Shown in pieces: positions 1 through 64,000 of a stretch of DNA of 64,000 nucleotides. Below the pieces are notes generated by a model, which did not search any database, had not been told where the DNA came from, and worked only from the letters and a program-made list of their open reading frames with translations. Where the stretch lies: positions 416,001 through 480,000 of the forward strand of contig CBDFLE010000006.1 of NCBI GenBank assembly GCA_965248925.1, given 5' to 3'. This stretch comes from Candidatus Multivoradales bacterium. GTDB lineage: Bacteria; Acidobacteriota; Thermoanaerobaculia; Multivoradales; J023. Both the position numbers and the translations under genes were made by a program. Positions within the stretch are counted from its first letter, which is position 1, and each line of letters opens with the position of its first letter.

Positions 1-855
1 CGAGCCGGTGCCACCGAGGCCAATGCAGTGCTCTACTTCGGGGGACAGCCGGTAGCGCAGACCGGTGGGGCTATCGTGACCCACCTGACGGCAGATCACC
101 TCGGGACACCGGTACTAGCTTCTAGCAATGTCGGTGCCTCGGACTGGAGCGGCGGATTCGAGCCCTTCGGCAGTGACTATGCAAATGCCGGAGACGCAGG
201 CGTTTTCCTGCGCTTTCCGGGGCAGTGGGACGATGCGGCGTGGGATGTGGATAGCCCTTTCTTCTTCAATGTTCTCCGGTGGTATCAATCCGGCACCGGC
301 AACTATAGCCGCCCCGACCCGCTAGGTGCTCAAGGTGACTTCCACCCCTACCTCTACGCCACAGCGAACCCTCTCTTCTTCGTTGATCCAACCGGCGAGA
401 AATCTAGAGTCTGTTGCACTCCTATAACACAAGGCCAGTCATTAGCAGCCTTCAAGCATTGCTTCATCCAGACGGAGAAGAAACCTGGAGATCCTTCAGG
501 AGAATCAGAGAGTGTAACCTTTGGACTACAGAGTGTTCGCAGAAAGGGCTGCAAGTTCAAGAATGATTTCTTCGATACCGACAGGGTTGGGAAGAGCAGA
601 ACAGAGTGCGGGCCTTGGAGCGGTGACGACGACTGCGAAACGGACCCCTGTGTTGCTAAGCAATTCGAGAACTATCCAAACCCATCTAACTACCAGCTTC
701 TCCGAGGGCCTAATAGCAATTCTTTTGCAAGCACCGTTGCGGGTGCTTGCGGCCTTACTCCTCCCAGTGTGGCTGGGACCATACAGACACCTGGGTGGGG
801 CAAACAGGGTAGGCCAGCCAAGAACAAGAATTTCAAATGCCCGGAGCATCGATGA
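1..855 (+). CDS. RHS repeat-associated core protein with C-terminal toxin domain (5' partial)
   Basis: DHLGTP...EPFG...LRFPGQW...RWY...G.Y..PDPLG...YLYA.ANPL.FVDPTG core, followed by a ~150 aa Cys-rich variable tail; probably starts before the window. Confidence 0.9.
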   Translation, partial: RAGATEANAVLYFGGQPVAQTGGAIVTHLTADHLGTPVLASSNVGASDWSGGFEPFGSDYANAGDAGVFLRFPGQWDDAAWDVDSPFFFNVLRWYQSGTGNYSRPDPLGAQGDFHPYLYATANPLFFVDPTGEKSRVCCTPITQGQSLAAFKHCFIQTEKKPGDPSGESESVTFGLQSVRRKGCKFKNDFFDTDRVGKSRTECGPWSGDDDCETDPCVAKQFENYPNPSNYQLLRGPNSNSFASTVAGACGLTPPSVAGTIQTPGWGKQGRPAKNKNFKCPEHR

Positions 856-1457
856 AACTTCGAAGTCTCCCAGTCTCCGCAGGTCTCCTGGCAATTCTCA
901 CTGCGGCGACAACATTGGCATGCTTGTCGCCGCCATTTGTTGGTAATTTCAGGCCTTGGCCTGGATCCACTGCATTCGTAAAGGGCCTGCGTTGCCAAAT
1001 GACAGAGGCAGATCTGAGACACTACGCTGAGCAGTTTCCCAAGATACTTCTTCACAAGCCTGACAGCTTGAGGCATGTGTTTTTTGCTGAGAAGGGAGAC
1101 ACGCTCATTCGATTGGGGTTGCAAGACGGCCTTCTACAGACATATCACATATCGTGGACCAGCGGATTTACTAGAAGCTCTTCACGTCTGAAATACGACC
1201 TGTGTAAGCGACGATATTTGGTACACATGTGGCTCGTGAGTTCTAGTGAATACGGCGGCGCGGCCGGGTGGCTAGACGGCGTTCTCCTGGGTCAGCTTAG
1301 CGAATCGGGTGGCTTTGTGCGTGATATTCCCTTGGGGGTTCACGAATTCCGGATCGAGGCGCCGGGAGTTGGTGTTTGGGTGATCGAGCTGCGCTATGAC
1401 AAGGCTAGTCAAGGCCATGATCGGATCCCGATTGAGGTGATGACCAAGCTGGAATAA
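852..1457 (+). CDS. Putative immunity lipoprotein with PEGA-like C-terminus
   Basis: ATGA overlap with the RHS stop; signal peptide ending TLAC (lipobox); W-LDG..LG...IPLGVHEFRIEAPG is PEGA-like. Confidence 0.6.
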   Translation: MKLRSLPVSAGLLAILTAATTLACLSPPFVGNFRPWPGSTAFVKGLRCQMTEADLRHYAEQFPKILLHKPDSLRHVFFAEKGDTLIRLGLQDGLLQTYHISWTSGFTRSSSRLKYDLCKRRYLVHMWLVSSSEYGGAAGWLDGVLLGQLSESGGFVRDIPLGVHEFRIEAPGVGVWVIELRYDKASQGHDRIPIEVMTKLE

Positions 1458-1631
1458 CGACATGGGGCTCCCAGCTTCGGCAATTTTCGGACCAAAAAGC
1501 TGCACCACAGCGCGGCCTACCCGGCGAGCCTCGCGGCCCTGGATCTCGGCGGGTCGCCAGCCTGGTGGTAGCGCATGGCCACAGCGGGGGTGCGGTGTCC
1601 CACTCGACCCAGGTTCTGGCGACGGTGGCGA

Positions 1632-2075
1632 ATGAAGTGGCGCTCACTCTCGGCTGTAGTCTTTCTCTTGCTTGCCTGGGCAGGTTGTGCTTCAGTGAAT
1701 GTCGATCGTCATGATCGAATATTGATTAGTGGAAAAATCCAGGACGAATCTGGTGATCCGCTCAGAGCTGCCAAGTGCTTTTTTGTAGACTCTGGATTGG
1801 ACGATTGGCGCCAGGACGAATTTGAATCCTCCAGCCTGGCTTCCAGTGATCAGCTTGGGCGAGTTCACGTTCTATTCAACTACAGCTGGGGATATGAGTT
1901 GCCGGGCTCACGTCCTCGCGAGTTGCCGGCTGCCGACATTCGGCACTTCTCTATAGTCGTAAGAAAGCCTGGATATCGCCCTTTTCATATCGAATTCGAC
2001 TACAAACAAGTCGAGCGCCTGGACGACGGGTCGATAAGTGCGACTCTGGGAGTCGATACTCTCAAGAGGCTCTAA
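1632..2075 (+). CDS. Lipoprotein, possible orphan immunity protein (carboxypeptidase-regulatory-like beta sandwich)
   Basis: MKWRSLSAVVFLLLAWAGC lipobox; ISGKIQDESGDPL...VRKPGY pattern. Confidence 0.55.
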   Translation: MKWRSLSAVVFLLLAWAGCASVNVDRHDRILISGKIQDESGDPLRAAKCFFVDSGLDDWRQDEFESSSLASSDQLGRVHVLFNYSWGYELPGSRPRELPAADIRHFSIVVRKPGYRPFHIEFDYKQVERLDDGSISATLGVDTLKRL

Positions 2076-2273
2076 GAGCAGATCATTAGTCAGCACTAGC
2101 CACGGCATGGCCTAGCCAGCCAGCCTCGCGGCCTGGGACCCTATGTACGCCTCCGCCCGCCGCTGGACATCCTCGGCCACCAGCTCGGCGCGCCCGACGA
2201 CCACCAGCTGGCCGACGTTTCCACGGTCGACTAGGTCGACGACCGTGGCCTCGGGATGGCGACCGCCGTTCGC

Positions 2274-3762
2274 GGGGTTCCGACAGCAACGGTGCAGAAT
2301 CCAACGCAAAGCGCCCCTAGATTCCGGCCTTCGACAACCATCGGAACGAAAAACTACCCTAAGGCGACGGCCCCGTAGTCTTCTTCCGGGTTCCGCAGTG
2401 GTCGGAGCTGGCCCCTGGCCACGGTCGCCCACCACGACCCCCGACTACTGCGTGAACTCCCAGAGGGTGGAGTTGCAGCGACCCGTCTCATTGAACCGCA
2501 GACGCAGCTCCGGTCCTCCGCCCCGGCTGTTCGGGGGAAGGCGGTAGAAGGTGTAGACGGCATCGGAGTAGCCTGTGCTGCACGGGACGGAGGGGCGGCT
2601 ACTGCCCTGGTAGTCGAGAGTCTGCTGGTCGATGCAGTGGGCGGGCTCGCCGAGGGCGCGGAGCAGCTCTGCGCGGCCGGCGCCGACGAACAGGGTGATG
2701 TCCAAAGCGCGAAGGTCAGCGTCGGCAACCTGCTGGCCGGCCGCGACCCGGTCCAGAGTCTGTCGCAGCGTTCTCAGCAGCTCGGCCCGCGGTGCCGTCT
2801 GGTCCGGCGCGTCGAGCAACGTCAGCTCCAGGTGAAGCTGGTAGCCGCGCTCTCCGAGCAACGGCGTCGCTCGGGCCTCGACTTCCAGTTTCGGATGGCG
2901 CGGCACCGGAGGAATCCCGTAGGGCATCTGGCTGAGGGAAACCCGGCGGCGGTCCGAGCCGTCGGTGATCATGTCAGTCGGCTCGATCCTGTCGGGGTCC
3001 TTCAGGATCCGCTCCTGCGCGATCTCGGCCCACCGGGGGTCATCGGGATCCATCAGGAACGATATCGGGTACATCCCTTCGCTGTGCACTTCCGGCAGGT
3101 AGAAGTAGAACGTCCACCGTCGCATCGGAGCGTGGAGTGCGAAGGTCTGCGGGTCCGGTACGCGACGTTCGGTGAACTCGATCCGCCCCTCCGGGTCGGT
3201 GAAGATCACCCTGCTCGCCGGATCGAGCCAGAGCGATCGGGTGCTGGCCAGGATGGGGTAGCCGGCGAGGGGCTCTCCCGAGGCGGATCGCAGCACGACC
3301 GTGCAGCGCAGCGTCGCATCCTTTCCGAGTTCGCCGAGTGAGACGCAACCGAGGCAGACGGTCAGCCCCAGGAACAGAGAGGTCAGCTTCGTAGGCCGTT
3401 TCACCATTTCATCTTCCCCCGGTTTCCGGGCTCACTCGACCTGGAGCGAGTTGCAATCGTGGCGGGCTCTCCTTGGAGTAAAGACTCGCACCGCTGCGGC
3501 TCGATCCCCAACCGGCGCTCGATGTCGTCGCGCAGGCGCCGAATCTCCCCGCCCTTGGGTTCAGTCTCGCTTACGGCCTGTTCGGCGTCAGCCTCATCCA
3601 TAAATGGACCTGTCCGATTTAGTGGGTTCGTTCAAAACAGCTCTCTACTACCAGGAAACACCAGCGTCTCGCATGACAAGGAAGTGTTGATTGTGATCCA
3701 CCGATCATATCGGATGCCGGGGTCTCTGACGTTGGATTCTGCACCGTTGTTGTCGGGACCCC
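2274..3762. mobile_element. Non-autonomous cassette bounded by Tn3-family-like inverted repeats
   Basis: 2273-2306 matches the reverse complement of 3730-3763 at 32/34; the left 38-mer reads GGGG...ACGCAAAG, like Tn3-type 38-bp IRs; no transposase inside and no 5-bp TSD seen. Confidence 0.55.
2445..3407 (-). CDS. Hypothetical lipoprotein
   Basis: 320 aa ORF with N-terminal hydrophobic stretch and CLGC lipobox. Confidence 0.65.
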   Translation of the reverse strand: MVKRPTKLTSLFLGLTVCLGCVSLGELGKDATLRCTVVLRSASGEPLAGYPILASTRSLWLDPASRVIFTDPEGRIEFTERRVPDPQTFALHAPMRRWTFYFYLPEVHSEGMYPISFLMDPDDPRWAEIAQERILKDPDRIEPTDMITDGSDRRRVSLSQMPYGIPPVPRHPKLEVEARATPLLGERGYQLHLELTLLDAPDQTAPRAELLRTLRQTLDRVAAGQQVADADLRALDITLFVGAGRAELLRALGEPAHCIDQQTLDYQGSSRPSVPCSTGYSDAVYTFYRLPPNSRGGGPELRLRFNETGRCNSTLWEFTQ

Positions 3763-4429
3763 GACTTGTGGGGGAGCGGCGAACGCCACGGCCGATGCGC
3801 TGGAGAATGCGACAAGCATACCCCTAGAAGCCTGTGGCCCGACTTTGCTTGGAGCATTGATCAGATCTCCCCTTCACGAAAGCTCTTGGCAATATTCTCT
3901 AGCTGCACGACATCTTACCTTGGAGCAGACGGCCCGGCTAATAGCTGAGCCGATTCCATACCTCAACTGCGTTCAAGCGGCGCAAAAACCTAGGATCGTT
4001 GCCATGACTCAGTCGACAAACGTCGATGAACCCGGCACCGTTCCGAATCCCTCCCCTGACTGGCGTCTCCCAGACTGCCTATTCCGACGAAACCGACCAG
4101 CCATTCCGATCGAATCTGACCACTTGTCGGAGCGAAGCGACGCTGGCGCTCTCCTCAGTTGTAGGTGTCCACTTTCGCTGTAGCTTGAGGCCTCCTTCCG
4201 GCTCTTCTTCTTGATTGATTGTATTCAAATAGCCCGTCGTCGGGGCTGTGCGTAGCTGTGGGAAACGCGAGTGGGGGGCCGGGGGGCGTTTTCCAAGCGG
4301 TTGTGGGAATCGCAGAGCGATTCCCACAACCGCGGCAGCTTCCACAGTCCATCTTGGGTCGGGTCCGGATCGGGCCGCAGGCCCGCTGATGGGTCAGGAT
4401 CGGCGGTCGCTTCAACATGCTCTTGGATC

Positions 4430-5190
4430 TCACCTCGCCTCTCGGTGGGCGGCCTTGCGGGTACCGCCGGCTCTTTTCGCTCGCATGGAGTCACCGTCCA
4501 CCCCGAGCTTGTAGGCACCGTGGACAATGCGATCGAGAATGGCGTCGGCCAAGGTCGGATCGCCGATGACCTCGTACCAGCTCTCGACGGGTAGCTGCGA
4601 GGTCACTAGCGTCGAACGGTTCCCGTAGCGGTCCTCGAGAATCTCGAGCAGGTCGCGTCGCTCACTGGCCACGATCGGCGCCAATCCCCAGTCATCGAGA
4701 ATGAGCAAATCGGTGCGAGCGTAGCTCTTGAGCAGCTTCTCGTAGCTACCATCACCCCGCGCGATGGCGAGCTGGCGAGACAGCCTCGGCACCCGCAGGT
4801 ACAATGCGGTGTAACCCTCCCGACACGCTTTGTGGGCGAGGGCACAGGCCAGGAAGGTCTTGCCTACTCCGGCCTTGCCGGTGATCAGCACGTTGAGGTG
4901 ATCGGCGATCCACCGGCACGAGGCCAAACGAAGGATTTGGCCTTTATCCAGACCCCTCTTGGCCCGCCAGTCGATGTCTTCGATGGCCGCCTGCTCGCGC
5001 AGCTTGGCTTTGCGCAACCGCGCTATCAGGCGGCGGCTGGATCGCTCGGTCGCCTCGCGCGCGACCAAGAGCCCGAGGCGCTCTTCGAAGGAGAGTTCTG
5101 AAACATCGACCATCGACAGCTGCTCCTCGAAAGCCTTGGCCATACCGTGGAGCTTGAGCGCGGCGAGTTGATCGAGCGTCGCGTGCAACG
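4430..5190 (-). CDS. istB: IS21 helper ATPase IstB (native start apparently lost in a deletion)
   Basis: GKAGVGKT Walker A, LLILDDWG Walker [21 protein letters not shown] motifs. Confidence 0.88.
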
Positions 5191-6189
5191 CGTACCTTCT
5201 TCCATTCGGAAAGCTCGTAGGACTGGCGCGGCAAAGCACCAAGAGCAGGACGATCGACCTGCTCGAACAGCACCCGCCGCGATACTCCCAACACCTTCAG
5301 CGACCGATCGTTGAGCTCGATGAGCAGCTTCGCGATGTTCTCGTTGAGCTCTCGCAGGCTGAAGAACTGCTGGTTACGCAGCCGGGCCAGAATCCAGCGC
5401 TCCACTTGCAATACACCATTTTCGACCCTCGCCTTGTCTTGGGGCTTCCTCACCCGCGCCGGCACCACCGCCACGCCGTAGTGCTCGGCCAACTCCGCGT
5501 AGGTGCGATTGATCTCCGGCTCGTAGCGGCACGGGCTGGTCACGCCGCTCTTCAGATTGTCCGGCACCACCAGCTCGCTCACCCCGCCCAGAGCCGCGAA
5601 GGTCCGCACATGAGAGCCGATCCTCCAGACCCTGGCTCCACGTTGCTTCGGCAAAGGTGAAGTTGCTCGCCCCCAGCACCGCCACGAAGATCTGCGCTTC
5701 GCGCGTCTTGCCACTCGCCGGGTCAACCACCCTCACCGTCTGCCCGGCGTAGTCGACGAACAGCTTCTCGCCCGCCCGGTAGTCTTGGCGCAGGCACACG
5801 TCCAGACGCCCTTCCCAGATCCGGTACAGCTGACAGAAGCGGCTGAGACCGTAGCCATCGGGATGGTCCTCCCGGTACTCCTGCCATAGCAGCGACAAGG
5901 TCACCCCCTTCTTCTTCAGCTCGCCATGCACTTTGGTCCAGTCGGGCAAGGCTCGCTGACCACCCTTCGGCCGCGGCCGAGGGTACAGGCGCTGCTCCAG
6001 CTCAGCGTCGGTCAAAGCTGCTACTTGTTCCCAGCTCAGGCCTTCAACCTTGGCTCGCAGCAGGTAGTTGCACACCGTCCCGTGGCCCAGCCGAACCGAC
6101 CGTCCGATCTGGCGGTGCGACAAATCATGCTGCCATTTCAGTCTCAGAACCTCGCGTATCTTGCGCATCGATGTCCTCACTCTCGGCAT
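5180..6189 (-). pseudogene. istA: IS21 transposase IstA, frameshifted near 5620 and C-terminally deleted
   Basis: MRKIREVLRL...KLFVDYAG in one frame, then VPDNLKSGV...KARVENGV in another; ends at WKKVRV, fused to istB. Confidence 0.88.
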
Positions 6190-6309
6190 CCAACCCTCCT
6201 TCCAAGGAGGCTGGGATACCCCAATTGTGAGGATCACGCCAGCGTCGAACTCCGCCGTGGCCAGGATTCCGATCCAATCTGACCGCACATTCCGATCGAC
6301 TCGGAAAAG

Positions 6310-6395
6310 TGGTCACTTTCAATCGGAATCGGTGGTCAGATTCCGTTGGAATCACTGGTCACTTTCAATCGGAATCGGTGGTCGGATTCCGTCGG
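6310..6395. repeat. IS21 subterminal tandem repeats (46-bp unit, ~2 copies)
   Basis: tggtcactttcaatcggaatcggtggtc(a/g)gattccgt at 6310 and 6356. Confidence 0.85.
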
Positions 6396-6599
6396 TGCAG
6401 GCAACCACTCCACACGCCCTCTTGGGTCCAACCGCACTGCATGGCAGGACAAGTGGAAAAAGTCCGCAAGATCGGAAAAAGCATTTGCTCTCCTATCCTC
6501 TTAGGATTCTCGAAACAGAGAAGAGTGCCAACGCTGACACTCTCACAACCAAGCTGGTGCCCGCACATGGCTTAGATCAATCTCATAGGAGAGTTACAG

Positions 6600-7406
6600 A
6601 TGCGTAAGGTTTCGTTGGCCATCCTGGCCGCCCTCGTTCTCATCGCCCTGCCCGCCGCGGCAGCTGATATTCACATTCAGAGTGGCATCGACGTCTGGTG
6701 GACTCCAGACGACGGCTCGACCCGCGCCGACTTCAAGGACCAGCCCATTCCCGCTGGCTTCTTCTGCGCCGACTCAGCTCCATTCTATGGCACCATCGCT
6801 TTTGAAGGCACGCCTGTAGCTACCAGCCCGGAAGGGATTCTGGCCGGCGCCGACACCGTCCTCTATCGTCTCGACGATGTCATTCTAAGTGAGAAAGGTA
6901 GCGCCATCACGCGGGTCCAGGTCGCTGCCCTCTCCCTGCGCAGCGTTAACCCGGTGGTAACGCGCTGCGGCAGCTTCGATGTAAGCGCCACTTTGGCCGG
7001 CGAGCAGCCGATCACCGAGATGGAGATTGTTCGCGAGAGCAATGAGGGTGGCAGCTTCGCCGCACCTCTATCACTCAACGTGCGCCTCACCTTCACCTCG
7101 ACCGACAAGCGCGAGCGCGCGTCGCGCCAGCTGGTGCAGAGCATCGAACTCGACGCAGCCCCGAATAGTCGCTGGGTGAGTTCTCTCGGCAACCAAACCC
7201 GTGCCGCAGCGGGCTATGTCACCGTCGATAGCGATGGCGACGGTCAGCCTGAAACCCTGTTGCCGGGCACTTCGCCCTCTTTCTTCGCCGATGCACAGAC
7301 CGACGATACCCGCCTCCAGGAGACCCAGTGGATTTGTCACTATCAGTCCGCAGGCGGGCATCAACACTGCTACGAATCGTGTGGCACCAGCGAGTTGTGC
7401 CCATAA
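6600..7406 (+). CDS. Secreted hypothetical protein with His/Cys-rich C-terminal tip
   Basis: AGGAG RBS; signal peptide (ALPAAAA); tail CHYQSAGGHQHCYESCGTSELCP. Confidence 0.85.
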   Translation: MRKVSLAILAALVLIALPAAAADIHIQSGIDVWWTPDDGSTRADFKDQPIPAGFFCADSAPFYGTIAFEGTPVATSPEGILAGADTVLYRLDDVILSEKGSAITRVQVAALSLRSVNPVVTRCGSFDVSATLAGEQPITEMEIVRESNEGGSFAAPLSLNVRLTFTSTDKRERASRQLVQSIELDAAPNSRWVSSLGNQTRAAAGYVTVDSDGDGQPETLLPGTSPSFFADAQTDDTRLQETQWICHYQSAGGHQHCYESCGTSELCP

Positions 7407-7440
7407 GCAACACCGAGCCTTTTTCTAAGAGCTGCAACAG

Positions 7441-7478
7441 AAAAAAGCTGGCGCCGCCGACCGCGCCGGCCTTTTTCT
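7441..7478. terminator. Probable intrinsic terminator
   Basis: A-tract, imperfect GC hairpin (gctggcgc...gcgccggc), then T-tract right after the CDS. Confidence 0.55.
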
Positions 7479-7800
7479 GTTGCGACCCATTGTCTCTTCC
7501 GCACCGGTTGTAGGAACGCCGCTAGCTGCTCGGTCCGCACAAAATAGCAAGATCGAAGAAAGCCTGCTCTCCTCAACTTGCAGTGGCTGACTTCAGCCGA
7601 CAAAGGCCCGGGAAAGCCCTGTATGACAGTGCCAACGGAGCATGAACCTCTCTCAGCTTCTTGCACGCACGCCTGAGCCCCTGTCCCAATCGCCGCCGGC
7701 CCTGTGGGAGGGGCGGTATGCCGGAGCAGGGCGGGGGCTTCCGGCTTGCCGAGCCTTCCATGGGGCATCTGCGAGGCCCCGAACTACCCACTGCAATTTG

Positions 7801-8139
7801 AGGAGAGACCTTAATGTGCGTCTGACTTTCACCTCGACCGACCGACGCCAACGCCAGTCCTTGCAACTGGTACAAAGCATCGAACTCGACGCTGCGCCCA
7901 ACAGCCGGTGGCTGAGCGAGATCTCAGGGCGGACCCGCGCAGCCGCAGGCTATGTCACCGTCGATAGCAACGGTGATGGCCAGCCAAACGCTCTGCTGCC
8001 GGGCACCTCGCCAAGCTTCTTCGCCGATTCGCAAACCGGCTCCACCAGCTCCAGTGAATCCATCACTTGCCACGCTGGTAGCGGCCACCTGCACTGCTAC
8101 TACGACTGTGGGGCCCCTCCAGGCGGATATTGCCCCTGA
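7801..8139 (+). pseudogene. 5'-deleted paralog of 6600..7406 with a different C-terminal tip
   Basis: LNVRLTFTSTD...QLVQSIELDAAPNSRW...LLPGTSPSFFAD is nearly identical to the upstream gene; RBS AGGAG at 7801 abuts mid-gene sequence; in-frame GTG at 7816. Confidence 0.75.
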
Positions 8140-8279
8140 GAAGTTCAGAACTCTGTTCTTGACCTACTGACCTGAGATGGCCGGTGCATGCAGCGCCGGT
8201 CAGCGTGCGTTTCAGCCCCAGGTAGCTTGGGTGGGGCTGTCGCTGCTCACCATTGGCAGCGGTCGCTATACTGCCCGCC

Positions 8280-9009
8280 ATGCCGCAGAAGTCCCCAGCC
8301 ACCACGCCTTTCGACCTCCCACCAGAAGAGTTCCAACGCCTGAGCCATTGGGATCTGGCTGCACATCGATGGCGCCTACGGTGCGCCAGCCGCGGCCACC
8401 GACGACTACGCCTTCCTGCGCCCAGCCTTCGCGGTGGCCGATTCGCTGTCGCTGGACCCGCACAAATGGCTCTTCGCTCCCTTCGATGTCGGCTGCATCC
8501 TGGTGCGCGATCCGCAAGCTACCCGCCGCGCCTTTGGCCGCAGCAGTGAGTACATCGCGGTGACCCAAACCGAGCGGCGCGAGAACTTCGCCTTTTTCGA
8601 TCACGGCCCCGAGCTGTCGCGCCGTTTCCGCGCCCTCAAAGTGTGGGCCATTCTCAAAATACGCGGCCGCGACCAATTGGCGGCTGAAATCGGGCGCCAG
8701 ATTGAGCTGCGCCGCCAGATCGATCGGCGGGTTGTGGCCGAGTCGGACCTCGAATTGCTGGGTTCCGGCCTCAGCATTAGCTGTTTTCGCTTCCACCCCG
8801 CGGCGATCGACGATGACCAACAGCTCGACCGGCTCAATCGCCAGACCCTCGAGGCGGTGGTCGACGAAGGGCAGTTCTTCCTTTCGCCAACCACCCTCGA
8901 AGGGCGCTACAGCTTACGCATCTGTATCGTTAACTTTCGCACCCAAATTACCGACCTGAATCGGCTTATCGACCGCGTGCTCACCCGCGGCCGAGCGCTC
9001 GCAACCTAG
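8280..9009 (+). pseudogene. PLP-dependent group II (aromatic amino acid-type) decarboxylase with large internal deletion
   Basis: N-terminal PFDLPPEEFQRL joined out of frame to WLHIDGAYG...ADSLSLDPHKWL...ELSRRFRALKVW. Confidence 0.8.
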
Positions 9010-9076
9010 CCGGCAATCAAGCACGGCGACCTGGCGGCGCTTAGCCAGGCGCCATTCGCTCAACGGCCCTCGTGGC

Positions 9077-10516
9077 TCATTGCTGGCAGGATGGCGTGGT
9101 GTACTCGAAGTCCAAACGCCAGTCCTCGAGCGTGCCGACCGAGCCGGTGAACGGATCCTCCACCCGCAAGGTCCAGGTACCGTGGATACCCTTGCCCAGG
9201 AAGTCGTTGGTGACGGTGTAGAACTGCGAGAAGCAGCCCGAGCACAGCTGATCTTCGGTGCCATCCGGGGCCACCAGGTAGACCCGCAGCTGGGACAGGC
9301 TGGGGTGACTCAAGCTGACATACACGCCGGTGACCGTGATGGTGCCGAAGCCCGACACGAATACGTCTGACTCGACTCCCGCCGGATCACCGTCCGGGAT
9401 GGCGAGCGGCGTATCGGTTGCCGGCCACTGCTGGAAGTTGGTGCAGGTGGCATCTTCGTAAGCACCGATGTCTATCTGCCCGCACCACTTGCGGCAGCTA
9501 TCGTCGAGGTCGTTCTCGCCCCCGAAAGCAATGAAGTTGGGATCGCCGTTGTTGATCGCTGGCGACGGCGGAAAAACATTGACGTTCGGCCGGTAGTCAC
9601 CCGCGGCCGGGTTGGTGAACTGCGGGTCGAAGGACGTGCTACCGGTGCCGCCGAGGCTGGGCAGCACATCGGCCGGCACGATGCTGTAGTTGGCGTCCAC
9701 CAGCCCGCTGTTGTTGATCACCTCGTTCTGCGCCGGCAGGTTGCCCCAGACGATCGAGCTGCGGATGTCGAGAGCAGTGTTGATCTGGTTGACGGTGATC
9801 GCGCCGAGGAAGTTGCCGCCGGCAACGTTGGCACTGACCGTGCTGTTGCGCAGCAGCATGCTGCCGCCACCGCTGAGGTGGATGGCCGAGCCGATGTCGG
9901 CGATGTTGTTGACCAGCAGCGAGTTGATGATCGAGTCCGAGCTGCTGAAGCTCGAGTAGGCGCCACCGGCACTGTTGAAACCGACCGCCTCGTTGCCCTC
10001 GAAGATGCACTGGTCAAAGACCGCGGCTGAGTTGCTGCTGTAGACCGCGCCACCCTGGGCCGCCGGCGGGTTCGACGAGCTGGTCTCGCCGTTGATGAAC
10101 TTGAAGCCCCGGATCAAACTGGCGGTGACCGCCAAGTTGAGCGCCCGCCCTGATTCTTCCGCATCGATCACGCAGGAGCCTGGAGCACCCTTACACTCGA
10201 GGATGATGGACTTGCCGGCGATTAGTAGATTGGCGTTGTTGTTACCTTTGTAGACCCCGGCGTTGACCAGGATCTTGTCACCGTTCACCGCCGCGTTGAT
10301 AGCCGGTTGGATCTTCTTGTACTGGCACGGAACCCTTAGCAGACCAGGGACTGGTTTGCACCTCGGTTTGATCAAGATCGAGATGAACTTGCCGTCCGCA
10401 TCAGCGGCGTCGCCTTGAGCCAGGGCAGGGCTCGCCGCCCAAGTAGCGGCGAGCAAGGCAAGAACAGTGAATGAGGGAAGAAATCTAGCAGCACAAGGAC
10501 TAATAACAATCTCCAT
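9077..10516 (-). CDS. Secreted parallel beta-helix protein with C-terminal proprotein-convertase P-domain
   Basis: Signal peptide; IQPAINAA, GGAVY/GGAY repeats, SPAINNG...IDIGAYE; LRVYLVAPDGT...GTWTLRVED P-domain. Confidence 0.85.
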   Translation of the reverse strand: MEIVISPCAARFLPSFTVLALLAATWAASPALAQGDAADADGKFISILIKPRCKPVPGLLRVPCQYKKIQPAINAAVNGDKILVNAGVYKGNNNANLLIAGKSIILECKGAPGSCVIDAEESGRALNLAVTASLIRGFKFINGETSSSNPPAAQGGAVYSSNSAAVFDQCIFEGNEAVGFNSAGGAYSSFSSSDSIINSLLVNNIADIGSAIHLSGGGSMLLRNSTVSANVAGGNFLGAITVNQINTALDIRSSIVWGNLPAQNEVINNSGLVDANYSIVPADVLPSLGGTGSTSFDPQFTNPAAGDYRPNVNVFPPSPAINNGDPNFIAFGGENDLDDSCRKWCGQIDIGAYEDATCTNFQQWPATDTPLAIPDGDPAGVESDVFVSGFGTITVTGVYVSLSHPSLSQLRVYLVAPDGTEDQLCSGCFSQFYTVTNDFLGKGIHGTWTLRVEDPFTGSVGTLEDWRLDFEYTTPSCQQ

Positions 10517-10874
10517 TTGAATGCCCCACCAGAACTCGGTTCAAGAAAGCGCAGGCAACCCGATCGGAGACTCGACGCCACCAATCCCAAACAAGATACT
10601 CGGCTCTGGGTAGCAATTCTCTGACGTTCATCTAGGAAGGAGTCAGCGAGCCGGCGCTTTGCCTACCGCCTCTCCCAGAACCGGCGATCTTGGTGGAACT
10701 CGAGCCGGCAAGGCCGTCTGCCGATGGCGCCCCGGTCTTCGCTACTGAGAATCTTGACCCGCCCTATATTTTCCGCCTCCTTGGCACACCCTCTACTTAG
10801 GGCATATCGCATGCAAAAGCGCCGAAGCCCGTGTCCGGGACCGGCAATGTCGAAAATTGTTGAAGGAGATCTCG

Positions 10875-12347
10875 ATGAAGATGTTCGCCGTCGTCTTGTT
10901 GTCCGCCTTGCTCACCGTCCCCGCCTTTGCCGCTGGCGCCCCGCCGTCCGCGGAAATGCTGCCCTACTCCTCGCCCTCCAAGATAGACACCTCCACCGCT
11001 ATCACCGCCACCGCCGAGCTGCACAGCTGGCTGTCGTCGTTCGAAGGCAAGGCCGATAGCGCTTTCGAAGTGCAGGTGGCGAGTGACCAGCTCACCGCCC
11101 TGGCGGCTGCCCAGTCAGACGGCGGGCCGCTGTGGGTCGGTGTTCAGGGTGATGTCGGGTTCGACTTCAGCAGCCGCGGCGGCAACCAAGCACTGGGCTC
11201 GAGCAAATTCTCCGCTGGCGACCAGGTGTGGAGCGGTGCCTTCCGCTCGCCGGGTGCCACCGGCGTGCGCCTGTACCTGACCGCTCTGGACCTGCCGAAA
11301 GGCGCCGAGCTCTACGTCTACGGCCGTCACGGCCATGCTTTCGGCCCCTACACCGACAAGCAGGGGAGCTTCTGGACCCACACCGTGGCTGGCGATGAGA
11401 TTGTCCTGCAGCTGCACCTGCCGCTCGACGCGCCGGCCGCCAAGCACGCCTTCCGAGTCGAGTCGTTGACCCACATGGGCAACAACTACGAGTTCGGCTA
11501 CAGCCCGCAGAAAGCCTTCTGCTCGTGGAACGACAGCTGCATTCTCAACGCCGAATGCGAGAACATCCCGAACGGTGTTGCACCGGTACAAGACGGCGTC
11601 GCCTACTTGATCTTCTCCGCTCCAGGCGGCACTTTCATCTGCACCGGCGGCCTGCTCAACGACACCGCCAACTCCGGCACCCCTTTCCTGTTGACCGCCA
11701 ATCACTGCATCAGCAGCCAGTCGTCCGCCAGCAGCTTGGAGGCTTACTTCCAGTGGACAGTAGGCTGTGGTGCCAGCTGTGGCTCGCAGTTCAACCCACC
11801 GGGCTCGGTGCCGCGAACCCTCGGCGCCAACCTTCTGGCGGGTAGTTCGAACACCGACTTCACCCTCATGCAACTCGACCAAGCGGCGCCGGCCGGTAGC
11901 ACCTTCCTCGGTTGGACTACTGCTGCCGTGGCCAACTCCGCGGGGACTAACCTCTACCGCGTGAGCCATCCCTCGGGATCGCCACAGGCCTACAGCGAGC
12001 AGGACGTCAACACCACCGCCGGCACCTGCTCGACCTTGCCACGGGGTAACTTCATCTACAGCGACGCCACTCTCGGCGACACCGAGGGCGGCAGCTCAGG
12101 CTCGCCGGTGGTCAACGGCAGCGGCCAGGTCGTCGGTCAGCTGTTCGGCGCCTGCGGCGCCTCGCCCTCGACCACTTGCGACGGCGACGACCGCACGGTG
12201 GACGGCGCCTTCGCGGTGACCTTCTCCTCGATCTCGAGCTACCTCGATCCAGGTTCGTGCGCTTTGAACGGCGCCAGCTGCTCTGCCAACAGCGACTGCT
12301 GCTCGAACAAATGCCGCGGCCGCCGCGGCCGCAAGACCTGCCGCTGA
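10875..12347 (+). CDS. Secreted trypsin-like (lysyl endopeptidase-like, S1) serine protease with Cys-rich tail
   Basis: AGGAG RBS, signal peptide, TANHC / DFTL / TEGGSSGSP catalytic triad motifs. Confidence 0.92.
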   Translation: MKMFAVVLLSALLTVPAFAAGAPPSAEMLPYSSPSKIDTSTAITATAELHSWLSSFEGKADSAFEVQVASDQLTALAAAQSDGGPLWVGVQGDVGFDFSSRGGNQALGSSKFSAGDQVWSGAFRSPGATGVRLYLTALDLPKGAELYVYGRHGHAFGPYTDKQGSFWTHTVAGDEIVLQLHLPLDAPAAKHAFRVESLTHMGNNYEFGYSPQKAFCSWNDSCILNAECENIPNGVAPVQDGVAYLIFSAPGGTFICTGGLLNDTANSGTPFLLTANHCISSQSSASSLEAYFQWTVGCGASCGSQFNPPGSVPRTLGANLLAGSSNTDFTLMQLDQAAPAGSTFLGWTTAAVANSAGTNLYRVSHPSGSPQAYSEQDVNTTAGTCSTLPRGNFIYSDATLGDTEGGSSGSPVVNGSGQVVGQLFGACGASPSTTCDGDDRTVDGAFAVTFSSISSYLDPGSCALNGASCSANSDCCSNKCRGRRGRKTCR

Positions 12348-12367
12348 TCAGCCTAGAAACCGCAACT

Positions 12368-12402
12368 AAAAAAGCCCGTGTCGCAGCGACACGGGCTTTT
12401 TT
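12368..12402. terminator. Bidirectional intrinsic terminator
   Basis: aaaaaagcccgtgtcgc-a-gcgacacgggctttttt perfect hairpin between convergent genes. Confidence 0.9.
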
Positions 12403-12442
12403 GCGCCCCTTCAAACCGGCACTGTTCTCTCAGCTGCACCGT

Positions 12443-13627
12443 CTATGGCTCTATTGCCTGTTTTTGGGTCACCGCGTCGATATGCTGCTGGTAAGCGTCG
12501 AGATTGGGATCGTCGTACTCTTTGCCCACCTCGAAAGCCTGCTGATAGAGCTGACGCGCTTTCTCCAGCTGGCCCGCCGCCTCGATCGCCTCGCCCAGGC
12601 TGTCGTAAACGTTGGCGGAATTGGGAAAACGCTCGACATTGGCCTGGAAAGTAGCTATCGCCAGGTCGACCTCCTCGTTGCCCAGCGCCCGGTAGCCGAG
12701 GCCATTGATGGTCACTTCAGGGGTGTGGATCTGGTAGCCGTACTCGGTCGACAACTCTGCATAGTGCTGGTCGACCGCCGCTAGCCCCGCCTCTCTGGCA
12801 AACGGTGGCACAGTCCAGCGGGGAAAGAAGAAACGCAATCCGGCATAGACACTGGGTGCTGGAATCGACCCATGGTCCTCACCATCGAGAACCTCAGCAT
12901 GCCAGCGCAAGCCGCCCGGCGCGCGATAGCGGAGGGTCGTTTCCATGTTCTGAAACTGGGTCAGCATGTCACCACCCTCACCAGCCAGGGTCAGGTACAG
13001 CAACCCAGAAAGTTCGGGTCGCTGAACAAATAACTCCCGCGCCTGCTCCACCGACCGCCCTGCGTCCCACCACAAGCTGGGGCTGATCGCCAGGCTGGCA
13101 TCGAACAAATCCGGATCGGTGACGAGAGCATGCACCGCGAACAGACCGCCGAAGGAATGCCCTACCAGCAGCCGGAAGGGGGCGGTGCGGTAGCTCTTCT
13201 CGATATGGGGAATCAGCTCGTCGCGCAAGAAACTGAGAAACCTATCGGCACCACCGCCGGCCTCGATCAGCTGCGCCCGATCCTCTGGCGGATCGGCCTG
13301 GGTCCAGGCTGGGGTCAGATCCCGAGTGCGATCGGTGTTGATCACCCCGACGACGATCATCTCCGGCACATGCCCGGTCCTGGCCAACGCCGCCAGAGTG
13401 CCGGTGGTGTGATGGAAGCGGTTCCGCGGATCGAGCAGGTAGAGCACCGGGTAGTTTGCTTCAGATCCTTCGTAGTCGGCCGGCAGGCTGATCATCAGCC
13501 GACGCTGCTCGCCGAGGATGGCGGAATGCAGAGTTTCTACTTCGCCAATGGTTATTGGCTCTGCCAGCAGAGCTCCGGTAGCAACCGAGAACATCAATCC
13601 GAGAACGAGAGCGGTTCGACACTGCAT
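12443..13627 (-). CDS. Exported alpha/beta-hydrolase (IroE/Fes-like esterase) with C-terminal TPR
   Basis: YPVLYLLD, RTRDLTP, GHSFGG nucleophile elbow, SPSLWW; TPR with P.SANVYDSLGE. Confidence 0.9.
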   Translation of the reverse strand: MQCRTALVLGLMFSVATGALLAEPITIGEVETLHSAILGEQRRLMISLPADYEGSEANYPVLYLLDPRNRFHHTTGTLAALARTGHVPEMIVVGVINTDRTRDLTPAWTQADPPEDRAQLIEAGGGADRFLSFLRDELIPHIEKSYRTAPFRLLVGHSFGGLFAVHALVTDPDLFDASLAISPSLWWDAGRSVEQARELFVQRPELSGLLYLTLAGEGGDMLTQFQNMETTLRYRAPGGLRWHAEVLDGEDHGSIPAPSVYAGLRFFFPRWTVPPFAREAGLAAVDQHYAELSTEYGYQIHTPEVTINGLGYRALGNEEVDLAIATFQANVERFPNSANVYDSLGEAIEAAGQLEKARQLYQQAFEVGKEYDDPNLDAYQQHIDAVTQKQAIEP

Positions 13628-13786
13628 CAAGCACTACCTCCTGGTTCAAGAACGGTGGCTGAGACGACAACTCAAGTACGAGGTGTGCAGGCGAAGGTTC
13701 TCACGGCCACACAGCGACCGCGAAACAGCGCCCAATACCCGCGCTGGGAAGGATGGCGAGTCAGTGTGATAGCCTTTCAACTCGGC

Positions 13787-13853
13787 TTTTCTACTGACTG
13801 TTTTTACTGACTATTTTCTACTGACTGTTTTTACTGACTAACTGACTATTGAC
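13787..13853. repeat. AT-rich short tandem repeat (27-bp unit x2; ACTGACT core x5)
   Basis: ttttctactgactgtttttactgacta at 13787 and 13814, then actgacta. Confidence 0.85.
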
Positions 13854-13899
13854 GCTTTGATGCGCCGGGTTCCTTGCGACCGGGTGGAAGGGGTAGTAA

Positions 13900-15195
13900 A
13901 TGGAATGCTCCCGCGACGCCTGCAAGACTATTCTCGAACGTTGTGATCAGCTCGCTCTGATCAGCGAAGAGCGCGGCCGAATCACCCGCTCCTATCTTTC
14001 ATCCTCCATGGAGCAGGCGACCGCTTTGGTGGCGAAAATGATGGTCGCCGCCGGACTCGAGACTGAACGTGACCACGCTGGTAACTTAATCGGCACGCTA
14101 TCTTCCGACCGCTTGGACGCCCCGGTTCTAGTGCTCGGCTCCCATCTCGACACGGTGCGCAACGCTGGACGATATGATGGCGTTCTCGGGGTTCTTCTCG
14201 CCCTGGCGGCCAGCGAATCCTTTGCTCAATCGAACCTACCTTTCGACCTTGAGGTGGTTGCTTTTGCCGACGAAGAGGGCCTGCGATTCGGCCAGCCCTT
14301 TCTCGGTAGCAAGGCGCTGATCGGCGAACTCGGTGGGGACTTGTTGGCGTGCTGTGACGGTGAGGGGCAGCCGCTGGCGGAGGTCATCCGCCAATGGGGC
14401 GGCGAGCCCGACTCGATCTGTTACCGCTACCGCGGACGGCGCACTCTGGGCTACTTAGAGGCTCACATTGAACAGGGCCCCGAACTCGAAAGCCGTCAGC
14501 TACCGCTGGGAGTGCTGGCCTGTATTTCGGGCTCCAGGTGGTTGCGGCTATGTTTTGTTGGCCGCGCTGGGCACGCGGGCACGACTCCGATGAAGCTGCG
14601 CCGAGACCCCCTGAGCGGTGCAGCCGAGTGGGTCCTCGAGGTTGAGCGGCTGGCCCGCGAACAGTCCAGCATGGTCGCCACCGTCGGCAAGCTTGAGGTG
14701 AGCCCCGGCGCCGGCAATGTTATTCCAGGACAAGTCGAGGTCAGCTTGGACATCCGCCACGGCGACAACGCGGTGCTCGACCGCGCCGTCTCAGAGCTAC
14801 TCCACAGAGCCCGCCAGATCTGCGCTCATCGCCAGCTCGAGGTGAGCCACGAGATGCTCAGCAATCAACCTGGAGCCGGCGCCGACGAGCGGCTTTCCGG
14901 GCTGCTCGCCGATGCCGTGCGGGCGACCGGCACCACCCCGGCGCGGATGGTCATCGGCGCCGGTCACGATGCCATGATCATGGCCGCCAAAATGCCGATG
15001 ACCATGTTGATGATGCGCAGTCCTGGAGGCATCAGCCACCACCCCGACGAAGCCGTCGTGCCGGGCGACGTCGAACTTGCCCTGGCCAGCCTACGCAGCT
15101 TCATCGAGCACTTGGCTCAGGCCGAGAGCGACAGCGAGCCGCGATTCGAGCCACCCGCTGCAGGATCCATCCACAGCCTCGGCCTCGACCCCTGA
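13900..15195 (+). CDS. Allantoate amidohydrolase / N-carbamoyl-amino acid hydrolase (M20 family)
   Basis: GSHLDTV.NAGRYDG, DEEG.RF, EAHIEQGP, GHAGTTPM, GAGHDA, SHHPDE motifs. Confidence 0.92.
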   Translation: MECSRDACKTILERCDQLALISEERGRITRSYLSSSMEQATALVAKMMVAAGLETERDHAGNLIGTLSSDRLDAPVLVLGSHLDTVRNAGRYDGVLGVLLALAASESFAQSNLPFDLEVVAFADEEGLRFGQPFLGSKALIGELGGDLLACCDGEGQPLAEVIRQWGGEPDSICYRYRGRRTLGYLEAHIEQGPELESRQLPLGVLACISGSRWLRLCFVGRAGHAGTTPMKLRRDPLSGAAEWVLEVERLAREQSSMVATVGKLEVSPGAGNVIPGQVEVSLDIRHGDNAVLDRAVSELLHRARQICAHRQLEVSHEMLSNQPGAGADERLSGLLADAVRATGTTPARMVIGAGHDAMIMAAKMPMTMLMMRSPGGISHHPDEAVVPGDVELALASLRSFIEHLAQAESDSEPRFEPPAAGSIHSLGLDP

Positions 15196-15249
15196 TTCTC
15201 TGTAGCCGCCAAACCACTGACTTGATAACCCTGCTGCCCACGGATCCTC

Positions 15250-16977
15250 TTGATGCTGACCTATGAGAGAGTTTCATTCGCTCAGGCCGATGCCACGACC
15301 GGCCTCGACTACGGTTGGAATCTCGTGCTGCAGGACGGCCGTCGGGTCCCTTGGCGCGGCTTCTACACCGGCCCGCTGACTCTAGAGAGTCAACGCATCA
15401 CCGAGATCTGCGGTGATCTTCTCGGCCTGGAGGTTGGTCAGTTGCAGGCGGAGGTCGAGCGCGCCCTGGTGCCCGCGGTCGGCGAGAAAGCCGAGCAGCC
15501 GGCGTTCTTCCTCCACTCCACGACTCCTGAGCTCAAGACTTTCGACGCCGATCTGTCCGCCGTTTTGCGAGGCAAGACCCCGGGCGATTTCACCACCTAC
15601 AAGGAAACTCGCTCGGTCTACCTGGCGCGGCCGGGCGATATTGTCATCGGCCGGACGCGAACCTGGAAAGCAGCTGTTGAGGCCATCGGTGCCGACGCCA
15701 TCGAGCTACCAGACGTCGACCACTACTACCTCTCACACGCTCTGCTGAGCCTGGCGGCAGCGCACCAGCTCAAACCTCTGGCGGCGATCGATCGCTTGGT
15801 GGCCGAACTGCGCCGAGGCCCACGGGTCATCCGGCTCTACGCCTTCGAGCGGGAGATGCAGATTTTCTTATTGTGGTTGGCGCGGCAAGCCGGCCTCGAC
15901 ACCTTGGCGGTCGAGGCCAATCAACCGGCGATCGCCTCCACCTGGAACCGCAAATCGGTCCTCCATCCGACCGTCAACCAGGCCCTGGCTGCCGAGCACC
16001 AGCTAGCGGCGGCAGCTCCTCTTGCCGCCAGCGAGCTGCTGCGCATCGAAAGCCGGCTCTGCCACTTGGCCAGCGAGCTGGGCAGCGATATCCCCGCTCT
16101 ACCAGGCTACACCCTTGAGCGCGCGGGCCACAGCGCGGCAGGTTTCACTAGCCAACTGGTGGCTGCCGCAGAGCTGCTGCGCAGCCGCTATGGCCTCGAG
16201 CAAGGTTGCCTCAAGGCTTCGGAGTCAGGCGACGGGGCGCGCATCACGCCAGGCATCAAACTGGCCGATCTGGCGATCCTCGAAACCTTGGGTCGCGAGG
16301 CCAGCAGCCATGGTGACGACTATGTGCTGGAAGCCCATGTGCATTATCGACGGCCGACCCTCGCCGGCCAGGAGCTAATAACCGCTGTGTCGGCTCACAT
16401 CCGCGGTGGCCGCTTGGCCGCGGGTGCAACCATCCAATTCGTCGAAGGCACCTCATGGAAGGGCAATGTTTACCTGGATGAAAACACCCATGAACTGTTC
16501 CAGGTATCGCGCAGTCAATACCGTGAGATTCGCACCTTCATGGCAGACTTCGCACGCCATTTCGAGCGCCGAGGAGGGGGATTGGTGCTCGGCGGCATCG
16601 ACTTCGCAATCGGCACGGTGGGTGGCAACTTCGGCGACACTCCCTTGCTCGGGGTGCAGGATTTGAACATCTCTTTCACCGGCGCCGAATGCCTGCGAGC
16701 CTTCCTCGCCAAGGCCCGCGGCAGCGAGCGGCTGGCCGGTAGCCACCGCTATGGCGTCATCCGGATCTTCAAACCACGCCTCGATGGTGGCGACCACGGC
16801 GCTTTTCTCCAGCAGACGAAAGCACTGGCAGAGAGCGGCGTCTTCGCCGACACCATCGCCTCGATTCCCGGCCGCTGGGCGATGGTCGGAGTCGCCGGCG
16901 CAGATCTCCAGGTGGCGCTGGCAACGCTCAGTGAGCTGCAGCAGACGCTGGAGAAGGAAGGGCTGATCGAAACCTGA
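15250..16977 (+). CDS. Hypothetical protein, probable divergent ATP-grasp fold
   Basis: 575 aa; CLKASESGDGARI loop, VLEAHV, GIDF...VQDLN.SFTG resemble ATP-grasp motifs. Confidence 0.55.
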   Translation: MMLTYERVSFAQADATTGLDYGWNLVLQDGRRVPWRGFYTGPLTLESQRITEICGDLLGLEVGQLQAEVERALVPAVGEKAEQPAFFLHSTTPELKTFDADLSAVLRGKTPGDFTTYKETRSVYLARPGDIVIGRTRTWKAAVEAIGADAIELPDVDHYYLSHALLSLAAAHQLKPLAAIDRLVAELRRGPRVIRLYAFEREMQIFLLWLARQAGLDTLAVEANQPAIASTWNRKSVLHPTVNQALAAEHQLAAAAPLAASELLRIESRLCHLASELGSDIPALPGYTLERAGHSAAGFTSQLVAAAELLRSRYGLEQGCLKASESGDGARITPGIKLADLAILETLGREASSHGDDYVLEAHVHYRRPTLAGQELITAVSAHIRGGRLAAGATIQFVEGTSWKGNVYLDENTHELFQVSRSQYREIRTFMADFARHFERRGGGLVLGGIDFAIGTVGGNFGDTPLLGVQDLNISFTGAECLRAFLAKARGSERLAGSHRYGVIRIFKPRLDGGDHGAFLQQTKALAESGVFADTIASIPGRWAMVGVAGADLQVALATLSELQQTLEKEGLIET

Positions 16978-17101
16978 GAGGCAGCCCGAGGGAGCTGATC
17001 CGCGGTACCCGCTGGCGGCAGATCACCGCTCGCCGCGGAACCTGATACTTCTGCCGTCAAGCGGTAGCCAGCGGCTGAATTTCGGTTAGGCTGCCAGTCG
17101 C

Positions 17102-18382
17102 ATGCCGACTTACGAGATCTCCCCATCCCTGCAGCGATCCAATGAGACCGGCACGGCGCGTTCGGCGGAGCCTCGAACCCGCCCTCGGTACTGGCGGCGA
17201 ACCGCCGCCCTGATGCTGCTAGTCCTCGCTATCGCCTTGGCTGTTTTGGAGGCTTGGCGCTGGCTGCGGCCAAGCTCGGACCCCGACAAGAGAACCTCAG
17301 CAGAGCAGCTAGCGGTTGAGATAGCCAACAACATGATCACGTTGGAAGGCGAACTCAGCGCTTTCCTGCTCGCCGATGGCCCCGAGCCAGGAGCGGTAAC
17401 AGCACGAGCAACCGCGGTCCGCGAGCGGTTCGCCTGGGCCCATCCACTATTCCTGATCGACCGCGACGGCAAGGTACTGGGCCTCCCCGCCTCCTCACCC
17501 ACCGGCCGAGTCAACGATCGGCGACAGAAATCGCGGCGACGCCGATTCAAGAACATGATTCAGCGAGCGAGATCACAGGACGCCATCACCAGCGGCACTG
17601 GCCAAGCCCGTCCAGCCTCGGCCGGCGAGCCCACGGCACGGTTTACCGCAGCCGAATCGCCCTACGGGCTGCGCGTCCTGATCAATCTACAGCGGGATCA
17701 GCTATGGGTCACCTATCGCTTGCGAGCCGCCGTGTTGAGCCACTGGCTCACCGCGATCTCGACCTCGCCGAGCGGCGCAAGCAACTCCTCTTGGCGGCTG
17801 CTCGATCCCAGTGGCAAAATCGTCTACGCCAGCCTGCCCAACGCGGCACACCTGGTGGCTCGCTCAACCGCTCCCCTTGCGACCGCCCCACGGTGGGCGG
17901 TGGAGGTGCTCTCACCAGCGGGCGGGGCGAGCCGCTCCTGGCTCCGCTTGGGCCTCGCTTCGGCTCTGCTCACCGTCGCCTCGATGCTCTTCTCCGGCCG
18001 GCGCTGGTGGGCAGCCCGCCGCGCGGAGAGCAGCACACCGAAGATCGACCAACTTCCCCCGGCCAACACCGAACCGGCACCCGGACGGATATCGATCGGC
18101 TCCACGGTGATTGATCTCGACCGCTACGAGGCCCGCCGCGGCGAGGTTCGGCATCTCTTGACGGATCGCGAGGTGGCCCTTCTGAAGATGTTCGTCGCCG
18201 CCCCCGAGCAGGTGATCCGCCGAGAGCGAATTCTGGACGAGATCTGGGGCTATTCGGCCGCGGTCACCAGCCGCACCGTCGACACCTTCGTCTACCGGCT
18301 GCGACAGAAGATCGAGGCCGATCCGCGGCAACCCCGCCATTTCCTGACCGTGCGTGGCGCCGGCTATCGTTTTGTTCCCTGA
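17102..18382 (+). CDS. Membrane-anchored regulator: TM, extracytoplasmic domain, TM, C-terminal OmpR/PhoB-type wHTH
   Basis: Two hydrophobic helices; LTDREVALL...RERILDEIWG...SRTVDTFVYRLRQKIE.DP..P.HFLTVRGAGYRF; no receiver or kinase motifs; start uncertain. Confidence 0.8.
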   Translation: MPTYEISPSLQRSNETGTARSAEPRTRPRYWRRTAALMLLVLAIALAVLEAWRWLRPSSDPDKRTSAEQLAVEIANNMITLEGELSAFLLADGPEPGAVTARATAVRERFAWAHPLFLIDRDGKVLGLPASSPTGRVNDRRQKSRRRRFKNMIQRARSQDAITSGTGQARPASAGEPTARFTAAESPYGLRVLINLQRDQLWVTYRLRAAVLSHWLTAISTSPSGASNSSWRLLDPSGKIVYASLPNAAHLVARSTAPLATAPRWAVEVLSPAGGASRSWLRLGLASALLTVASMLFSGRRWWAARRAESSTPKIDQLPPANTEPAPGRISIGSTVIDLDRYEARRGEVRHLLTDREVALLKMFVAAPEQVIRRERILDEIWGYSAAVTSRTVDTFVYRLRQKIEADPRQPRHFLTVRGAGYRFVP

Positions 18383-18400
18383 CCGGTTTGCCCATCTCGT

Positions 18401-19498
18401 TCAATGACGCAGCACGCAGCCGTCCACCGCCGTCAATGCGGCTTCGATGGCGATCGCCCCTGCCTCGAAGGCGGGCACGGTGTGGGTCACTCCAGGCACT
18501 ACCGACACACTGGTCAGCCCGGTAGAAGACCCCAGCAGGGCCAGGATGTAGGGCGAGGCCATCGCCAGCGAGGTCCCACAATCGTCCTGCCCCGCCAGAA
18601 TAGCCACGTTGGTGAGGGGATGGTCGATATCGGCCAGCGGCGACAGGACACTGTTGTCGATCAGCGTTGGCACATCGGCGAGCGCGCAAGGCATGTCGGC
18701 CGGCGGAGCATTGAGATCGAAGGCAGAGTCGATATTGCGCTCGATCGAATTGGCGGTGAAGAAGCAATCGTGAACGCCCGCATGCTGTGGACAAAAGCCG
18801 AGCAGGTCCAAGTTGGCATTGCATTCATCTTCCCAGACCACCGACGAGGGGTCGCAGCCTCCGTCGATCGCACCGTGCGGCGGACCGCCGGTCAGCACCG
18901 CCATGTCGAGCTGATCTTCGAGGGAGTAGCTGGCCAAGCCGTAGCTGATCTCAGAAGCGCCTCCCGATTGGCCAGAGGCACAGAATGCCTGGCTCGACGG
19001 GTCGTGCAGCTGTGGATGGCCGTAGATCCAGTCGACCAGAGTGGCATAGCGGCAAGCCGAGTCTTGCAGCGAAACCGAGCCGTTGAACCAGCCTCCTCGG
19101 CTGCCATCGGGCCGATCCCCCCAGGCTCGTTGAATCACTCGAAAGCCTGCCAGGTTCAGACGGTCGATCATCGCCGCCGCCGGCAAGGCGGGAGCGCCGG
19201 CCGATTCATAGAATCCGCGCCCAGCTCCGCCCATGCCCAACACCAACGTACCGCGGATCGGCGTGCCGGCGGGCGGCTTGGTTAAGCGCAACTGCACCGG
19301 GCGATCCTCGATCATCGGGCAACGCACGGTGGCTTCGACACAGGTGTAGGGCTGCGACAGATTCATCGCCGCCAGGCCGCAGAAGCTGGCGCCGACCTGG
19401 ACATTGCCAACCTGACCCAAAACCTGCGCCGCCGACAGCGACGCCAAAGCACTCGAAAGTAGGCAGGCGGCCAACCAGCTGTAGTGAGATCTAGACAT
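18401..19498 (-). CDS. Secreted Cys-rich alpha/beta-hydrolase-like protein
   Basis: Signal peptide; CASGQSGG nucleophile motif; GQDD and late H residue. Confidence 0.7.
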   Translation of the reverse strand: MSRSHYSWLAACLLSSALASLSAAQVLGQVGNVQVGASFCGLAAMNLSQPYTCVEATVRCPMIEDRPVQLRLTKPPAGTPIRGTLVLGMGGAGRGFYESAGAPALPAAAMIDRLNLAGFRVIQRAWGDRPDGSRGGWFNGSVSLQDSACRYATLVDWIYGHPQLHDPSSQAFCASGQSGGASEISYGLASYSLEDQLDMAVLTGGPPHGAIDGGCDPSSVVWEDECNANLDLLGFCPQHAGVHDCFFTANSIERNIDSAFDLNAPPADMPCALADVPTLIDNSVLSPLADIDHPLTNVAILAGQDDCGTSLAMASPYILALLGSSTGLTSVSVVPGVTHTVPAFEAGAIAIEAALTAVDGCVLRH

Positions 19499-19575
19499 CG
19501 CCGTTCTCCTTCTCAGAATCGCCACTCGGGTGTTCGAGAGGCACCCGCATCCTAGAGAGAAAGCCTGGCAACAGA

Positions 19576-19602
19576 GTCAACGGTAAGTCAAAGGTAGGTC
19601 AA
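19576..19602. promoter_or_regulatory. Three GTCAA direct repeats at 11-bp period (OmpR/PhoB-type site)
   Basis: GTCAA at 19576, 19587 and 19598, ~80 bp upstream of the 18401..19498 gene. Confidence 0.6.
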
Positions 19603-19607
19603 AGGCC

Positions 19608-19760
19608 ACCATGCGTTAGATCGCCAGTCGCGCCGAGGTGTCCCTAGGTAACTCCTACTACTATTTCCGCTCCAAAGAGCATTTCATCCTAGGCTTCTTC
19701 GCCCGCTCCCATCGCCAGCATCTCGAAGCCTGCGAGCGAGTCGCGCGACGACCACTCTAA
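19608..19760 (+). pseudogene. TetR-family HTH remnant
   Basis: TMR*IASRAEVSLGNSYYYFRSKEHFILGFF with an in-frame stop and no N- or C-terminus. Confidence 0.7.
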
Positions 19761-19834
19761 TGCTGCCGGCTGAGGATCGCCGCGGCCGGCGCCCGCTGTC
19801 CCCGGATCGAACCCAACGACTCCTCGATGCACAC

Positions 19835-21208
19835 TCACCTCGACTGCTGAAGGACTGCCTCGGCAACCTCGACGATCGGCGGCAGGTCCAATTCGAGGAC
19901 CCAGAAGGACCCAAGGTAGCCGGCCTTTTCGACCACCTCGGCCGCTCCCGGGACTTCCAAGTGGAAAGAGCGATCGCTTTCCAACCGGCAGACGAGGGGT
20001 TGACCGACATAGGGATCTGTCGCCTGAAAGGCGTTCAAACCCTGGCAACCCGCGCCATAGGCACCCTGGCTCAACCCCTGCCCGCGCACCTCCAAAGCAG
20101 CTCCGATCAACTGCCTTTGGCTCATCGCTAGCTGACTCTTGGCGATCGTGCCGCGGTAGGCCGATTCCAGGCCGTGCGACGCTGATCCGCGGTTTCCGCC
20201 GGCCAAAAAATGCTCCGGACTCAAGGCGTAGGGCTGATCGACCAGCCCTACCGCCACCCGGCCTGAATCGAGTAGACCCGCGGCGCGCCGATGGCCGGAA
20301 AAGAAGATGCGCCAGCTGGAGTCGCCTTCCGCCTGCGGCATCTCCGCACGCCCTTGTAGGGTTGCCAAGCTGGTCACCGCGGCATCTAGAGCGACCATCT
20401 TCCTGCCGACGGCCAGCAGATCATCCTGCGGCAGCCGCTGCTGCAAGCGCTCGACCAGCTGCGGATCGGCCGCCCAAGACTGCTCGGAGCTCAGCACCTC
20501 AGCGATTCCCTGCAACAGGAGCCTTTCAGTCACATGAGCGATCAGCGAGAAGATCAGGATGGTCTCGCGCCGCAAGCTGTCGGTGAGCCGCGCCAAGATA
20601 TCGAGGGCTACCAACCCAGCCGCCAGGTCGCCCTTGGCAAGAGCTAATCTGGCATCGATGTTGACCAGATGACCAGCATTGAGCAGCTCGATGAGATTGG
20701 GAATCTCGGCGTCGATCAGATCCTCGTAATCCAGCTGGTAGCTCGAACCCGCACAGGGAACCGCCCGCCGCAGGGTGTCGAGGCCGCCGCGGTTGCGATC
20801 CACCAGATCCTCGGCCTGAGCGGCCTGCTGTTCCGTCCAGCGAGCCGTTGGAGTTGCGCTGAGCTGGCGGCGGAAGCTGGTGAAGTCGGCATCCAAGACC
20901 AGCGCCTTGGCGCCAGCGACCAGCCAACGAGCCGCGTTGTCAGACGGGCCAGGCACCGGCGGAGCCAATGAGGCGAGCTGCGCCGGTAACCCTGCCGCAG
21001 AGAAATCCAGCTGTTGATCCGCCAGCTCGCTAGCGAACTGCTCCGCCGCCTGCGAGTAGCTCGCCCGGCCCCGCAGATGAATGCCCAGGCTGACGATCAG
21101 ACCCAGTAGCAGCAGGCCCGCCAGAGTCAGGCCGAGGTAGCGAGCTGGGTTGGCTTGGGTAGCTCGAGGGTCGAGGTCGGTCATGGCTAGCTCCTGCAAG
21201 AGATTCAA
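19835..21208 (-). CDS. Membrane-anchored hypothetical protein, third gene of the ECF operon
   Basis: N-terminal TM, helical body, C-terminal DPY.GQPL; overlaps the upstream stop (alternative start 21184). Confidence 0.75.
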   Translation of the reverse strand: MNLLQELAMTDLDPRATQANPARYLGLTLAGLLLLGLIVSLGIHLRGRASYSQAAEQFASELADQQLDFSAAGLPAQLASLAPPVPGPSDNAARWLVAGAKALVLDADFTSFRRQLSATPTARWTEQQAAQAEDLVDRNRGGLDTLRRAVPCAGSSYQLDYEDLIDAEIPNLIELLNAGHLVNIDARLALAKGDLAAGLVALDILARLTDSLRRETILIFSLIAHVTERLLLQGIAEVLSSEQSWAADPQLVERLQQRLPQDDLLAVGRKMVALDAAVTSLATLQGRAEMPQAEGDSSWRIFFSGHRRAAGLLDSGRVAVGLVDQPYALSPEHFLAGGNRGSASHGLESAYRGTIAKSQLAMSQRQLIGAALEVRGQGLSQGAYGAGCQGLNAFQATDPYVGQPLVCRLESDRSFHLEVPGAAEVVEKAGYLGSFWVLELDLPPIVEVAEAVLQQSR

Positions 21209-21594
21209 GAGGCAAGGTCGCCGCCCAGCGGCGAGAGGTAGGATCGATGGGTGCTTCGCCAGCTGGACAGCGAAGCCTCCTCACGCAGCGGATGCCGGGC
21301 GAGAAAAGGAGCCAGATCAGGCTCGACGAGCAGCGCGCCGCTGGTCGGAAGCTGGCTCTTTTTCGGCGCGACTTCCGCGGTCATCCCGGCCGCCAATAGC
21401 AGCTGGACGCCGAGCAGCAGGACCACGGTCGTCGCCCAGGCCCAGCGCAAGCGGCGGTCTCGCCACAGCCGATCAACCAGCGGAGGCTGGGAGCCGGCGG
21501 CGGCCCGAGCACGGCTCAAGAGACGCTGCCGTAGGGCCGCGGGCAAGTTCGGAGGCCGCATACCGGAGAAGGGATCAGGCAAATGCTGCTTCAT
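21205..21594 (-). CDS. Putative small anti-sigma factor
   Basis: Coupled to the ECF sigma; P..LRQRLL..A N-terminus and one TM. Confidence 0.65.
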   Translation of the reverse strand: MKQHLPDPFSGMRPPNLPAALRQRLLSRARAAAGSQPPLVDRLWRDRRLRWAWATTVVLLLGVQLLLAAGMTAEVAPKKSQLPTSGALLVEPDLAPFLARHPLREEASLSSWRSTHRSYLSPLGGDLAS

Positions 21595-22181
21595 CTTTGA
21601 ACTCCCATGATCCGGCGCAGCCGACGCAGCGCCAGTCGGTACCGGCTGGCGGCGGTGAAGGTGGGAATCCCCATCACCCCACCGATCTCGCGAAACGACA
21701 GCTCGACGAAATGTCTGAGATAGACCACCGCTCGTTGGCCCTCTGGCAACCGACTTAGATGGCGGCTGAGGCGGTGCGCCTCCACCGTGCGTTCTTGCCC
21801 GGCCTCGACCAGCCCGGCCGGCTCCTGCGGCTCACCGCCCTGGTGGCGACGGCGCTGGCGCAGGGTATCGATGGCCGCCGAGTGGACCATCCGTAGCAGA
21901 TAAGCGAACGGGCTGCGTACAGTGCCCAGCCGACCGCGCTCGGCAGCCCTGGCGAGGCCGATGAAAACCTCCTGCAAGGCATCCTCGGCATCCTGCGACG
22001 AGCCCGTCCGCCACAGCGCCAGGCCGTGCAGGTCGGTCGCGCAGAGCTGCCAAACGCCTTCCAGAGCTGCCAGCCGACCGGGCCCCAACAGGCCGAACAT
22101 CCGCCCTAGTTCGAGGTTGCGCTTCTCAGCCTTGGTCACCAAGGCTACCTCGGGGGTTTCGATGCTCACAGCCAGTCTCAT
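21591..22181 (-). CDS. ECF sigma factor
   Basis: DAEDALQEVF, AYLLRMVHS.AID, LPEGQRAVV.L...LSFREIG.VMGI; start uncertain. Confidence 0.9.
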   Translation of the reverse strand: MRLAVSIETPEVALVTKAEKRNLELGRMFGLLGPGRLAALEGVWQLCATDLHGLALWRTGSSQDAEDALQEVFIGLARAAERGRLGTVRSPFAYLLRMVHSAAIDTLRQRRRHQGGEPQEPAGLVEAGQERTVEAHRLSRHLSRLPEGQRAVVYLRHFVELSFREIGGVMGIPTFTAASRYRLALRRLRRIMGVQR

Positions 22182-22361
22182 GCCCCATACGACGCGGTGG
22201 CCCTTCCCTTTTGTCACTTCGAAGGCAGAAATCTTCGGCGAGCCTATCCTGCAACCGCGATCTCGACCCCTACCGACCATCTTTCTGCCACGATTCCGCC
22301 TCTCTTGCACCACACTGATCTCCCACGCTCGGATTCGAACCCACGGAATTGGAGAATCGCG

Positions 22362-22827
22362 ATGCCCAAGCCAACAAGCCTCCATCTGCTGCTCCTCTGC
22401 CTCCCGTTCAGTTCTTGCCTGGGCTGTCAGATCCTCGACATATTGATTCAGGAGCGGTGGGAGGGAGATACGGTCACCGTCAGAAGAGTCTTGCTCGACG
22501 AGTACCACCTCGGCTTCGAACGCCTGCGTCTGATCGACGATAACCACCAGGCACGGTGGGAGTACTACTGCGATCAAGGGGTGGAGGATGGGTCAAGGGG
22601 TAGTGCGTGGGGTCGAAATCTCACCCCGAGGAATCGTCGCCTTGCAGGCCCAGGCCTCCTGCAAACTAACCATCGAGTTGCCCGTCGGCAAAATCCTCAA
22701 ACCGCCATACGAGTCGCGGTTCTGGGGCAAGAACGGCCCGGGCATTCAGCGCTATGACTTTCGGCAGCTGCTGCCACCAGAAGATATTGATGATGCGGCG
22801 GGCAGGCGTTCCAGCGAAAGCTTCTGA
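22362..22827 (+). pseudogene. Possible frameshifted exported protein
   Basis: GGAG RBS and signal/lipobox-like N-terminus; protein-like sequence continues in another frame after ~22590. Confidence 0.3.
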
Positions 22828-22893
22828 TCGAGTGGCAGCAGCTCCAGCAAGCCAATGCGTAAGCCAGAGATTGGAATCGCAATACTGTGCGAA

Positions 22894-23883
22894 TCAGCCT
22901 TCCTTCGCAGAAGCGCGCCCTTGCTCGCGAGTTGCCGCGCGATAGGCACCAGCGGTGGCGTAGAGATCCTCAATCGCCAGACCCTGGGAAATAAACAGAG
23001 TGAGTTCAAGGGTCCCGCTTCGGCCCGGTTGACGACCGCTCAGGATTTCTCCGAGATCCGCCGCAATATGATTGCAATCGATGGCACCGTGATCAAGCGC
23101 CGCACGGATCTCACCCGACTCAATCAGCGCCGACTCCCGGCGATCGACCACAACCCGGCAAGCTTTGACGGTCTCTGGGTCGACCTCAGCGGCTTCTGGC
23201 ACGCTGGATCCAATGGCGTTGAGGTGGGTGCCGGGTGAAAGCCAGTCGAGATTCAACACGGGAGTGGACGAGGTGGTCAAGGTGGTCACCACATCGGCTC
23301 CGCGAACTGCCTGCTCGATGCTCTCGAAAGCCCGCACCGGGAAGTCGTAGCGCGGTTGCTGGTCGGCGGTGAAGGCTCGGGCATGGGCCATTTGGCTGCT
23401 CGCCACCCGAACTTCGTCGATCTCGATGACTTCGGCCAGGGCCCGCAGGTGGGGACCGGCCTGGTGGCCGCTACCGATCAGGGTCAGGATGCGGGCATCG
23501 CTGCGGGCGAGATACTCGGTCGCTAGGGCGGTCACCGCGGCGGTGCGAAGCGCGGTGATGGTACTGGCGTCGGCGGCAGCTCTCAGCTCACCGGTGTCGC
23601 CATCGAGCAGCAGCACCACCCCTTGGTGGGCGTCCATGCCACGTTCGGGGTTCGAAGGACAGATACAGACCGATTTGACAGCGAAAAAGGGCCTTTCGCC
23701 GCCGCTGTAACAAGGCATCACAGCCATCCAATTCGCGGTTTTGGCGGGACGGACAAAGAGCCTCTGTGGCTGCTCGGCAGTGTGGTCGGCCAGAGCAAGG
23801 AAAGCGCGTTTCATCTCCGCCCGGCAGCTGCTCGGTGTCAGTAGGCGGAGGATATCTTGACGCCCCAGGTTGAGGTAGACCAT
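22894..23883 (-). CDS. Ornithine cyclodeaminase / mu-crystallin family protein
   Basis: ITALRTAA, IGSGHQA, ADVVTTLT, GTHLNAIGS, GLAIEDL. Confidence 0.92.
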   Translation of the reverse strand: MVYLNLGRQDILRLLTPSSCRAEMKRAFLALADHTAEQPQRLFVRPAKTANWMAVMPCYSGGERPFFAVKSVCICPSNPERGMDAHQGVVLLLDGDTGELRAAADASTITALRTAAVTALATEYLARSDARILTLIGSGHQAGPHLRALAEVIEIDEVRVASSQMAHARAFTADQQPRYDFPVRAFESIEQAVRGADVVTTLTTSSTPVLNLDWLSPGTHLNAIGSSVPEAAEVDPETVKACRVVVDRRESALIESGEIRAALDHGAIDCNHIAADLGEILSGRQPGRSGTLELTLFISQGLAIEDLYATAGAYRAATREQGRASAKEG

Positions 23884-23956
23884 CAGTGGCTCCCGCGAGT
23901 TGCGCTCGATAAGACGCTGGTGAAGCCCGCGCCACGCCGCGCGCCACACCTGTGTA

Positions 23957-25777
23957 TCAGGTTTCCTTGGCGTGGAGGATATTCGACCGCCAGTCCGCGA
24001 AGCTCAGCTGGTCACGATTCTCGGAACTCCAGGAGCGCAGTTCAACGAGGATCTCCCAGTCCTGACAAGCCTTGGCTAGCTTGTCCGGATTGAAGCTGAT
24101 CTTGAGTCCCCTAGCATTGTCGCCCATTCCATCGAAGACGTGGGTCGCCAGCTCGCCAAGGATCCCAAAATCGACCTGTACACCTTGGGGCACCCTATTG
24201 TCGAGCACCAGGTACACCTCGAATTTGTCCTCTATCATCTTTTTGATCACCTGCTCGATTCGATCGCTTAGTTGATCGCTGCTCAGCTGGCTACGCTGGA
24301 TGATCAACAGCCGAAGCAGCTGGCCGGAAAAGCCGAGGAACGGCGCGTTGTACTTCGATGCTTCGGAGTTCGGCACATCGGTATCGAGCCAGAAGCCGAT
24401 GTCGTTGTTGCTCACCACCCTAATCGGCCCAGTACCCTCATGATCGGCCAGCTCGATCACTGGTCGCCAGACCTTCTGCCAATACGGTGGGCGGAAAGTC
24501 AGGTTCTGCCGCGCGAGATCCTCGAAGTCGCCCATCAAGGTGGCTCGCGCCTGGTCGAAAAAGGGCCCGGCGTTGGAAAACCTGTCTTCCCTGGACCAAG
24601 ATAGCCCCTGGCTCAGGGACTCTAGGACTGGAATAGCGAACTCGTTCTGGTCTTGGGTTTTTAGCTTGGCGCAAAGTGCACTCAGCTTGGACTCGACACG
24701 TCCCTCGCGGACCAGCAGGTCGGGATCGGATCGCACTTGACAAGCACGGTTGTAGTGATTGAGCTGGGCGTAGAAGGGAGCCTTGGCACCGAAGACCTCG
24801 ATCAGGGTAAATCCCAAATCGCCTTCACCTTCGAAAAGGCTCGGCGCGCTGTAGATATCGAGAACCTGATCTTTGTGCCGGTAAGTTACCAACCGCCGAT
24901 TGTGTTTGTGGCCGGTGAGCACCAAGTCGAAGCGATGGTTGATCAGTTCTTCAATCACTCTGCCTGCGTCCAGCACTGATTCGAATTGGGTCAGCTCGAT
25001 GTTGGTGTCGGGCAGCAGGTGGTGGTGTTGGAGGGCGATCCTGATCGGCCGTTCTTCCGGACCGAGAATATTATAGCTCTTGATTGCGCGGCGCTGGTGA
25101 GCGCCGATGGCGGCGATATCGAGTGATTTCGAGGTGATCTTGAGGGCAGCGACAACCTGCTGGCGCATCTCGTCGCTAAGGTCGAACGTGTCAAGCATAC
25201 GCCGGATTGCTTCCTGGCCGTGCTTCTCGGGTAGACCGGAGAAGGTCGGCGAGATCATCGACAGCAGCTCGATGTCGATGCCTTCGGCGAGTCGCTCCAG
25301 AGATGTCAGCAGAGGCTTGGGCTTGGCACCGGCGAAGTTCGGCGTCGAGAATTCGGAGGTGGCCTCGAAATAGCCACGGAAGCGTTCGGGTTGCTGTAGG
25401 CCGGAACTCCAGTCGACATCGTGATTGCCAGGTACGACAAAGATCCGGCTGGTGACCAGATTCAGGGCCTCGGCGAGCTTCTCGAGGAACCGACGGGCGG
25501 CATTGAAAGAGGCCTTTTTATCGGCTGGGGTCTGGCCACCGCCGCCGGTGACCAGATCACCGGTGACCAGGATCGCCTTGGGCCACTGCTCCTCGGAACG
25601 CTGCTCCAGCACCTGGGCTTTGAAGTCGGCGATGAAGCGCTTCGCCAGATCGTCTCTCATCTGGTCTTCGACCGGGCCGCCGTGCAACGCCTTGGCATCG
25701 ATCTGCTCGCGGCGGCCTTCGGGGCCGAAGTGGAGGTCGGAAATGTGTAGCAACTGAATAGTGCGGTAGTTCTGCAT
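23957..25777 (-). CDS. Calcineurin-like metallophosphoesterase fused to an unknown C-terminal domain
   Basis: HISDLH, TGDL, PGNHD, QHHH, GHKH motifs in the N-terminal half. Confidence 0.85.
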   Translation of the reverse strand: MQNYRTIQLLHISDLHFGPEGRREQIDAKALHGGPVEDQMRDDLAKRFIADFKAQVLEQRSEEQWPKAILVTGDLVTGGGGQTPADKKASFNAARRFLEKLAEALNLVTSRIFVVPGNHDVDWSSGLQQPERFRGYFEATSEFSTPNFAGAKPKPLLTSLERLAEGIDIELLSMISPTFSGLPEKHGQEAIRRMLDTFDLSDEMRQQVVAALKITSKSLDIAAIGAHQRRAIKSYNILGPEERPIRIALQHHHLLPDTNIELTQFESVLDAGRVIEELINHRFDLVLTGHKHNRRLVTYRHKDQVLDIYSAPSLFEGEGDLGFTLIEVFGAKAPFYAQLNHYNRACQVRSDPDLLVREGRVESKLSALCAKLKTQDQNEFAIPVLESLSQGLSWSREDRFSNAGPFFDQARATLMGDFEDLARQNLTFRPPYWQKVWRPVIELADHEGTGPIRVVSNNDIGFWLDTDVPNSEASKYNAPFLGFSGQLLRLLIIQRSQLSSDQLSDRIEQVIKKMIEDKFEVYLVLDNRVPQGVQVDFGILGELATHVFDGMGDNARGLKISFNPDKLAKACQDWEILVELRSWSSENRDQLSFADWRSNILHAKET

Positions 25778-26217
25778 AAAGTTCCTCGGCCCAAGCTCTT
25801 GCCCGGTTGTGGACGAATGGTCAGGTCTGGGCGGAAAACGCTGAGTCCGATGTCACCTATATGCAGGTGAAGATTCTTGACCGAGATCCTCGTCCGTACT
25901 CAAATCACACTAATACGGGTTGTCTGGTTTCAGAATGTGTTTCCGATCACCGTTCGGCCCGCGCCGTAAGATCACCGATCTTCGGATGATAGGAGTTTGA
26001 GAGCTGCGACGCTACAGTACAAGACTGAGAAGCGCAAGGAAAAACACCACTCTTTCACGACTCATCGGAGCTGCTGTCGACGCTGTACCTGTGAGAAACG
26101 ACCGGTAAGAGATTCCAGAACTCCTGACCTACCCCCCCTCCGGAAATGTCCGGTTGATCCTCTCCAGAGGTACCCGGAGACCCTGCCGGAACGGGGTGCC
26201 GGAACGAGGTGCCCACC

Positions 26218-26619
26218 CTATTCGGAGCAAGGTTGCTTGGTGCCCTCGTCCGCAGCCGGCTCTGGCAGCGAGAACGTCTTGAGAGCAGCGCTCAGCTTTC
26301 TCCCAACGACTTTGTTGGCGGCATCGTCGGTATTGAGCAGCATTACGAAGCCGATTCCGCGATTGCGGTAGAACCCGACCTGGGCCGAAATTCCTGGATC
26401 CCGGCCACCGTGCTGAGCCGATCGATTGTCGCCAAGCACCCAATAGACACCGAAGGTCTCCCCTTCGGCCGCTCCCGGCAGCAATTCGCTCAACATCTGC
26501 TCGACGAACTCGGGTTGCAGAACCCGCCGCTGGTCGAAACGACCGGCGCTTAGTGAGTGGACAATGCCGAGAAGCAACGCCAAACTTGCCGCCATTGTCA
26601 GATAGAGATTCACTGTCAC
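26218..26619 (-). pseudogene. Chimeric remnant: membrane-protein N-terminus joined to a serine hydrolase (beta-lactamase family) C-terminus
   Basis: GVYW...HGG.DPG.SA...GIGFVML.N is typical of the beta-lactamase-family C-terminus; no SxxK. Confidence 0.55.
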
Positions 26620-26673
26620 TCCAGCACGAATTCGTCAGTAGAGGAGTGCTCTGACACCGCTCGCGCCGCGGCC

Positions 26674-28386
26674 CTACGGTTGAGCCAGGCAGATGTCTTC
26701 GCTGCCATCGATGCAGATCCGCCCTTCGAGGCGCGGCGCGATACCAGCCGGGCCAGCCGCCTTAAGGGCGTCGATCACCCACAGCTCCAGATCCACTGAG
26801 TCGCCGGTATCGACCTTAAGATCAGGCTTGAGCATCGTATAGCCGTCTTGATCGCCATTGGGATTGACCAGGAAGTCGACCGTCACGAGTAACAACTCCT
26901 CTTCAGGCGCTATCGCTCTGGGCCCGTCCGGGGTTAGTAGCGTCAAACGATCGACTTCTCCTTGTTGATCGTGACGATAAGCCAGGCCGGCGATCTGCAG
27001 GAAGTGACCGTTACCAACCCAATCACTGACTGAGTTCCTCAGCACCTGCTGGAGGACCGCACCACTGACCCGCAACAGCTGGAGGCGAGTGGAGTAAGGA
27101 AACATTGCTTCGAGATGCCGCCGAGTGATCTCGGTGCCGGCGGGCAGGTTCTGGTTGAGACGCAACCCCCCCGAGTTGAGAATCGCGATCTGCGCCCCAT
27201 GATCAGCAAGGGCAGCCAATGCCTGGTCGGCGAGCCAATTGCCGAAGTTGGTCTCGTAGCGACGAATGTCGAGTTCTTCCGCCACCAGACGATCGGCGGC
27301 GAGGCCGAGTACCTTGTCGACACAACCAGGGCTCTCCGCTGGTGTCTGCTCGCTACAGAATTCCACGTCGAAGCGGGCAAACCAGCCCTCGACCCGCGCC
27401 GCGACCTGCGGATCGGGCGGCGGCCCCTCGGGACCAAGCTGCTGATAGCGAAAGTCCACCCGCGGCGGCCCAGAGTCGTCGAGGGTTACTCGCACCACCG
27501 ACGCGCTGCGCACGTCGGCATCGGCCTTGATCACCAGCCGACCATCCACCGAGCGGCTCAGCCTCTGATGCTCATGACCGCCGATGATCAGGTCCGGACC
27601 GTCGTCACCGAGCGCGGCGAGCAGCTCCTGGTCGTCGCTCACCCGCAAATGGGTGAGAGCAACCACTACTTCAGCACCCCGCTGGCGCAGTTCGCGAGTC
27701 GCCCGGCGAGCCACCTCCAGCGGTGAGCGAAAACGATCGATGTACTCGGCCTGCTGCGAGTCTATGGTGAGACCGAACACACCAACCCGGACACCGCCGC
27801 TGTCGACCAGGATGGTGTCGAGCAGGTTATCGCCGTCGATCAACTCTCGCCCATCTTCGTCGTGACCAAAGTCGATATTGGTCTTGAGCCAACGGAATTC
27901 GCTCTGGTCGATGCGCTGGTCGAGCTGCGCGGCGTATTTCAGCTTGCTTCTGTCGAATTCATGATTGCCGAAGGTGACGATCAGCCGTGAGTCAAAGGCT
28001 GCGTCGTCACCGTCCAGCAAGTTCAACAGATCGACCATCTGGGCCCCCTTGAAGTGCCTGCTCAGCAGCGACGGCGACAGCAAATCCCCAGCATGGAGCA
28101 GCAGAAGATCGGGCGCCTCCTGTTCCAATTGCCGGCGCAGCGCGCGCAACCGCGCCATCCCCCCACTCGCGCCGCCATCAGCCCCCTCGATGTTGTAGAA
28201 GTCGTTGATGCCGAGGATGGTGAAGCTGCGCTGCGCCCCGCTGTCGCCGGCTTCGCCGTCTGCGCCCGAGGCGCCCACAACGGGCCGATCACGGCGAGTC
28301 GAGGTGCAGGCGGCGGCAAACAGCAGTCCGGCGGCCAGAAAAGCTGCCGCGATCCGGTGGGTCGTGCCCTTTGTCGTCACATTCAT
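26674..28386 (-). CDS. Bifunctional metallophosphatase/5'-nucleotidase lipoprotein
   Basis: Lipobox AAAC; INDFY, HAGD, GNHEFD, ALTH, GGHEH, NSGGLR. Confidence 0.93.
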   Translation of the reverse strand: MNVTTKGTTHRIAAAFLAAGLLFAAACTSTRRDRPVVGASGADGEAGDSGAQRSFTILGINDFYNIEGADGGASGGMARLRALRRQLEQEAPDLLLLHAGDLLSPSLLSRHFKGAQMVDLLNLLDGDDAAFDSRLIVTFGNHEFDRSKLKYAAQLDQRIDQSEFRWLKTNIDFGHDEDGRELIDGDNLLDTILVDSGGVRVGVFGLTIDSQQAEYIDRFRSPLEVARRATRELRQRGAEVVVALTHLRVSDDQELLAALGDDGPDLIIGGHEHQRLSRSVDGRLVIKADADVRSASVVRVTLDDSGPPRVDFRYQQLGPEGPPPDPQVAARVEGWFARFDVEFCSEQTPAESPGCVDKVLGLAADRLVAEELDIRRYETNFGNWLADQALAALADHGAQIAILNSGGLRLNQNLPAGTEITRRHLEAMFPYSTRLQLLRVSGAVLQQVLRNSVSDWVGNGHFLQIAGLAYRHDQQGEVDRLTLLTPDGPRAIAPEEELLLVTVDFLVNPNGDQDGYTMLKPDLKVDTGDSVDLELWVIDALKAAGPAGIAPRLEGRICIDGSEDICLAQP

Positions 28387-28410
28387 CAAGCTACTGTAGC
28401 GCGAATCGGC

Positions 28411-29118
28411 TCAGACCGAGCCCCCTGCAGCGTGATCGACGAGGACCTCGAACGAAGCATGGGTCCGCAGCAGAGAACAAGGCCATTGTGCAGTGGCGGG
28501 CCCATCGACCAGCCGCCGAATGGCCTCTGCCTTGCCGCCACCGGAAGCCATCAAGAGCAGATGCCGCGCATCGCGAAAAGCACCCATCCCCAAGGTGATG
28601 GCCCGCAATGGGCAATGGGATGAAGGCACCGCTAAAGATTCGGCCAACGAATCGCCCAATCGCACCAGATGGGTATGGTCGTCGATTTGCTCAGGCAAGT
28701 TGTAAGCAACATGGCCGTCCGCGCCCACGCCAAGAATCGCCAGGTCGAACCCGCCGGCAGCAGCCAGCGCCCGGTCGTAGCGCCGGCACTCAGCCGCTGG
28801 ATCGGCGCCGCTGTCCGGGATGTCGCAGCGGCTCCGATCGAGCCCGATGCAGCCCCAGGCGTGGCTCTCCATGAAGGAATGGAAACAGCTGGCGTGGCCT
28901 CGTGGCAGCAGCAACTCGTCAATGTTCAAGCCCCGCGCTCGCGACAGATCAAGCTGACCGTCGCGGAAGCGGCAAGCAAGCTCCTGGTAGAGAGGGACCG
29001 CGGTGCGACCGGTCGGCAGACCAAGGGTCAGATCCGGCTTGGCCGCCACCGCCTGGCAAACGAGGTCCGCGGCCCGGCGAGCCACCGCCTTGGCATCTTG
29101 ATACACCCTGACTTTCAC
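28411..29118 (-). CDS. nagB: Glucosamine-6-phosphate deaminase
   Basis: LGLPTGRT, NIDE, LGVGADGHVAYN, AITLGM, KAEAI. Confidence 0.85.
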   Translation of the reverse strand: MKVRVYQDAKAVARRAADLVCQAVAAKPDLTLGLPTGRTAVPLYQELACRFRDGQLDLSRARGLNIDELLLPRGHASCFHSFMESHAWGCIGLDRSRCDIPDSGADPAAECRRYDRALAAAGGFDLAILGVGADGHVAYNLPEQIDDHTHLVRLGDSLAESLAVPSSHCPLRAITLGMGAFRDARHLLLMASGGGKAEAIRRLVDGPATAQWPCSLLRTHASFEVLVDHAAGGSV

Positions 29119-29412
29119 TCGCCGATCTCCTCGTCACCGTCAACATCTCAGCACCGTCGACCGCATCAGTCGCTACTCTCGCGCCCCTTCACTCAAGGAG
29201 CCAAACCGGCAACAGGTCGCTCAAAGTCAGAGCACCGGAGCGATGCGGCGCTGAGGATCTCATCGCGGTCACGATCGGTCAAGGAGGGGTCCGACAGACC
29301 CCCCGAAACCTCGCCAAGCCGAGGAAATCACTGTCCGGCTTTGGGGGCTACAGCGGCTCTGGCATCCGCCGCCTGCAGCTGACAGTACCCGATCGTTGCA
29401 TAAGATCTCCCC

Positions 29413-29979
29413 TCAGGCGGCCGCTCCGAGCGTTCCGAGGTAGCTAAGAAACTCATGCTTGAATGCCCGATTTACCCCAAGAGTCCGCGTCAGGAATCCT
29501 TGTGGCCGAGTCCAACGACCAGCTAGCTGAACCAGGCGCCGTCGCAAGGTCGCAAGCCGTTCGAACTTCCACAGCGGCGCGCGCTTCTCGCTCGTCTGCC
29601 GCTCCGGCAGACGAATCTGCATCTGCAACTCGCGGTTGCGGTTGTGGGCAAAGATCGTTGCCAGCAGGTACACCTGATTCCCGAGCAGCTTGCGCACCGG
29701 AATGTAGTCCCTCTGCCCCTCGGAGTTCAGCTCACCGAAGATCGCTTCTTGGGCACCTCTGCCTTCGTGGAAGGCGACGGCGTGGCGCGCGGAGATCACC
29801 TTATTCATCACCACCACTTTGAATTCGTTGCCAATGACCTGGGGGATGAAGAGGTCCAATTGCAACGGCTCTTTGCGCTGCACGGCCTTGGCGGATCGAA
29901 TCGCGAGAAACCGAGCGCGGCGCTTCCAGCTCTTCGGCTTCCAGCGGAACTCGAAGTCGAAAACCTTTGTCGTGGCCAC
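29413..29979 (-). mobile_element. IS1380-family transposase, C-terminal fragment
   Basis: FH.GRG.QE..FGEL, N.VY....IFAHN, TLRRRL...AGR motifs; 5' part absent. Confidence 0.75.
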
Positions 29980-30040
29980 CGGATTCCAAGGCGTATCCGC
30001 CGCAGACGACCTGACGACGCTGGGGCGAGGAGGTTAAGAC

Positions 30041-30200
30041 TTGACCGCGATAGCCTTGGCTGCCGCTGTCGTGGCCGAGTACTGCGAGATCCTGACCGAT
30101 GTGGACGGCATCTTCGACGCCGACCCTCGAATTGTCGAAGGCGCTCGGTGCATCGAGCAGACAAACCACCAAGTCGTCGAGGCATTTACTTGCCACGGCG
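30041..30200 (+). pseudogene. Aspartokinase internal fragment
   Basis: TAIALAAA..AE.CEI.TDVDGIF.ADPRIV..AR. Confidence 0.75.
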
Positions 30201-30489
30201 CCCGCGACCGGCGGCTGTGGCGACCGCAGCCAGGCTGTAGATTTCGGTCGGCACCAGACCGCCCGTGCTGGTCGTTCCCAAGGCCGCTAAATCTGCCCGA
30301 GTGGCCTCGGAAAGAACCACATCCGTACCATTGGCTAGCAAGGGGCCGGCCACCACACCGCCAAGCACGACGCCGACAACGAAGAGTAGGTTCCACCTGC
30401 CGGTCTGGCGCCAATCGTAGTTCAGATAAGGACTCGCTGTAGCTTACCCTGAGAGACCCGCGAACCGATCGCCCTCCCAGCGAAGCTGC

Positions 30490-30759
30490 CGCCGATGCCA
30501 ACCCCAAGGTAGGTGCCGCTCATCCCCGGCACACCGAAGAGCAGCACGCTGCGCCAATCCACCTACCGCCGGCCAGCGAACTGCAAGCCACCCGCAGCGG
30601 CGATTGTGCCAACAATGAACAATGAGCCGGCGAAAGCCAACTTCTCGTCTTGGCCGATCAGAAAGATCAGCACCGGTACAGTGAGCACCGATCCACCGGA
30701 GCCGAGCAAGCCCAACGCCAGGCCAATGGCCATCGCGCCGAGCCAGACCAGAGACTCAC
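30490..30759 (-). pseudogene. TauE/SafE sulfite exporter, truncated, with internal stop
   Basis: [19 protein letters not shown]...SLFIVG...RR*VDWRSVLLFGVPGM. Confidence 0.8.
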
Positions 30760-30926
30760 CGCGCCTGCCGCTGATTGTCCAGCCGTTGTTCGAGGGCCCG
30801 CAGGCGTTGTTCCAGCCGCTCCAGAGCCAACAAGATCATGACGTGGGTTTTCTTGGCGTCGATGCCCACCGGGCTGCTGTCGCTCTCGATCTGCGCCGCG
30901 ATGCGTTGGTAGTCGTGGTCATTCAT
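30756..30926 (-). CDS. Small (56 aa) coiled-coil protein, absent from the ORF track
   Basis: AAGGAG RBS; [56 protein letters not shown]; GTGA coupling to tauE. Confidence 0.75.
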
Positions 30927-30945
30927 AGCTTACTCCTTGAGGGAC

Positions 30946-32364
30946 TCAGGACGCCTGCTCGGACCACCGGGAGAAGAGGTCGTCGACCAGCGACACCTCG
31001 CGGCCGGCGCGCGCCAACATGGAAAGGGCCGCCGAAGCGCGAGCACCGCTACGGCAGTGAACCAGCAACCTCCCCGCCTCCGGCACTTCGTCGAGACGAG
31101 CCAGCAGGCGGGTGTGGGCGATGTTCAAAGCGCCGGGGATATTGCCCGCGGCATACTCCGCGGCACCGCGAACGTCGAGCACCGTAACTTGGGGCAGGTG
31201 GCGAGCCTTCTCCAGCTCGGCAAAATCTATCACCTGGGTCTTAACCATTCCTGGTTCGAAGGTCGGGTCCTCGAGCATCGCCGGGGTCACGAAATCGCCG
31301 ACTTGATCGAATCCGATGCAGATGAGATCGCGAATCGCTTCCTCGATCTGCTCCTCGTCGATCACCAGGATGATCTTCTGTTCCAGAAGGGCGTAAGAGC
31401 CGACGAGCGAGAGAAAGGTGCGGTCGAAGGGAGCGTAAAGCGAACCCTCGAGATGGCCGTCCATAAAGGCCAGACGATCAAGCCGGGTGTCAACGACGAC
31501 CGTCCCCGCTTCGCCCATGGCGGTGGTCAGCTCGGCGGTACTGAGAGGCCGCGCGGCAGGCAGACCGCCAAGCACCGGCGGGCCGGTCCGGTTGAGCATC
31601 TTCATGGTGGCGAAATAGAGCGGCGGCTCGGGTTGGCCGCCAAGGATCGACTCGACAAAGGCGTCCTCGCCGCAGCTGGCGGCGTCGATGGAGGCATTGT
31701 AACGCTTCTCATATCCTACCGTCGAAGAAGGCACTGCGCCGAGGGCCTTGCCACAGGCGCTCCCGGCACCGTGGGCCGGCCACACCTGAACGAAGTCGGG
31801 CAGGGCCAGAAAGCGATCGACACTGCGATAGAGAGTGCGGGCGGAAGGCTCCCGCTCACCGACCATGCCAGCCGCCGTCTCCAGCAGATCCGGCCGGCCG
31901 AGATCGCCGACAAAGACAAAGTCACCACTGGCGATACCGATCGGCTCGGCGGCGCCACCGCCGTGATCAGTGATGACGAAGCTCATATGCTCCGGCGTGT
32001 GTCCCGGCGTATGCAGGGCCTTGATTTCGATCTGGCCCACTTGGAAAGTGTCGCCGTCGCGCAGTAGCCGCACATCGTAATCGTCGCCTGCCGCCCACTC
32101 GGACTGCCAATCAGGGCCTCCTTCAGCCGACAAGTAGAGCTTGGCGCCGGTCTGCTCGGCCAACTCGCGGGCGCCGGACAGAAAATCAGCGTGAATATGC
32201 GTCTCGGCGATCGCCGTCAACCGCAGCCCTTCCTGGCGGACCAGCTCGATATAGCGGTCAACATCTCGCTCAGGGTCGATGATCAACGCCTCGCCGGTGC
32301 GTTGACAGCCGATCAGGTAAGAGTATTGGGCCAGCTTGGGGTCGAAGATCTGCCGTAGAAGCAT
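30946..32364 (-). CDS. MBL-fold hydrolase-rhodanese fusion (persulfide dioxygenase/sulfurtransferase, CstB-like)
   Basis: ETHIHADFLSG, TPGHTPEH, GRPDLL, PAHGAGSACGK; rhodanese HCRSGAR. Confidence 0.92.
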   Translation of the reverse strand: MLLRQIFDPKLAQYSYLIGCQRTGEALIIDPERDVDRYIELVRQEGLRLTAIAETHIHADFLSGARELAEQTGAKLYLSAEGGPDWQSEWAAGDDYDVRLLRDGDTFQVGQIEIKALHTPGHTPEHMSFVITDHGGGAAEPIGIASGDFVFVGDLGRPDLLETAAGMVGEREPSARTLYRSVDRFLALPDFVQVWPAHGAGSACGKALGAVPSSTVGYEKRYNASIDAASCGEDAFVESILGGQPEPPLYFATMKMLNRTGPPVLGGLPAARPLSTAELTTAMGEAGTVVVDTRLDRLAFMDGHLEGSLYAPFDRTFLSLVGSYALLEQKIILVIDEEQIEEAIRDLICIGFDQVGDFVTPAMLEDPTFEPGMVKTQVIDFAELEKARHLPQVTVLDVRGAAEYAAGNIPGALNIAHTRLLARLDEVPEAGRLLVHCRSGARASAALSMLARAGREVSLVDDLFSRWSEQAS

Positions 32365-32499
32365 GCTCTATCCTCCGAGTTTTCGATGGGGTCGCTGCGA
32401 GGTTACGAGGCAGTGTAGTACGGAGCGATCCAGTAAGAGGCAATCCAGTAGGAGGCGACCCGATCACATCCGGTCCGTTACCGAGGGACTGAAGATCTT

Positions 32500-32512
32500 C
32501 CCCCCCCCCCCC
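32500..32512. repeat. Poly-C homopolymer (13 C)
   Basis: Run of C immediately before an FNR-like box in a divergent intergenic region. Confidence 0.9.
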
Positions 32513-32513
32513 A

Positions 32514-32527
32514 TTGACCTGGGTCAA
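32514..32527. promoter_or_regulatory. FNR/Dnr-type box
   Basis: TTGAC-CTGG-GTCAA palindrome resembling TTGAT-N4-ATCAA. Confidence 0.7.
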
Positions 32528-32662
32528 GGAAACCGCGGACCCCGGTCAATAGCCTCCCTCCGAACACCGCGGCGCAGCCCCAGTGTTGTTGGTTGATCTC
32601 TGCGCCCAGTCGGTCGATCCTGGCCAGAGAACCACTCCCTGAAGACTAATGAGGTCCCTGAG

Positions 32663-33877
32663 ATGATACAGAAAGCACTCCTACCAGCGGCTCTGGCCGC
32701 CTTTCTGCTAGCCAGCCCAATCTTGGCGGCGGATCCCCCCGCGACGGTAGATGAGCGCCTGGAGCGTCTGGAACGGATGTTCGACAAGTTGGCCAGCGAG
32801 AACGAGAGGCTGCGCCAAGAGAACGCCGAGCTGAAGGCCAAACAAGAGGACACCGACGAGAAGATCGAAGCCGTGGCCGACGCTCAACTCGCAGGCGGAA
32901 GCAGCGCTGGCGCGGCCGAGAAGAGGCTGCACCTCGGTGGCTATGGCGAATTGCACTACAACAACCTCGACAGTAAAGAAGAGATCGACTTGCACCGCTT
33001 CGTAACCTACCTCGGCTACGACTTCTCCGACAGAACTCGGTTCTTCTCGGAACTCGAGGTCGAGCACTCGATCGCCGGTGACGGCAAGGCCGGCGAGGTC
33101 GAAGTGGAACAGGCCTACATCGAGCATGATCTCGATGACGACTCCAGCGTCAGATTCGGTCTGTTTCTGATTCCTGTTGGCATCGTCAACGAGACCCACG
33201 AGCCGCCGACCTTCTACGGCGTGGAACGTAACCCGGTAGAGAAAGACATCATCCCCGCCACCTGGTGGGAGGGTGGTGCCGGCTACACCCGGCGCTTTGC
33301 TGAAGGCTTGACCCTGGATCTGGCGCTGACCTCGGGTTTGAACACTCCGACCTCGGGCGGCAATGCATTCAAGATCCGCAACGGTCGACAGAAAGTGGGC
33401 AAGGCCAAGGCACAGAACTTCGCCTTCACCAGCCGACTGAAGTGGAGTGCAATCCCCGGCGTCGAAGTTGCCGCTACTTGCCAATACCAGGATGACCTCA
33501 CCCAAGGAGCGCTCGACGTCGACGCCACCCTCTTCGAGGTCCACACCGCCATCCAGAAAGGGGGCTTCGGTCTCCGCGCGCTCTACGCATTCTGGGATCT
33601 GAGCGGAGCCGAGCCGGAAGCGATTGGCCGCGACGAGCAAGAAGGCTTCTACATCGAGCCTTCGTTCAAGTTCGGCGACAAGTTTGGCATCTTCGCCCGC
33701 TACTCCGAATGGGACAACAACTCTGGCAGTCCGGCCGACACGACCAAAGAACAGACCGATTTCGGCTTCAACTACTGGCTCAACCCCAGCGTGGTGCTGA
33801 AGGCTGACTACATGGACCAGGGAGGCGCCGCCAACGACAGCGGCTTCAACCTGGGCGTCGGCTACAGCTTCCCCTGA
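32663..33877 (+). CDS. Outer-membrane porin with N-terminal coiled coil (OprO/P-like)
   Basis: Signal peptide, coiled coil, GGYGELHYNN, ELEVEH, HEPPTFYGVER, C-terminal GVGYSF. Confidence 0.85.
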   Translation: MIQKALLPAALAAFLLASPILAADPPATVDERLERLERMFDKLASENERLRQENAELKAKQEDTDEKIEAVADAQLAGGSSAGAAEKRLHLGGYGELHYNNLDSKEEIDLHRFVTYLGYDFSDRTRFFSELEVEHSIAGDGKAGEVEVEQAYIEHDLDDDSSVRFGLFLIPVGIVNETHEPPTFYGVERNPVEKDIIPATWWEGGAGYTRRFAEGLTLDLALTSGLNTPTSGGNAFKIRNGRQKVGKAKAQNFAFTSRLKWSAIPGVEVAATCQYQDDLTQGALDVDATLFEVHTAIQKGGFGLRALYAFWDLSGAEPEAIGRDEQEGFYIEPSFKFGDKFGIFARYSEWDNNSGSPADTTKEQTDFGFNYWLNPSVVLKADYMDQGGAANDSGFNLGVGYSFP

Positions 33878-34416
33878 GACTGACGGCAGAAATTATCCAG
33901 CTAGACAGGTGACTGGCACCCTAGCTGAATAGTCCGAGCCATCACCAAGACGCCAAAGCAATCACCGCCTGGATCATCGCAACCCCGACCAAGTACTGTT
34001 GCTGCCTGAGCCGGGAATCGCTCGCCACCCTGTCGACCAAACTGCGGATCTCCCCCGCCAGCCGCAACTGGCCTGAAGCGTCCAATCCAAAGCTGAGCGT
34101 GCCAAAGATCAGACCGAACTTGCGACAACAAGGACAGAGCACCAACACATGATCTTCCCCAAAACGACCGATCTGGTCCGCGTCCGGGGTTGAGTCAGCA
34201 ACAGCCTGTTCTTCTATTATCGCCGGTAGCGCAGAGAAATCGCCGCGTTGCGGCCGGGGCTGGTGTAGCGATCGAGAGACGACGAGTCCTGCTGCCTACC
34301 CAGGACGTTGAACCACTGCCAATGGGAGTTCCGCCGACGACTACCGAACGAGTGGTTTGCTGCGTGCTTGCCGGTAGCGGCAAAGAGAAAGGACACGGGA
34401 TTTCTCCCGAAGGGCT

Positions 34417-35193
34417 TTACCGAAGGGGCGACACATCTGCCTGCGGGCCAGGACAGCCCCAGGAGCGTCCGCCGCAGAGGTTGCAGCATTTCTCGATCTC
34501 GAGGCTCTTGCGGTCGACAATGGCGATTGCCTCTCCGTCGAATCGGATGACGCTTCTGGCCCGCAAGCGGGCCAGCACTCGCGACAGGGTTTCTGGCTTG
34601 ATGGTCAATCGTGACGCCAGAATGTGCTTGGGTACTCCCAGAGTGAACCGATCACCGGCTTGAGCAATGTCGGCTTGCTGAAGCAAGTAGGCCAGTACCC
34701 TCTGGGTGGCGGTCTGGAGGGTGATCTGCTCGATCTCGTCCAGCAAAAAGCTCTCGCGGCGACGCAGCGTCGCCATCAGCTTGAAGCACAGCTCAACAGA
34801 GTCATTCATCAGCAAACGCAACTGCTGGTTGTCAAAGGCCATCAACGAACAGTCCGCCACCGCCCTGGCATTCAGCGTGTAGCGCCCGTCGGGAATGAAG
34901 ACTGGCCCTTCACCAAAAGTCTCTCCAGGCTCGATGACCGCGAAGATCTTCTCCTCGCCAGCCTCCGACTCGCGAAACAAGACAATACGGCCGCTGCTGA
35001 CGACATAAAACCGCTCGGCCAAGTCACCCTGGGCGTACAACCACTCGCCACGGCGTAGCTCGACCGGCCGCATCGAGCCCAACATCTTCTGCCTCTGCTC
35101 GCCATCAAGATCTTCGAAGAGGTAAATGTCGTGGCTCAGATCGGCGGTGCCGCCAATGCCCTCCACCTCCAAGGCTAGAGGTTGTCGGGACAT
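34417..35193 (-). CDS. Crp/Fnr-family regulator (Dnr-like) with Cys-rich C-terminal tail
   Basis: cNMP-binding fold (GETFGE), HTH LASRLTIKPETLSRVL; tail CCNLCGGRSWGC; start uncertain. Confidence 0.88.
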   Translation of the reverse strand: MSRQPLALEVEGIGGTADLSHDIYLFEDLDGEQRQKMLGSMRPVELRRGEWLYAQGDLAERFYVVSSGRIVLFRESEAGEEKIFAVIEPGETFGEGPVFIPDGRYTLNARAVADCSLMAFDNQQLRLLMNDSVELCFKLMATLRRRESFLLDEIEQITLQTATQRVLAYLLQQADIAQAGDRFTLGVPKHILASRLTIKPETLSRVLARLRARSVIRFDGEAIAIVDRKSLEIEKCCNLCGGRSWGCPGPQADVSPLR

Positions 35194-35315
35194 CGTGCCG
35201 GCAGCCTCTAGCATCGGCCTGCCCCCTCTGCCACGGTAGAGCCTTGACCGGGAGCGGTGCGCTGGGACTTGAAGGTTGGTCGCATGGTTGGCGTAGTCCA
35301 GGTTCTCGAACAATT

Positions 35316-35334
35316 ATTGAGAATTAGTCTCAAT
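35316..35334. promoter_or_regulatory. Fur-family-like palindromic box
   Basis: ATTGAGAATTAGTCTCAAT, a 19-bp AT-rich palindrome. Confidence 0.6.
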
Positions 35335-35598
35335 TGATAGCCAAAACAAAAGGCCGCGGGCGGCGCTGGTGGTCATCGGCGAGCCGCAGCAGGGCACGGA
35401 ACTCACCCTGCGGCTGGCAACGGTGGCGCTCACAGATGGTTCTTGGGCCGGTGGCTTGATCACGATGGGATGGCTTCAAAATAGGCATGGTGTCAGAGAG
35501 ATTTCATTCTGAAACGATGCGGTCGTGTTTGTCAAATCCGACTATTGGGAGTCGCGCCCGCTAGAGATGTCACTAGCGGTCTGAGTAGGGATATGACT

Positions 35599-35653
35599 GG
35601 CACCCCACTTCGGCACCCCACTTCGGCAGCACCCCACCTCGGCACCCCACCTC
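35599..35653. repeat. 13-bp tandem repeat, ~4 copies
   Basis: ggcaccccac(t/c)tc units. Confidence 0.85.
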
Positions 35654-35690
35654 CTTCGCCAACAAGCCATCCCGAGAAGGGGCCACTCTC

Positions 35691-35704
35691 TTGACCTGGA
35701 TCAA
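35691..35704. promoter_or_regulatory. FNR/Dnr-type box
   Basis: TTGAC-CTGG-ATCAA, 13/14 identical to the box at 32514. Confidence 0.75.
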
Positions 35705-35796
35705 GGGAACAGCGATCAGTCGGTAGTAGTTTCTCTCTAAGTCGACCCAGAGACTGCTAACGTCCCGCTGGTAAAGTCCGGAATGTGAGTTCGCCT

Positions 35797-36345
35797 ATGT
35801 ACCGCTACTTCTTCAGCATCTGCACGATCCTGGCCCTGGCTCTTGCCGTGGCCGCCAAGCCTGCCGGGTCGGGGCAGGGTATTTATCAAGAACCTACGGA
35901 TTTCCTGGACGAGGTCTTCGCGGGTGAGCCGCCGGCTTCGGAGGTTCTGTGGATCACCAAGGCGCTGCGCCCGGAGGTCGAACGTATCCTCGGACATGGC
36001 TTGGGAGCGCTGCGCGTGCGCTACTGGCGCCACGCCGAACGCACCGCTTGGATTCTCGATGAGGTCGGCAAGGACAAGCCCATCACCACCGGGGTCGTAG
36101 TCCATCAGGGGCAGATCGAACGCACCAAGGTGCTGGTTTTTCGCGAGTCTCGGGGCTGGGAGGTTCGCTACCCAGCTTTCGTGGCGCAATTCAGCGGCGC
36201 CAAGTTGGCAGTGGGCGGACTGGATCGCCATATCGACGGCATTACCGGCGCCACACTGTCGGTGCGGGCGGTGAGCAAGGTAGCGCACCTCGCCCTGTAC
36301 TTCCATCAGCGAGTCACCGCTCCGCGGGACGCTGTATCGGGATGA
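35797..36345 (+). CDS. Exported FMN-binding protein
   Basis: Signal peptide; IDGITGATLS covalent flavinylation motif; FRESRGWEV. Confidence 0.88.
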   Translation: MYRYFFSICTILALALAVAAKPAGSGQGIYQEPTDFLDEVFAGEPPASEVLWITKALRPEVERILGHGLGALRVRYWRHAERTAWILDEVGKDKPITTGVVVHQGQIERTKVLVFRESRGWEVRYPAFVAQFSGAKLAVGGLDRHIDGITGATLSVRAVSKVAHLALYFHQRVTAPRDAVSG

Positions 36346-37136
36346 TCCTCCGCCCACGAGGCTACCGCTCGAACTATCGCTCCAAGCGCCGCACCTTCCG
36401 CCGGCTACATCGCTACGCCGGTCTGACGGCCGCTCTGCTGGTGGTGCTGCTGGCGACTACCGGCCTGCTGCTCAACCACAGCGCGCGGCTGCGACTCGGC
36501 TCTCGCCACATCGGATTCGCGCCTCTCCTCGCTTGGTACAACCTCGACGATACGCCGGAAATCAAGAGCTTCGGCCTAGGCAAGAGCTGGGTGAGCTGTG
36601 TCGGCGGGGCGATCTTCATCGGTCGCCAGCCGCTGCAGGCGGTCGCTGGCTGTCCAGTCGGAGTGGTCAAGGCGGCCGAGATGTGGGTTGTGGCGACTCC
36701 GCATGAGCTTGTCCTGCTGACCGCCGACGGGGAATTGATCGAGCGCCTGGGCTCGGCCACCGGGGTGCCCCAAGGAATCTCGGCCCTGGGAACTCTCCCA
36801 GGTGCAACTCTGGCGCTGGCCACCACCAACGGCTGGCACAGCGCCGACCTTGAACTGCTGCACTGGCAACATCTGGACTCGGACGCGAAGGTGATCTGGA
36901 GCCGGCCAGGCAGCACCCCGACAGAACTCCGGGACGAGTTGCTCGAAACTTACCGCGGTCCTGGTTTGACCCTCGAGCGCTTGGTTCAGGATCTCCACAG
37001 TGGCCGGCTTTTCGGCCGCTGGGGCACGCTGGTGATGGACGCCACCGCCGTGCTCTGTCTGATCCTGGTGGTCAGCGGGCTAGTGCTGTGGCGTCAAGGC
37101 GGCGGCGCCATGAAACCGCCGCCACCCAGCTTCTAA
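36342..37136 (+). CDS. PepSY-associated TM helix protein
   Basis: LHRYAG...TGLLLNH and DLHSGR.FG..G...MD...SG motifs; ATGA-coupled. Confidence 0.85.
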   Translation: MILRPRGYRSNYRSKRRTFRRLHRYAGLTAALLVVLLATTGLLLNHSARLRLGSRHIGFAPLLAWYNLDDTPEIKSFGLGKSWVSCVGGAIFIGRQPLQAVAGCPVGVVKAAEMWVVATPHELVLLTADGELIERLGSATGVPQGISALGTLPGATLALATTNGWHSADLELLHWQHLDSDAKVIWSRPGSTPTELRDELLETYRGPGLTLERLVQDLHSGRLFGRWGTLVMDATAVLCLILVVSGLVLWRQGGGAMKPPPPSF

Positions 37137-37227
37137 GACTCCACGGCGGCGGCGGACAATGCGCCGAAACCACCCCCTCGGCAAAGTAGTCCAACCTCTC
37201 TGAAACCCACCCCCGGTAGCCGGATAT

Positions 37228-38007
37228 TCAACTGCCGGCCGAATCGCGAAAATAGTGCCCAGGAGCCTCGCCAAGGAGGCGTCGGAACATGGCGATGAAG
37301 GCGCTGGTACCACTGAAGCCGACAGCCAGCGCGATCGAGGTCACCGACTCGCCAGCGGCGAGCCGTCGCAGAGCCTCGAGCAGTCGCACCTGCTGGCGCC
37401 AGCGACCGAAAGTCATCCTGGTCTCGCGGCGGAAGAGCCGCTCCAGGGTTCGCGCGCTAGCCCCGCTTCCTGGCGCCAGATCGAGCAGAGACCCAGCCCA
37501 CGCCGGATCGGCGACAACCATCTTCGCGACGAACCGAGCACGAGGGTCGCGAGGCCAGGTGATGAGTAACGGCTCCTCGGGAGTCAGCCGGATCTGATCC
37601 ACCAGCACCGCCGCCAGGCGCCCCTGCTCCACCATGTCGTCGCGCAGCATGCCGAGTCGGATGACTTCGAGCAACAACTCTCGGAGCAGCGCCGACACCG
37701 ACAAGATAGAGCAGGTCTGGGGCAGAGCCACGCCAAGGTCAGGGCGCAGGTAAAGCGTTCGCAAGCGGACGCTGCCGGTGGTCGCGATCCCGTGCTGGGT
37801 TCCACCAGGCACCCAGGCTGCCCGGTGTGAGGGGACAACCCAGGAGCCGACCTCGGTTTCAACCGTCATTACGCCTTCGGTGGCATAAACCAACTGGCCC
37901 CACGGATGGCGATGGTTGTCTATGCGATAGCCGGCAGGCAGACGGAGGGCTAGCGAGCGAACCATGATCCGCTCTTCTGGTCCTTCGGACTGTCGTTCTT
38001 GCGACAT
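37228..38007 (-). CDS. AraC-family regulator (cupin + HTH)
   Basis: HRHPWGQL, RTLERLF..ET..TF..WRQQ.RL, SAFIAMFRR. Confidence 0.92.
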   Translation of the reverse strand: MSQERQSEGPEERIMVRSLALRLPAGYRIDNHRHPWGQLVYATEGVMTVETEVGSWVVPSHRAAWVPGGTQHGIATTGSVRLRTLYLRPDLGVALPQTCSILSVSALLRELLLEVIRLGMLRDDMVEQGRLAAVLVDQIRLTPEEPLLITWPRDPRARFVAKMVVADPAWAGSLLDLAPGSGASARTLERLFRRETRMTFGRWRQQVRLLEALRRLAAGESVTSIALAVGFSGTSAFIAMFRRLLGEAPGHYFRDSAGS

Positions 38008-38095
38008 AACTTGGCAGAATAGCGCAAGTCAGCCAACACTGCTAAACCCTACAATGCCAAGGAACCCTCCGACAAGCCCGGCAGAGGAGCCATCG

Positions 38096-38470
38096 ATGCC
38101 CAATGACATAGCCCATTTCGCTATTCACGCCGACGATTGCCAGCGCGCCAAAACCTTCTACGAATCGGTCTTTGGTTGGACCTTCGAGCCCTGGGGACCG
38201 CCCAACTTCTGGCGCATCCACACCAGCCCAGGAGCGATTCACGGTGCCCTCCAGGAACGCCGGCAACCCGTCTCTGGGCCGGGCATGATCGGCTACGAGT
38301 GCTCGATCTCAGTGACCGACGTCAAGAACATCGCCAAGGCGATCAACGCCCATGGCGACCAAACCACTATGCCACCCTGCGAAATCGAGGGAGTAGGAAC
38401 CTTGGTCATGTTCCAAGACACCGAAGGCAACGTGGCGGGCGCGATGCAATACTTGGCGGGGGTACTCTGA
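38096..38470 (+). CDS. VOC/glyoxalase-family protein
   Basis: HFAIHADD..RA..FY..VFGW.F; FQDTEGN. Confidence 0.9.
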   Translation: MPNDIAHFAIHADDCQRAKTFYESVFGWTFEPWGPPNFWRIHTSPGAIHGALQERRQPVSGPGMIGYECSISVTDVKNIAKAINAHGDQTTMPPCEIEGVGTLVMFQDTEGNVAGAMQYLAGVL

Positions 38471-38819
38471 AGCGATCGCGAACTTCACGAGATCACCACC
38501 CCATCCTGACCCGAGGCTCACCGACCCTTGGCCGCTGTAAGTCCTACGATGCTTCCTGCCCCCCGGCCAGAAGGGCTACGTCAGCTGCTACGGGTCGACT
38601 TCCGGATGGGCCTATGTGGCCTGCGGTTCCTGCCCGTCGGACAGCTGCAACAAGAAAAGTAGCTAGAACTTTGGTTTGGGCGGCAGCGGCCAGCAGGTCC
38701 GCCACCGCAACCCTTGTTCATCGGGTAGAGCCTGCCATTGGCGCCCTGAGTCACAATCGCCCGGGGCGCACAGTTTCGTGCCTGTGCCAGGTGAGTCAGA
38801 CCCGATCCGCAGAGCTTCC

Positions 38820-39443
38820 CTACCGCTGACGGCAATCAGCGCAGAAGGTCTTGCCAGTGCGCACATGGTAGACCGCGACCTGCCCCGCATCGATCGCCGC
38901 GGCACAACCATCGCAGAGGGTACCGACGGTCAGTTTGGTGCTCTCGTAGCCCTCGAAAGGCACTTCCACACCAGCAACTCGGCGGGCATTCGGCCGATCC
39001 TTGACAATCGCCCGGCGGAAAATCTCGTCAAGGTCACGAATACGGCGGGCCATCTCGGGCGCGACGCCGTGACTTAACAGACAGTCGCGCATCACATCTT
39101 CCCGGTAGTCGAAGAGTTCGTCAGAAATCACCATCCAGTGGTGCGCGTTGCGCGGATGGTTGCCCAGGTAATTGCGCGCACCGGTGAAGGTGGAGTGCAT
39201 AAAGTTGAATTGCTTGTCGATCGCCCAGCTGATCTGCACCCCTTCAAAGAAGGGTGCGAGGCGGTCATCGGCATAGACCCGGCGGTAAAAATCCTCAAGA
39301 ATGCGGCGCAGCCCAGAGCGGCCTCCCAGAGCCTCCAGCAGCTCGGGATCCGGCGCCAGCCGTCCGCCGCGGGTTTTACCCTGCCAGGCCGCGGGGTCAC
39401 CAGGGTCGGGAATCGAGAATGTCTCGGGGGTAGCTGATTTCAT
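38820..39443 (-). CDS. Truncated hemoglobin with C-terminal zinc-finger-like domain
   Basis: LGG..G...I..DFYRRV..D.RL..FF, KQ..F..., AH; tail CDGC...CADC. Confidence 0.75.
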   Translation of the reverse strand: MKSATPETFSIPDPGDPAAWQGKTRGGRLAPDPELLEALGGRSGLRRILEDFYRRVYADDRLAPFFEGVQISWAIDKQFNFMHSTFTGARNYLGNHPRNAHHWMVISDELFDYREDVMRDCLLSHGVAPEMARRIRDLDEIFRRAIVKDRPNARRVAGVEVPFEGYESTKLTVGTLCDGCAAAIDAGQVAVYHVRTGKTFCADCRQR

Positions 39444-39489
39444 AGCAGACGCATCATACCGCAGCAGACAACAATGATCGACCCGTCCC

Positions 39490-39630
39490 ACGGCGCTGAT
39501 CAGCGGCACGGTCGGCGGCACTGCCGACTTTGGCCGTTCGCGGGCCGATGTCGATGATGCTGTGGTACTGATCGAGAAAGGCAGGATTACCGCCTTTGGC
39601 TCAGTGCGATCACTCGCACTTGGTACTTTC
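39490..39630 (+). pseudogene. Amidohydrolase N-terminal remnant
   Basis: TALISGT...DAVVLIEKGRITAFG with no continuation. Confidence 0.5.
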
Positions 39631-39815
39631 AATCAGCGGTTTCATGGCCTCGAACCGCCGTAGCTCGGCAGCACAATACGATCACAAATGGCCGCGAAAA
39701 AACTTGAACGGGCGCCGAGCCATTTTCTTGGTTGATACCTCAGCATGGACAAATGAGCGGCAAGGGACTCTCCTGAAAGTCCTACCTCGAAGCCCAAGCC
39801 ACTGTCGACATAAAC

Positions 39816-42116
39816 TCAGAACGACCACTTCAACATCAGGCTGAGGTCGCGACCGGGCAACGGCGCGACATTCTTCAGCAACGAAGTATGGCTGCGAGCC
39901 TGCTGATCACTGAGATTGCGCCCGCGCAGCAGCAGGTCAACAATCTGCTGGCGCAACACCAAGCGATAACCCAGGCTGGCGTTGAGCGAGGTGTAGCCGC
40001 GACTGGGATCTTCGTTTTCGGCCACGGCAGTCTGGGAATCGACCCAACGAACCTCCGCCGTCGCGTTCCACAACTCGCTGTGGTAGTGCAGGCTGCCACC
40101 CAGCCGCAGAGGCGGGATGCGTGGCAAATTGCCACCACGGTCAAGCTCGGCGTCCACCAGATCGCCAACCAGCTCCAGGTGCAGGTGGTGCTGGTCTCGC
40201 TCCCAGAGTTCTAACCGGGCTTTCATCTCAGCTCCGCTGAAACGGGCATCGGCCTGGCTGAAAAGCACCACCGGCAGGCCCTCCTCAACCGCGCCGGTGA
40301 AAGCCTGAAAAATGAAGTCGTCGAAGTTCTGGCGAAAGAGAGTGAGCTCTCCCGATCCGCGCTCGGTCTCTACCCGAAATGACAGGTCGAGCCCCAGGCC
40401 AACCTCTTTAGTGAGCCGCGGATCGCCGATCTCAAAAGTCTGAGTGGCCGCGTGCAAACCCCGCGAGTAGAGCTCTTCGGCGGCCGCCAATTTGATCGAT
40501 CGGGAGGCCGAGAGAGCTAGCGAAAATACCTCGTTGGTCCGCCAAACCAGACCCAAGGAGGCGCTTAGGCCATCCTGCGAACGAGCCGGCAAGAGAGAGG
40601 CCGCTGTCGGCTTCGCGTCTTGCTGCTCGAAGCGGCCGCCGAACTGCCAAGTCAGCGGGCCGCTGTCGATCTCTTGCAAAACGAACAACGCCCAACGCTC
40701 GGTGGTGGTGCGGGGCAGAAATGCCTCGTCGCCGATCGCTTCGAAATCGCTGTCGGTGAAGTGCAGGCCAAAGGAGCCGCTGTACCTCCGTCCACCGACG
40801 GCGACCCGGGCCTGCTGCACGAGTTCCAAGCGAGCCTCCACAGAATCGTTGAAGAAGAAAGTGCCTTCCCGATCTCCTTCGAGCTCGACATGCTCATAGT
40901 CGGTGATACCAAGACGGACCTTCAGGCCCTCGAAACCGGTGCAGGGCTGCTTGAGCTGGGCGCGGAGGTCGAAGCGGCGTTGTTGCATGTCGATGCGCAC
41001 CGTTTCCTCACCTGCGCCTGGCGCCGACCTGCCGGGTAGACCGTAGGAGGAGTCGAAGCTGCTCAGCGCCACGCCCGCAAAGCCCCGATCACCAAAGAAT
41101 CGAGTCATCCCGAGGCGCCCGCCCTGGCTGTCGAGATCAGTGTTGGGCACAGAGCCGAAAGGGGGCTCCTCGGCACCGTTCCGGCCCAGCCGGGCAGCGC
41201 CGGGAATCTTGTAGTCGTCGGCCTGGCGAGCGATCAAATCAGCATGCCAGGCCCAGCTGCCCCGGCCGCCATCGAGCTTGGCCGACCCCAGCCGCTCGTC
41301 GCTGACCGTGCCAGCCCGCAGCTCGACCCCGCCGTGAAGGCCGGTGCTGCGACTTGAGGGAATCCGCTGGTCAATCACGTTAATCACCCCGCCGACGGCG
41401 CTCGAACCATAAAGCAGGGTGGCCGGTCCCCGCACCACCTCGATACGTTCAGCCGATCCTGGATCGGTGGCGACGGCGTGGTCGGCACTCACCCCGGAAG
41501 CGTCGCCGGTGCCAATACCTCCCTCGAGCATCCGTACCCGGTCGCCCCCCAAACCGCGAATGATCGGCCGACTGGCACCGGGACCGAAGAAGGTCGAGCT
41601 GATGCCAGGCTCGCCGGATAGGGTCTCGCCAAGGCTCGATTGGCTGCGCAGAGCGAGTGCCTGACCGCTCAGACTGGTGACCGGCGCGGCGAGCTCTAAC
41701 GGATCGCGGGCATTGGCCGAGGCCGAAACCACGATCTCCTCGAAATGGCTGCCCGGCTTGAGCTTGATCTCGATCACGGTTTCCTCGCCGGCCCGCACTT
41801 CGAGCCGCTCAACGGCGGTGCCAAGGCTCGGTATCCGCACCTCTAGTAAGTAGGCGCCCGGACGGACGGCAGGAAAGTGGAAAGAACCATCCGCCGCCAC
41901 CTCTACCTTCAGCGCCAGGTCGGGAATCGCGGCGGTGGCCAGCACCAGGTCATGGTCATGAGTCGGCTTCACCCGGCCCGCTACCGAGCCAGCCCGCGAA
42001 CCCACCACGGGCAAGCCAATCACCGGCCGGACGAGAGCCGCGAAAGAGAGAGCAAGCAACAGATAGGCGAGCGATGAAGCTCGCCGCGGCGATTTCAGAG
42101 TAGAGCTATTCATCAT
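39816..42116 (-). CDS. TonB-dependent receptor (ZnuD-like) with N-terminal beta-sandwich
   Basis: Plug FGPGASRPIIRG, S.DHAV, IEVVRGPATLLYGS.A.GGVIN; EELYS.G.H.AT; C-terminal F. Confidence 0.93.
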   Translation of the reverse strand: MMNSSTLKSPRRASSLAYLLLALSFAALVRPVIGLPVVGSRAGSVAGRVKPTHDHDLVLATAAIPDLALKVEVAADGSFHFPAVRPGAYLLEVRIPSLGTAVERLEVRAGEETVIEIKLKPGSHFEEIVVSASANARDPLELAAPVTSLSGQALALRSQSSLGETLSGEPGISSTFFGPGASRPIIRGLGGDRVRMLEGGIGTGDASGVSADHAVATDPGSAERIEVVRGPATLLYGSSAVGGVINVIDQRIPSSRSTGLHGGVELRAGTVSDERLGSAKLDGGRGSWAWHADLIARQADDYKIPGAARLGRNGAEEPPFGSVPNTDLDSQGGRLGMTRFFGDRGFAGVALSSFDSSYGLPGRSAPGAGEETVRIDMQQRRFDLRAQLKQPCTGFEGLKVRLGITDYEHVELEGDREGTFFFNDSVEARLELVQQARVAVGGRRYSGSFGLHFTDSDFEAIGDEAFLPRTTTERWALFVLQEIDSGPLTWQFGGRFEQQDAKPTAASLLPARSQDGLSASLGLVWRTNEVFSLALSASRSIKLAAAEELYSRGLHAATQTFEIGDPRLTKEVGLGLDLSFRVETERGSGELTLFRQNFDDFIFQAFTGAVEEGLPVVLFSQADARFSGAEMKARLELWERDQHHLHLELVGDLVDAELDRGGNLPRIPPLRLGGSLHYHSELWNATAEVRWVDSQTAVAENEDPSRGYTSLNASLGYRLVLRQQIVDLLLRGRNLSDQQARSHTSLLKNVAPLPGRDLSLMLKWSF

Positions 42117-42259
42117 TTGAGTTCCCAGGCGAGAAGGTCTCGCATCTATTCGAAGTGGCCGCCACCGATGGGCATCGGTCAACGCGACAGCTAGGGATCA
42201 GGCAATACCTCGCGAGGTCGGGAAAGACCGCGAAGCCAGGACGTAGGCTAGGAAACTCG

Positions 42260-42625
42260 TCAGGCGGGAGGACCGCGTAAGCTCAGGCTGCTGGGCAGCT
42301 CCTGCCACTGCGGCAGCAACACCGTAATCCGCGCTGGCGTGATGCGGGGTAGGAGACCACTGAGCAGGTAGGTTGCGCACTCGACTAGCGAGCGGTCGCC
42401 CCAGGCCATGCAGGCAACGCAATCATGGCGGTGCCGATCACCGTTGCCATATAGGCCAGGGCCACTAGCAGAGCCCCGGACAGCGGCGTCCACGAGGTGT
42501 TCGGCCTCGCATTCGTAACCGCCAAGCTGCCTTTCGGCACCGTGCTCGTGGGCTGTCCAGCCGGCCAGCAAGACCGGTATCAGGGTCAGCAACAGAGCTG
42601 GAGCGATGGTGTACAGGCGCCTCAT
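42260..42625 (-). CDS. DUF2946/CruR/CutF-like leader protein (signal peptide, CxxC, C-terminal RGPP)
   Basis: Hydrophobic N-terminus, HRHDCVAC, ends LRGPPA, directly upstream of the TonB receptor. Confidence 0.75.
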   Translation of the reverse strand: MRRLYTIAPALLLTLIPVLLAGWTAHEHGAERQLGGYECEAEHLVDAAVRGSASGPGLYGNGDRHRHDCVACMAWGDRSLVECATYLLSGLLPRITPARITVLLPQWQELPSSLSLRGPPA

Positions 42626-42640
42626 GCGTTGGCATTATAC

Positions 42641-42658
42641 ATGAGAACTCATTCTCAA
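42641..42658. promoter_or_regulatory. Fur/Zur-like inverted repeat upstream of the leader-TonB operon
   Basis: TGAGAA-CTCA-TTCTCA palindrome next to a minus-strand TATAAT. Confidence 0.5.
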
Positions 42659-42901
42659 CTAAAGAAACCAAACAGGGTGCGACAGGGTGCTGAACGGGGT
42701 GCCCCGGCGAGTGCCATCCACATCGGGCGATTTTCTCTCCAGGACTCTACTTTCGATCTTGGGCCCGCCGACGTCGTTTGAGCGGCGATCAAGAGACCGG
42801 TCTAATTCCGCCTCCGCAGCCCCCGCCGCAGAAGGGCCGCCTCTCAGCCAAAAAGTATGGTGTACAATACACGCGACTGTACACCTCTTCTGGGAGCCGC
42901 C

Positions 42902-43114
42902 ATGAGAACCAATGTAGTCTTGAACGATCGACTGGTCGAAGAAGCTTTCTCCTTGACCGGTGTAAGAACCAAGCGGGAACTCCTCGATCTGGCGCTCCAG
43001 GAGCTGGTTCGGGTGCGGCGGAAGAAGGACTTGACCGAACTCGCTGGCCGGCTTCAGCTTCGCGACGACTTCGATCACAAGGCGATGCGGGCGCTGAGCC
43101 GTGATCCTGGTTGA
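42902..43114 (+). CDS. vapB: VapB-family antitoxin
   Basis: MRTNVVLND.LV.EA..LTG..TKRELL.LALQEL; overlaps the PIN gene. Confidence 0.88.
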   Translation: MRTNVVLNDRLVEEAFSLTGVRTKRELLDLALQELVRVRRKKDLTELAGRLQLRDDFDHKAMRALSRDPG

Positions 43115-43502
43115 TACCTCCGTCTGGATAGATATCTTCCGTGATCCGAGCGGCAGCAGAGGAGCATCTCTGACCGAGTTCCTCGGCGATCATGAGGCCG
43201 TCCTCTGCCGTTTCACTCAGCTGGAACTGCTCCAGGGCTGCCGCGATGAACGGGAGTGGACGCTCCTGAAGTCTTACCTTGACACCCAAGACTACGTCGA
43301 AACCGGTACCTCGACTTGGGAAGCCGCAGCACGAATCTTCTTCGACCTTCGCCGCGGCGGTTTGACAGTACGCAGCCCGATCGACTGCTGCATCGCCCAA
43401 CTGGCCATCGCAGCCGATTTGACGCTCTTTCACCGCGATCGAGACTTCACCAACATTGCCAGCCGGTACCCTCTGCGGCAACTCCGGATCGACTGGGACT
43501 AA
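43101..43502 (+). CDS. vapC: VapC PIN-domain toxin
   Basis: ILVDTSVWI, ELLQG, DCCIA, HRDRDF. Confidence 0.92.
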   Translation: MILVDTSVWIDIFRDPSGSRGASLTEFLGDHEAVLCRFTQLELLQGCRDEREWTLLKSYLDTQDYVETGTSTWEAAARIFFDLRRGGLTVRSPIDCCIAQLAIAADLTLFHRDRDFTNIASRYPLRQLRIDWD

Positions 43503-43521
43503 CGGTCGTTGCGGCAGGGGC

Positions 43522-43567
43522 TTGACAGGCGACTCTAGTTTTTCTAAACTAAACGATCGTTCCGAAA
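43522..43567 (+). promoter_or_regulatory. Sigma70 promoter overlapping a TetR operator
   Basis: TTGACA-N17-TAAACT; operator actaaacgatcgttccgaaa matches 44199-44218 at 17/20. Confidence 0.7.
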
Positions 43568-43582
43568 TAAGAGCCCTGGACC

Positions 43583-44176
43583 ATGCCGCGACAAAAGAAT
43601 TTTGACCCTGACGAAGCCCTAGCCAAAGCCACGGAGGTGTTTTGGACTCAGGGCTATGAGGCGACTTCGGTGCAAGACTTGGTCGATGCCATGGGCATCA
43701 ACCGCTTTTCCCTCTACGACACCTTTGGTGACAAGCACTCCTTGTTCCTGGCCGCCCTCGGTCGCTATCGCGCCGAAATTGCTGGGGCTACCTTTGAGAA
43801 ACTCGAATCGGCTGAAGACGGAGTCGCGGCTATCCGCTCATTCTTTCGCCATCAGGTGCGCCACCTCGCCGGGGAGGGTGCTTTTCAGGGCTGCATGCTC
43901 ACCAATTGCACGGCTGAGCTAGCCGCCCGAGACGAGCAAGCCGCGGGCCTGGTGCGCCGAGGCATCGCCCGCTCCGAACGCGCCTTCCGCAGCGCACTAC
44001 AAAAGGCTCAAGCCGCCGGAGACCTCGCCCCCAGCCTTGACATCGATGACCTGGCCCGTTTCTTCGCCACCTCCGCCAACGGCCTCGCTCTGGTCGCCCG
44101 AGCTAGGCCAGGGCAGGACTTTCTCGACAGCACGGTAAGGGTGATCCTGGCGGCTCTTGATGGACCAAGCGGGTAG
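43583..44176 (+). CDS. TetR-family regulator (NemR/ComR-like)
   Basis: FW..GYEATS..DL...MGI...SLY.TFGDK; GCML.N. Confidence 0.92.
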   Translation: MPRQKNFDPDEALAKATEVFWTQGYEATSVQDLVDAMGINRFSLYDTFGDKHSLFLAALGRYRAEIAGATFEKLESAEDGVAAIRSFFRHQVRHLAGEGAFQGCMLTNCTAELAARDEQAAGLVRRGIARSERAFRSALQKAQAAGDLAPSLDIDDLARFFATSANGLALVARARPGQDFLDSTVRVILAALDGPSG

Positions 44177-44198
44177 CGTGCCCCTTTTTTATCCCATT

Positions 44199-44218
44199 AC
44201 TGAACGTTCGTTCCGATA
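44199..44218. promoter_or_regulatory. Second TetR operator copy, upstream of the SDR gene
   Basis: actgaacgttcgttccgata. Confidence 0.65.
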
Positions 44219-44252
44219 ACTGCCAACCAACCCATAAATTGGAGACCTCAAA

Positions 44253-44670
44253 ATGACTCAGTCCAACCCTTCCCAGCTACAAGAGAAAGTAGCCGTCGTC
44301 ACCGGTGGCAACAGCGGCATTGGCCTGGCCACCGCGCTGCGCTTCCGCGACGAGGGCGCCTCCATCGTCCTGGTCTCCTCGACCCTCAACCATCTGGGAC
44401 TGGAGGGATTCTCGGTCTACTCCGCCACCAAGGCGGCCTTGAGGTCCCTTGCCCGCACTTTCGCCAACGAGCTCAAGGGCCGCGGAATCAGAGTCAACCT
44501 GCTCTCCCTGGGCCCCGTCGAAACCCCTCTCTGCGGCCGCTTGGGCCTACCGCAATAGGCGGTAGAAGACTTTGGTGCCGGCATTGCCGAGCAGGTGCCC
44601 TTGGGCCGCTTCGGCAGCTCCGAGGAAATGGCCGCCGCCGCCGACTTGTTGGCTTCGATGCTCCGCACAC
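44253..44670 (+). pseudogene. Short-chain dehydrogenase with internal deletion and stop
   Basis: TGGNSGIG joined directly to SIVLVSS...YSATKAA; stop, then VPLGRFG..EEMA. Confidence 0.85.
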
Positions 44671-44697
44671 AACGCACCTATGGGTAACACTCCGCCC

Positions 44698-44985
44698 ATG
44701 GATACGACCATACGCAATCTCGACAATGAGATCTATCGCCAGCTCAAGGCGCATGCGGCGCGAACGGGTCGGACGATCGGCGAGGCGATCAACGAGGCAA
44801 TGCGGTTCTACTGCGCTGAGCCGAATCCCATTGATCGCTGAGGAAGCCTCTTCGATCTCGAGCCCGAACGCTCTCCCCTAGGCAGCGAGAGGTCGAGTGA
44901 GAACATCGACCAGGTGGTCTACGGAATCGATCGGTGGTCGTCCTCGACTCCGGTTTCCTGATCGCTTTTCACAACCAGCGGCTTG
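44698..44985 (+). pseudogene. Decayed antitoxin (RHH) plus PIN-toxin start
   Basis: MDTTIRNLD..IYR.LKA.AA..G.TIGE..NEA with an in-frame stop; then VVLDSGFLIA truncated. Confidence 0.7.
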
Positions 44986-45190
44986 ACCGCGGTCCCCGAG
45001 CCAGCCGGCTAGCCCGGATCCAAGGTCGAAAAAGGTGCCCGTACGAGTGCCAGGTCATCTGCTTGACAAGGTTATCGACCCGGCGGACGAGGACGGCATC
45101 TTCTAGTTACTGTGATAGCGTGAGGAAACTCTTGTATTGGGCTTGCTTGGCGGGATCTTGGCGGGCCTGGAATCTTGGTGGGTTTGGAAA

Positions 45191-45736
45191 ATGCTGTCGG
45201 CTGAAGTTGACGTCCCCTTCAATGAGCTGTTTATCCAAGCCTATCCGCGAATTGTCGGATTCTTCAAGCGCTATCCGAGAAACTCCGCAGAAGACAGCCG
45301 TGACTTAGCGCAGGAGACCTTTCTGCGGCTCTATCGAAAATGGCGAAACGAGGGTACCGAGAAGGTGCTTTCGGAAAGGTTGCTGATCACCATCGCCCTC
45401 AATATCCAGCGCAACCGGCTACGGGAATTCGCCGGGCCGCGGCATCCGATCGGTCAGATACCGCTCGAGGATGTCCACGCCGCGACCGGCCCCGGACCGG
45501 TCAAAGAAACGCTGGACCGGGAGAGCCTCGAACTGACCCGTCTGGCACTCAAGGAGCTGTCGGAACGCCAGCGCCAAACGCTGCTCTTGCAAGTCCAAGG
45601 ACATAGCCTCGATGAGATCTCCCGCATCCTACAGATCAAGCCGGGAAGCGTCGGGCACCATATCTTTCAAGCTCGAAAGAAGTTGAAGGATGCCTTGGGA
45701 GCACTCTCACCATGGGTGACAGGAGACTCGTCATGA
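45191..45736 (+). CDS. ECF sigma factor
   Basis: DLAQETFLRL, LITIALN, LSERQRQTLLL..G.S..EIS.IL.IK.GSV..HIFQAR; start may be 45137. Confidence 0.9.
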   Translation: MLSAEVDVPFNELFIQAYPRIVGFFKRYPRNSAEDSRDLAQETFLRLYRKWRNEGTEKVLSERLLITIALNIQRNRLREFAGPRHPIGQIPLEDVHAATGPGPVKETLDRESLELTRLALKELSERQRQTLLLQVQGHSLDEISRILQIKPGSVGHHIFQARKKLKDALGALSPWVTGDSS

Positions 45737-46479
45737 GCGGATTTTCCGGATCTCAAGACACACTGCTGAAAGAAATCATCCATCAAGAGCAGGCGCAGGG
45801 AGGCGCCCATCTGCGGGGTGCAGAAGTTGTCGCTTATCACGAGCAGCGCCTGGGGCCGGAGGAGCAGTCCGCAGCCCGCGAGCACCTGGTGCGCTGCCCT
45901 GAATGTCGCCACCTGCTCCTCGCCCTAGGGGATACAGCAGAGGATGTCACCTCGGCCCCAACCCCCGCCGAGCCGACCCGCGAGGCGCTGGCGGAGTTTC
46001 ATGCCAAGGTGCGAACCGCGGGAACAGAGTTACCTACTCGATCCCAGCCGATCGGCTGGTGGAAGATCGCAGCGATTGTTTTGGCGACCTCGAACTTGCT
46101 CCTCCTCGGCTGGATCAGCCTCCGCGAGCCCCCGCCCACGGCGGTCGCCGGCAATCTACTGATCGAGGACATCTACCCCATCGACGACCCCTGGCGAGAC
46201 GGCAGTCCAACGGTGATTCAGCTCAATCCCGAGGTCGAGCAGATAGGTTTTCTACTCCATCTCGGCAGCGACGCGGCGAACTCCCGACGCGAGATCCAGC
46301 TGCTGAACAGTGCTGGCGAAGTGCTGTGGCGTAGCGAGTCACTCACCGTCGACGCCCACGGAATCGCCAGCGTTGCGGTGCCCGCGGCACTGTTGCCCGC
46401 CGCTCGGTACCGGCTGCGACTCGGCGGCGACTCAGCGCAAGAATTCGCGGTGACGATCGAGACCTTCGCCCGGCCATGA
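45733..46479 (+). CDS. zf-HC2 anti-sigma factor with TM and extracytoplasmic beta domain
   Basis: HLVRCPEC zinc motif; TM; ATGA-coupled to the sigma. Confidence 0.85.
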   Translation: MSGFSGSQDTLLKEIIHQEQAQGGAHLRGAEVVAYHEQRLGPEEQSAAREHLVRCPECRHLLLALGDTAEDVTSAPTPAEPTREALAEFHAKVRTAGTELPTRSQPIGWWKIAAIVLATSNLLLLGWISLREPPPTAVAGNLLIEDIYPIDDPWRDGSPTVIQLNPEVEQIGFLLHLGSDAANSRREIQLLNSAGEVLWRSESLTVDAHGIASVAVPAALLPAARYRLRLGGDSAQEFAVTIETFARP

Positions 46480-49355
46480 GGGAACGCTGGCGCCGCTGGA
46501 CAGTGGTGGGCGTGGTGCTGGTCGGGACGGTGTGGGCTGGCCTCGTCTGCGGTCCGGGGTCGCGAGAAGACAGCGGAGAAATACAGGGCCTACCGGTGCG
46601 CGGGGAGTCGAAAAGACTCACTCTAGAGGGCGGCGCGACGGCCGTGTACCGAGTTGCTCTGCCGGTGAATCGCTATCTCGAGGTCGCGGTCGATCAGCAA
46701 GGGGCCGACGTGCTGATCGAGGTCTACGATCCCGAGGGTCTGAGAGTCCTTGAGGTCGACAGCCCCAACGGCACCGACGGCCGGGAAAACATCTCGCTGC
46801 TCAGTGAGACTAGCGGCGACTATCTCTTCGAACTACGATCCCTCAATCCGCCGGGTCGCTCGGGTAGCTTCACTTTGAGCCGTCAGGTGGACCGCGACGC
46901 CAGTGAAAAGGATCGTGCCCGCTTCGCGGTGGAGCGTGCTTTCGCCGCTGCCGAAGAGTTGTTTCGGCGCGGTACCGCCGCCGATCTGACCACTGCCCGC
47001 GAACGCTTTGGCTCGCTGTTGACTCAGTGGCAGAACCTCGGCCTGGCGGCACGGGAAGCGAACACGCAGATGCGGCGAGGCGATACTGAACGAGCCCTTG
47101 GCCTGCACTCAGAGTCGCTGACGGACTATCGTGCGGCCCTCAAACTCGCCGAGTCCCTGGGGGACACCCAGCTCCAAGTGAGTCTCTTTCTGCGCCTCGG
47201 TATAGTGCATTTTAAGATCGGCGAAGCAGAACTGGCAGACGGGTTTTTCCAGCGCTCGCTCGCCGGAGCACGGCAGATATCCTCACCGGCGGACGAGGCC
47301 GCTACGCTTCACAATCTGGCCCTCGCCGCCACCTCGAACGGCCGTTTCCGCCACGCGGTCGAACTCTACCGCCAGGCCCTGGGAATCTTCGATCGTCTCC
47401 AGCTGACCGCCGATCAGGCAAGAGCTTGGAGCAACTTGGGAGAGGTCTACAGCCGGCTTGGCGAGACCCGGCCGGCGGCTCTAGCATTCGAGCGTGCCCT
47501 CGAGCGCTTCCGTTGGCTCGGCGACCGGCGCGGCGAGGGCATTGCCCTCAACAATCTCGGCCTGCTGCACGCACGCGGTGGTGAGCTGGCGACCGCCGAG
47601 CAGATCTTCAGCGAAGCCCTGCAACTCATGCGACAAGTGGGTGACACCGCCAGTGAGGCCCGGACCGAGAACAATCTTGGCTGGATCGCGGGCCTACGTG
47701 GCGCCTTGGACGAGGCCACCTTCCACTACCAGCGAGCCCTAGGAATCGCCCAACGCCTCGGCAATCCGCGCACTGAGGCCAATCTGCTGCTCAATCTCGG
47801 CTGGCTGGCCGGAGCACGGAAGAATCTGGAAGAGTCCCTCCGACTGCACCGCGACGCCCTGGCCCGCTTCCAGGCCCTTGGCGATCCAGTCCAGCAAGCA
47901 CAGGCTCTCTATGGCATCGCCATGGCAGAACATCAAGCGGCAAGAGAAGTCCTGGCACAGGCGGCCTGCGAAGCCGCCATCGAGCAAGTCGAAACAGTCC
48001 GCCAATACATGGCCGGAGATACCCTCGGCATGGCTTTCTTTGCCACCCGCCAAGACCTCTACGACTTCTACATCGACCTGCTGATGACCCGTCACCAGCT
48101 CGACGGTGGCACCACCTACAGCCGCGCCGCCTTCGCGGCTAGCGAACGCTCCCGAGCGCGCGGCTTTCTCGACCTTCTGGCGACTGCGGAACAGGCCTGG
48201 TCGGCCGCATCACCGGTCGGTCTCGAGGCGATCCGTCAGCAGATTCTGGACGACGAGACCGCGCTCCTGCACTACCATTTGGGGTCGCCCCACAGCTACG
48301 TTTGGGTGATGACTCGGAGCAGCTTCGAAGTGCGGATCCTGCCGCGATCGGCCGCCCTCGAAGCTGTGGCGCGGCCCGCCTTGCAGCTGCTCGAGAACAG
48401 CCATCAACGTCGCTACCGGGAAGAGGCGCAGACTCGGCTTCGTCAACTGGCTTCGGCAGTCCTGTGGCCCGCCCTCGAAGGAGTGAAGGCGAACCGACTG
48501 CTGATCGTCGCCGATGGCGCGCTGGCCCGCCTGCCCTTTGCCGCCCTACCGATCCGCGGCGAGTGGCCAGGCGACCGGCCTCTGCTGGCCGCCTACGAAG
48601 TGGTCCATTTGCACTCCGCCTCGACCCTGCTGGCACTCCGTCGCGCCCGCGCTGGCCGACCTCCCGCCAAGGCTCGCCTCGCGGTGCTCGCCGACCCGGT
48701 CTACGCTCCTTCTGACCCTCGCCTGCCGGCACCGCTGGCCACCACCACTCCACCATCGGGCTCTGAGTTCCCGCGGCTGGTGGCGGCCAGCGCCGAGGCG
48801 GCCGCGATCAGCGCCTGGATCCCGGCTGATCAGCGCCTGGTCGCCACCGGAGCCGAAGCCTCCCGACAATTGGTCCTCAGCGGGCGGCTGGCCGATTTTC
48901 GGGTGCTCCACTTCGCCGTCCACAGCGTGCTCGACAGCCAGAGCCCGGATCGCTCATCCCTAGTGCTCTCGCGCTGGGACGCCGAGGGCCGGCCGGTTGA
49001 CGGATTCCTTCGCTTGCGGGACCTGCGGAACCTGAACCTACGAGCCGACACAGTGGTGCTGAGCGGCTGCAGGACAGCTTTGGGCCGGATCTGGGACGGC
49101 GAAGGCATTGTCGGCTTGCCGCAGGCGTTTCTGCTGGCCGGAGCTCGCCAAGTGATCGTCTCGCTGTTTCGCGTTCGCGACCGGGCAACGGCCGAGCTGA
49201 TGGGTCGTTTCTACCAGCGCCACTTCGGCGCCGGCATGCCGGCAGCAGCGGCCCTGCGACATGCTCAGCTTTCGATGGCCGGCGACCCGCGGTGGCAAGC
49301 ACCCGCGGATTGGGCCGGATTCGTCCTCGAAGGCGATTTTTCCCTCTCCCCCTAA
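46476..49355 (+). CDS. CHAT-domain/TPR protein with N-terminal anchor and PPC-like domain
   Basis: VDQQGADV...VDSPNG; multiple TPRs (NLG repeats); SERSRAR, LHFAVH and VLSGCRTALG catalytic motifs, WAGFVL.G. Confidence 0.93.
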   Translation: MRERWRRWTVVGVVLVGTVWAGLVCGPGSREDSGEIQGLPVRGESKRLTLEGGATAVYRVALPVNRYLEVAVDQQGADVLIEVYDPEGLRVLEVDSPNGTDGRENISLLSETSGDYLFELRSLNPPGRSGSFTLSRQVDRDASEKDRARFAVERAFAAAEELFRRGTAADLTTARERFGSLLTQWQNLGLAAREANTQMRRGDTERALGLHSESLTDYRAALKLAESLGDTQLQVSLFLRLGIVHFKIGEAELADGFFQRSLAGARQISSPADEAATLHNLALAATSNGRFRHAVELYRQALGIFDRLQLTADQARAWSNLGEVYSRLGETRPAALAFERALERFRWLGDRRGEGIALNNLGLLHARGGELATAEQIFSEALQLMRQVGDTASEARTENNLGWIAGLRGALDEATFHYQRALGIAQRLGNPRTEANLLLNLGWLAGARKNLEESLRLHRDALARFQALGDPVQQAQALYGIAMAEHQAAREVLAQAACEAAIEQVETVRQYMAGDTLGMAFFATRQDLYDFYIDLLMTRHQLDGGTTYSRAAFAASERSRARGFLDLLATAEQAWSAASPVGLEAIRQQILDDETALLHYHLGSPHSYVWVMTRSSFEVRILPRSAALEAVARPALQLLENSHQRRYREEAQTRLRQLASAVLWPALEGVKANRLLIVADGALARLPFAALPIRGEWPGDRPLLAAYEVVHLHSASTLLALRRARAGRPPAKARLAVLADPVYAPSDPRLPAPLATTTPPSGSEFPRLVAASAEAAAISAWIPADQRLVATGAEASRQLVLSGRLADFRVLHFAVHSVLDSQSPDRSSLVLSRWDAEGRPVDGFLRLRDLRNLNLRADTVVLSGCRTALGRIWDGEGIVGLPQAFLLAGARQVIVSLFRVRDRATAELMGRFYQRHFGAGMPAAAALRHAQLSMAGDPRWQAPADWAGFVLEGDFSLSP

Positions 49356-49488
49356 AGAAAGACCTCCTGACCGGGTTCTTGAAGGTCGAGGCGCCACAGC
49401 ACGGGGCGCCCAATGGACCGCCCTGGACGACGCCGACCTGTGGTCCACGTCCGAGGGGCTCTACCGAGACCACCTCAAGGGAGCCTTC

Positions 49489-49692
49489 ATGAGCGAGATC
49501 GAGAGACCCGCTGAGACCCACTCCGAGAGCCGACTGACCACGGAGCACCCACCATCCAACAGCAGCCCCAGTGGCCTGCCAAAGGCCCAAAGGGGCTCCA
49601 TTGGCACCGGGGGAAACACGCCGCAGGAACCTGGCGTGGAAAATGGCCCCCTCACTTCGCCGATCTCCGAACCGCCGGACGGTGGGGATTGA
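49489..49692 (+). CDS. Small (67 aa) acidic Pro/Ser/Gly-rich peptide
   Basis: AAGGGAG RBS; MSEIERPAET...GSIGTGG...PPDGGD between two proteases. Confidence 0.55.
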   Translation: MSEIERPAETHSESRLTTEHPPSNSSPSGLPKAQRGSIGTGGNTPQEPGVENGPLTSPISEPPDGGD

Positions 49693-49714
49693 GCTGAGTT
49701 GGAAAATCGTCCCA

Positions 49715-51091
49715 ATGTACGCGAAGCACACCATGTCCAACGCTGTCGATGCCACCACCGGCTGCTCCCTCCACCCTCGGCCTCGCCGCTGCGCCTGGCG
49801 CTGGTTGTTGCGCCGAAATCCGGCAAGGGCTCTCGGCCTGCCGCTCGAGGAGCTGGCGCAGGCGATGGCCTTGCCGGCGGGACTCGATACTCGGGATCTG
49901 GCCGACACCGGTTGGGCGGTGGTGTTCCCCGAGGGTTGTGAACCGGAGCGCCGCCGGGCGCTCGCGCCCTTGCTCAACCTACGCCGGGAGCAGGCTGGGT
50001 GCCGCTATCGAGAGCTGATCTACCGACCGCGAGAAGGGGCCGGCGCTTTTCTCGCCCGCCATGGCGTCGCGCCGGGCCAGGGGCCGGTGGAGCCGCAGCG
50101 CCTGCCCTACTATCTCCTGCTCGCCGGCGACCCGCAGGAGATTCCTTTCGCGGTACAGCATTGCCTCGATCTGCGCTATGCCGTCGGCCGATTGCATTTT
50201 CCGCGGCGCTCGGGGGCAGGGGCCGACGATGAAGCTCTGTCCCGCTACGCGCACACAGTTCTGGCAGTGCAACTCGGCAACCTCCATCGCGGTCGCAGGG
50301 CGGCACTATTCGCACCCAGGTTTGGCGATCTGGTCAGCGAATTGATCAGTGATGAGCTGGTACCACCGCTCACGGCAGAGCTGAAGGCCAGCTGCTGGAA
50401 GGTGGACACACTGCTCGCAGCCGATGCCAGCAAGCACCGCCTCCGCGACCTCTTCCAAGTCGAGGCCGCACCGGCCTTGCTATTCGCCGCCACCCACGGT
50501 CTTAACTTTCCCCCCGCTCATGCCCAGCAGCTGAGACGCCAGGGTGCCCTGGTTTGCCAGGGTTGGCGATCCGGAGAAGCACCTCGTGGAGATCAAGTTC
50601 TCGCCGCCAGCGACCTCGGCGCCCCGGCGGGCGGCCTGGTGGCACTGCTCTTTGCCTGCTTTAGCGCCGGCACGCCACGGCAAGATCGTTTCTCTCTCCT
50701 CCGTCAGCCACCACGGCTGGCAAGGCAAGATTTCCTCGCCCGCCTGCCCCTCGACTTGCTGGGCGCCGAAAATGGCGCCCAGGCGGTCTTGGGCCACGTC
50801 GATCGGGCCTGGACCTTCTCCTTTCGCTGGGCCGAGGGCTTTCCCCTGGTCACTATGTTCCGAGATGTCGTCCACCGGATGCTGGCCGGCGAGCCGGTGG
50901 GCGCCGCCATGGAGGCCATCGGCCGCCGTACTGCGGGTCTCGCCGCCGACCTCCTCGACCCGGCGATGCGCGAGGACGCTGAAGCTCTCGAGTCGCTGTG
51001 GACGGCCTATCACGATTGCCGGAGCTTCGTTCTCCTCGGCGATCCGGCGATTCGCTTGGCAGCTGCGAGCGATGCCGAGGGAGACCCATGA
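49715..51091 (+). CDS. Gingipain/C25-like clan CD cysteine peptidase (no signal peptide)
   Basis: PYYLLL.GDP..IPF..Q...AVGRL, ATHG (His), FACFSAG (Cys), GHVDRAW, LLGDPA; start uncertain. Confidence 0.8.
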   Translation: MYAKHTMSNAVDATTGCSLHPRPRRCAWRWLLRRNPARALGLPLEELAQAMALPAGLDTRDLADTGWAVVFPEGCEPERRRALAPLLNLRREQAGCRYRELIYRPREGAGAFLARHGVAPGQGPVEPQRLPYYLLLAGDPQEIPFAVQHCLDLRYAVGRLHFPRRSGAGADDEALSRYAHTVLAVQLGNLHRGRRAALFAPRFGDLVSELISDELVPPLTAELKASCWKVDTLLAADASKHRLRDLFQVEAAPALLFAATHGLNFPPAHAQQLRRQGALVCQGWRSGEAPRGDQVLAASDLGAPAGGLVALLFACFSAGTPRQDRFSLLRQPPRLARQDFLARLPLDLLGAENGAQAVLGHVDRAWTFSFRWAEGFPLVTMFRDVVHRMLAGEPVGAAMEAIGRRTAGLAADLLDPAMREDAEALESLWTAYHDCRSFVLLGDPAIRLAAASDAEGDP

Positions 51092-53097
51092 GCGCCAGGC
51101 GCCCATGGGGCCGGCACAGCCGCTTCGATCGGGGCCGGGCGCTGCTGGTGACCGTTGCCAAGGCGACAGATCCGCCTTGGCTCGGCAGAGTTCTGAGGGA
51201 GGGCGGCAAAGCCTTGCAGGACGTGCTGGTAGATAGCCAACGCTGTGCCTACCACCCCGGCAACGTGATGCGCCTCGACGGCCCCGGCGCCAGCCTCAAG
51301 ATGGTGGACACCGAGCTCGAGCGTCTGGTTGAAGAAGCACGGCAAGGAGACACGGTGATTTTCTATTTCGCTGGTCATGGGAAGCGGGAACTCAACAATG
51401 GAGCCATGGCGCTATCCCTCTGCCTGCACGGCGGCCAACTCCTTTCACCGAGCGCCTTGCAGGCAAAGTTGGATTCCCTGGCCGAGAGGCTGGTCGGCGG
51501 CAAGTTGGTCATCATTCTCGATTGTTGCTGGGCCGGGGCATTGAACCTTCCAGCACCTCCTTTGCCAGGAGCGGCTAGCCCGCCAGCGATTCAGATCCTC
51601 TTCGAGCCTATAGAAAGGGGAGGGGGCCGGGTCGTGTTGGCCGCGGTGAGCGCCGATCAGCAGGCGATGGTGCCTGCCCGTCGCCCGCAGAGCCTGATGA
51701 CCGGCTTTCTTGTCGATGGACTGCGGGGCCAGGCCGGTGGAGCGCTTAGCGGGCGGCTCGGTAGTTGTGTGATCGAAGTCCTCTCCTGGATGCGGTGGCT
51801 GAACGGGTGGAGTCGCCGCTTGCAGGATCGGGGTTGGGGAACGGTGCGGGTCTTCGAACTCTTCGAGTTCGTCAGCCGCCAGGTCGAGAGAGAAGCCCAT
51901 CGGCAAGGCCTGGCGATTCACACGGTGGTGCTCAAGGCGGACGTGCGCCGCAACTTCGCCCTCGCCCTGCGACTCCCGAGCCTCTGGCTCTGTCTGCTAA
52001 TCCTAGCGGTCTTGGCTGCCGCTCTGGCCCTGCTCTACTGTCCCGAAGTAGAGCTCGGGCTGCGCGGCCCGCCGGTGGCCACCCTCGGAGCCCAAGTGTT
52101 GATCGAAGTGCGCGCCGATCGCTGTGTTGGCGGTGAGCTTGGCCTGGTCGCTCGCGCCGCGGCGGGAGGCGGCTGGTATCTCATCGGCACCCGCCGCATC
52201 ACGACCGCGGGGGTCTACCCCTTCGCCTTTGAGCCCGCCACCGAAACTCTGCAGGGAGAAGACTCCTATCAGCTGCGGGCCGTGCTCAGCCAACAGGCGC
52301 TGCCTCCAGGACCGTTCTCCCTGCCCCCGACCGCCGGTCGCTGGCGCCGATTGCTGATCCGACTGGCGCAAGTTGCCGGGGTCGACCCTCCGCCACCGGC
52401 CAGCATCTCCCCACCTACGGAGTTGCGCCTGGGGGCGATAGAAATCCTCAGCATCAACGGACAAGACCGAGCAGCCGCCCAACCGTCTCAGGCGGTGCCG
52501 GCGCTCGCCAGCGTCGCTGGCGTGGCCCACAACTTAGAGGGACAGCGGGTCGAGCTGCGGATCCGAGCACCAGGAGCCTCCGCGGTAGAGAGTCGGAGGG
52601 TAGCGCTGGTCGAAGGCGGCCGCTGGCAAGTCGCCTCTGTGCCACTGCGCGACGCCTACGCCTGGCATCCCCAAGATGTCGCCCTCGAGGCACGGATCGA
52701 GCTTGTCGGCGTCGAACCCTTCGTCTCCGCGGCCTGGAATCTCCGACTCGAGCCGCCGCGAGCTTGGATCATTGCTGCCGCCGACTGGACGCGCGGCGAG
52801 CAAGACTGTCGGCTACCCCCTTGGAGTAGCTTCGAGATCCGCGGCAGGGCACTGCATGTCCTCCCAGGAGAGGAGGCTTGTGTGGCGATCCTCGGCGAGG
52901 GTAAGACTACCCAAACCGGGCTGTGGTGCCGGCGGGCGGAGATAGACCCGGGCGGTCGCTGGGAGACGCGCATCGAAATCGCCGATGGCGAGCGTTTCCA
53001 GCTCTTCGCCGCGGTGTGCGCGAGGTGCCCGGATCGCCGCGGCCTGGCCACCCTGGGGACGGCGCAGCTCTGTCGGGCGAAAGGCAGCGGGCGATGA
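51088..53097 (+). CDS. Caspase-family (C14) peptidase with TM and extracytoplasmic repeat domains
   Basis: FYFAGHG and ILDCC dyad; TM LWLCLLILAVLAAALALL; ATGA-coupled. Confidence 0.85.
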   Translation: MSARRPWGRHSRFDRGRALLVTVAKATDPPWLGRVLREGGKALQDVLVDSQRCAYHPGNVMRLDGPGASLKMVDTELERLVEEARQGDTVIFYFAGHGKRELNNGAMALSLCLHGGQLLSPSALQAKLDSLAERLVGGKLVIILDCCWAGALNLPAPPLPGAASPPAIQILFEPIERGGGRVVLAAVSADQQAMVPARRPQSLMTGFLVDGLRGQAGGALSGRLGSCVIEVLSWMRWLNGWSRRLQDRGWGTVRVFELFEFVSRQVEREAHRQGLAIHTVVLKADVRRNFALALRLPSLWLCLLILAVLAAALALLYCPEVELGLRGPPVATLGAQVLIEVRADRCVGGELGLVARAAAGGGWYLIGTRRITTAGVYPFAFEPATETLQGEDSYQLRAVLSQQALPPGPFSLPPTAGRWRRLLIRLAQVAGVDPPPPASISPPTELRLGAIEILSINGQDRAAAQPSQAVPALASVAGVAHNLEGQRVELRIRAPGASAVESRRVALVEGGRWQVASVPLRDAYAWHPQDVALEARIELVGVEPFVSAAWNLRLEPPRAWIIAAADWTRGEQDCRLPPWSSFEIRGRALHVLPGEEACVAILGEGKTTQTGLWCRRAEIDPGGRWETRIEIADGERFQLFAAVCARCPDRRGLATLGTAQLCRAKGSGR

Positions 53098-54821
53098 CGT
53101 TCCGAGGCGAGAGTCCAACCCGGATGGGAGCGGCACTGCTGCGCCGGCTCGGCGTTTCTCGATTGCGGCTCCCCTGCCGACTGAAGAGGGTGTTGGCGGT
53201 GCTGTGGCCGCTCCTGATGCCGCTGCCCCTGGTCGCCGGGGCGCCAGTTTCCTCACCGGTCAAGGTAGAGATCGTCTCTATCGCCGGGCGGAAGGTGCGG
53301 CAGGTGGTGGAAGTAGAGGCACAGGAGGATATGGCCGGCACCCTGGCCACCATCTCTTCCGGTCTGCCCGAATCCACCTGGGTGCTACAGATTGCCCGCC
53401 GTGAAGTGGGGCAACAGGACTGGCACATCTTGCGCCCTCTGGCCAAGCTCGAGGTAGCGCAACGGGAAATCCAGTGGCGGCTCACCGGGGTGGATTTCGG
53501 TAGCGGCCTGGCCTTTGGCGGCTGTGGTCGCGACTTCGAAGTGATGGCGGTCGCAGCTACCCACCCCCTGCCCCTATCGGCCTTCGGCGAGATGGCCTTG
53601 AGCGCCGCCGCCGCGCTCTCCGCGCCGGTCAAAGTGCACCGCCAGGCGTGCCGCCTGCCGCCGCTACCGGCTCCACAGCCCAACATCCGTATCGCCGAAA
53701 TCGGCACGCGTGCGGTAGATCCCGACAGCAGGTACGAGGTCCGCCTGCAAGAGACCCTCCACGGCGAAGTCATAAAAACGGCCGAAACGGTCGTCAGATT
53801 AGTGGTACAGCCGCTCAACGTGACCGCGAGGTGGGTGATGGAAATGGATCCGCAGATCAGCGGACCACGGTGGACCGGACAGGCTCTGTTCGGGCGCCAA
53901 GGGTTGGATGAGTGGGTGGATTTTCTGGTCTTTGCGGTAGTGACGGATCCGCGCCTACCGACCGGCCGAGGCATCAAACCCGACGAGTGGCGCCGCCTGC
54001 AGCGCCAGTTCTTCCTGGCCACCTCGCCTGCCATCCTGGTGCGCCGGGTCGAGTTGCCCGAGGGAGAGCAAGGCACCCTCGAGATTCTGGCCATCGAAGG
54101 TAAGAGCGTGGCGGAACCCGGCCTCTACTTGGTCGATCGGCTCAGCGGCATTGTCGGCATCCTGCAAGGACATTCCCGATCGCGCAATGAGGATGTTTGG
54201 GTGCTGGCCATGGAGCGACACGGTGACGATGTGTGGCGGGTGCTCGGCAAGGCCTCCATCCGTGACCATCGCTTCTGGCAACTTCCACCCACCACCCTGG
54301 GCAAGCCGGGAGCGCTTATCGACCTGGTCGCCGTGCTGTCGCCACAACCGATTGTCACTTTGGGCTCCGATGCAATAAATCACGAGATATCGATCTCCCA
54401 GCGGGTGCAGGTGATCCTCGACGACCGGTCGCCGGTGGAGCTGCTTTGGACTTGTGTTGGCGGCCAGCAGGCCGCCGAGCTGGAAACCTTGACGGTACCG
54501 CCGTTCGGTGATTTGGCAGGACTGGTCGGCGGACGCCCGCTGGCGCCTGAAGAGCAAGTCACGATCTTCAAGCGGCGGCCTGACAAGGGGCCCTGGCAGC
54601 TCCTCCGTCATGCCAGCTTCGACAGCGAGCAACGCAGCCATTGGTCGGTCTTGCCGGTGGAGCTCGGCCGACCCGGCGAAAGCTTGCTGCTGCTGGCGGC
54701 GATCACCCGTGGCGAGGTGCGCGACCCGGAGAGCGCCGATCCTGGCGCCATCGTACGCCTCTCCCACCTGCTCGAAATCAAGATCAGGAAGACCCGCGGA
54801 GCCTACGGCAGATGCCGGTGA
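53094..54821 (+). CDS. Exported protein with ~4 beta-rich repeat domains
   Basis: Signal-like stretch; repeats starting VEIVSIAG/IRIAEIG/LEILAIEG/VELLWTCVGG; ATGA-coupled. Confidence 0.75.
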   Translation: MTFRGESPTRMGAALLRRLGVSRLRLPCRLKRVLAVLWPLLMPLPLVAGAPVSSPVKVEIVSIAGRKVRQVVEVEAQEDMAGTLATISSGLPESTWVLQIARREVGQQDWHILRPLAKLEVAQREIQWRLTGVDFGSGLAFGGCGRDFEVMAVAATHPLPLSAFGEMALSAAAALSAPVKVHRQACRLPPLPAPQPNIRIAEIGTRAVDPDSRYEVRLQETLHGEVIKTAETVVRLVVQPLNVTARWVMEMDPQISGPRWTGQALFGRQGLDEWVDFLVFAVVTDPRLPTGRGIKPDEWRRLQRQFFLATSPAILVRRVELPEGEQGTLEILAIEGKSVAEPGLYLVDRLSGIVGILQGHSRSRNEDVWVLAMERHGDDVWRVLGKASIRDHRFWQLPPTTLGKPGALIDLVAVLSPQPIVTLGSDAINHEISISQRVQVILDDRSPVELLWTCVGGQQAAELETLTVPPFGDLAGLVGGRPLAPEEQVTIFKRRPDKGPWQLLRHASFDSEQRSHWSVLPVELGRPGESLLLLAAITRGEVRDPESADPGAIVRLSHLLEIKIRKTRGAYGRCR

Positions 54822-57322
54822 GAGCCCTGATATTTCTGGCTCTGCTGGGCTGGCCCGGCCTGGGGCAAGGCCAGCAGCCGATCGCCGGTGGACCAGCGCC
54901 CGCGGCGACTTCGATACATCCCAGCTACGGCCCGCTGATCCATCTTCGGCGCCTCGGCGGGCTCGCCCTCGAGCCTGGGTCGCCGCCGCTTCGCTTGGAT
55001 GCTTACCGCGCCTGGGCGGGGCTCGACGCCGACCTCGAAATCTGGCCACCTTCAGTGCCTGCCGGAAGTGTCTGGGTGATGGTCCAGGGCCGCAGTAGCG
55101 ACACTTGGCTAGCCTACGGGCCCGCCAACCACAGCCAAGGAAGGTGGATCGTGCCCGGCGTTCGTCTCGGTGAAGGCATCGACCAGGGGCGCAGCTACCA
55201 ACTACGGGCGGCGATCCTGCCCGAAGATCTGGTGCCACGCTCCGGTCATCCAGTGGTGGGTTGGCTGGCACGGGCGCTGGTGTTTTCGCCGGCAGTGTCG
55301 ATCAGCGTCGAGCATCGTGCGGTCATACCCCTGCAACCCGCTGGCGCGGCCCGCTTGTGGATCTCGACCATCGATCACCGCACACCAGCAGTGCTCGAGC
55401 CGATGGCAACGGCCGCGGTCGTCGAGGTCGAGGGAACACTCGCTCTTCCAGATGACCTGGCCACAGCAGCAGTGAGCGGCGAATCGCCCCAAGTCTATGT
55501 GGTGGTAAGGCCCGCTGGCGGCAGCGGGCGGCGGGTCTTCGGCCCCGCCGGGATCAGTGGCGGGACCTGGCGGCAGGCCGAAGTAGCGGTGGCGGAAGCT
55601 GGAGAACGGCATTGGCTGCACTACCGGCTCCATGCCGTCTTGGCCTCAGAACCACCGCCGGGGGATCTCGAGAACGATGCCGCCTACAGCCGTTGGCGAC
55701 ACGGTGCAAGGGCGGCTTCCCGCTCCATCGATCTCACCATTCGGCCACGAGAGACACCGCCTAGTCTGCCGGCTCCAGAGATCTACCTCGAGGCAGTGAA
55801 GACCGCCCAAGGCGAAATCCTCGGCGACCAACAACCTGTCTTCGTGCGCACCGACGACCCGATTGTCGAGATCAGCGGCCGGGTGGAGGGCGCGCCTCAA
55901 GGCGCCTATGTCTGGGTGCTCGTTCATTCGCCGAACACCCCGGTCTGGGAGACCCTGGGGCCGGCCCTGCTCGAGCCTCCGCGCTGGCGGCTACCGCTTG
56001 CCGCCGGCAGTCCCCGGAGCCCCGCCACCGGTTCGCGAATGATGGCCATCTTGACCACCGAGGCCCAATTGACAGGCTGGGTGAGGTACGCCTCCTGGCG
56101 GCGCCGGGCTCTGGCGGTTTCAGAAAGCCTGAGCTTGCAGTTCGTGGGCGCTGGCGAAACGCGAGACCAGGGATCTGCCGAATCCAGCCTTAGGATCCGC
56201 CGTGTCGCGGGGACGGTAGTCGGCAAGGCGCCGGCCGAGGCGGCATTGAGCGACGATCCGTCGGTACAAGGTTCCGTCACTGGCCTGCCCGCGGATGCCG
56301 GAGTGTGGGTGGCCAGCCGCCCCCTCAAGGCGCAGCAGTGGGCCCTCAGCGGCCCGGCGCTGATCCACGGCGACCACTGGTACTTGCCACAGGCGCGCTT
56401 TGCCGACGGCACAGAGGCGACCGATCGCCCGGGGGAGTTTGACCTTGTTGCCCTCGTCGCCACCGGTGAGCCACCGGCACCAGCCATCGCCCAGACCGAC
56501 CTACGCTGGCTGGCCCGCGCCACCTCACCGGTAGTGCGGATCCGTGATCTCGATGCCAAGCCGCGGACCCGACAGCGGCGAACATTCACTTTCTGGAGGG
56601 CCTTGCCGATGGATCTATGGCTGCTACCCCTGGCGATCGTGCTGCTGCTGGTTGTCCTGCTCACCCTGGCCTCCCTATTCGAGACGTTCGCTCGCCTCTG
56701 CCTGGACCTCGCCCAGAATGTAGATCGGCTCAGCGTCTACCTGCACCGGCAGTTTGCCTACCTCCCTAGAACTCGGGCCGACGCCTCGGTGATCGGACTC
56801 ATCGTGCTCGCCATAGCTCTCTTTGCCATCTCCGTCTACCTACCCGTTTACACCCAAGTCCTGGCAACCACCTTCAAATTGACCGAAGAGGTGGCGAAAA
56901 GCCTTGCCTTGATGCTGGTCTGCGCCACCGGCCTGGCCGGCATCCTCATTCACTTATCGCTCGAATTCGAAGACCAGGAACGGGCGGGATTTCTGTCCAA
57001 TTTTCTCGCTAGCCTGTGCATGTGCGTGACCCCACTCCTGTGGTTCTTCCAGGCGGTGGTCTACCACCACTTCTACTCGCAACAGCTCGGTTCCGCCGGG
57101 GAGGCGTCCCTGCCCTTCGCCATGGCCCTGGCGGCGTTCTTTATCTCCTTTATCGAAACCCTCGCTTTCTTCTGGGCGACCCGTCTCGGGCTCGGCGTGA
57201 TTACCTGGCTTTGCGTACATCTGCTACTCGCTCCATTGCACCTACTAGCCCGCCTGGCAGAGTTGGCCGGGAAGTCTCGGCAACCTGGCGACATCCACAA
57301 CAAAAGTGAGGCAAGCCCATGA
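54812..57322 (+). CDS. Exported repeat protein (~4 domains) with C-terminal multi-pass membrane region
   Basis: Signal peptide; repeated G...VWV.V...W...GPA...W..P motifs; ~6 hydrophobic helices at the C-terminus. Confidence 0.78.
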   Translation: MPVRALIFLALLGWPGLGQGQQPIAGGPAPAATSIHPSYGPLIHLRRLGGLALEPGSPPLRLDAYRAWAGLDADLEIWPPSVPAGSVWVMVQGRSSDTWLAYGPANHSQGRWIVPGVRLGEGIDQGRSYQLRAAILPEDLVPRSGHPVVGWLARALVFSPAVSISVEHRAVIPLQPAGAARLWISTIDHRTPAVLEPMATAAVVEVEGTLALPDDLATAAVSGESPQVYVVVRPAGGSGRRVFGPAGISGGTWRQAEVAVAEAGERHWLHYRLHAVLASEPPPGDLENDAAYSRWRHGARAASRSIDLTIRPRETPPSLPAPEIYLEAVKTAQGEILGDQQPVFVRTDDPIVEISGRVEGAPQGAYVWVLVHSPNTPVWETLGPALLEPPRWRLPLAAGSPRSPATGSRMMAILTTEAQLTGWVRYASWRRRALAVSESLSLQFVGAGETRDQGSAESSLRIRRVAGTVVGKAPAEAALSDDPSVQGSVTGLPADAGVWVASRPLKAQQWALSGPALIHGDHWYLPQARFADGTEATDRPGEFDLVALVATGEPPAPAIAQTDLRWLARATSPVVRIRDLDAKPRTRQRRTFTFWRALPMDLWLLPLAIVLLLVVLLTLASLFETFARLCLDLAQNVDRLSVYLHRQFAYLPRTRADASVIGLIVLAIALFAISVYLPVYTQVLATTFKLTEEVAKSLALMLVCATGLAGILIHLSLEFEDQERAGFLSNFLASLCMCVTPLLWFFQAVVYHHFYSQQLGSAGEASLPFAMALAAFFISFIETLAFFWATRLGLGVITWLCVHLLLAPLHLLARLAELAGKSRQPGDIHNKSEASP

Positions 57323-58137
57323 AAATGTTTCTCGTCGCTCCTATTGTGCTCATCCTGATCGCCTGCATTATTTGGTATCTTGTCAAACCAGATCCCTGGA
57401 AACCAGAGGGGGAGACCTATCGACGCGACATCTTCCTACTGATTGACCAGACTCCGTCGATAAGCGAAGAGGAATTCGGACTGCTCAAAGACCTAGCCTT
57501 GAAAAAAATAATAAAGCATCTTGGTCCGGGTGATCGGCTCTCTTGCTTCAGCGTTGATGTGGAGTTCACAGAAGCAGATGACCTGATCTTCGAGGCCGCG
57601 GGAGAGTTGCCGAAGCTGCCAGACAACTATCCGGTCGAAGAAACTGATCCATGGCCGGAACGAGCGCGATTGGACCTTGCCCGCCGGTGGGCGTCGTTCG
57701 AGCCCATCCGGGCGGACTGGGTCGAAAAGATTACCGCACTCGAACTCTTACCTCCCACCAAGAGCAGCGACTATTTCCCGGCCATCGAGTATCTGGGCGG
57801 GCTGATGACGACGAGATGCAAAGCCGCCGAGTGCTGGCTGATCGTCCTGGGAGATCTCAAGCATGAGCCCTTGTCTGATCTCGAATCCATGGCCGACGAC
57901 CTAGCCACCCCGAGCTTGTTCACCGGGGTCAAGGCGCGACTGGTGTCGCCTTACGGCACAAACTCCGACGCAGAGCAAAAGAAAATCGAAGGCGCCTGGG
58001 AGAAGTTCTTCCCTCACCCAGACGACCAAGACCATCTATTCAATTCGCTTGTCGGTTTCTCCGGCCTACCCGAAACCAGCGCACCGCGTCCCGAATCCCT
58101 AGCCAAAAACCCTACTGAACCGCAAGGGGGTCCATGA
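57319..58137 (+). CDS. Membrane-anchored VWA-like protein
   Basis: N-terminal TM; IFLLIDQTPS (MIDAS-like DxTxS), SDYFPAI, LIVLGD. Confidence 0.65.
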   Translation: MKMFLVAPIVLILIACIIWYLVKPDPWKPEGETYRRDIFLLIDQTPSISEEEFGLLKDLALKKIIKHLGPGDRLSCFSVDVEFTEADDLIFEAAGELPKLPDNYPVEETDPWPERARLDLARRWASFEPIRADWVEKITALELLPPTKSSDYFPAIEYLGGLMTTRCKAAECWLIVLGDLKHEPLSDLESMADDLATPSLFTGVKARLVSPYGTNSDAEQKKIEGAWEKFFPHPDDQDHLFNSLVGFSGLPETSAPRPESLAKNPTEPQGGP

Positions 58138-58643
58138 TGTCCACAATTCCGAATTCTCCGATCCGTACTCTGGCCAAGACCTCGACCAGGCGCGGCGGGC
58201 CTCGCGGGTCGGCAAAGTTGTTGGGGCTTGCGTTGCTAGTTCTCACCGCTGGTGGCTGCGCTTCAGCCCCTGCGGCCCTCGACGTACAGCCGCGGACCGA
58301 GTTGGTCGCTTGGCAGTTCGACCCCTCGTGTGCTGAGACGCAGCCCTGTCCACGGGTCTACATTCGCGGACGGGCGCCCGCCGGGCTGGCCGTCTTCGTG
58401 GCGGTGGCTCCCCTCACCGCGGCTCCCAAGATGTGGATCCAGCCGCCCATCCTAGTCCGCAGAGACGGCTCTTTCGAAGGTCTTGCCTATCTCGGGTCCG
58501 AAACCCAAGGCGCTGGCCAGAGGTTCCAACTGCTGGTCCTGGCACATCGGGACCCGCAGCGTTTTCGCACCGAGGAAATCTTGACCGACGTCCCCCTCGA
58601 CTGCACGGTCAGCGATCCTGTGACCGTCCAACGAGTCCACTAG
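58134..58643 (+). CDS. Lipoprotein with one copy of the operon repeat domain
   Basis: Lipobox-like AGGC; RGRAP...VFVAV.P...WIQPP...DGSF...LG...G.RFQL.VLA. Confidence 0.75.
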   Translation: MMSTIPNSPIRTLAKTSTRRGGPRGSAKLLGLALLVLTAGGCASAPAALDVQPRTELVAWQFDPSCAETQPCPRVYIRGRAPAGLAVFVAVAPLTAAPKMWIQPPILVRRDGSFEGLAYLGSETQGAGQRFQLLVLAHRDPQRFRTEEILTDVPLDCTVSDPVTVQRVH

Positions 58644-58656
58644 AAGGGAGGTCAGA

Positions 58657-58755
58657 ATGAAAGTCTTCTGGATCTGTACCCTGCTCAGCGGGTGTTGGGC
58701 CGCGGAGGCCTTCGGTCAAGAAGAGAGCCGACTCGGCCTGAGACAAGAACCCTAG
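58657..58755 (+). pseudogene. Truncated exported-protein start
   Basis: GGGAGG RBS; MKVFWICTLLSGCWAAEAFGQEE signal peptide, stop after 32 aa. Confidence 0.45.
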
Positions 58756-58758
58756 TTA

Positions 58759-59298
58759 TCAATCGATCAGCTTGGCAAGCCGTAGGCCGAGGGCTTCGAG
58801 TTCTTCGGGCGCTGCCTCGGGCCATAACACCTGACCGCCGACGAACGCCGCGTACTCGATGCGGGCCAGCTTGCGGCAAGAACTCGGATCAGCCGAGCTG
58901 CGACTGCCGCGCAGCTCGGCGAGGTAGTCGATGCGGGCTTCATCGACCCGGCGAACCTCCGCTCTGACCTGCGATTCTACCGCCCCGAGATTCCGCATCC
59001 CCAGCTCAACAGCACCGTTGAGGCGCACCGCGAGATGATTCAGCCGTTGCAACCGCGAGCCAACATCGCCCTCGGCGGTAGCTAGAATCAGTGCCGCGGT
59101 GTTGCGCTGCCGCCAGAGGTCGGTCATTGCCGCGACGAACTCCGAATGCTCGCGAAAGTGGTGGTAGAAGCTGCCGCGAGTACGATCCGCCGCCGCGCAC
59201 AAGCTCTCGAGGGTCAGCCCGGCCGGCCCTTGGCCGGCGAGCTGCCGCAGCCCCAATTCCAGCCAATCCCGCCGGGCGAAGCGCTGCCGCGCTTTCAT
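58759..59298 (-). CDS. TetR-family regulator
   Basis: W...GL..L...G...LT...L......TRGSFYHHF. Confidence 0.88.
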   Translation of the reverse strand: MKARQRFARRDWLELGLRQLAGQGPAGLTLESLCAAADRTRGSFYHHFREHSEFVAAMTDLWRQRNTAALILATAEGDVGSRLQRLNHLAVRLNGAVELGMRNLGAVESQVRAEVRRVDEARIDYLAELRGSRSSADPSSCRKLARIEYAAFVGGQVLWPEAAPEELEALGLRLAKLID

Positions 59299-59669
59299 CG
59301 CCAGAGACCGAACAGGCCGAGCACCGTCACCGGAAGAAACAGCGCCCACTGCGGTAGGTGCAGAGGCTTCTGCTGCTTCCACACCACCAGCGCGCCGCTC
59401 CACACCGTGAAGGCAGCGGCCAGAGCGGTCATCAGCACCGCCAACTCGATCGCTTCGGGCCAACGCGCCGCCCAGGCAAAGCTCACCGGCATCGCCACCA
59501 AGACGAGGGTGACGATGTGCCAGCAATAGTAGTTGGTGTACTTCGCCACCGGATGCAGGTAGCGCGCCCGCAGCAGCGGCCGAGCACTAGTCGGCCCACC
59601 GAGGAAAACGTGCAGGCCGCAAACCACCGCTGAGACCGCAGCGGCACCATATAGAAACTGACTAGCCAT
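59295..59669 (-). CDS. Small multi-pass membrane protein
   Basis: Four hydrophobic segments; HVFLGG, CWH.VT, LPQW. Confidence 0.75.
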   Translation of the reverse strand: MASQFLYGAAAVSAVVCGLHVFLGGPTSARPLLRARYLHPVAKYTNYYCWHIVTLVLVAMPVSFAWAARWPEAIELAVLMTALAAAFTVWSGALVVWKQQKPLHLPQWALFLPVTVLGLFGLWR

Positions 59670-59694
59670 CACTCTTGCTCCTCTGAGTCGTTCG

Positions 59695-59716
59695 AAACAT
59701 ACCACATGGTATGTTT
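59695..59716. promoter_or_regulatory. Perfect palindrome, likely TetR operator
   Basis: AAACATACCA-CA-TGGTATGTTT upstream of the membrane protein/TetR pair. Confidence 0.75.
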
Positions 59717-59789
59717 GTGAAGACTGCTAGTCGCCCCGCTATGGGCCGCGCCTACGAGCGGGAGATGCCGCAGCGGAAGTCCTTCGGGG

Positions 59790-60240
59790 TCACTCTCCCC
59801 TGAGGCGCAGGGTCACAGTCGTCCTCTCCCCTTCTATAAACGTCACTTCCACCGGATCGATATCACCGGCGGAACTCCGCCCCTTGACTCGATAGCGCCC
59901 TGGCGCCGCCAGCCGCGGTACCCCCGGTCGTAGAATCCCGCCGCTGTAGATCTGCCCGTCAAGGGGCTGGATGAAAGCGCGGTCAGGCTCTCTCGAATAG
60001 TTCACCGAGGGTGCGTAGTTGACCACGAGCCAGCCCATCGCCGCCGCCTCGAAGGTCACCCTCACGGTCTTGCCGCTAACGATCTCGATCTCCCGCGGCT
60101 CGAAGGTGCTGGCGGCGGCTTGACCGACAACCTGGTAACGGCCCGGCACCAGCATTTTGGGTGCCCTAAGATCGCCATGAATGCTGTCCTTGCGATCTAG
60201 CGCGGTAGCATTGTACCGATCAGGCATTCGCCGATGGTCG
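59790..60240 (-). pseudogene. C-terminal fragment of a beta-sandwich repeat protein
   Basis: Two PGRY.V...V.I..G.T..V.L/F units; no clear start. Confidence 0.4.
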
Positions 60241-60368
60241 GGAACTTCGCAATCGTCAGCTTCAGGTAAGGCAGGCACGCTCTCCGGTGATTGAGTTGAA
60301 CTTATCGACTAGCGACCGCCGATACCGCTTCGCGTACACCTTCTGCCGAGCAGCAGCCTACTTGGCGC

Positions 60369-61145
60369 TCAGCGCACCCATCTGCGGACCCAGAAGGTCA
60401 GCTGATCGAGGGCGGTCACGACGCCGACAATGGCCAGTAGCAGCACTGCTACTTTCTCGTATTGAAAGCCGCGCACGTAGAGCTGAATATAGTAGCCGAT
60501 CCCGCCGGCACCGACCAGGCCGAGCACCGCGGCGTCACGGAAATTGAGTTCCATGCGGTAGACCGAGAAGGCGACCAGCTGGGGTATCGACTGCGGCAGC
60601 AAGCCAAAGCGCAGGGTCTGCGCCCAACCCGCGCCGGTGCCGCCCACCGCCGCCAAGATCCCCTCGTCCGCGGTCTCGAACTCCTCGGCGAAGAACTTCC
60701 CCAGCATGCCGATCGAGTGAAAGGCGATCGCCAACGTGCCGGGGAAGGGACCCAGGCCGACGGCCGACACAAAGAGGATCGCCACCACGATCAAGGGCAC
60801 CGAGCGGATGGCGCCAAAGAACAGCTTCACCGGCTGGTGAATCCACGGCGAGGTGATGTTGCTCGCCGCCAGAAAACCCAGTGGCAGTGCGATCACGATG
60901 CCGACAGCGGTACCGGCCAGAGCGATCATCAGAGTCTCGAGGGTCGACCGCCAAACCACTCCGGCGACGCTCCAATCGGGAGGCACTAGACGGCCGAAGA
61001 ATTCAGCGAACCTCGGACCTGAGCGCAACAGGGCACCCAGATCAACTTCCGACTGGACCAGCGCCCAGACGACCAGAGCACTACCGACCAACCAGCCGAA
61101 GTTTTGCAGCAGCACTCGCCGAATCCAGCGGCGGCGCAGAGTCAT
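60369..61145 (-). CDS. phnE: Phosphonate/phosphate ABC transporter permease
   Basis: PPDW, ETL.IA, GLGPF.G.LA, GK.FAE, E.NFR.A..LGLVGAGGIG. Confidence 0.92.
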   Translation of the reverse strand: MTLRRRWIRRVLLQNFGWLVGSALVVWALVQSEVDLGALLRSGPRFAEFFGRLVPPDWSVAGVVWRSTLETLMIALAGTAVGIVIALPLGFLAASNITSPWIHQPVKLFFGAIRSVPLIVVAILFVSAVGLGPFPGTLAIAFHSIGMLGKFFAEEFETADEGILAAVGGTGAGWAQTLRFGLLPQSIPQLVAFSVYRMELNFRDAAVLGLVGAGGIGYYIQLYVRGFQYEKVAVLLLAIVGVVTALDQLTFWVRRWVR

Positions 61146-61926
61146 CGCTCTTCTCCTCTTCTTCCAATGCAGGTTCTTCCGCCGCTGGCCGACCGCGGTA
61201 GACCAGTTCGGCATCAGCAGCGGTGAAATCTTGCGGCTGGCCGTCAAAAACGATCTTGCCGTTGGCCAGGCCGACGAAACGGCTGGCGAAACGCCGCGCC
61301 AGCTCCGGCTGGTGCAGGTTGACCAGCAAAGTCACGCCGCGCCGCGCAACACAATCGACGAACAGTTCCAAGGCGTCCTCAGCCAATTCGGGGTCGAGGT
61401 TCGATACCGGCTCATCGGCGAGCACGATATCCGCCTCCTGCATCAGGGTGCGAGCAATCGTGGTCCGCTGGCGCTGCCCTCCAGACAGCGATTCAACCCG
61501 CCGTTCGCCAAGACCGTCGAGGCCCACTTCGGCCAAGATCGCCTCGGCCCGTTGCCACTCGGCAGCCGGAAAGATCCCCGCCAGACTGGCCAGCCGACCG
61601 ACCCGGCCGAGGCAGCCGGTGAGGACGTTGCCGATCACTGACAAACGCGGCACCAGGTGGAACTCCTGGTCGATCATCGCCACTTGCCGTTCCCGGCTCC
61701 GGCGCTGGGCGCTGCCACAGGGATCCTGGCCCAACACTTCGACCTTGCCGGTCGACGGCCGCAGCCGCCCTTTGATCAACCGCGACAAAGTGGTCTTGCC
61801 GGAGCCGCTGTGGCCGAGCACAAAGACCCGCTCGCCAGCTTGGATTTCCAGCGACTCGATATCGAGAGCGCAGGTCGAGCCATAGAGTACATGGACCTCG
61901 CGCAGGCGAATGACCGTCTTGCTCAC
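61081..61926 (-). CDS. phnC: Phosphonate ABC transporter ATPase
   Basis: GHSGSGKTT, LV.RLSV..NVL.G, LSGGQRQR, LADEPVSNLDP, NLHQ. Confidence 0.92.
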   Translation of the reverse strand: MSKTVIRLREVHVLYGSTCALDIESLEIQAGERVFVLGHSGSGKTTLSRLIKGRLRPSTGKVEVLGQDPCGSAQRRSRERQVAMIDQEFHLVPRLSVIGNVLTGCLGRVGRLASLAGIFPAAEWQRAEAILAEVGLDGLGERRVESLSGGQRQRTTIARTLMQEADIVLADEPVSNLDPELAEDALELFVDCVARRGVTLLVNLHQPELARRFASRFVGLANGKIVFDGQPQDFTAADAELVYRGRPAAEEPALEEEEKSDDSAPPLDSASAAAKLRLVGR

Positions 61927-62819
61927 GGCTGGCCTCTTGGCGGTCGTAGGAAGCCGCTGGCCAGTGCCAACTTCTCCACTTCGGCGAAAGTGTCATGATC
62001 GACTTCGACATAGCCATCCACCCCGTAGAGGTTGTTCAGCAGGGACTTGTCGGGTCCTCCAGCGAGGGCTAGTAGGGCCTGTTTCATCTTGTCGATCAAC
62101 TCCCGCTCGAGCCCGTCGCGAACGACAATGCAATGCGAGGGGATGCGAGGGGAATCTCCAATCTTGAGGATCTGGTCACGCTCCTCGGGCCGCAGCAGGT
62201 CGAAGGCAAATTCACCGATGCCGGCAGCGTCTACAAAACCATTCAGCACCGCCCGCAAGGCTTGTTCGTCGCCACCGGCGAAGTAAACATTGTCGAAGAA
62301 CGACTCGGCCTCGTCACGATGCTTGATCAGCCCCTCCTCGATGAAGATCTGCAACGGGTAGAGATAGCCCGAGGAGGAGATCGGATCGACAAAGGCAATG
62401 GTCTTCTGCTCTAGATCTGCCGGGTTCTTGAAGCCCGAATCGCGGCGTACGAAGAGGTTGCTCTGATACCAAGGCCGGCCGCCATAGACCTCACCCAAAA
62501 CCACCTCGGCAGCGGCTTCGCGGTGGGCGATGACGTACTGCAACGGACCCATGAAGCCCATGTCGGCGGAGCCATTCTTGAACGCTTCGACCACCCCGGC
62601 GTAATCGGTGGCGACAAAAGCCCGCACCGAGCGACCGAGCTTGCCTTCCAAGAAAGAAACCACTGGCTCGACATCCTCGATCAACTGATTCGGGTTCTCG
62701 TAGGCGATGAAGACCACCCGGAAAGGCTCCTCTTTCGCCTGAGCCGGCGCTGCCCCCGGTAGCAGTGCAAACACAGCGAAAACGGCCAGGGCTGCTAAAG
62801 CACGGTCCCAGCGACTCAT
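61923..62819 (-). CDS. phnD: Phosphate/phosphite/phosphonate ABC substrate-binding protein
   Basis: Signal peptide; ATDYAGVVEA, AFVDP.SSSGYLYP. Confidence 0.88.
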   Translation of the reverse strand: MSRWDRALAALAVFAVFALLPGAAPAQAKEEPFRVVFIAYENPNQLIEDVEPVVSFLEGKLGRSVRAFVATDYAGVVEAFKNGSADMGFMGPLQYVIAHREAAAEVVLGEVYGGRPWYQSNLFVRRDSGFKNPADLEQKTIAFVDPISSSGYLYPLQIFIEEGLIKHRDEAESFFDNVYFAGGDEQALRAVLNGFVDAAGIGEFAFDLLRPEERDQILKIGDSPRIPSHCIVVRDGLERELIDKMKQALLALAGGPDKSLLNNLYGVDGYVEVDHDTFAEVEKLALASGFLRPPRGQP

Positions 62820-64000
62820 TTCAACACCTCCCGATGCTCGGTGTAGAGGGACTTGTAAGCGGCCAAATGAGCCTCGGCCTGCGGCATCTTGCCGGCGACA
62901 AACGCCGTGCCGGCCTGATCGATGAAGCCGGCCAGGCGATCGAGCACCCCGAGTTGGCTACGATCTTGGACATCCCACTTGTGGGCGCGGATCTCGTCCG
63001 CCACCGTCCGCATGGTAATGGCGACCAGCCGCTCTTCGCCACGATCAACCAGAAAATCCCAGGTCGAGAGGAAGAAGGAAAACTCCTCGAGTTCGGCCTC
63101 CAAGGTGTAGATGGTGTCCTCATAGGCATCGACGCCGCTGCCCACCAACTCGAGATAGGCGGTCAGGTCGTCGACCTCAAAAGCCGCCAGAGCGAGGTCA
63201 AAGCGATCGTCGAACCACTCGACCACGGCGCGCAAGGTCGCCAGCGAGCCATCGTGGAAGTAAGGCGCGGTGGTCGTCGAGGAGAGCAGGGTTGGGGTGT
63301 CGAGAGCACCGTCCCGCGAACCTTCGGCGGCTCCCGCCACCGAACCGATATCGTGCCGCTGACGGTCGAGAAAATGATCGGAAGCCACATGGCAGGTGGC
63401 GCAGGAGCGATTCCCCATGCCGGCAAAGGAACGGCGGAAAAGCTGCTCCCCGCGCCGCGCCGCGGCTGATGTGCCGGCGATCAGCGAACCATCGTCCGCC
63501 AGCTCCGGGTTGGGCAAGAAGTCGAATTGCAGCATGTAGGCGATCAGGCCGTCGAGCATCACCGGCTCTGGCTCGGCGCCGTTGAATTCGTTGACGATCA
63601 CGTTGCGGGTGAACTCCCGCAAGCTGGCGAAGCGTCCGTCGCGGCCATAGGGGGCGGTGAAACGAATGCCCCTAAGATCGGGCACATCCAGTGGATCGAA
63701 AACCCCGTCGTTAGCGTGGGGAGCGAAAAAGGCGTTGTCGACATCGATGCCTCCGGAGCGACTCGATAGACCGGGGATAAACAGCTGTGGATTGGTGATC
63801 GACTTGTTGTGGCAGGTATTGCACGAGATCGCCAGCGAGCGGGCCGGATCGCCGAAGATCTGCGGGCTGTCGAAAGCCATGTCGCCGAGGGCGATCAAAT
63901 TCGTCGCGCTCTCATCGACCCCCCGCAGCACCATGTTCAGAACCTGCCGCGGTCGCGGTAGCTGCTTGTTGAGCTGGGTTCCCGGCGGCAGATATGGCAC
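62816..64000 (-). CDS. Di-heme cytochrome c peroxidase/MauG-family protein (5' partial)
   Basis: CNTCH and CATCH heme motifs; TAPYGRDG and TPTL...TAPYFHDGS. Confidence 0.85.
   Translation of the reverse strand: MPYLPPGTQLNKQLPRPRQVLNMVLRGVDESATNLIALGDMAFDSPQIFGDPARSLAISCNTCHNKSITNPQLFIPGLSSRSGGIDVDNAFFAPHANDGVFDPLDVPDLRGIRFTAPYGRDGRFASLREFTRNVIVNEFNGAEPEPVMLDGLIAYMLQFDFLPNPELADDGSLIAGTSAAARRGEQLFRRSFAGMGNRSCATCHVASDHFLDRQRHDIGSVAGAAEGSRDGALDTPTLLSSTTTAPYFHDGSLATLRAVVEWFDDRFDLALAAFEVDDLTAYLELVGSGVDAYEDTIYTLEAELEEFSFFLSTWDFLVDRGEERLVAITMRTVADEIRAHKWDVQDRSQLGVLDRLAGFIDQAGTAFVAGKMPQAEAHLAAYKSLYTEHREVLK

Follow-up and report, generated by a model that had tools for sequence, protein, structure and literature searches.

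A composite sigma-linked operon in an acidobacterial genome carries three clan-CD cysteine proteases and an envelope repeat cassette

In Myxococcus xanthus, the DdvS/DdvA pair consists of an ECF sigma factor and a transmembrane anti-sigma factor bearing a periplasmic TPR-CHAT domain, which has been proposed to make the site-1 cut ahead of RseP; according to the same paper, its supplementary table S7 aside, fused DdvA-like proteins occur mainly in Myxococcota (PMC11506125). The type III-B CRISPR locus of Haliangium ochraceum encodes SAVED-CHAT, which cleaves and activates PCaspase, together with a sigma factor and the small inhibitor PCi (10.1101/2023.06.23.546230), and in the type III-E Craspase the TPR-CHAT protein Csx29 is accompanied by Csx30, Csx31 and an ECF sigma factor (PMC11506125, 10.1101/2023.06.23.546230). 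In addition, protease-effector modules have been described in which a fusion of a caspase-like or trypsin-like protease with a sensor stands beside a latent effector gene, the effector genes adjoining caspase-like proteases that carry FGE, STAND or TM sensors (10.1101/2025.11.14.688446).

Here we describe an operon from a 64,000-nucleotide stretch of a Candidatus Multivoradales bacterium contig (this whole stretch is referred to as the window), which spans positions 45137-58755 and comprises ten plus-strand genes, mostly joined by 4-nt overlaps, and an eleventh mini-ORF (Table 1). A preliminary description of the locus listed ten co-directional genes with mostly overlapping junctions, and both statements hold: all ten ORFs lie on the plus strand in the order claimed, with six ATGA overlaps (sigma/anti-sigma at 45733, anti-sigma/CHAT at 46476, C25/caspase at 51088, caspase/rep575 at 53094, rep836/p272 at 57319 and p272/p169 at 58134), one 10-nt overlap between rep575 and rep836 (ATGCCGGTGA, 54812), and gaps only between the TPR-CHAT gene and the peptide gene (133 nt) and between the peptide gene and the C25-like gene (40 nt). 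The outer limits needed revision, as 58755 proved to be where an additional 32-aa ORF stops and the sigma factor probably starts at 45191; the likely true starts of the C25-like, caspase, rep575 and rep836 genes are 49733, 51088, 53094 and 54812. The 32-aa ORF, with its strong ribosome-binding site and lipobox-like N-terminus, may or may not be a real gene.

Table 1. Features of the operon, with positions in the window.
Feature	Position	Strand	Description
ECF sigma factor	45191..45736	+	ORF opens with TTG at 45137; likely start ATG at 45191
Zinc anti-sigma	45733..46479	+	H-x3-C-x2-C, one TM helix, ~110-aa extracytoplasmic domain
TPR-CHAT	46476..49355	+	PPC-like domain, TPR repeats, CHAT protease; 959 aa
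pep67, 67-aa acidic peptide	49489..49692	+	AAGGGAG ribosome-binding site before ATG
C25-like (gingipain-superfamily) cysteine peptidase	49733..51091	+	cytoplasmic
Caspase	51088..53097	+	cytoplasmic C14 domain, one TM helix, three extracytoplasmic module-B-type repeats
rep575, four-repeat exported protein	53094..54821	+	signal-like N-terminus; repeats iE 1e-26 to 1e-29
rep836	54812..57322	+	signal peptide, four repeats, C-terminal 6-TM domain (six hydrophobic segments)
p272	57319..58137	+	N-terminal TM helix and VWA-like domain
p169, probable lipoprotein with one repeat	58134..58643	+	LLVLTAGGC before mature part; repeat 4.9e-16
32-aa ORF	58657..58755	+	strong ribosome-binding site (AAGGGAGG), lipobox-like LLSGC

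The proposed reading frames are matched by codon-position GC, and GC3 is even along the operon at 0.72-0.76 in most genes; only p272 (0.64) and the sigma factor (0.67) depart from the host-like value, and there is no sign of recent transfer. No ECF-type promoter common to the region upstream of the sigma gene and the CHAT-peptide gap was found by eye, and a promoter consensus scan returned sites no more numerous than in shuffled sequence; what several relatives have instead is an extended -10-like element, TGTGCxATACT. The operon is flanked by housekeeping genes, and a defence island was not seen there. Upstream of the operon lie gene remnants, namely a truncated SDR gene and antitoxin/PIN fragments.

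We regard the operon as assembled from two modules. The first, module A, comprises an ECF sigma factor, a zinc anti-sigma factor, an exported TPR-CHAT lipoprotein, an acidic peptide, the C25-like peptidase and a third clan-CD protease; module B comprises a secreted protein built of four repeats, probably beta-sandwiches, a four-repeat/6-TM protein and a TM-anchored VWA-like protein. The caspase of the window bridges the two, in that a cytoplasmic caspase domain is followed by one TM helix and three module-B repeats. The His/Cys dyads that had been reported for all three clan-CD proteases are intact, and they are conserved in the homologue alignments described below.

The assignment of the first gene to the ECF sigma factors is borne out by matches to Sigma70_r4_2 (PF08281, 4.4e-13), Sigma70_r2 (PF04542, 9.8e-7) and TIGR02937 (6.3e-16, 58.4 bits against a cut-off of 42.9). 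The protein has regions sigma-2 and sigma-4 only, in about 180-200 aa, as is characteristic of ECF (group IV) sigma factors, and its best solved relatives are SigH and SigE-type ECF sigmas. Its neighbour, put forward as a zf-HC2 anti-sigma factor, is a 248-aa protein with an HLVRCPECRH motif and a TM helix at residues ~107-130, thus presenting the layout of ZAS membrane anti-sigma factors (N-terminal motif, TM helix, adjoining sigma gene). That call is upheld by the motif, the helix and the overlap with the sigma gene; the HMM scores lie below their cut-offs (zf-HC2, PF13490: E 4.3e-4, 20.8 bits, just below 22.2; NF052375: 1.4e-7, 31.8 bits against 100), and the matches, though sub-threshold, are specific. 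The outer domain was also considered as a possible module-B repeat, a candidate that was rejected at E 0.83.

For the third gene, the CHAT-TPR call agrees with Pfam matches to CHAT (PF12770, 6e-61, 206.8 bits), TPR_12 (1.3e-32) and, weakly, PPC (0.068), and with a dyad, H812/H816 and C865, that is invariant among 15 homologues; comparison of the CHAT domain with PDB sequences gave no useful match, TPR matches only. TPR-CHAT homologues possess an N-terminal hydrophobic leader, terminated by Cys in most when read by eye, such that the protein is probably exported with a lipoprotein-type signal. The small acidic peptide that follows is rich in Pro, Gly, Ser and Thr, has no signal peptide, and shows a GC3 of 0.72, above its GC1 and GC2; no family match was obtained in Pfam, PADLOC-DB or NCBIfam searches. 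The ORF noticed earlier thus stands, with a ribosome-binding site, and its coordinates are corrected to 49489-49692. A comparable small acidic ORF with a ribosome-binding site lies directly 3' of the TPR-CHAT gene in 8 of the 18 loci examined, and comparison of two of these ORFs (loci L010 and L005) gives nucleotide differences of 9/8/17 by codon position; the peptide is absent from six loci with divergent gene order. Because the peptide lacks a signal peptide and the TPR-CHAT protein is probably exported, contact between the two would be topologically awkward.

The fifth gene had been called C25-like, and here the family supports the assignment more strongly than the protein itself. Against PF01364 it scores only E 0.07 and 12.8 bits, below the cut-off of 23, and it is the only one of 25 aligned sequences without a match, the other 24 reaching E<=0.01 (best 8e-11); H285-G286 and C339 are nevertheless invariant in all 25 (alignment A1). 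In a quick tree it forms a long, compositionally odd branch, and the C25-like proteins linked to TPR-CHAT cluster, with 5 label changes against 17.5 in shuffles. At least 777 homologues were recovered at E<=1e-3 among 8000 candidates scored, and a profile of the family found no solved relative among PDB sequences. A motif of the type NG[ILV][DNH][GA]x[ST]G occurs near the N-terminus of 105 of 120 homologues, and none of these 120 has a signal-like N-terminus. Gingipains are secreted and carry a signal peptide, an architecture that is absent from these homologues.

The TM-anchored caspase was also correctly recognized, since PF00656 is matched above its cut-off (1.2e-4, 22.3 bits against 21.4), a TM helix lies at ~298-318 and the dyad is conserved: the GHG and D-x-C (here D-C-C) columns are kept in 10 of 10 relatives covering the region, out of 12 aligned rows, two of which do not span the catalytic region. 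NF047832, the model for EACC1-associated caspases, is matched at 1.3e-19 and 70.5 bits, below its 140-bit cut-off, and searches of Pfam, PADLOC-DB and NCBIfam returned no EACC1-like partner in the operon; the caspase domain gave nothing useful against PDB sequences. Matches to the caspase occur in 22 of 60 related genomes, over residues ~10-228 only. The C-terminus contains three repeats (318-407, 442-546 and 554-645), which come in addition to the first reading of the operon. Other cytoplasmic domains of effector type, namely CHAT (P0243), TIR (P0241) and DUF4062 (P0247), are likewise followed by a TM helix and this repeat, a layout that resembles that of receptor-effector proteins.

The repeat is a unit of ~95 aa present in 12 copies, four each in rep575 and rep836, one in p169 and three in the caspase, and all copies sit behind signal peptides or a TM helix. 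Two exported repeat proteins and a repeat lipoprotein had been proposed at this end of the operon, in agreement with the signal-like N-termini and repeat-profile matches found here. Neither rep575 nor rep836 belongs to a Pfam family. A word-based search with rep836 returned only itself; the reading of it as an orphan was dropped because a profile search found its family, in which the 6-TM domain is common to 36 of 130 profile matches (full-length proteins with E down to 1e-40) and Y676, Y680, Q747 and E782 are invariant. A structural model of the repeat is all-beta with a core pLDDT of 82-93; it has no Foldseek match at E<=1e-3 (best E 0.11), and its fold rows (VIA) are weak, with a best Z of 5.0 and a mixture of Ig/FN3, phage baseplate and ubiquitin-like entries. 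Distant repeat-profile matches carry Big_3_3, Big_13, Y_Y_Y and Gmad2 domains.

The VWA-like character attributed to p272 is supported by comparison of profiles and models, but not by an HMM match: none was found for p272, its homologue P0123 (66% identity) or its homologue in the metagenomic locus L106 (9e-39), nor for the p272 profile against the PDB. Aligned with the genome's own VWA_2 domains by hhalign, p272 reaches 76.5% over 45 columns, with controls at 0.0-0.1%, and the match spans the MIDAS region, including D43-Q-T45-P-S47; conserved motifs are D-Q-T-x-S, SDY and GDLKHEP. Its best AF2 model has a moderate pLDDT of 63.4 (the other four, 34-47), and with this model Foldseek yields 93 matches at E<=1e-3 (best E 5.3e-5); among its top rows the named domains are all VWA, VWA-like or integrin-I, with a target-normalised TM-score of up to 0.61. 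A likeness of the repeat/VWA cassette to a Bat (aerotolerance) operon was also considered, but no Bat family occurs in the Pfam matches.

How widely are these parts distributed? Among 80 C25-like loci from many phyla, 47 have a CHAT-family gene no more than 1.5 kb away from the C25-like gene and on its strand, 17 have TPR-CHAT, 10 a sigma factor and 9 an anti-sigma factor; elsewhere the neighbour is CHAT fused to STAND, WD40, TPR or FGE sensors, and the pair turns up often in filamentous or multicellular groups, Nostoc and Chloroflexota among them. In this genome each of the four C25-like copies comes directly after a TPR-CHAT gene, one copy being a 1782-aa CHAT-C25 fusion ORF, and in the three other loci the third clan-CD protease is CHAT-nSTAND5, CHAT-FGE with a C14 caspase, or CHAT. 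Judged from these gene neighbourhoods, module A recurs in Acidobacteriota, and the theme noted earlier for this locus does return in kind, as TPR-CHAT followed by C25-like and a third CHAT or caspase, in Acidobacteriota loci and three more times in this genome. Module B behaves differently, as the window caspase, both repeat proteins, p272 and p169 occur in 0 of the 80 C25-like loci, the rep836 family in none of 400 further genomes from the phylum, and the module-B repeats in none of the genome's three paralogous loci. It was found once elsewhere, as a 3-gene cassette on a metagenome contig (L106) with homologues of rep575 (1.3e-68) and rep836 (1.3e-109) and with neither protease nor sigma factor. 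The idea of a single conserved system is not supported: the repeat genes, whose separation from the sigma/CHAT trio the preliminary description had named among its refuting outcomes, accompany that trio in none of these 80 loci, 400 genomes or L106. Only this genome yielded all ten genes together, and since modules A and B were found together nowhere else, a functional link between them rests on one genome.

Gene order, coupling, domains, intact dyads, topology signals and the recurrence of the parts are observed. The reading that we prefer, tentatively and at a probability of roughly 0.4, is that of a sigma-linked system of composite make-up, which monitors the envelope and responds through clan-CD proteases, most likely in conflict or cell death. 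In this scheme, for which we infer all cleavage steps, the sigma regulon, the trigger and the outcome, the exported TPR-CHAT lipoprotein would target the extracytoplasmic portion of the zinc anti-sigma factor, as proposed for the fused DdvA, and the ECF sigma factor would be released by regulated proteolysis. The C25-like peptidase and the protease encoded by the adjoining gene, here the caspase, may form a two-protease pair in which one cleaves and thereby activates the other, as SAVED-CHAT does PCaspase, and the acidic peptide could be a co-factor, substrate or pseudosubstrate of one protease. As the caspase and the cassette have one repeat family in common, the cytoplasmic caspase may be coupled to the state of an envelope assembly formed by rep575, rep836, p272 and p169. 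The envelope sensing suggested in the preliminary description fits this topology (exported CHAT and repeats, cytoplasmic caspase). A bolder version, which we think quite unlikely, envisions a so far undescribed class of bacterial transmembrane death receptors: the periplasmic repeat, docked on an Ig-repeat/6-TM/VWA complex, would report damage or invasion across the membrane, CHAT, TIR or DUF4062 would replace the caspase elsewhere, and the caspase would fire the C25-like protein, a widespread but unstudied executioner zymogen. A split DdvA-type TPR-CHAT/anti-sigma switch would reprogramme transcription in parallel, and the disordered acidic peptide would restrain the separase-like CHAT as securin restrains separase.

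The composite system must be weighed against simpler explanations, one of which is chance juxtaposition, where a lineage-typical sigma/CHAT/C25/third-protease module came to stand upstream of an unrelated envelope cassette with which it is co-transcribed without joint work. The separate conservation of the two modules, their co-occurrence nowhere else and the cassette of L106 without proteases all agree with this, as does the truncated SDR gene with antitoxin/PIN fragments upstream, which suggests rearrangement at the site; we nevertheless consider it unlikely. Against it, the caspase itself bears three repeats of the cassette family behind its TM helix, its gene has ATGA junctions with the C25-like gene on one side and rep575 on the other, and GC3 is uniform across most of the operon. 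Similarly unlikely in our estimation is a role in envelope homeostasis or surface-protein maturation, with the sigma arm reporting stress and the proteases processing or turning over proteins of the envelope, among them those with repeat, VWA and 6-TM domains. An ECF sigma factor with a membrane anti-sigma factor is the classic envelope-stress design, the module-B domains are all extracytoplasmic, and the locus has housekeeping flanks and no PADLOC system; however, the C25-like peptidase and the caspase domain reside in the cytoplasm and the repeat and VWA-like domains lie outside, the partner proteases elsewhere carry STAND, WD40 and FGE sensors typical of conflict systems, and the repeat also stands behind TIR and DUF4062 domains. 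It is very unlikely, finally, that the proteases, in a social or aggregating lifestyle, work in regulated cell death, in development or in recognition of kin or contact rather than in phage defence, with the repeat/VWA complex as cell-cell contact receptor. VWA and Ig-like folds often serve in adhesion and recognition, both folds appear among the fold rows, and the C25-like/CHAT pair is frequent in Nostoc and Chloroflexota, but the fold match of the repeat is weak and no observation here bears on contact or development.

Turning to described systems, PADLOC-DB v2 gives only a generic TPR match (PDLC01169), the caspase model PDLC02987 (5e-6 for the window caspase) and a weak CARF-HTH match, with no named anti-phage system. 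The full combination, which the preliminary description did not recognise as a named system, was found only here; for parts of it there are named precedents (DdvS/DdvA and SAVED-CHAT/PCaspase). CHAT, C25 and gingipain are not mentioned in a paper on conflict systems (PMC7159879, supplement aside), nor CHAT, caspase and TPR in the main text of the ECF classification (PMC7826278, supplement aside), and our literature search found no paper on the C25-like/CHAT pairing. The C25-like cytoplasmic peptidases constitute a family that is a steady CHAT neighbour across many phyla and that, in Acidobacteriota, sits behind an ECF sigma factor, an anti-sigma factor and an exported TPR-CHAT. Further families lacking a Pfam model are defined by the repeat/6-TM/VWA-like cassette and by the proteins that join an effector domain (caspase, CHAT, TIR or DUF4062) through a TM helix to the repeat.

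The locus resembles Craspase in the genetic linkage of TPR-CHAT to an ECF sigma factor and to a sigma-binding partner, which in Craspase is cleaved, whereas Craspase is cytoplasmic and RNA-guided and Cas7-11, Csx30 and Csx31 are absent here. With protease-effector modules it shares a gene beside a sensor-bearing protease, and the genome has CHAT-FGE and CHAT-nSTAND5 next to C25-like genes; the neighbour here is, however, a C25-like protease and not an MBL, alpha/beta-hydrolase, Pepco or EACC1 effector. Two different clan-CD proteases, a sigma factor and a small protein in one locus recall SAVED-CHAT/PCaspase, in which one protease activates another, a step that is only conjectured here. In contrast to that system, no SAVED, CD-NTase, cyclic-oligonucleotide, Cas or CRISPR match occurs among the ten proteins, the proteases number three and include a C25-like one, the sensor parts lie outside the cytoplasm, and no relation was detected between the acidic peptide and PCi. 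If one protease does activate the other, cascades of the SAVED-CHAT/PCaspase kind would be far commoner than the few CRISPR-linked cases. The closest likeness in the sigma arm is to DdvS/DdvA: both have an ECF sigma factor, a cytoplasmic zinc anti-sigma domain, a single TM helix and an extracytoplasmic TPR-CHAT with a His/Cys dyad, and the proposed logic, with CHAT as a site-1 protease before intramembrane cleavage, would be the same. What follows downstream here is a set of proteases and an envelope cassette rather than CBASS or CRISPR; DdvA is one polypeptide (ZAS, TM helix, TPR-CHAT), whereas here two genes (45733-46479 and 46476-49355) encode the parts, the TPR-CHAT having a signal of its own. 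The split sigma/anti-sigma/TPR-CHAT trio extends the DdvA design beyond Myxococcota and presents protease and substrate as separate proteins, which should make for an easier in vitro test.

The operon can be tentatively read, by analogy, as a protease/sigma module typical of its lineage that has been joined to a rare envelope cassette, with the caspase as the physical bridge between the two and a logic of proteolytic activation, a reading to which we give a probability of roughly 0.4. The gene order proposed in the preliminary description was borne out: ten plus-strand ORFs between 45137 and 58755 encode, in order, sigma, anti-sigma, TPR-CHAT, a 67-aa peptide, a C25-like peptidase, a caspase, rep575, rep836, p272 and p169, and each frame is backed by codon-position GC. 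Six junctions are ATGA overlaps (45733, 46476, 51088, 53094, 57319 and 58134), a 10-nt overlap joins rep575 to rep836, and gaps (133 nt and 40 nt) set off only the peptide gene. The GC3 of p272 (57319-58137) is 0.64, below that of the rest of the operon (0.72-0.76), and the end point given in that description, 58755, is the stop of a 32-aa mini-ORF. Scans of the operon region for terminators and promoter consensus sequences returned sites no more numerous than in shuffled sequence. The flanks are ordinary genes in a host genome of about 8 Mb in 6 contigs, and the stretch just upstream of the operon, 44253-44985, resembles a rearrangement scar.

Features of the operon, its flanks and the related loci
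Feature	Coordinates	Strand	Remarks
Upstream flank			TonB-dependent receptor, TetR gene, truncated SDR fragment, antitoxin-like ORF with PIN-like fragment
Truncated short-chain dehydrogenase fragment	44253-44558		Match confined to model positions ~114-187
Antitoxin-like ORF, 54 aa	44681-44842		After dehydrogenase fragment
PIN-like N-terminal fragment	near 44930-44985
67-aa peptide gene	49489-49692	+	AAGGGAG ribosome-binding site
32-aa mini-ORF	58657-58755	+	3′ of p169; strong ribosome-binding site (AAGGGAGG); lipobox-like LLSGC
Downstream flank			TetR gene, phosphonate ABC transporter
Paralogous locus			Sigma, putative anti-sigma, CHAT, acidic peptide, C25, opposite-strand CHAT-FGE, soluble C14 caspase
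Paralogous locus			CHAT, C25, CHAT-nSTAND5-TPR
Paralogous locus L102	4834-10179 (G000:C6, about 1.26 Mb)		1782-aa CHAT-C25 single frame, then further CHAT
Metagenome locus L106 (GC 46%)			rep575-like (1e-68), rep836-like (1e-109), p272-like (9e-39); order as in window

The first gene product is an ECF sigma by its HMM domain matches, and the anti-sigma combines the motif HLVRCPECRH (zf-HC2 score slightly below the cut-off) with one TM helix and an outer domain of about 110 aa. In the 959-aa TPR-CHAT protein a Cys-containing signal and a weak PPC-like domain are followed by TPR repeats and a CHAT domain (6e-61); homologues of this protein have a hydrophobic N-terminal leader that ends in Cys in most, a signal judged by eye to be of lipoprotein type. 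The His/Cys dyads noticed earlier in all three proteases are conserved in the homologue alignments, with H812/H816 and C865 of CHAT invariant in 15 homologues, the H-G and C of the C25-like peptidase invariant among aligned family members, and the GHG and D-C-C columns of the caspase matching the rows of all 10 relatives that cover them. The caspase clears the PF00656 cut-off by a narrow margin and matches NF047832 at 1.3e-19, short of that model's cut-off. The C25-like protein of the window reaches only E 0.07 against PF01364, a model matched by 24 of 25 aligned members of its family, which is large (777 matches at E<=1e-3 from 8000 candidates scored). Across 120 C25-like homologues a signal-like N-terminus was seen in none, and 105 carry a motif like NG[ILV][DNH][GA]x[ST]G near residue 12, a candidate position for cleavage. 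The closest relatives of the window's gene are in Thermoanaerobaculia MAGs (Acidobacteriota); in a quick tree the TPR-CHAT-linked copies group together, with the window's copy on a long branch.

A set of 80 loci, each containing a C25-like homologue and drawn from many phyla, was searched with all ten window proteins. The conserved synteny that the preliminary description proposed to look for was found in part, with TPR-CHAT at 17 loci, sigma at 10 and anti-sigma at 9, almost all in Acidobacteriota; none of the 80 had the caspase, rep575, rep836, p272, p169 or, by sequence, the peptide. Neighbour clustering placed a second CHAT-family gene within 6 kb in 56 of the 80, and in 47 a same-strand CHAT-family gene lies <=1.5 kb from the C25-like gene (30 downstream, 17 upstream, in a count where 7 loci had <1.5 kb of downstream sequence). 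Three of four tested members of the neighbour cluster matched CHAT, and the Nostoc member is an nSTAND1-WD40 protein of 1650 aa. Four C25-like copies are present in this genome, each directly 3′ of a TPR-CHAT gene. Given these neighbour counts and the four own-genome loci, the series of a TPR-CHAT, a C25-like peptidase and a third clan-CD protease can be called recurrent, with a variable third member. The 1782-aa frame of the paralogous locus L102 is either a true TPR-CHAT/C25-like fusion or the product of a lost stop codon; a gene for a 1090-aa HEAT-like protein also follows it, along with the further CHAT gene. Six C25-like loci (L001, L007, L008, L018, L021 and L030) have in common an element TGTGC(C/G)ATACT, placed about 110 nt ahead of the sigma coding sequence; it looks like an extended -10 and hints at transcription by a housekeeping sigma instead of ECF autoregulation.

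The peptide recurs by position and composition: of the 18 loci examined, 8 (the window, L010, L005, L002, L033, L078, L080 and this genome's own paralogue L100) have an acidic, Pro/Gly/Thr-rich ORF of 47-71 aa immediately 3′ of the TPR-CHAT gene, in most cases with a ribosome-binding site in front. It is missing from the six loci whose gene order is divergent, and also where CHAT directly adjoins C25. A 47-codon frame is common to L010 and L005, with 9/8/17 nucleotide differences by codon position. We take the ORF to be a genuine gene associated with CHAT. A conserved lipoprotein of 129-140 aa is encoded between the peptide and C25-like genes in L010 (9391-9780), L005 (1076-1465), L002 (2994-3395) and L033 (9377-9799), and the window is without it. 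In L001, L007 and L018, minus-strand small ORFs downstream of CHAT have a common C-terminal stretch like LLPxSLLSIVFSF, which may be conserved DNA and nothing more.

The envelope cassette and the caspase share a repeat unit of about 95 aa, present in 12 copies: four in rep575, four in rep836, one in p169 and three at the caspase C-terminus, behind its TM helix. A structure model from the 12 copies is all-beta (core pLDDT 82-93) and finds weak matches in fold searches (Foldseek best E 0.11; best Z 5.0 in a separate search, where the rows mix Ig/FN3-like, phage-baseplate and ubiquitin-like folds), and we therefore name it a beta-sandwich repeat, probably Ig-like at most. Although no HMM finds a VWA domain in p272, the earlier VWA assignment draws support from two sides. 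A 3-sequence profile aligns with VWA_2 domains of this genome (76.5%, 45 columns; controls 0.0-0.1%) across the beta1-MIDAS-beta2 stretch, and the moderate p272 model (pLDDT 63.4; the remaining four models are poor) has 93 Foldseek matches at E<=1e-3, with the named domains in the top rows all VWA or VWA-like. The label VWA-like is reasonable but not secure.

Relatives of the cassette are scarce. Word-based search returned no relatives of rep836 and one of p272 (P0123, 66% identity), and the rep836 family was found in none of 400 other genomes of the phylum. A 12-repeat profile run against 1.84 billion proteins matched 130 at E<=1e-3 and 53 at <=1e-10; of these 130, 36 also have the 6-TM domain, a count that includes the window's protein (full-length proteins, E down to 1e-40), other matches are rep575-like 4-repeat proteins of 530-540 aa, and none of ten tested repeat-profile proteins has a Pfam family. 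In the metagenome locus L106 neither a protease nor a sigma gene is present, and the neighbouring genes code for esterases, an amidase and a hybrid kinase. Downstream of its cassette, at 14138-15840, lie an Amidase_3 gene and genes for two small membrane proteins, a layout reminiscent of a lysis cassette. Among 92 non-6-TM matches scanned, a few have generic bacterial Ig-like domains. Ten with long non-repeat parts were scanned one by one, and in three of them the repeat comes after a TM helix that is itself preceded by an effector-type cytoplasmic domain: CHAT (P0243), TIR (P0241) or DUF4062 (P0247). The window's caspase has this same layout.

No genome other than this one was seen to have all ten genes together; no Pfam model was found for the cassette proteins, and no published account of the C25-like/CHAT pairing was found in the literature searched. 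In a bridged protease/sigma and envelope system, the exported TPR-CHAT would cut the outer part of the anti-sigma and so free sigma, by analogy with DdvA, the Myxococcus anti-sigma with TPR-CHAT (PMC11506125). The C25-like peptidase and the adjoining protease would form an activating pair, by analogy with SAVED-CHAT/PCaspase, the CRISPR-linked protease cascade (10.1101/2023.06.23.546230), and with protease-effector modules (10.1101/2025.11.14.688446). This pair would be coupled through the outer repeats of the caspase to the repeat/6-TM/VWA-like assembly. Here we infer every cleavage step, as well as the regulon, trigger and outcome; the parts of the operon have named precedents.

Follow-up and report, generated by a model that had tools for sequence, protein, structure and literature searches.

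We analysed a 64,000-nucleotide stretch of DNA (the window) from Candidatus Multivoradales bacterium, the forward strand of which carries a gene for a membrane-anchored caspase-like protein at positions 51088..53097. The open reading frame runs from an ATG at 51088 to a stop codon at 53095-53097, and its 669-residue product is identical to protein database entry P0002, bearing out the gene that the original prediction had placed here. An orthologue, P0003, shares 86% identity; a more distant homologue, P0005, retains the same layout of caspase, transmembrane helix and outer region despite only 29% identity. The protein is rare: our searches gave just three sequences of its kind among the matches listed.

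The gene lies within a cluster encoded entirely on the + strand. At its head are an ECF sigma factor (45137..45736, start uncertain; TIGR02937, E 6.3e-16, over cut-off) and an anti-sigma-like single-pass protein (45712..46479) with a zf-HC2 motif, a transmembrane helix at residues 114-137 and a small outer domain; profile scores of the latter fall under the cut-offs of both zf-HC2 (E 4.3e-4, 20.8 bits, cut-off 22.2) and NF052375 (E 1.4e-7, 31.8 bits, cut-off 100). The anti-sigma stop overlaps, as ATGA, the start of a gene for a 959-residue TPR-CHAT protease (46476..49355; CHAT E 6e-61, TPR_12 E 1.3e-32), whose hydrophobic leader at residues 7-29 predicts export, or anchoring with most of the protein outside. 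Upstream of the caspase gene is one for a C25/gingipain-like clan-CD protease-like protein (49571..51091), which scores 0.98 against Peptidase_C25 clusters in the ESM Atlas, has paralogues that reach Pfam PF01364, and shows no hydrophobic leader by hydropathy; its start is uncertain, homology beginning near residue 100 of the frame. Downstream genes encode a 575-residue protein with an N-terminal hydrophobic leader and four Ig-like repeats (53094..54821; P0155); an 836-residue protein with a signal-peptide-like start, four Ig-like repeats and about six hydrophobic helices at its C-terminus (54812..57322; P0154); a 272-residue protein with an N-terminal membrane anchor (57319..58137); and a 169-residue protein with a lipoprotein-like leader (…LTAGGC, recognised by eye; 58134..58643), the last two of no known family. 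Further ATGA overlaps join the C25-like gene to the caspase gene, the caspase gene to the 575-residue gene, and the 836-, 272- and 169-residue genes in turn, and orthologues of the caspase and 575-residue genes share one 5675-bp contig. The caspase gene is thus translationally coupled into an operon with the C25-like gene. Examination of 11 other C25-like loci turned up neither the caspase nor the repeat proteins, so the link to the C25-like gene comes from this locus alone.

The caspase domain (C14, clan CD) occupies residues ~12-296 (51121..51975), as delimited by profiles, invariant residues and fold. Pfam PF00656 aligns to residues 73-150 only, its 22.4 bits barely exceeding the cut-off of 21.4, and the best NCBIfam match, NF047832 (“caspase, EACC1-associated type”; residues 17-215, E 1.2e-19), scores 70.7 bits, under the curated cut-off of 140. 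Searching 1.84 billion representatives with phmmer returned 2227 matches at E<=1e-3 and 243 at E<=1e-10; among the best 150 of the 2227, 148 align within residues 4-246 only. The catalytic dyad is formed by His97 (codon 51376-51378, motif FYFAGHG) and Cys147 (codon 51526-51528, motif ILDCCWAG), which, like Asp145, show no variation across the 72 sequences aligned and are retained in both P0003 and P0005. The aspartate of the “xDA” motif (position 39), which would contribute to the S1 pocket, is present in 69 of the 72 sequences and kept in P0005; the window protein, P0003 and one other have glycine instead, and activity or specificity may therefore be altered. Modelling with AlphaFold, which had been suggested as a check, gave a caspase fold with AF2 pLDDT >90 across most of residues 10-320, and a Foldseek search with the modelled protease domain found GSU0716 (3bij) at E 1.4e-8, with metacaspases, MALT1, legumain and caspases 8 and 9 among the other matches. 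From the model we are confident that the protease domain has the caspase fold, and profile, fold and His-Cys dyad together place the protein in Peptidase C14 as a predicted protease.

By sequence, the domain belongs to the “EACC1-associated” branch of conflict-system caspases. The 72 aligned relatives include proteins with TIR_2 (12), CHAT (9), EAD1 (8), bDLD3 (3) and EAD7 (3) domains. EACC1 (PF19953) found no match among the neighbouring genes, including the 5' gene, and a six-frame search of the genome gave none over the cut-off (the best, at another place on the contig, scored 18.7 bits); the nearest branch's known substrate is thus lacking here.

The original prediction described a caspase without a signal peptide, followed by a single hydrophobic helix, and hydropathy agrees on both counts. 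No 19-residue window N-terminal of residue 289 reaches a Kyte-Doolittle value of 1.6, and “RALLVTV” near the N-terminus forms the first strand of the caspase fold. The sole hydrophobic segment of the protein spans residues 289-325 (peak 2.77) and contains an AF2 helix at residues 299-317 (51982..52038; block pLDDT 82-84), which begins four residues beyond the final caspase strand (291-294). Flanking Lys and Arg residues number five on the N-side and three on the C-side, a small positive-inside bias; in P0005 they number six and one (counted on sequence). The host is taken to be a diderm because the window holds a TonB-dependent receptor. As far as sequence goes, the proposed receptor topology (caspase inside, one transmembrane helix, sensor-like part outside) is supported by the lack of a leader before a folded domain of 290 residues, by the positive-inside charges and by the same layout in P0005; the C14 domain is probably cytoplasmic and anchored to the membrane through a single helix, with the C-terminal domain outside.

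The predicted periplasmic region (residues 320-669; 52045..53094) is of no known family, with no Pfam match even at E<=1 and hence no recognised sensor family. It was found in P0003 and P0005 only, among the matches listed, and a search of the genomes of 40 relatives did not find it. Parsed by eye it comprises segments D1 (320-432), D2 (440-556) and D3 (557-669), but pairwise hhalign did not support these as repeats of one another. AF2 modelled the region weakly, with strands predominating at pLDDT 22-60, so that the “beta-rich” and “about three domains” of the original prediction are plausible, no firmer; ESM Atlas scores of at most 0.85, to Ig-like clusters, provide leads only. The 575- and 836-residue proteins share one Ig-like repeat, in eight copies total, with a generic Ig-like sandwich fold, frequent in structural envelope and phage baseplate proteins. 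Compared with the profile of this repeat by hhalign, D1 scored 26.3 (probability 31.6%), a value reached by none of 60 shuffles, whereas shuffles did as well as D2 (3 of 60) and D3 (22 of 60). HMMER comparison of the repeat with the outer region was not significant at genome scale (E 0.39, rank 8 of 48,536 ORFs; E 0.21), and P0005 had no HMMER match to the repeat. Among the outer segments, D1 alone marginally resembles the neighbours' repeat in sequence.

Caspase dimers are textbook structures, and MALT1 and the animal initiator caspases are activated by proximity. A homodimer model of residues 10-296, built without the helix or membrane, reached an ipSAE of 0.62 (runs 0.62-0.63) against 0.01 for the best control, with runs sharing at least 69% of contacts and partner pLDDT of at least 72; in the tool's calibration, this mark was reached by 20 of 30 homodimers of solved structure and by 1 of 23 single chains. 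The modelled interface, made up of residues 256-263 together with 279-289 and paired antiparallel around residue 284, is the canonical caspase strand-strand pairing. Because such dimers are textbook, the result may reflect memory of solved structures. The induced proximity first suggested for this protein gains indirect support from the model, which is consistent with activation by proximity.

We suggest, tentatively and with slightly less than even confidence, that the protein is a receptor-like membrane caspase, a cytoplasmic C14 domain near the inner membrane joined to a periplasmic, probably beta-rich region and activated from the outside in. No more than about four residues would separate the caspase domain from the inner membrane. 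Periplasmic events, candidates being binding of the co-translated Ig-like repeat proteins or of something that those capture, would alter the spacing or orientation of two or more copies; the cytoplasmic domains would then pair canonically through their last long strand and become active, and the active caspase would cut a cytoplasmic or membrane-proximal target, perhaps the C25-like protein or the multi-helix membrane domain of the 836-residue protein. The module that heads the cluster (ECF sigma, anti-sigma and exported TPR-CHAT) probably turns the whole set on. Judged from its relatives, the locus probably serves a conflict response, in defence or cell death.

An unlikely alternative is that no signal crosses the membrane: the outer region would be no more than a structural component in an envelope complex formed by the Ig-like repeat proteins, the 272-residue anchor and the lipoprotein, and the caspase a constitutive, tethered processing protease that matures or turns over the cytoplasmic parts. 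The tight translational coupling and the four envelope proteins encoded downstream are compatible with this, as are a repeat fold common in structural proteins and an outer region without a recognisable ligand-binding sensor family. However, the nearest caspase relatives are signalling and conflict proteins fused to TIR, EAD and death-like domains, an inducible ECF switch precedes the cluster, and a dimer-competent interface suggests regulation, not constitutive activity.

Regulated intramembrane proteolysis is a rather doubtful explanation. The exported TPR-CHAT or another periplasmic protease would trim the outer region, as has been proposed for the anti-sigma, a site-2 protease would cut the helix, and the freed caspase would act in the cytosol. 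The layout is indeed that of single-pass anti-sigma factors, a gene for an exported TPR-CHAT lies three genes upstream, and DdvA is proposed to work via CHAT cleavage and then RseP (PMC11506125). But the scanned cluster proteins included no site-2 protease, and at 4 of the 11 other loci the CHAT-TPR and C25-like pair is present but this caspase is not; CHAT therefore does not depend on it as a target.

The loss of the near-invariant Asp39 (Gly against Asp in 69/72) and the divergence of the domain, with a Pfam score of 22.4 bits and an NF047832 score at half its cut-off, would suit a catalytically silent scaffold, a pseudo-protease adaptor recruiting the C25-like protease or others to the membrane; conservation of His97, Asp145 and Cys147 in 72/72 sequences each and in both homologues, and of the Asp itself in P0005, makes this improbable. 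Reversed topology, with the caspase outside the cell and the C-terminal region in the cytoplasm, we regard as very improbable indeed, since although the cluster itself contains an extracytoplasmic clan-CD protease (the exported TPR-CHAT) and published TMHMM topology calls are right in only about 77-78% of cases (PMC3501461), the leaderless 290-residue folded domain, the N-in charge bias of both the window protein and P0005, and the resemblance of the C-terminal region to the exported neighbours' repeat all argue against it.

The receptor-like reading can be extended to a relay of three different clan-CD proteases across the envelope, a bacterial “extrinsic apoptosis” with a death-receptor-like initiator caspase, although we offer this as a long shot. 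The exported TPR-CHAT would sense an envelope insult, such as phage attack, free the ECF sigma factor, and also trim or re-arrange the Ig-like outer domains; the membrane caspase, thereby dimerised or released, would activate the cytoplasmic C25-like protein as a zymogen or open the six-helix domain of the 836-residue protein, and the cell would be killed or arrested.

Receptor-like bacterial caspases have been proposed by computer surveys since 2012, and to our knowledge none has been tested at the bench. This locus is a compact test case: a caspase modelled as dimer-competent four residues from the membrane, with co-translated candidate partners and substrates and an identifiable on-switch in the ECF sigma factor. 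If outside-in activation is true, receptor-driven caspase activation was not an animal invention, and bacterial conflict systems gain a new type of sensor; should it not hold, the locus is still a record of exported TPR-CHAT and C25-like proteases occurring together repeatedly, an association not known to have been studied.

The closest structures, GSU0716 (PDB 3bij), the metacaspases AtMC4/9 and Yca1, and the MALT1 paracaspase, match in Foldseek at E 1.4e-8 to about 1e-6 with 11-15% identity, and none combines a single membrane pass with an outer domain; a sequence-level search of the PDB gave no match. The context, as distinct from the caspase, resembles DdvS/DdvA of Myxococcus xanthus, which controls an adjacent defence island and combines an ECF sigma factor, a zinc-finger single-pass anti-sigma (of which the window encodes a putative counterpart) and a periplasmic TPR-CHAT (PMC6061681, PMC11506125). 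TPR-CHAT is fused to the anti-sigma in DdvA and CBASS or CRISPR lies downstream, whereas the window encodes a separate exported 959-residue protein, with proteases and Ig-like envelope proteins following.

Among EACC1-associated caspases, Kaur, Burroughs, Iyer & Aravind (2020; PMC7159879) report, for their System 4, transmembrane helices in at least 33% of caspase proteins, some combining these with an extracellular PBP domain. The window protein shares the N-terminal “constant” caspase (12-296), helix (299-317) and variable C-terminus (320-669), and relatives with EAD, TIR and death-like domains; it differs in its sub-threshold NF047832 score, the lack of EACC1, a C25-like 5' neighbour, a family-less outer domain and the loss of Asp39. 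In EACC1-KrAvs12, the caspase is fused to the sensor Avs12, which phage tail connector proteins switch on, and cleaves EACC1, which the authors modelled together with a caspase-domain dimer (Evans et al., 2025, bioRxiv 10.1101/2025.11.14.688446).

EACC2-caspases, as described in Kaur et al. (2021; PMC8195603), have variable C-termini and a proposed stimulus-induced autopeptidase model, and resemble the window protein in the order of caspase, helix and extracellular C-terminal domain (predicted for the window protein) and in an ECF sigma factor nearby. With the caspase fold starting already at residue ~12, there is no room for an N-terminal EACC2 domain, the cluster proteins scanned include no DUF1822 (the TPR-type protein of EACC2 neighbourhoods), and here the sigma factor is accompanied by a putative ZAS-type anti-sigma and TPR-CHAT. 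Membrane-bound cyanobacterial metacaspases or orthocaspases, including Trichodesmium metacaspase-CHASE2 and C14-TM-WD40, led to the proposal of receptor-like “initiator” caspases (Asplund-Samuelsson et al., 2012, PMC3501461; Bhattacharjee and Mishra, 2020, PMC7475262), and share the predicted intracellular caspase, helix and extracellular domain. They were described as single genes with recognised CHASE2, ANF_receptor or WD40 domains, whereas the outer region of the window protein falls in no known family and its operon also encodes two other clan-CD proteases together with Ig-like repeat proteins. Caspases with this receptor-like layout were already published from comparative genomics in 2012, 2020 and 2021, a precedent that the original prediction does not mention, and the window protein is therefore a rare new variant.

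The caspase gene occupies 51088–53097 on the forward strand, with an open frame 669 codons long. The public protein collection holds both the identical 669-residue product (P0002) and an 86%-identical orthologue of 671 residues (P0003) from a 5675-bp contig, and a phmmer search of 1.84 billion cluster representatives gave one further full-length relative among the 150 matches listed of 2227: P0005, of 691 residues and 29% identity, aligned over residues 12–646 (E 1.1e-23). The caspase protein, P0003 and P0005 can be aligned end to end. We conclude that the gene is real; its architecture is rare. A sequence search of the PDB matched neither this protein nor the C25-like protein encoded directly upstream (49571–51091, +).

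Pfam alone assigns the caspase domain weakly, with PF00656 reaching 22.4 bits over residues 73–150, just past its cut-off of 21.4; NCBIfam NF047832 (“caspase, EACC1-associated type”) covers residues 17–215 at E 1.2e-19, its 70.7 bits lying under the curated cut-off of 140, and the PADLOC caspase model matches at E 4.8e-6. phmmer gave 2227 matches at E≤1e-3, of which 243 reach E≤1e-10; apart from the protein itself and P0005, all 148 of the other matches among the 150 listed are confined to residues 4–246. We aligned the three full-length proteins with 69 of the listed matches, mostly shorter ones. His97, Asp145, Cys147, Gly180 and Gly214 are invariant across these 72 sequences, the catalytic His and Cys thus among them, and Phe290 is kept in 66. 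Position 39 is Asp in 69 of the 72, P0005 included, and Gly in the caspase protein and P0003; the equivalent Asp presumably contributes to the S1 pocket in metacaspases. In the AlphaFold2 model built from this alignment, pLDDT exceeds 90 at most positions from 10 to 320, so that the caspase fold is modelled with confidence; the outer region (residues 320–669) reached only 22–60 in the full-length model. Foldseek matched the modelled domain to GSU0716 (3bij, E 1.4e-8), Arabidopsis metacaspases 4 and 9, MALT1, legumain, and caspases 8 and 9.

Pfam domains among the 72 sequences are C14 (71), TIR_2 (12), CHAT (9), EAD1 (8), bDLD3 (3) and EAD7 (3), which is the vocabulary of the NTP-dependent conflict systems described in the available text of Kaur et al. 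(PMC7159879, PMC8195603). According to the available portion of a preprint (bioRxiv 10.1101/2025.11.14.688446), caspases of this branch act on EACC1, a pore former; no EACC1 is encoded among the gene neighbours, and none scores above its cut-off anywhere in the genome. Of 58 related loci fetched, the open frames of 40 were examined and 18 weaker matches omitted (L034–L039, L054, L056, L058–L067). A hydrophobic segment C-terminal to the caspase domain occurs in one of the 40 only, L041 from a cyanobacterial MAG (9833–12307, +), where a caspase of the same branch is followed by one hydrophobic segment (368–391), about 340 residues, and then about three more hydrophobic segments (730–799). By sequence this topology appears CHASE2-like; CHASE2 itself was set aside as a guess without Pfam backing, C14 being the sole Pfam match. 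The window's own genome, of 8.0 Mb, has a large caspase complement: eight C14 matches, of which seven are strong (E 1e-17 to 1e-24) and lie in open frames of 354–786 codons.

Both sequence features behind the original topology prediction were borne out. Nothing hydrophobic precedes the caspase domain as a signal peptide would, the N-terminal RALLVTV being strand 1 of the modelled fold; and behind the domain lies a single hydrophobic helix, residues 289–325 being the sole stretch with a 19-residue Kyte-Doolittle score above 1.6 (peak 2.77) and AlphaFold2 placing a helix at 299–317. The final strand of the caspase fold is 291–294, and the protease would therefore sit at most about 4 residues from the membrane. 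The 30 residues flanking the helix contain 5 K/R on the N-terminal side and 3 on the C-terminal side, and 6 and 1 in P0005 by hand count; an N-in orientation is predicted, and we hold it to be likely. Since a TonB-dependent receptor is encoded in the window, the organism is diderm, and “outside” is therefore the periplasm.

The outer region belongs to no family that we could find: Pfam gave no match even at E≤1, a word-indexed protein search returned only the protein itself and P0003, the region was found in none of the 40 relatives' genomes searched, and within its own genome a phmmer search of the 48,536 six-frame ORFs yielded nothing below E 0.07. The AlphaFold2 model there consists mostly of strands with three short helices, and its low pLDDT makes it unusable for fold search. 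The best ESM Atlas neighbour scored 0.85, below the level the tool treats as meaningful, and such neighbours, some of them Ig-like clusters, serve as leads only. The three or so beta-rich domains that had been proposed are thus plausible: the predominance of strands agrees with them, but the pLDDT is low, and hhalign detected no similarity of the three segments that we delimited by eye, D1 (320–432), D2 (440–556) and D3 (557–669), to one another.

Nor can the outer region be taken for the same repeats as those of the neighbouring proteins. Repeat HMMs from the neighbours scored 7.8, 12.4 and 12.9 bits against it, not significant at genome scale; in the genome-wide search it ranked eighth among 48,536 ORFs, with 12.0 bits (E 0.39), and an eight-repeat HMM gave E 0.21. 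By hhalign, D1 aligned with the neighbours' repeat over 65 colinear columns (score 26.3, probability 31.6%), whereas the highest score among 60 column shuffles was 13.8; D2 and D3 stayed within the shuffle range (reached by 3 and 22 of 60). With the HMMER searches negative and the hhalign signal limited to D1, at most one outer segment is marginally related to the repeat.

The repeat proteins expected next to the caspase gene are there: the two downstream products, of 575 and 836 residues, carry four copies each of a repeat of about 125 residues, and each has a hydrophobic leader, the starts being confirmed by the database forms P0155 and P0154. A single repeat (repeat 3 of the 836-residue protein, 55760–56149, +) was modelled by AlphaFold2 as a beta sandwich (pLDDT 73.8, pTM 0.70). 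In structure it comes closest to the N-terminal domain of the phage baseplate protein BppU (3uh8, Z 8.5; 9m8o_P, Z 8.8), and numerous Ig V-type domains come next at Z 6–7.6; at this level of Z we read the repeat only as a generic Ig-like fold, and the BppU likeness of the model is probably a matter of common fold, though curious for a putative defence locus. The family is almost private: in 5.8 billion proteins it was found only in this genome's two proteins and in a near relative's orthologues, P0156 and P0157, the former encoded, like P0003, on the 5675-bp contig, and two weak matches in 400 other genomes of the phylum (E 3.2e-4 and 6.7e-4) were taken as chance. After its four repeats the 836-residue protein ends in about six hydrophobic helices (56590–57322, +) with no Pfam match, a candidate membrane effector or channel on sequence grounds. 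The next product, of 272 residues (57319–58137, +), has an N-terminal anchor and no family match at E≤1; by eye, a putative DQTPS motif in it recalls the vWA MIDAS motif.

The C25-like, or gingipain-like, protein upstream has no leader. It scores 0.98 to Peptidase_C25 clusters in the ESM Atlas, its paralogues reach the Pfam C25 model, and we found no published description of this branch in the literature text available. Of 201 genomes sampled from the phylum, 8 encode the family, including the window's own, which has four copies. Eleven other loci, together holding 12 copies, were compared; in 4 of them (L081, L082, L083 and L086) a close relative of the 959-residue TPR-CHAT protein (46476–49355, +) stands beside the C25-like gene. 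Three of these further pairs belong to the window's genome and one to another genome from its order; L083 has both proteases in a single open frame of 1782 codons, which may be a fusion. In 8 of the 11 loci a CHAT-domain protein of some kind is encoded no more than about 7 kb from the C25-like gene, and the neighbourhoods include CHAT-SIR2, nSTAND-WD40, TIR fusions and a TCAD7 domain. In L084, L085 and L088, from other genomes of the phylum, the C25-like protein is fused to TIR or encoded beside CHAT-SIR2 and nSTAND1-WD40 genes. These fusions and neighbours place the family among conflict and immunity systems. Neither the membrane caspase nor any of the four proteins encoded downstream of it has a relative in the 11 loci. 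L081, in the window's genome (G000:C5:1908000–1927999), has its own sigma factor and TM protein ahead of the pair, and a soluble C14 protein of 679 residues 2.3 kb downstream of the C25-like gene, past one opposite-strand gene. The same locus encodes (9742–11658, −) a CHAT domain, a hydrophobic segment (364–386) and an FGE-sulfatase domain in a single protein, predicted to be a further membrane-spanning clan-CD protease of this genome.

The caspase ATG and the stop of the C25-like gene share an ATGA, and such overlaps also join the anti-sigma and CHAT genes, the caspase and 575-residue genes, the 836- and 272-residue genes, and the 272- and 169-residue genes; between the 575- and 836-residue genes the overlap is 10 bases long. 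The cluster opens (45137–49355, +) with the gene for an ECF sigma factor (TIGR02937, E 6.3e-16), followed by those for a single-pass anti-sigma-like protein of zinc-finger type, whose profile matches fall under cut-off, and for the TPR-CHAT protease, which has a hydrophobic leader of its own. Together the three recall a split DdvS/DdvA of Myxococcus xanthus, in which the TPR-CHAT part is fused to the anti-sigma rather than encoded separately as here; DdvA is described, in the available text, as an anti-sigma with periplasmic TPR-CHAT controlling a CBASS/CRISPR defence island (PMC6061681, PMC11506125). The stretch preceding the sigma gene and the gap between CHAT and C25 have 37 spaced word pairs in common, a chance level, and no convincing common ECF-type promoter motif; a sigma-70 and terminator scan did no better than on shuffles. 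Ordinary genes flank the cluster: TetR regulators, the TonB receptor and a phosphonate ABC transporter.

A homodimer model of residues 10–296 (alignment A2) reached ipSAE 0.62–0.63 in three runs, against 0.01, 0.00 and 0.00 for controls, with contact agreement of at least 69% and partner pLDDT of at least 72; in the tool's calibration the mark was passed by 20 of 30 solved homodimers but by just 1 of 23 single chains. The modelled interface consists of helix residues 256–263 and strand 279–289, paired antiparallel about residue 284; caspases classically dimerise strand to strand in this way. The model supports a dimer-competent caspase domain, with the proviso that its score may reflect memory of solved caspase dimers and that it has no membrane tether.

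We tentatively read the protein, at a little under an even chance for the reading as a whole, as a receptor-like initiator protease in which periplasmic events drive caspase pairing. Such events would be sensed through the family-less outer region, possibly by Ig-like contacts with the co-translated repeat proteins; sensing would control pairing of the cytoplasmic caspase domains; and the paired domains would cleave something close by, for which the C25-like protein and the 836-residue protein's membrane domain are possible candidates, with expression probably governed by the ECF/anti-sigma/CHAT switch. A constitutive tethered protease that processes an envelope complex is a reading that we consider unlikely. 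That the caspase is freed by regulated intramembrane proteolysis following periplasmic trimming seems less probable again. That the caspase fold is a catalytically silent scaffold, towards which the Gly at position 39 would point and against which the invariant His97 and Cys147 stand, is doubtful. A reversed topology, with the flanking charges opposed to it, is very improbable.

The architecture class to which our receptor-like initiator protease would belong, a caspase, a TM helix and an outer domain, is already published. In the available text of each source, metacaspase-TM proteins and a metacaspase-CHASE2 receptor are described (Asplund-Samuelsson et al., 2012; PMC3501461), transmembrane orthocaspases are proposed as initiator-like receptors (Bhattacharjee & Mishra, 2020; PMC7475262), at least 33% of EACC1-system caspases have TM helices, including a TM with an extracellular PBP domain (Kaur et al., 2020; PMC7159879), and EACC2-caspases occur with TM/CHASE2 and with ECF sigma neighbours (Kaur et al., 2021; PMC8195603). 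New in this protein are the loss of Asp39 and the family-less outer region; new in the locus are the lack of EACC1 and EACC2, the translational coupling with both a C25-like protease and private Ig-like repeat proteins, and the position behind a split DdvA-like switch.
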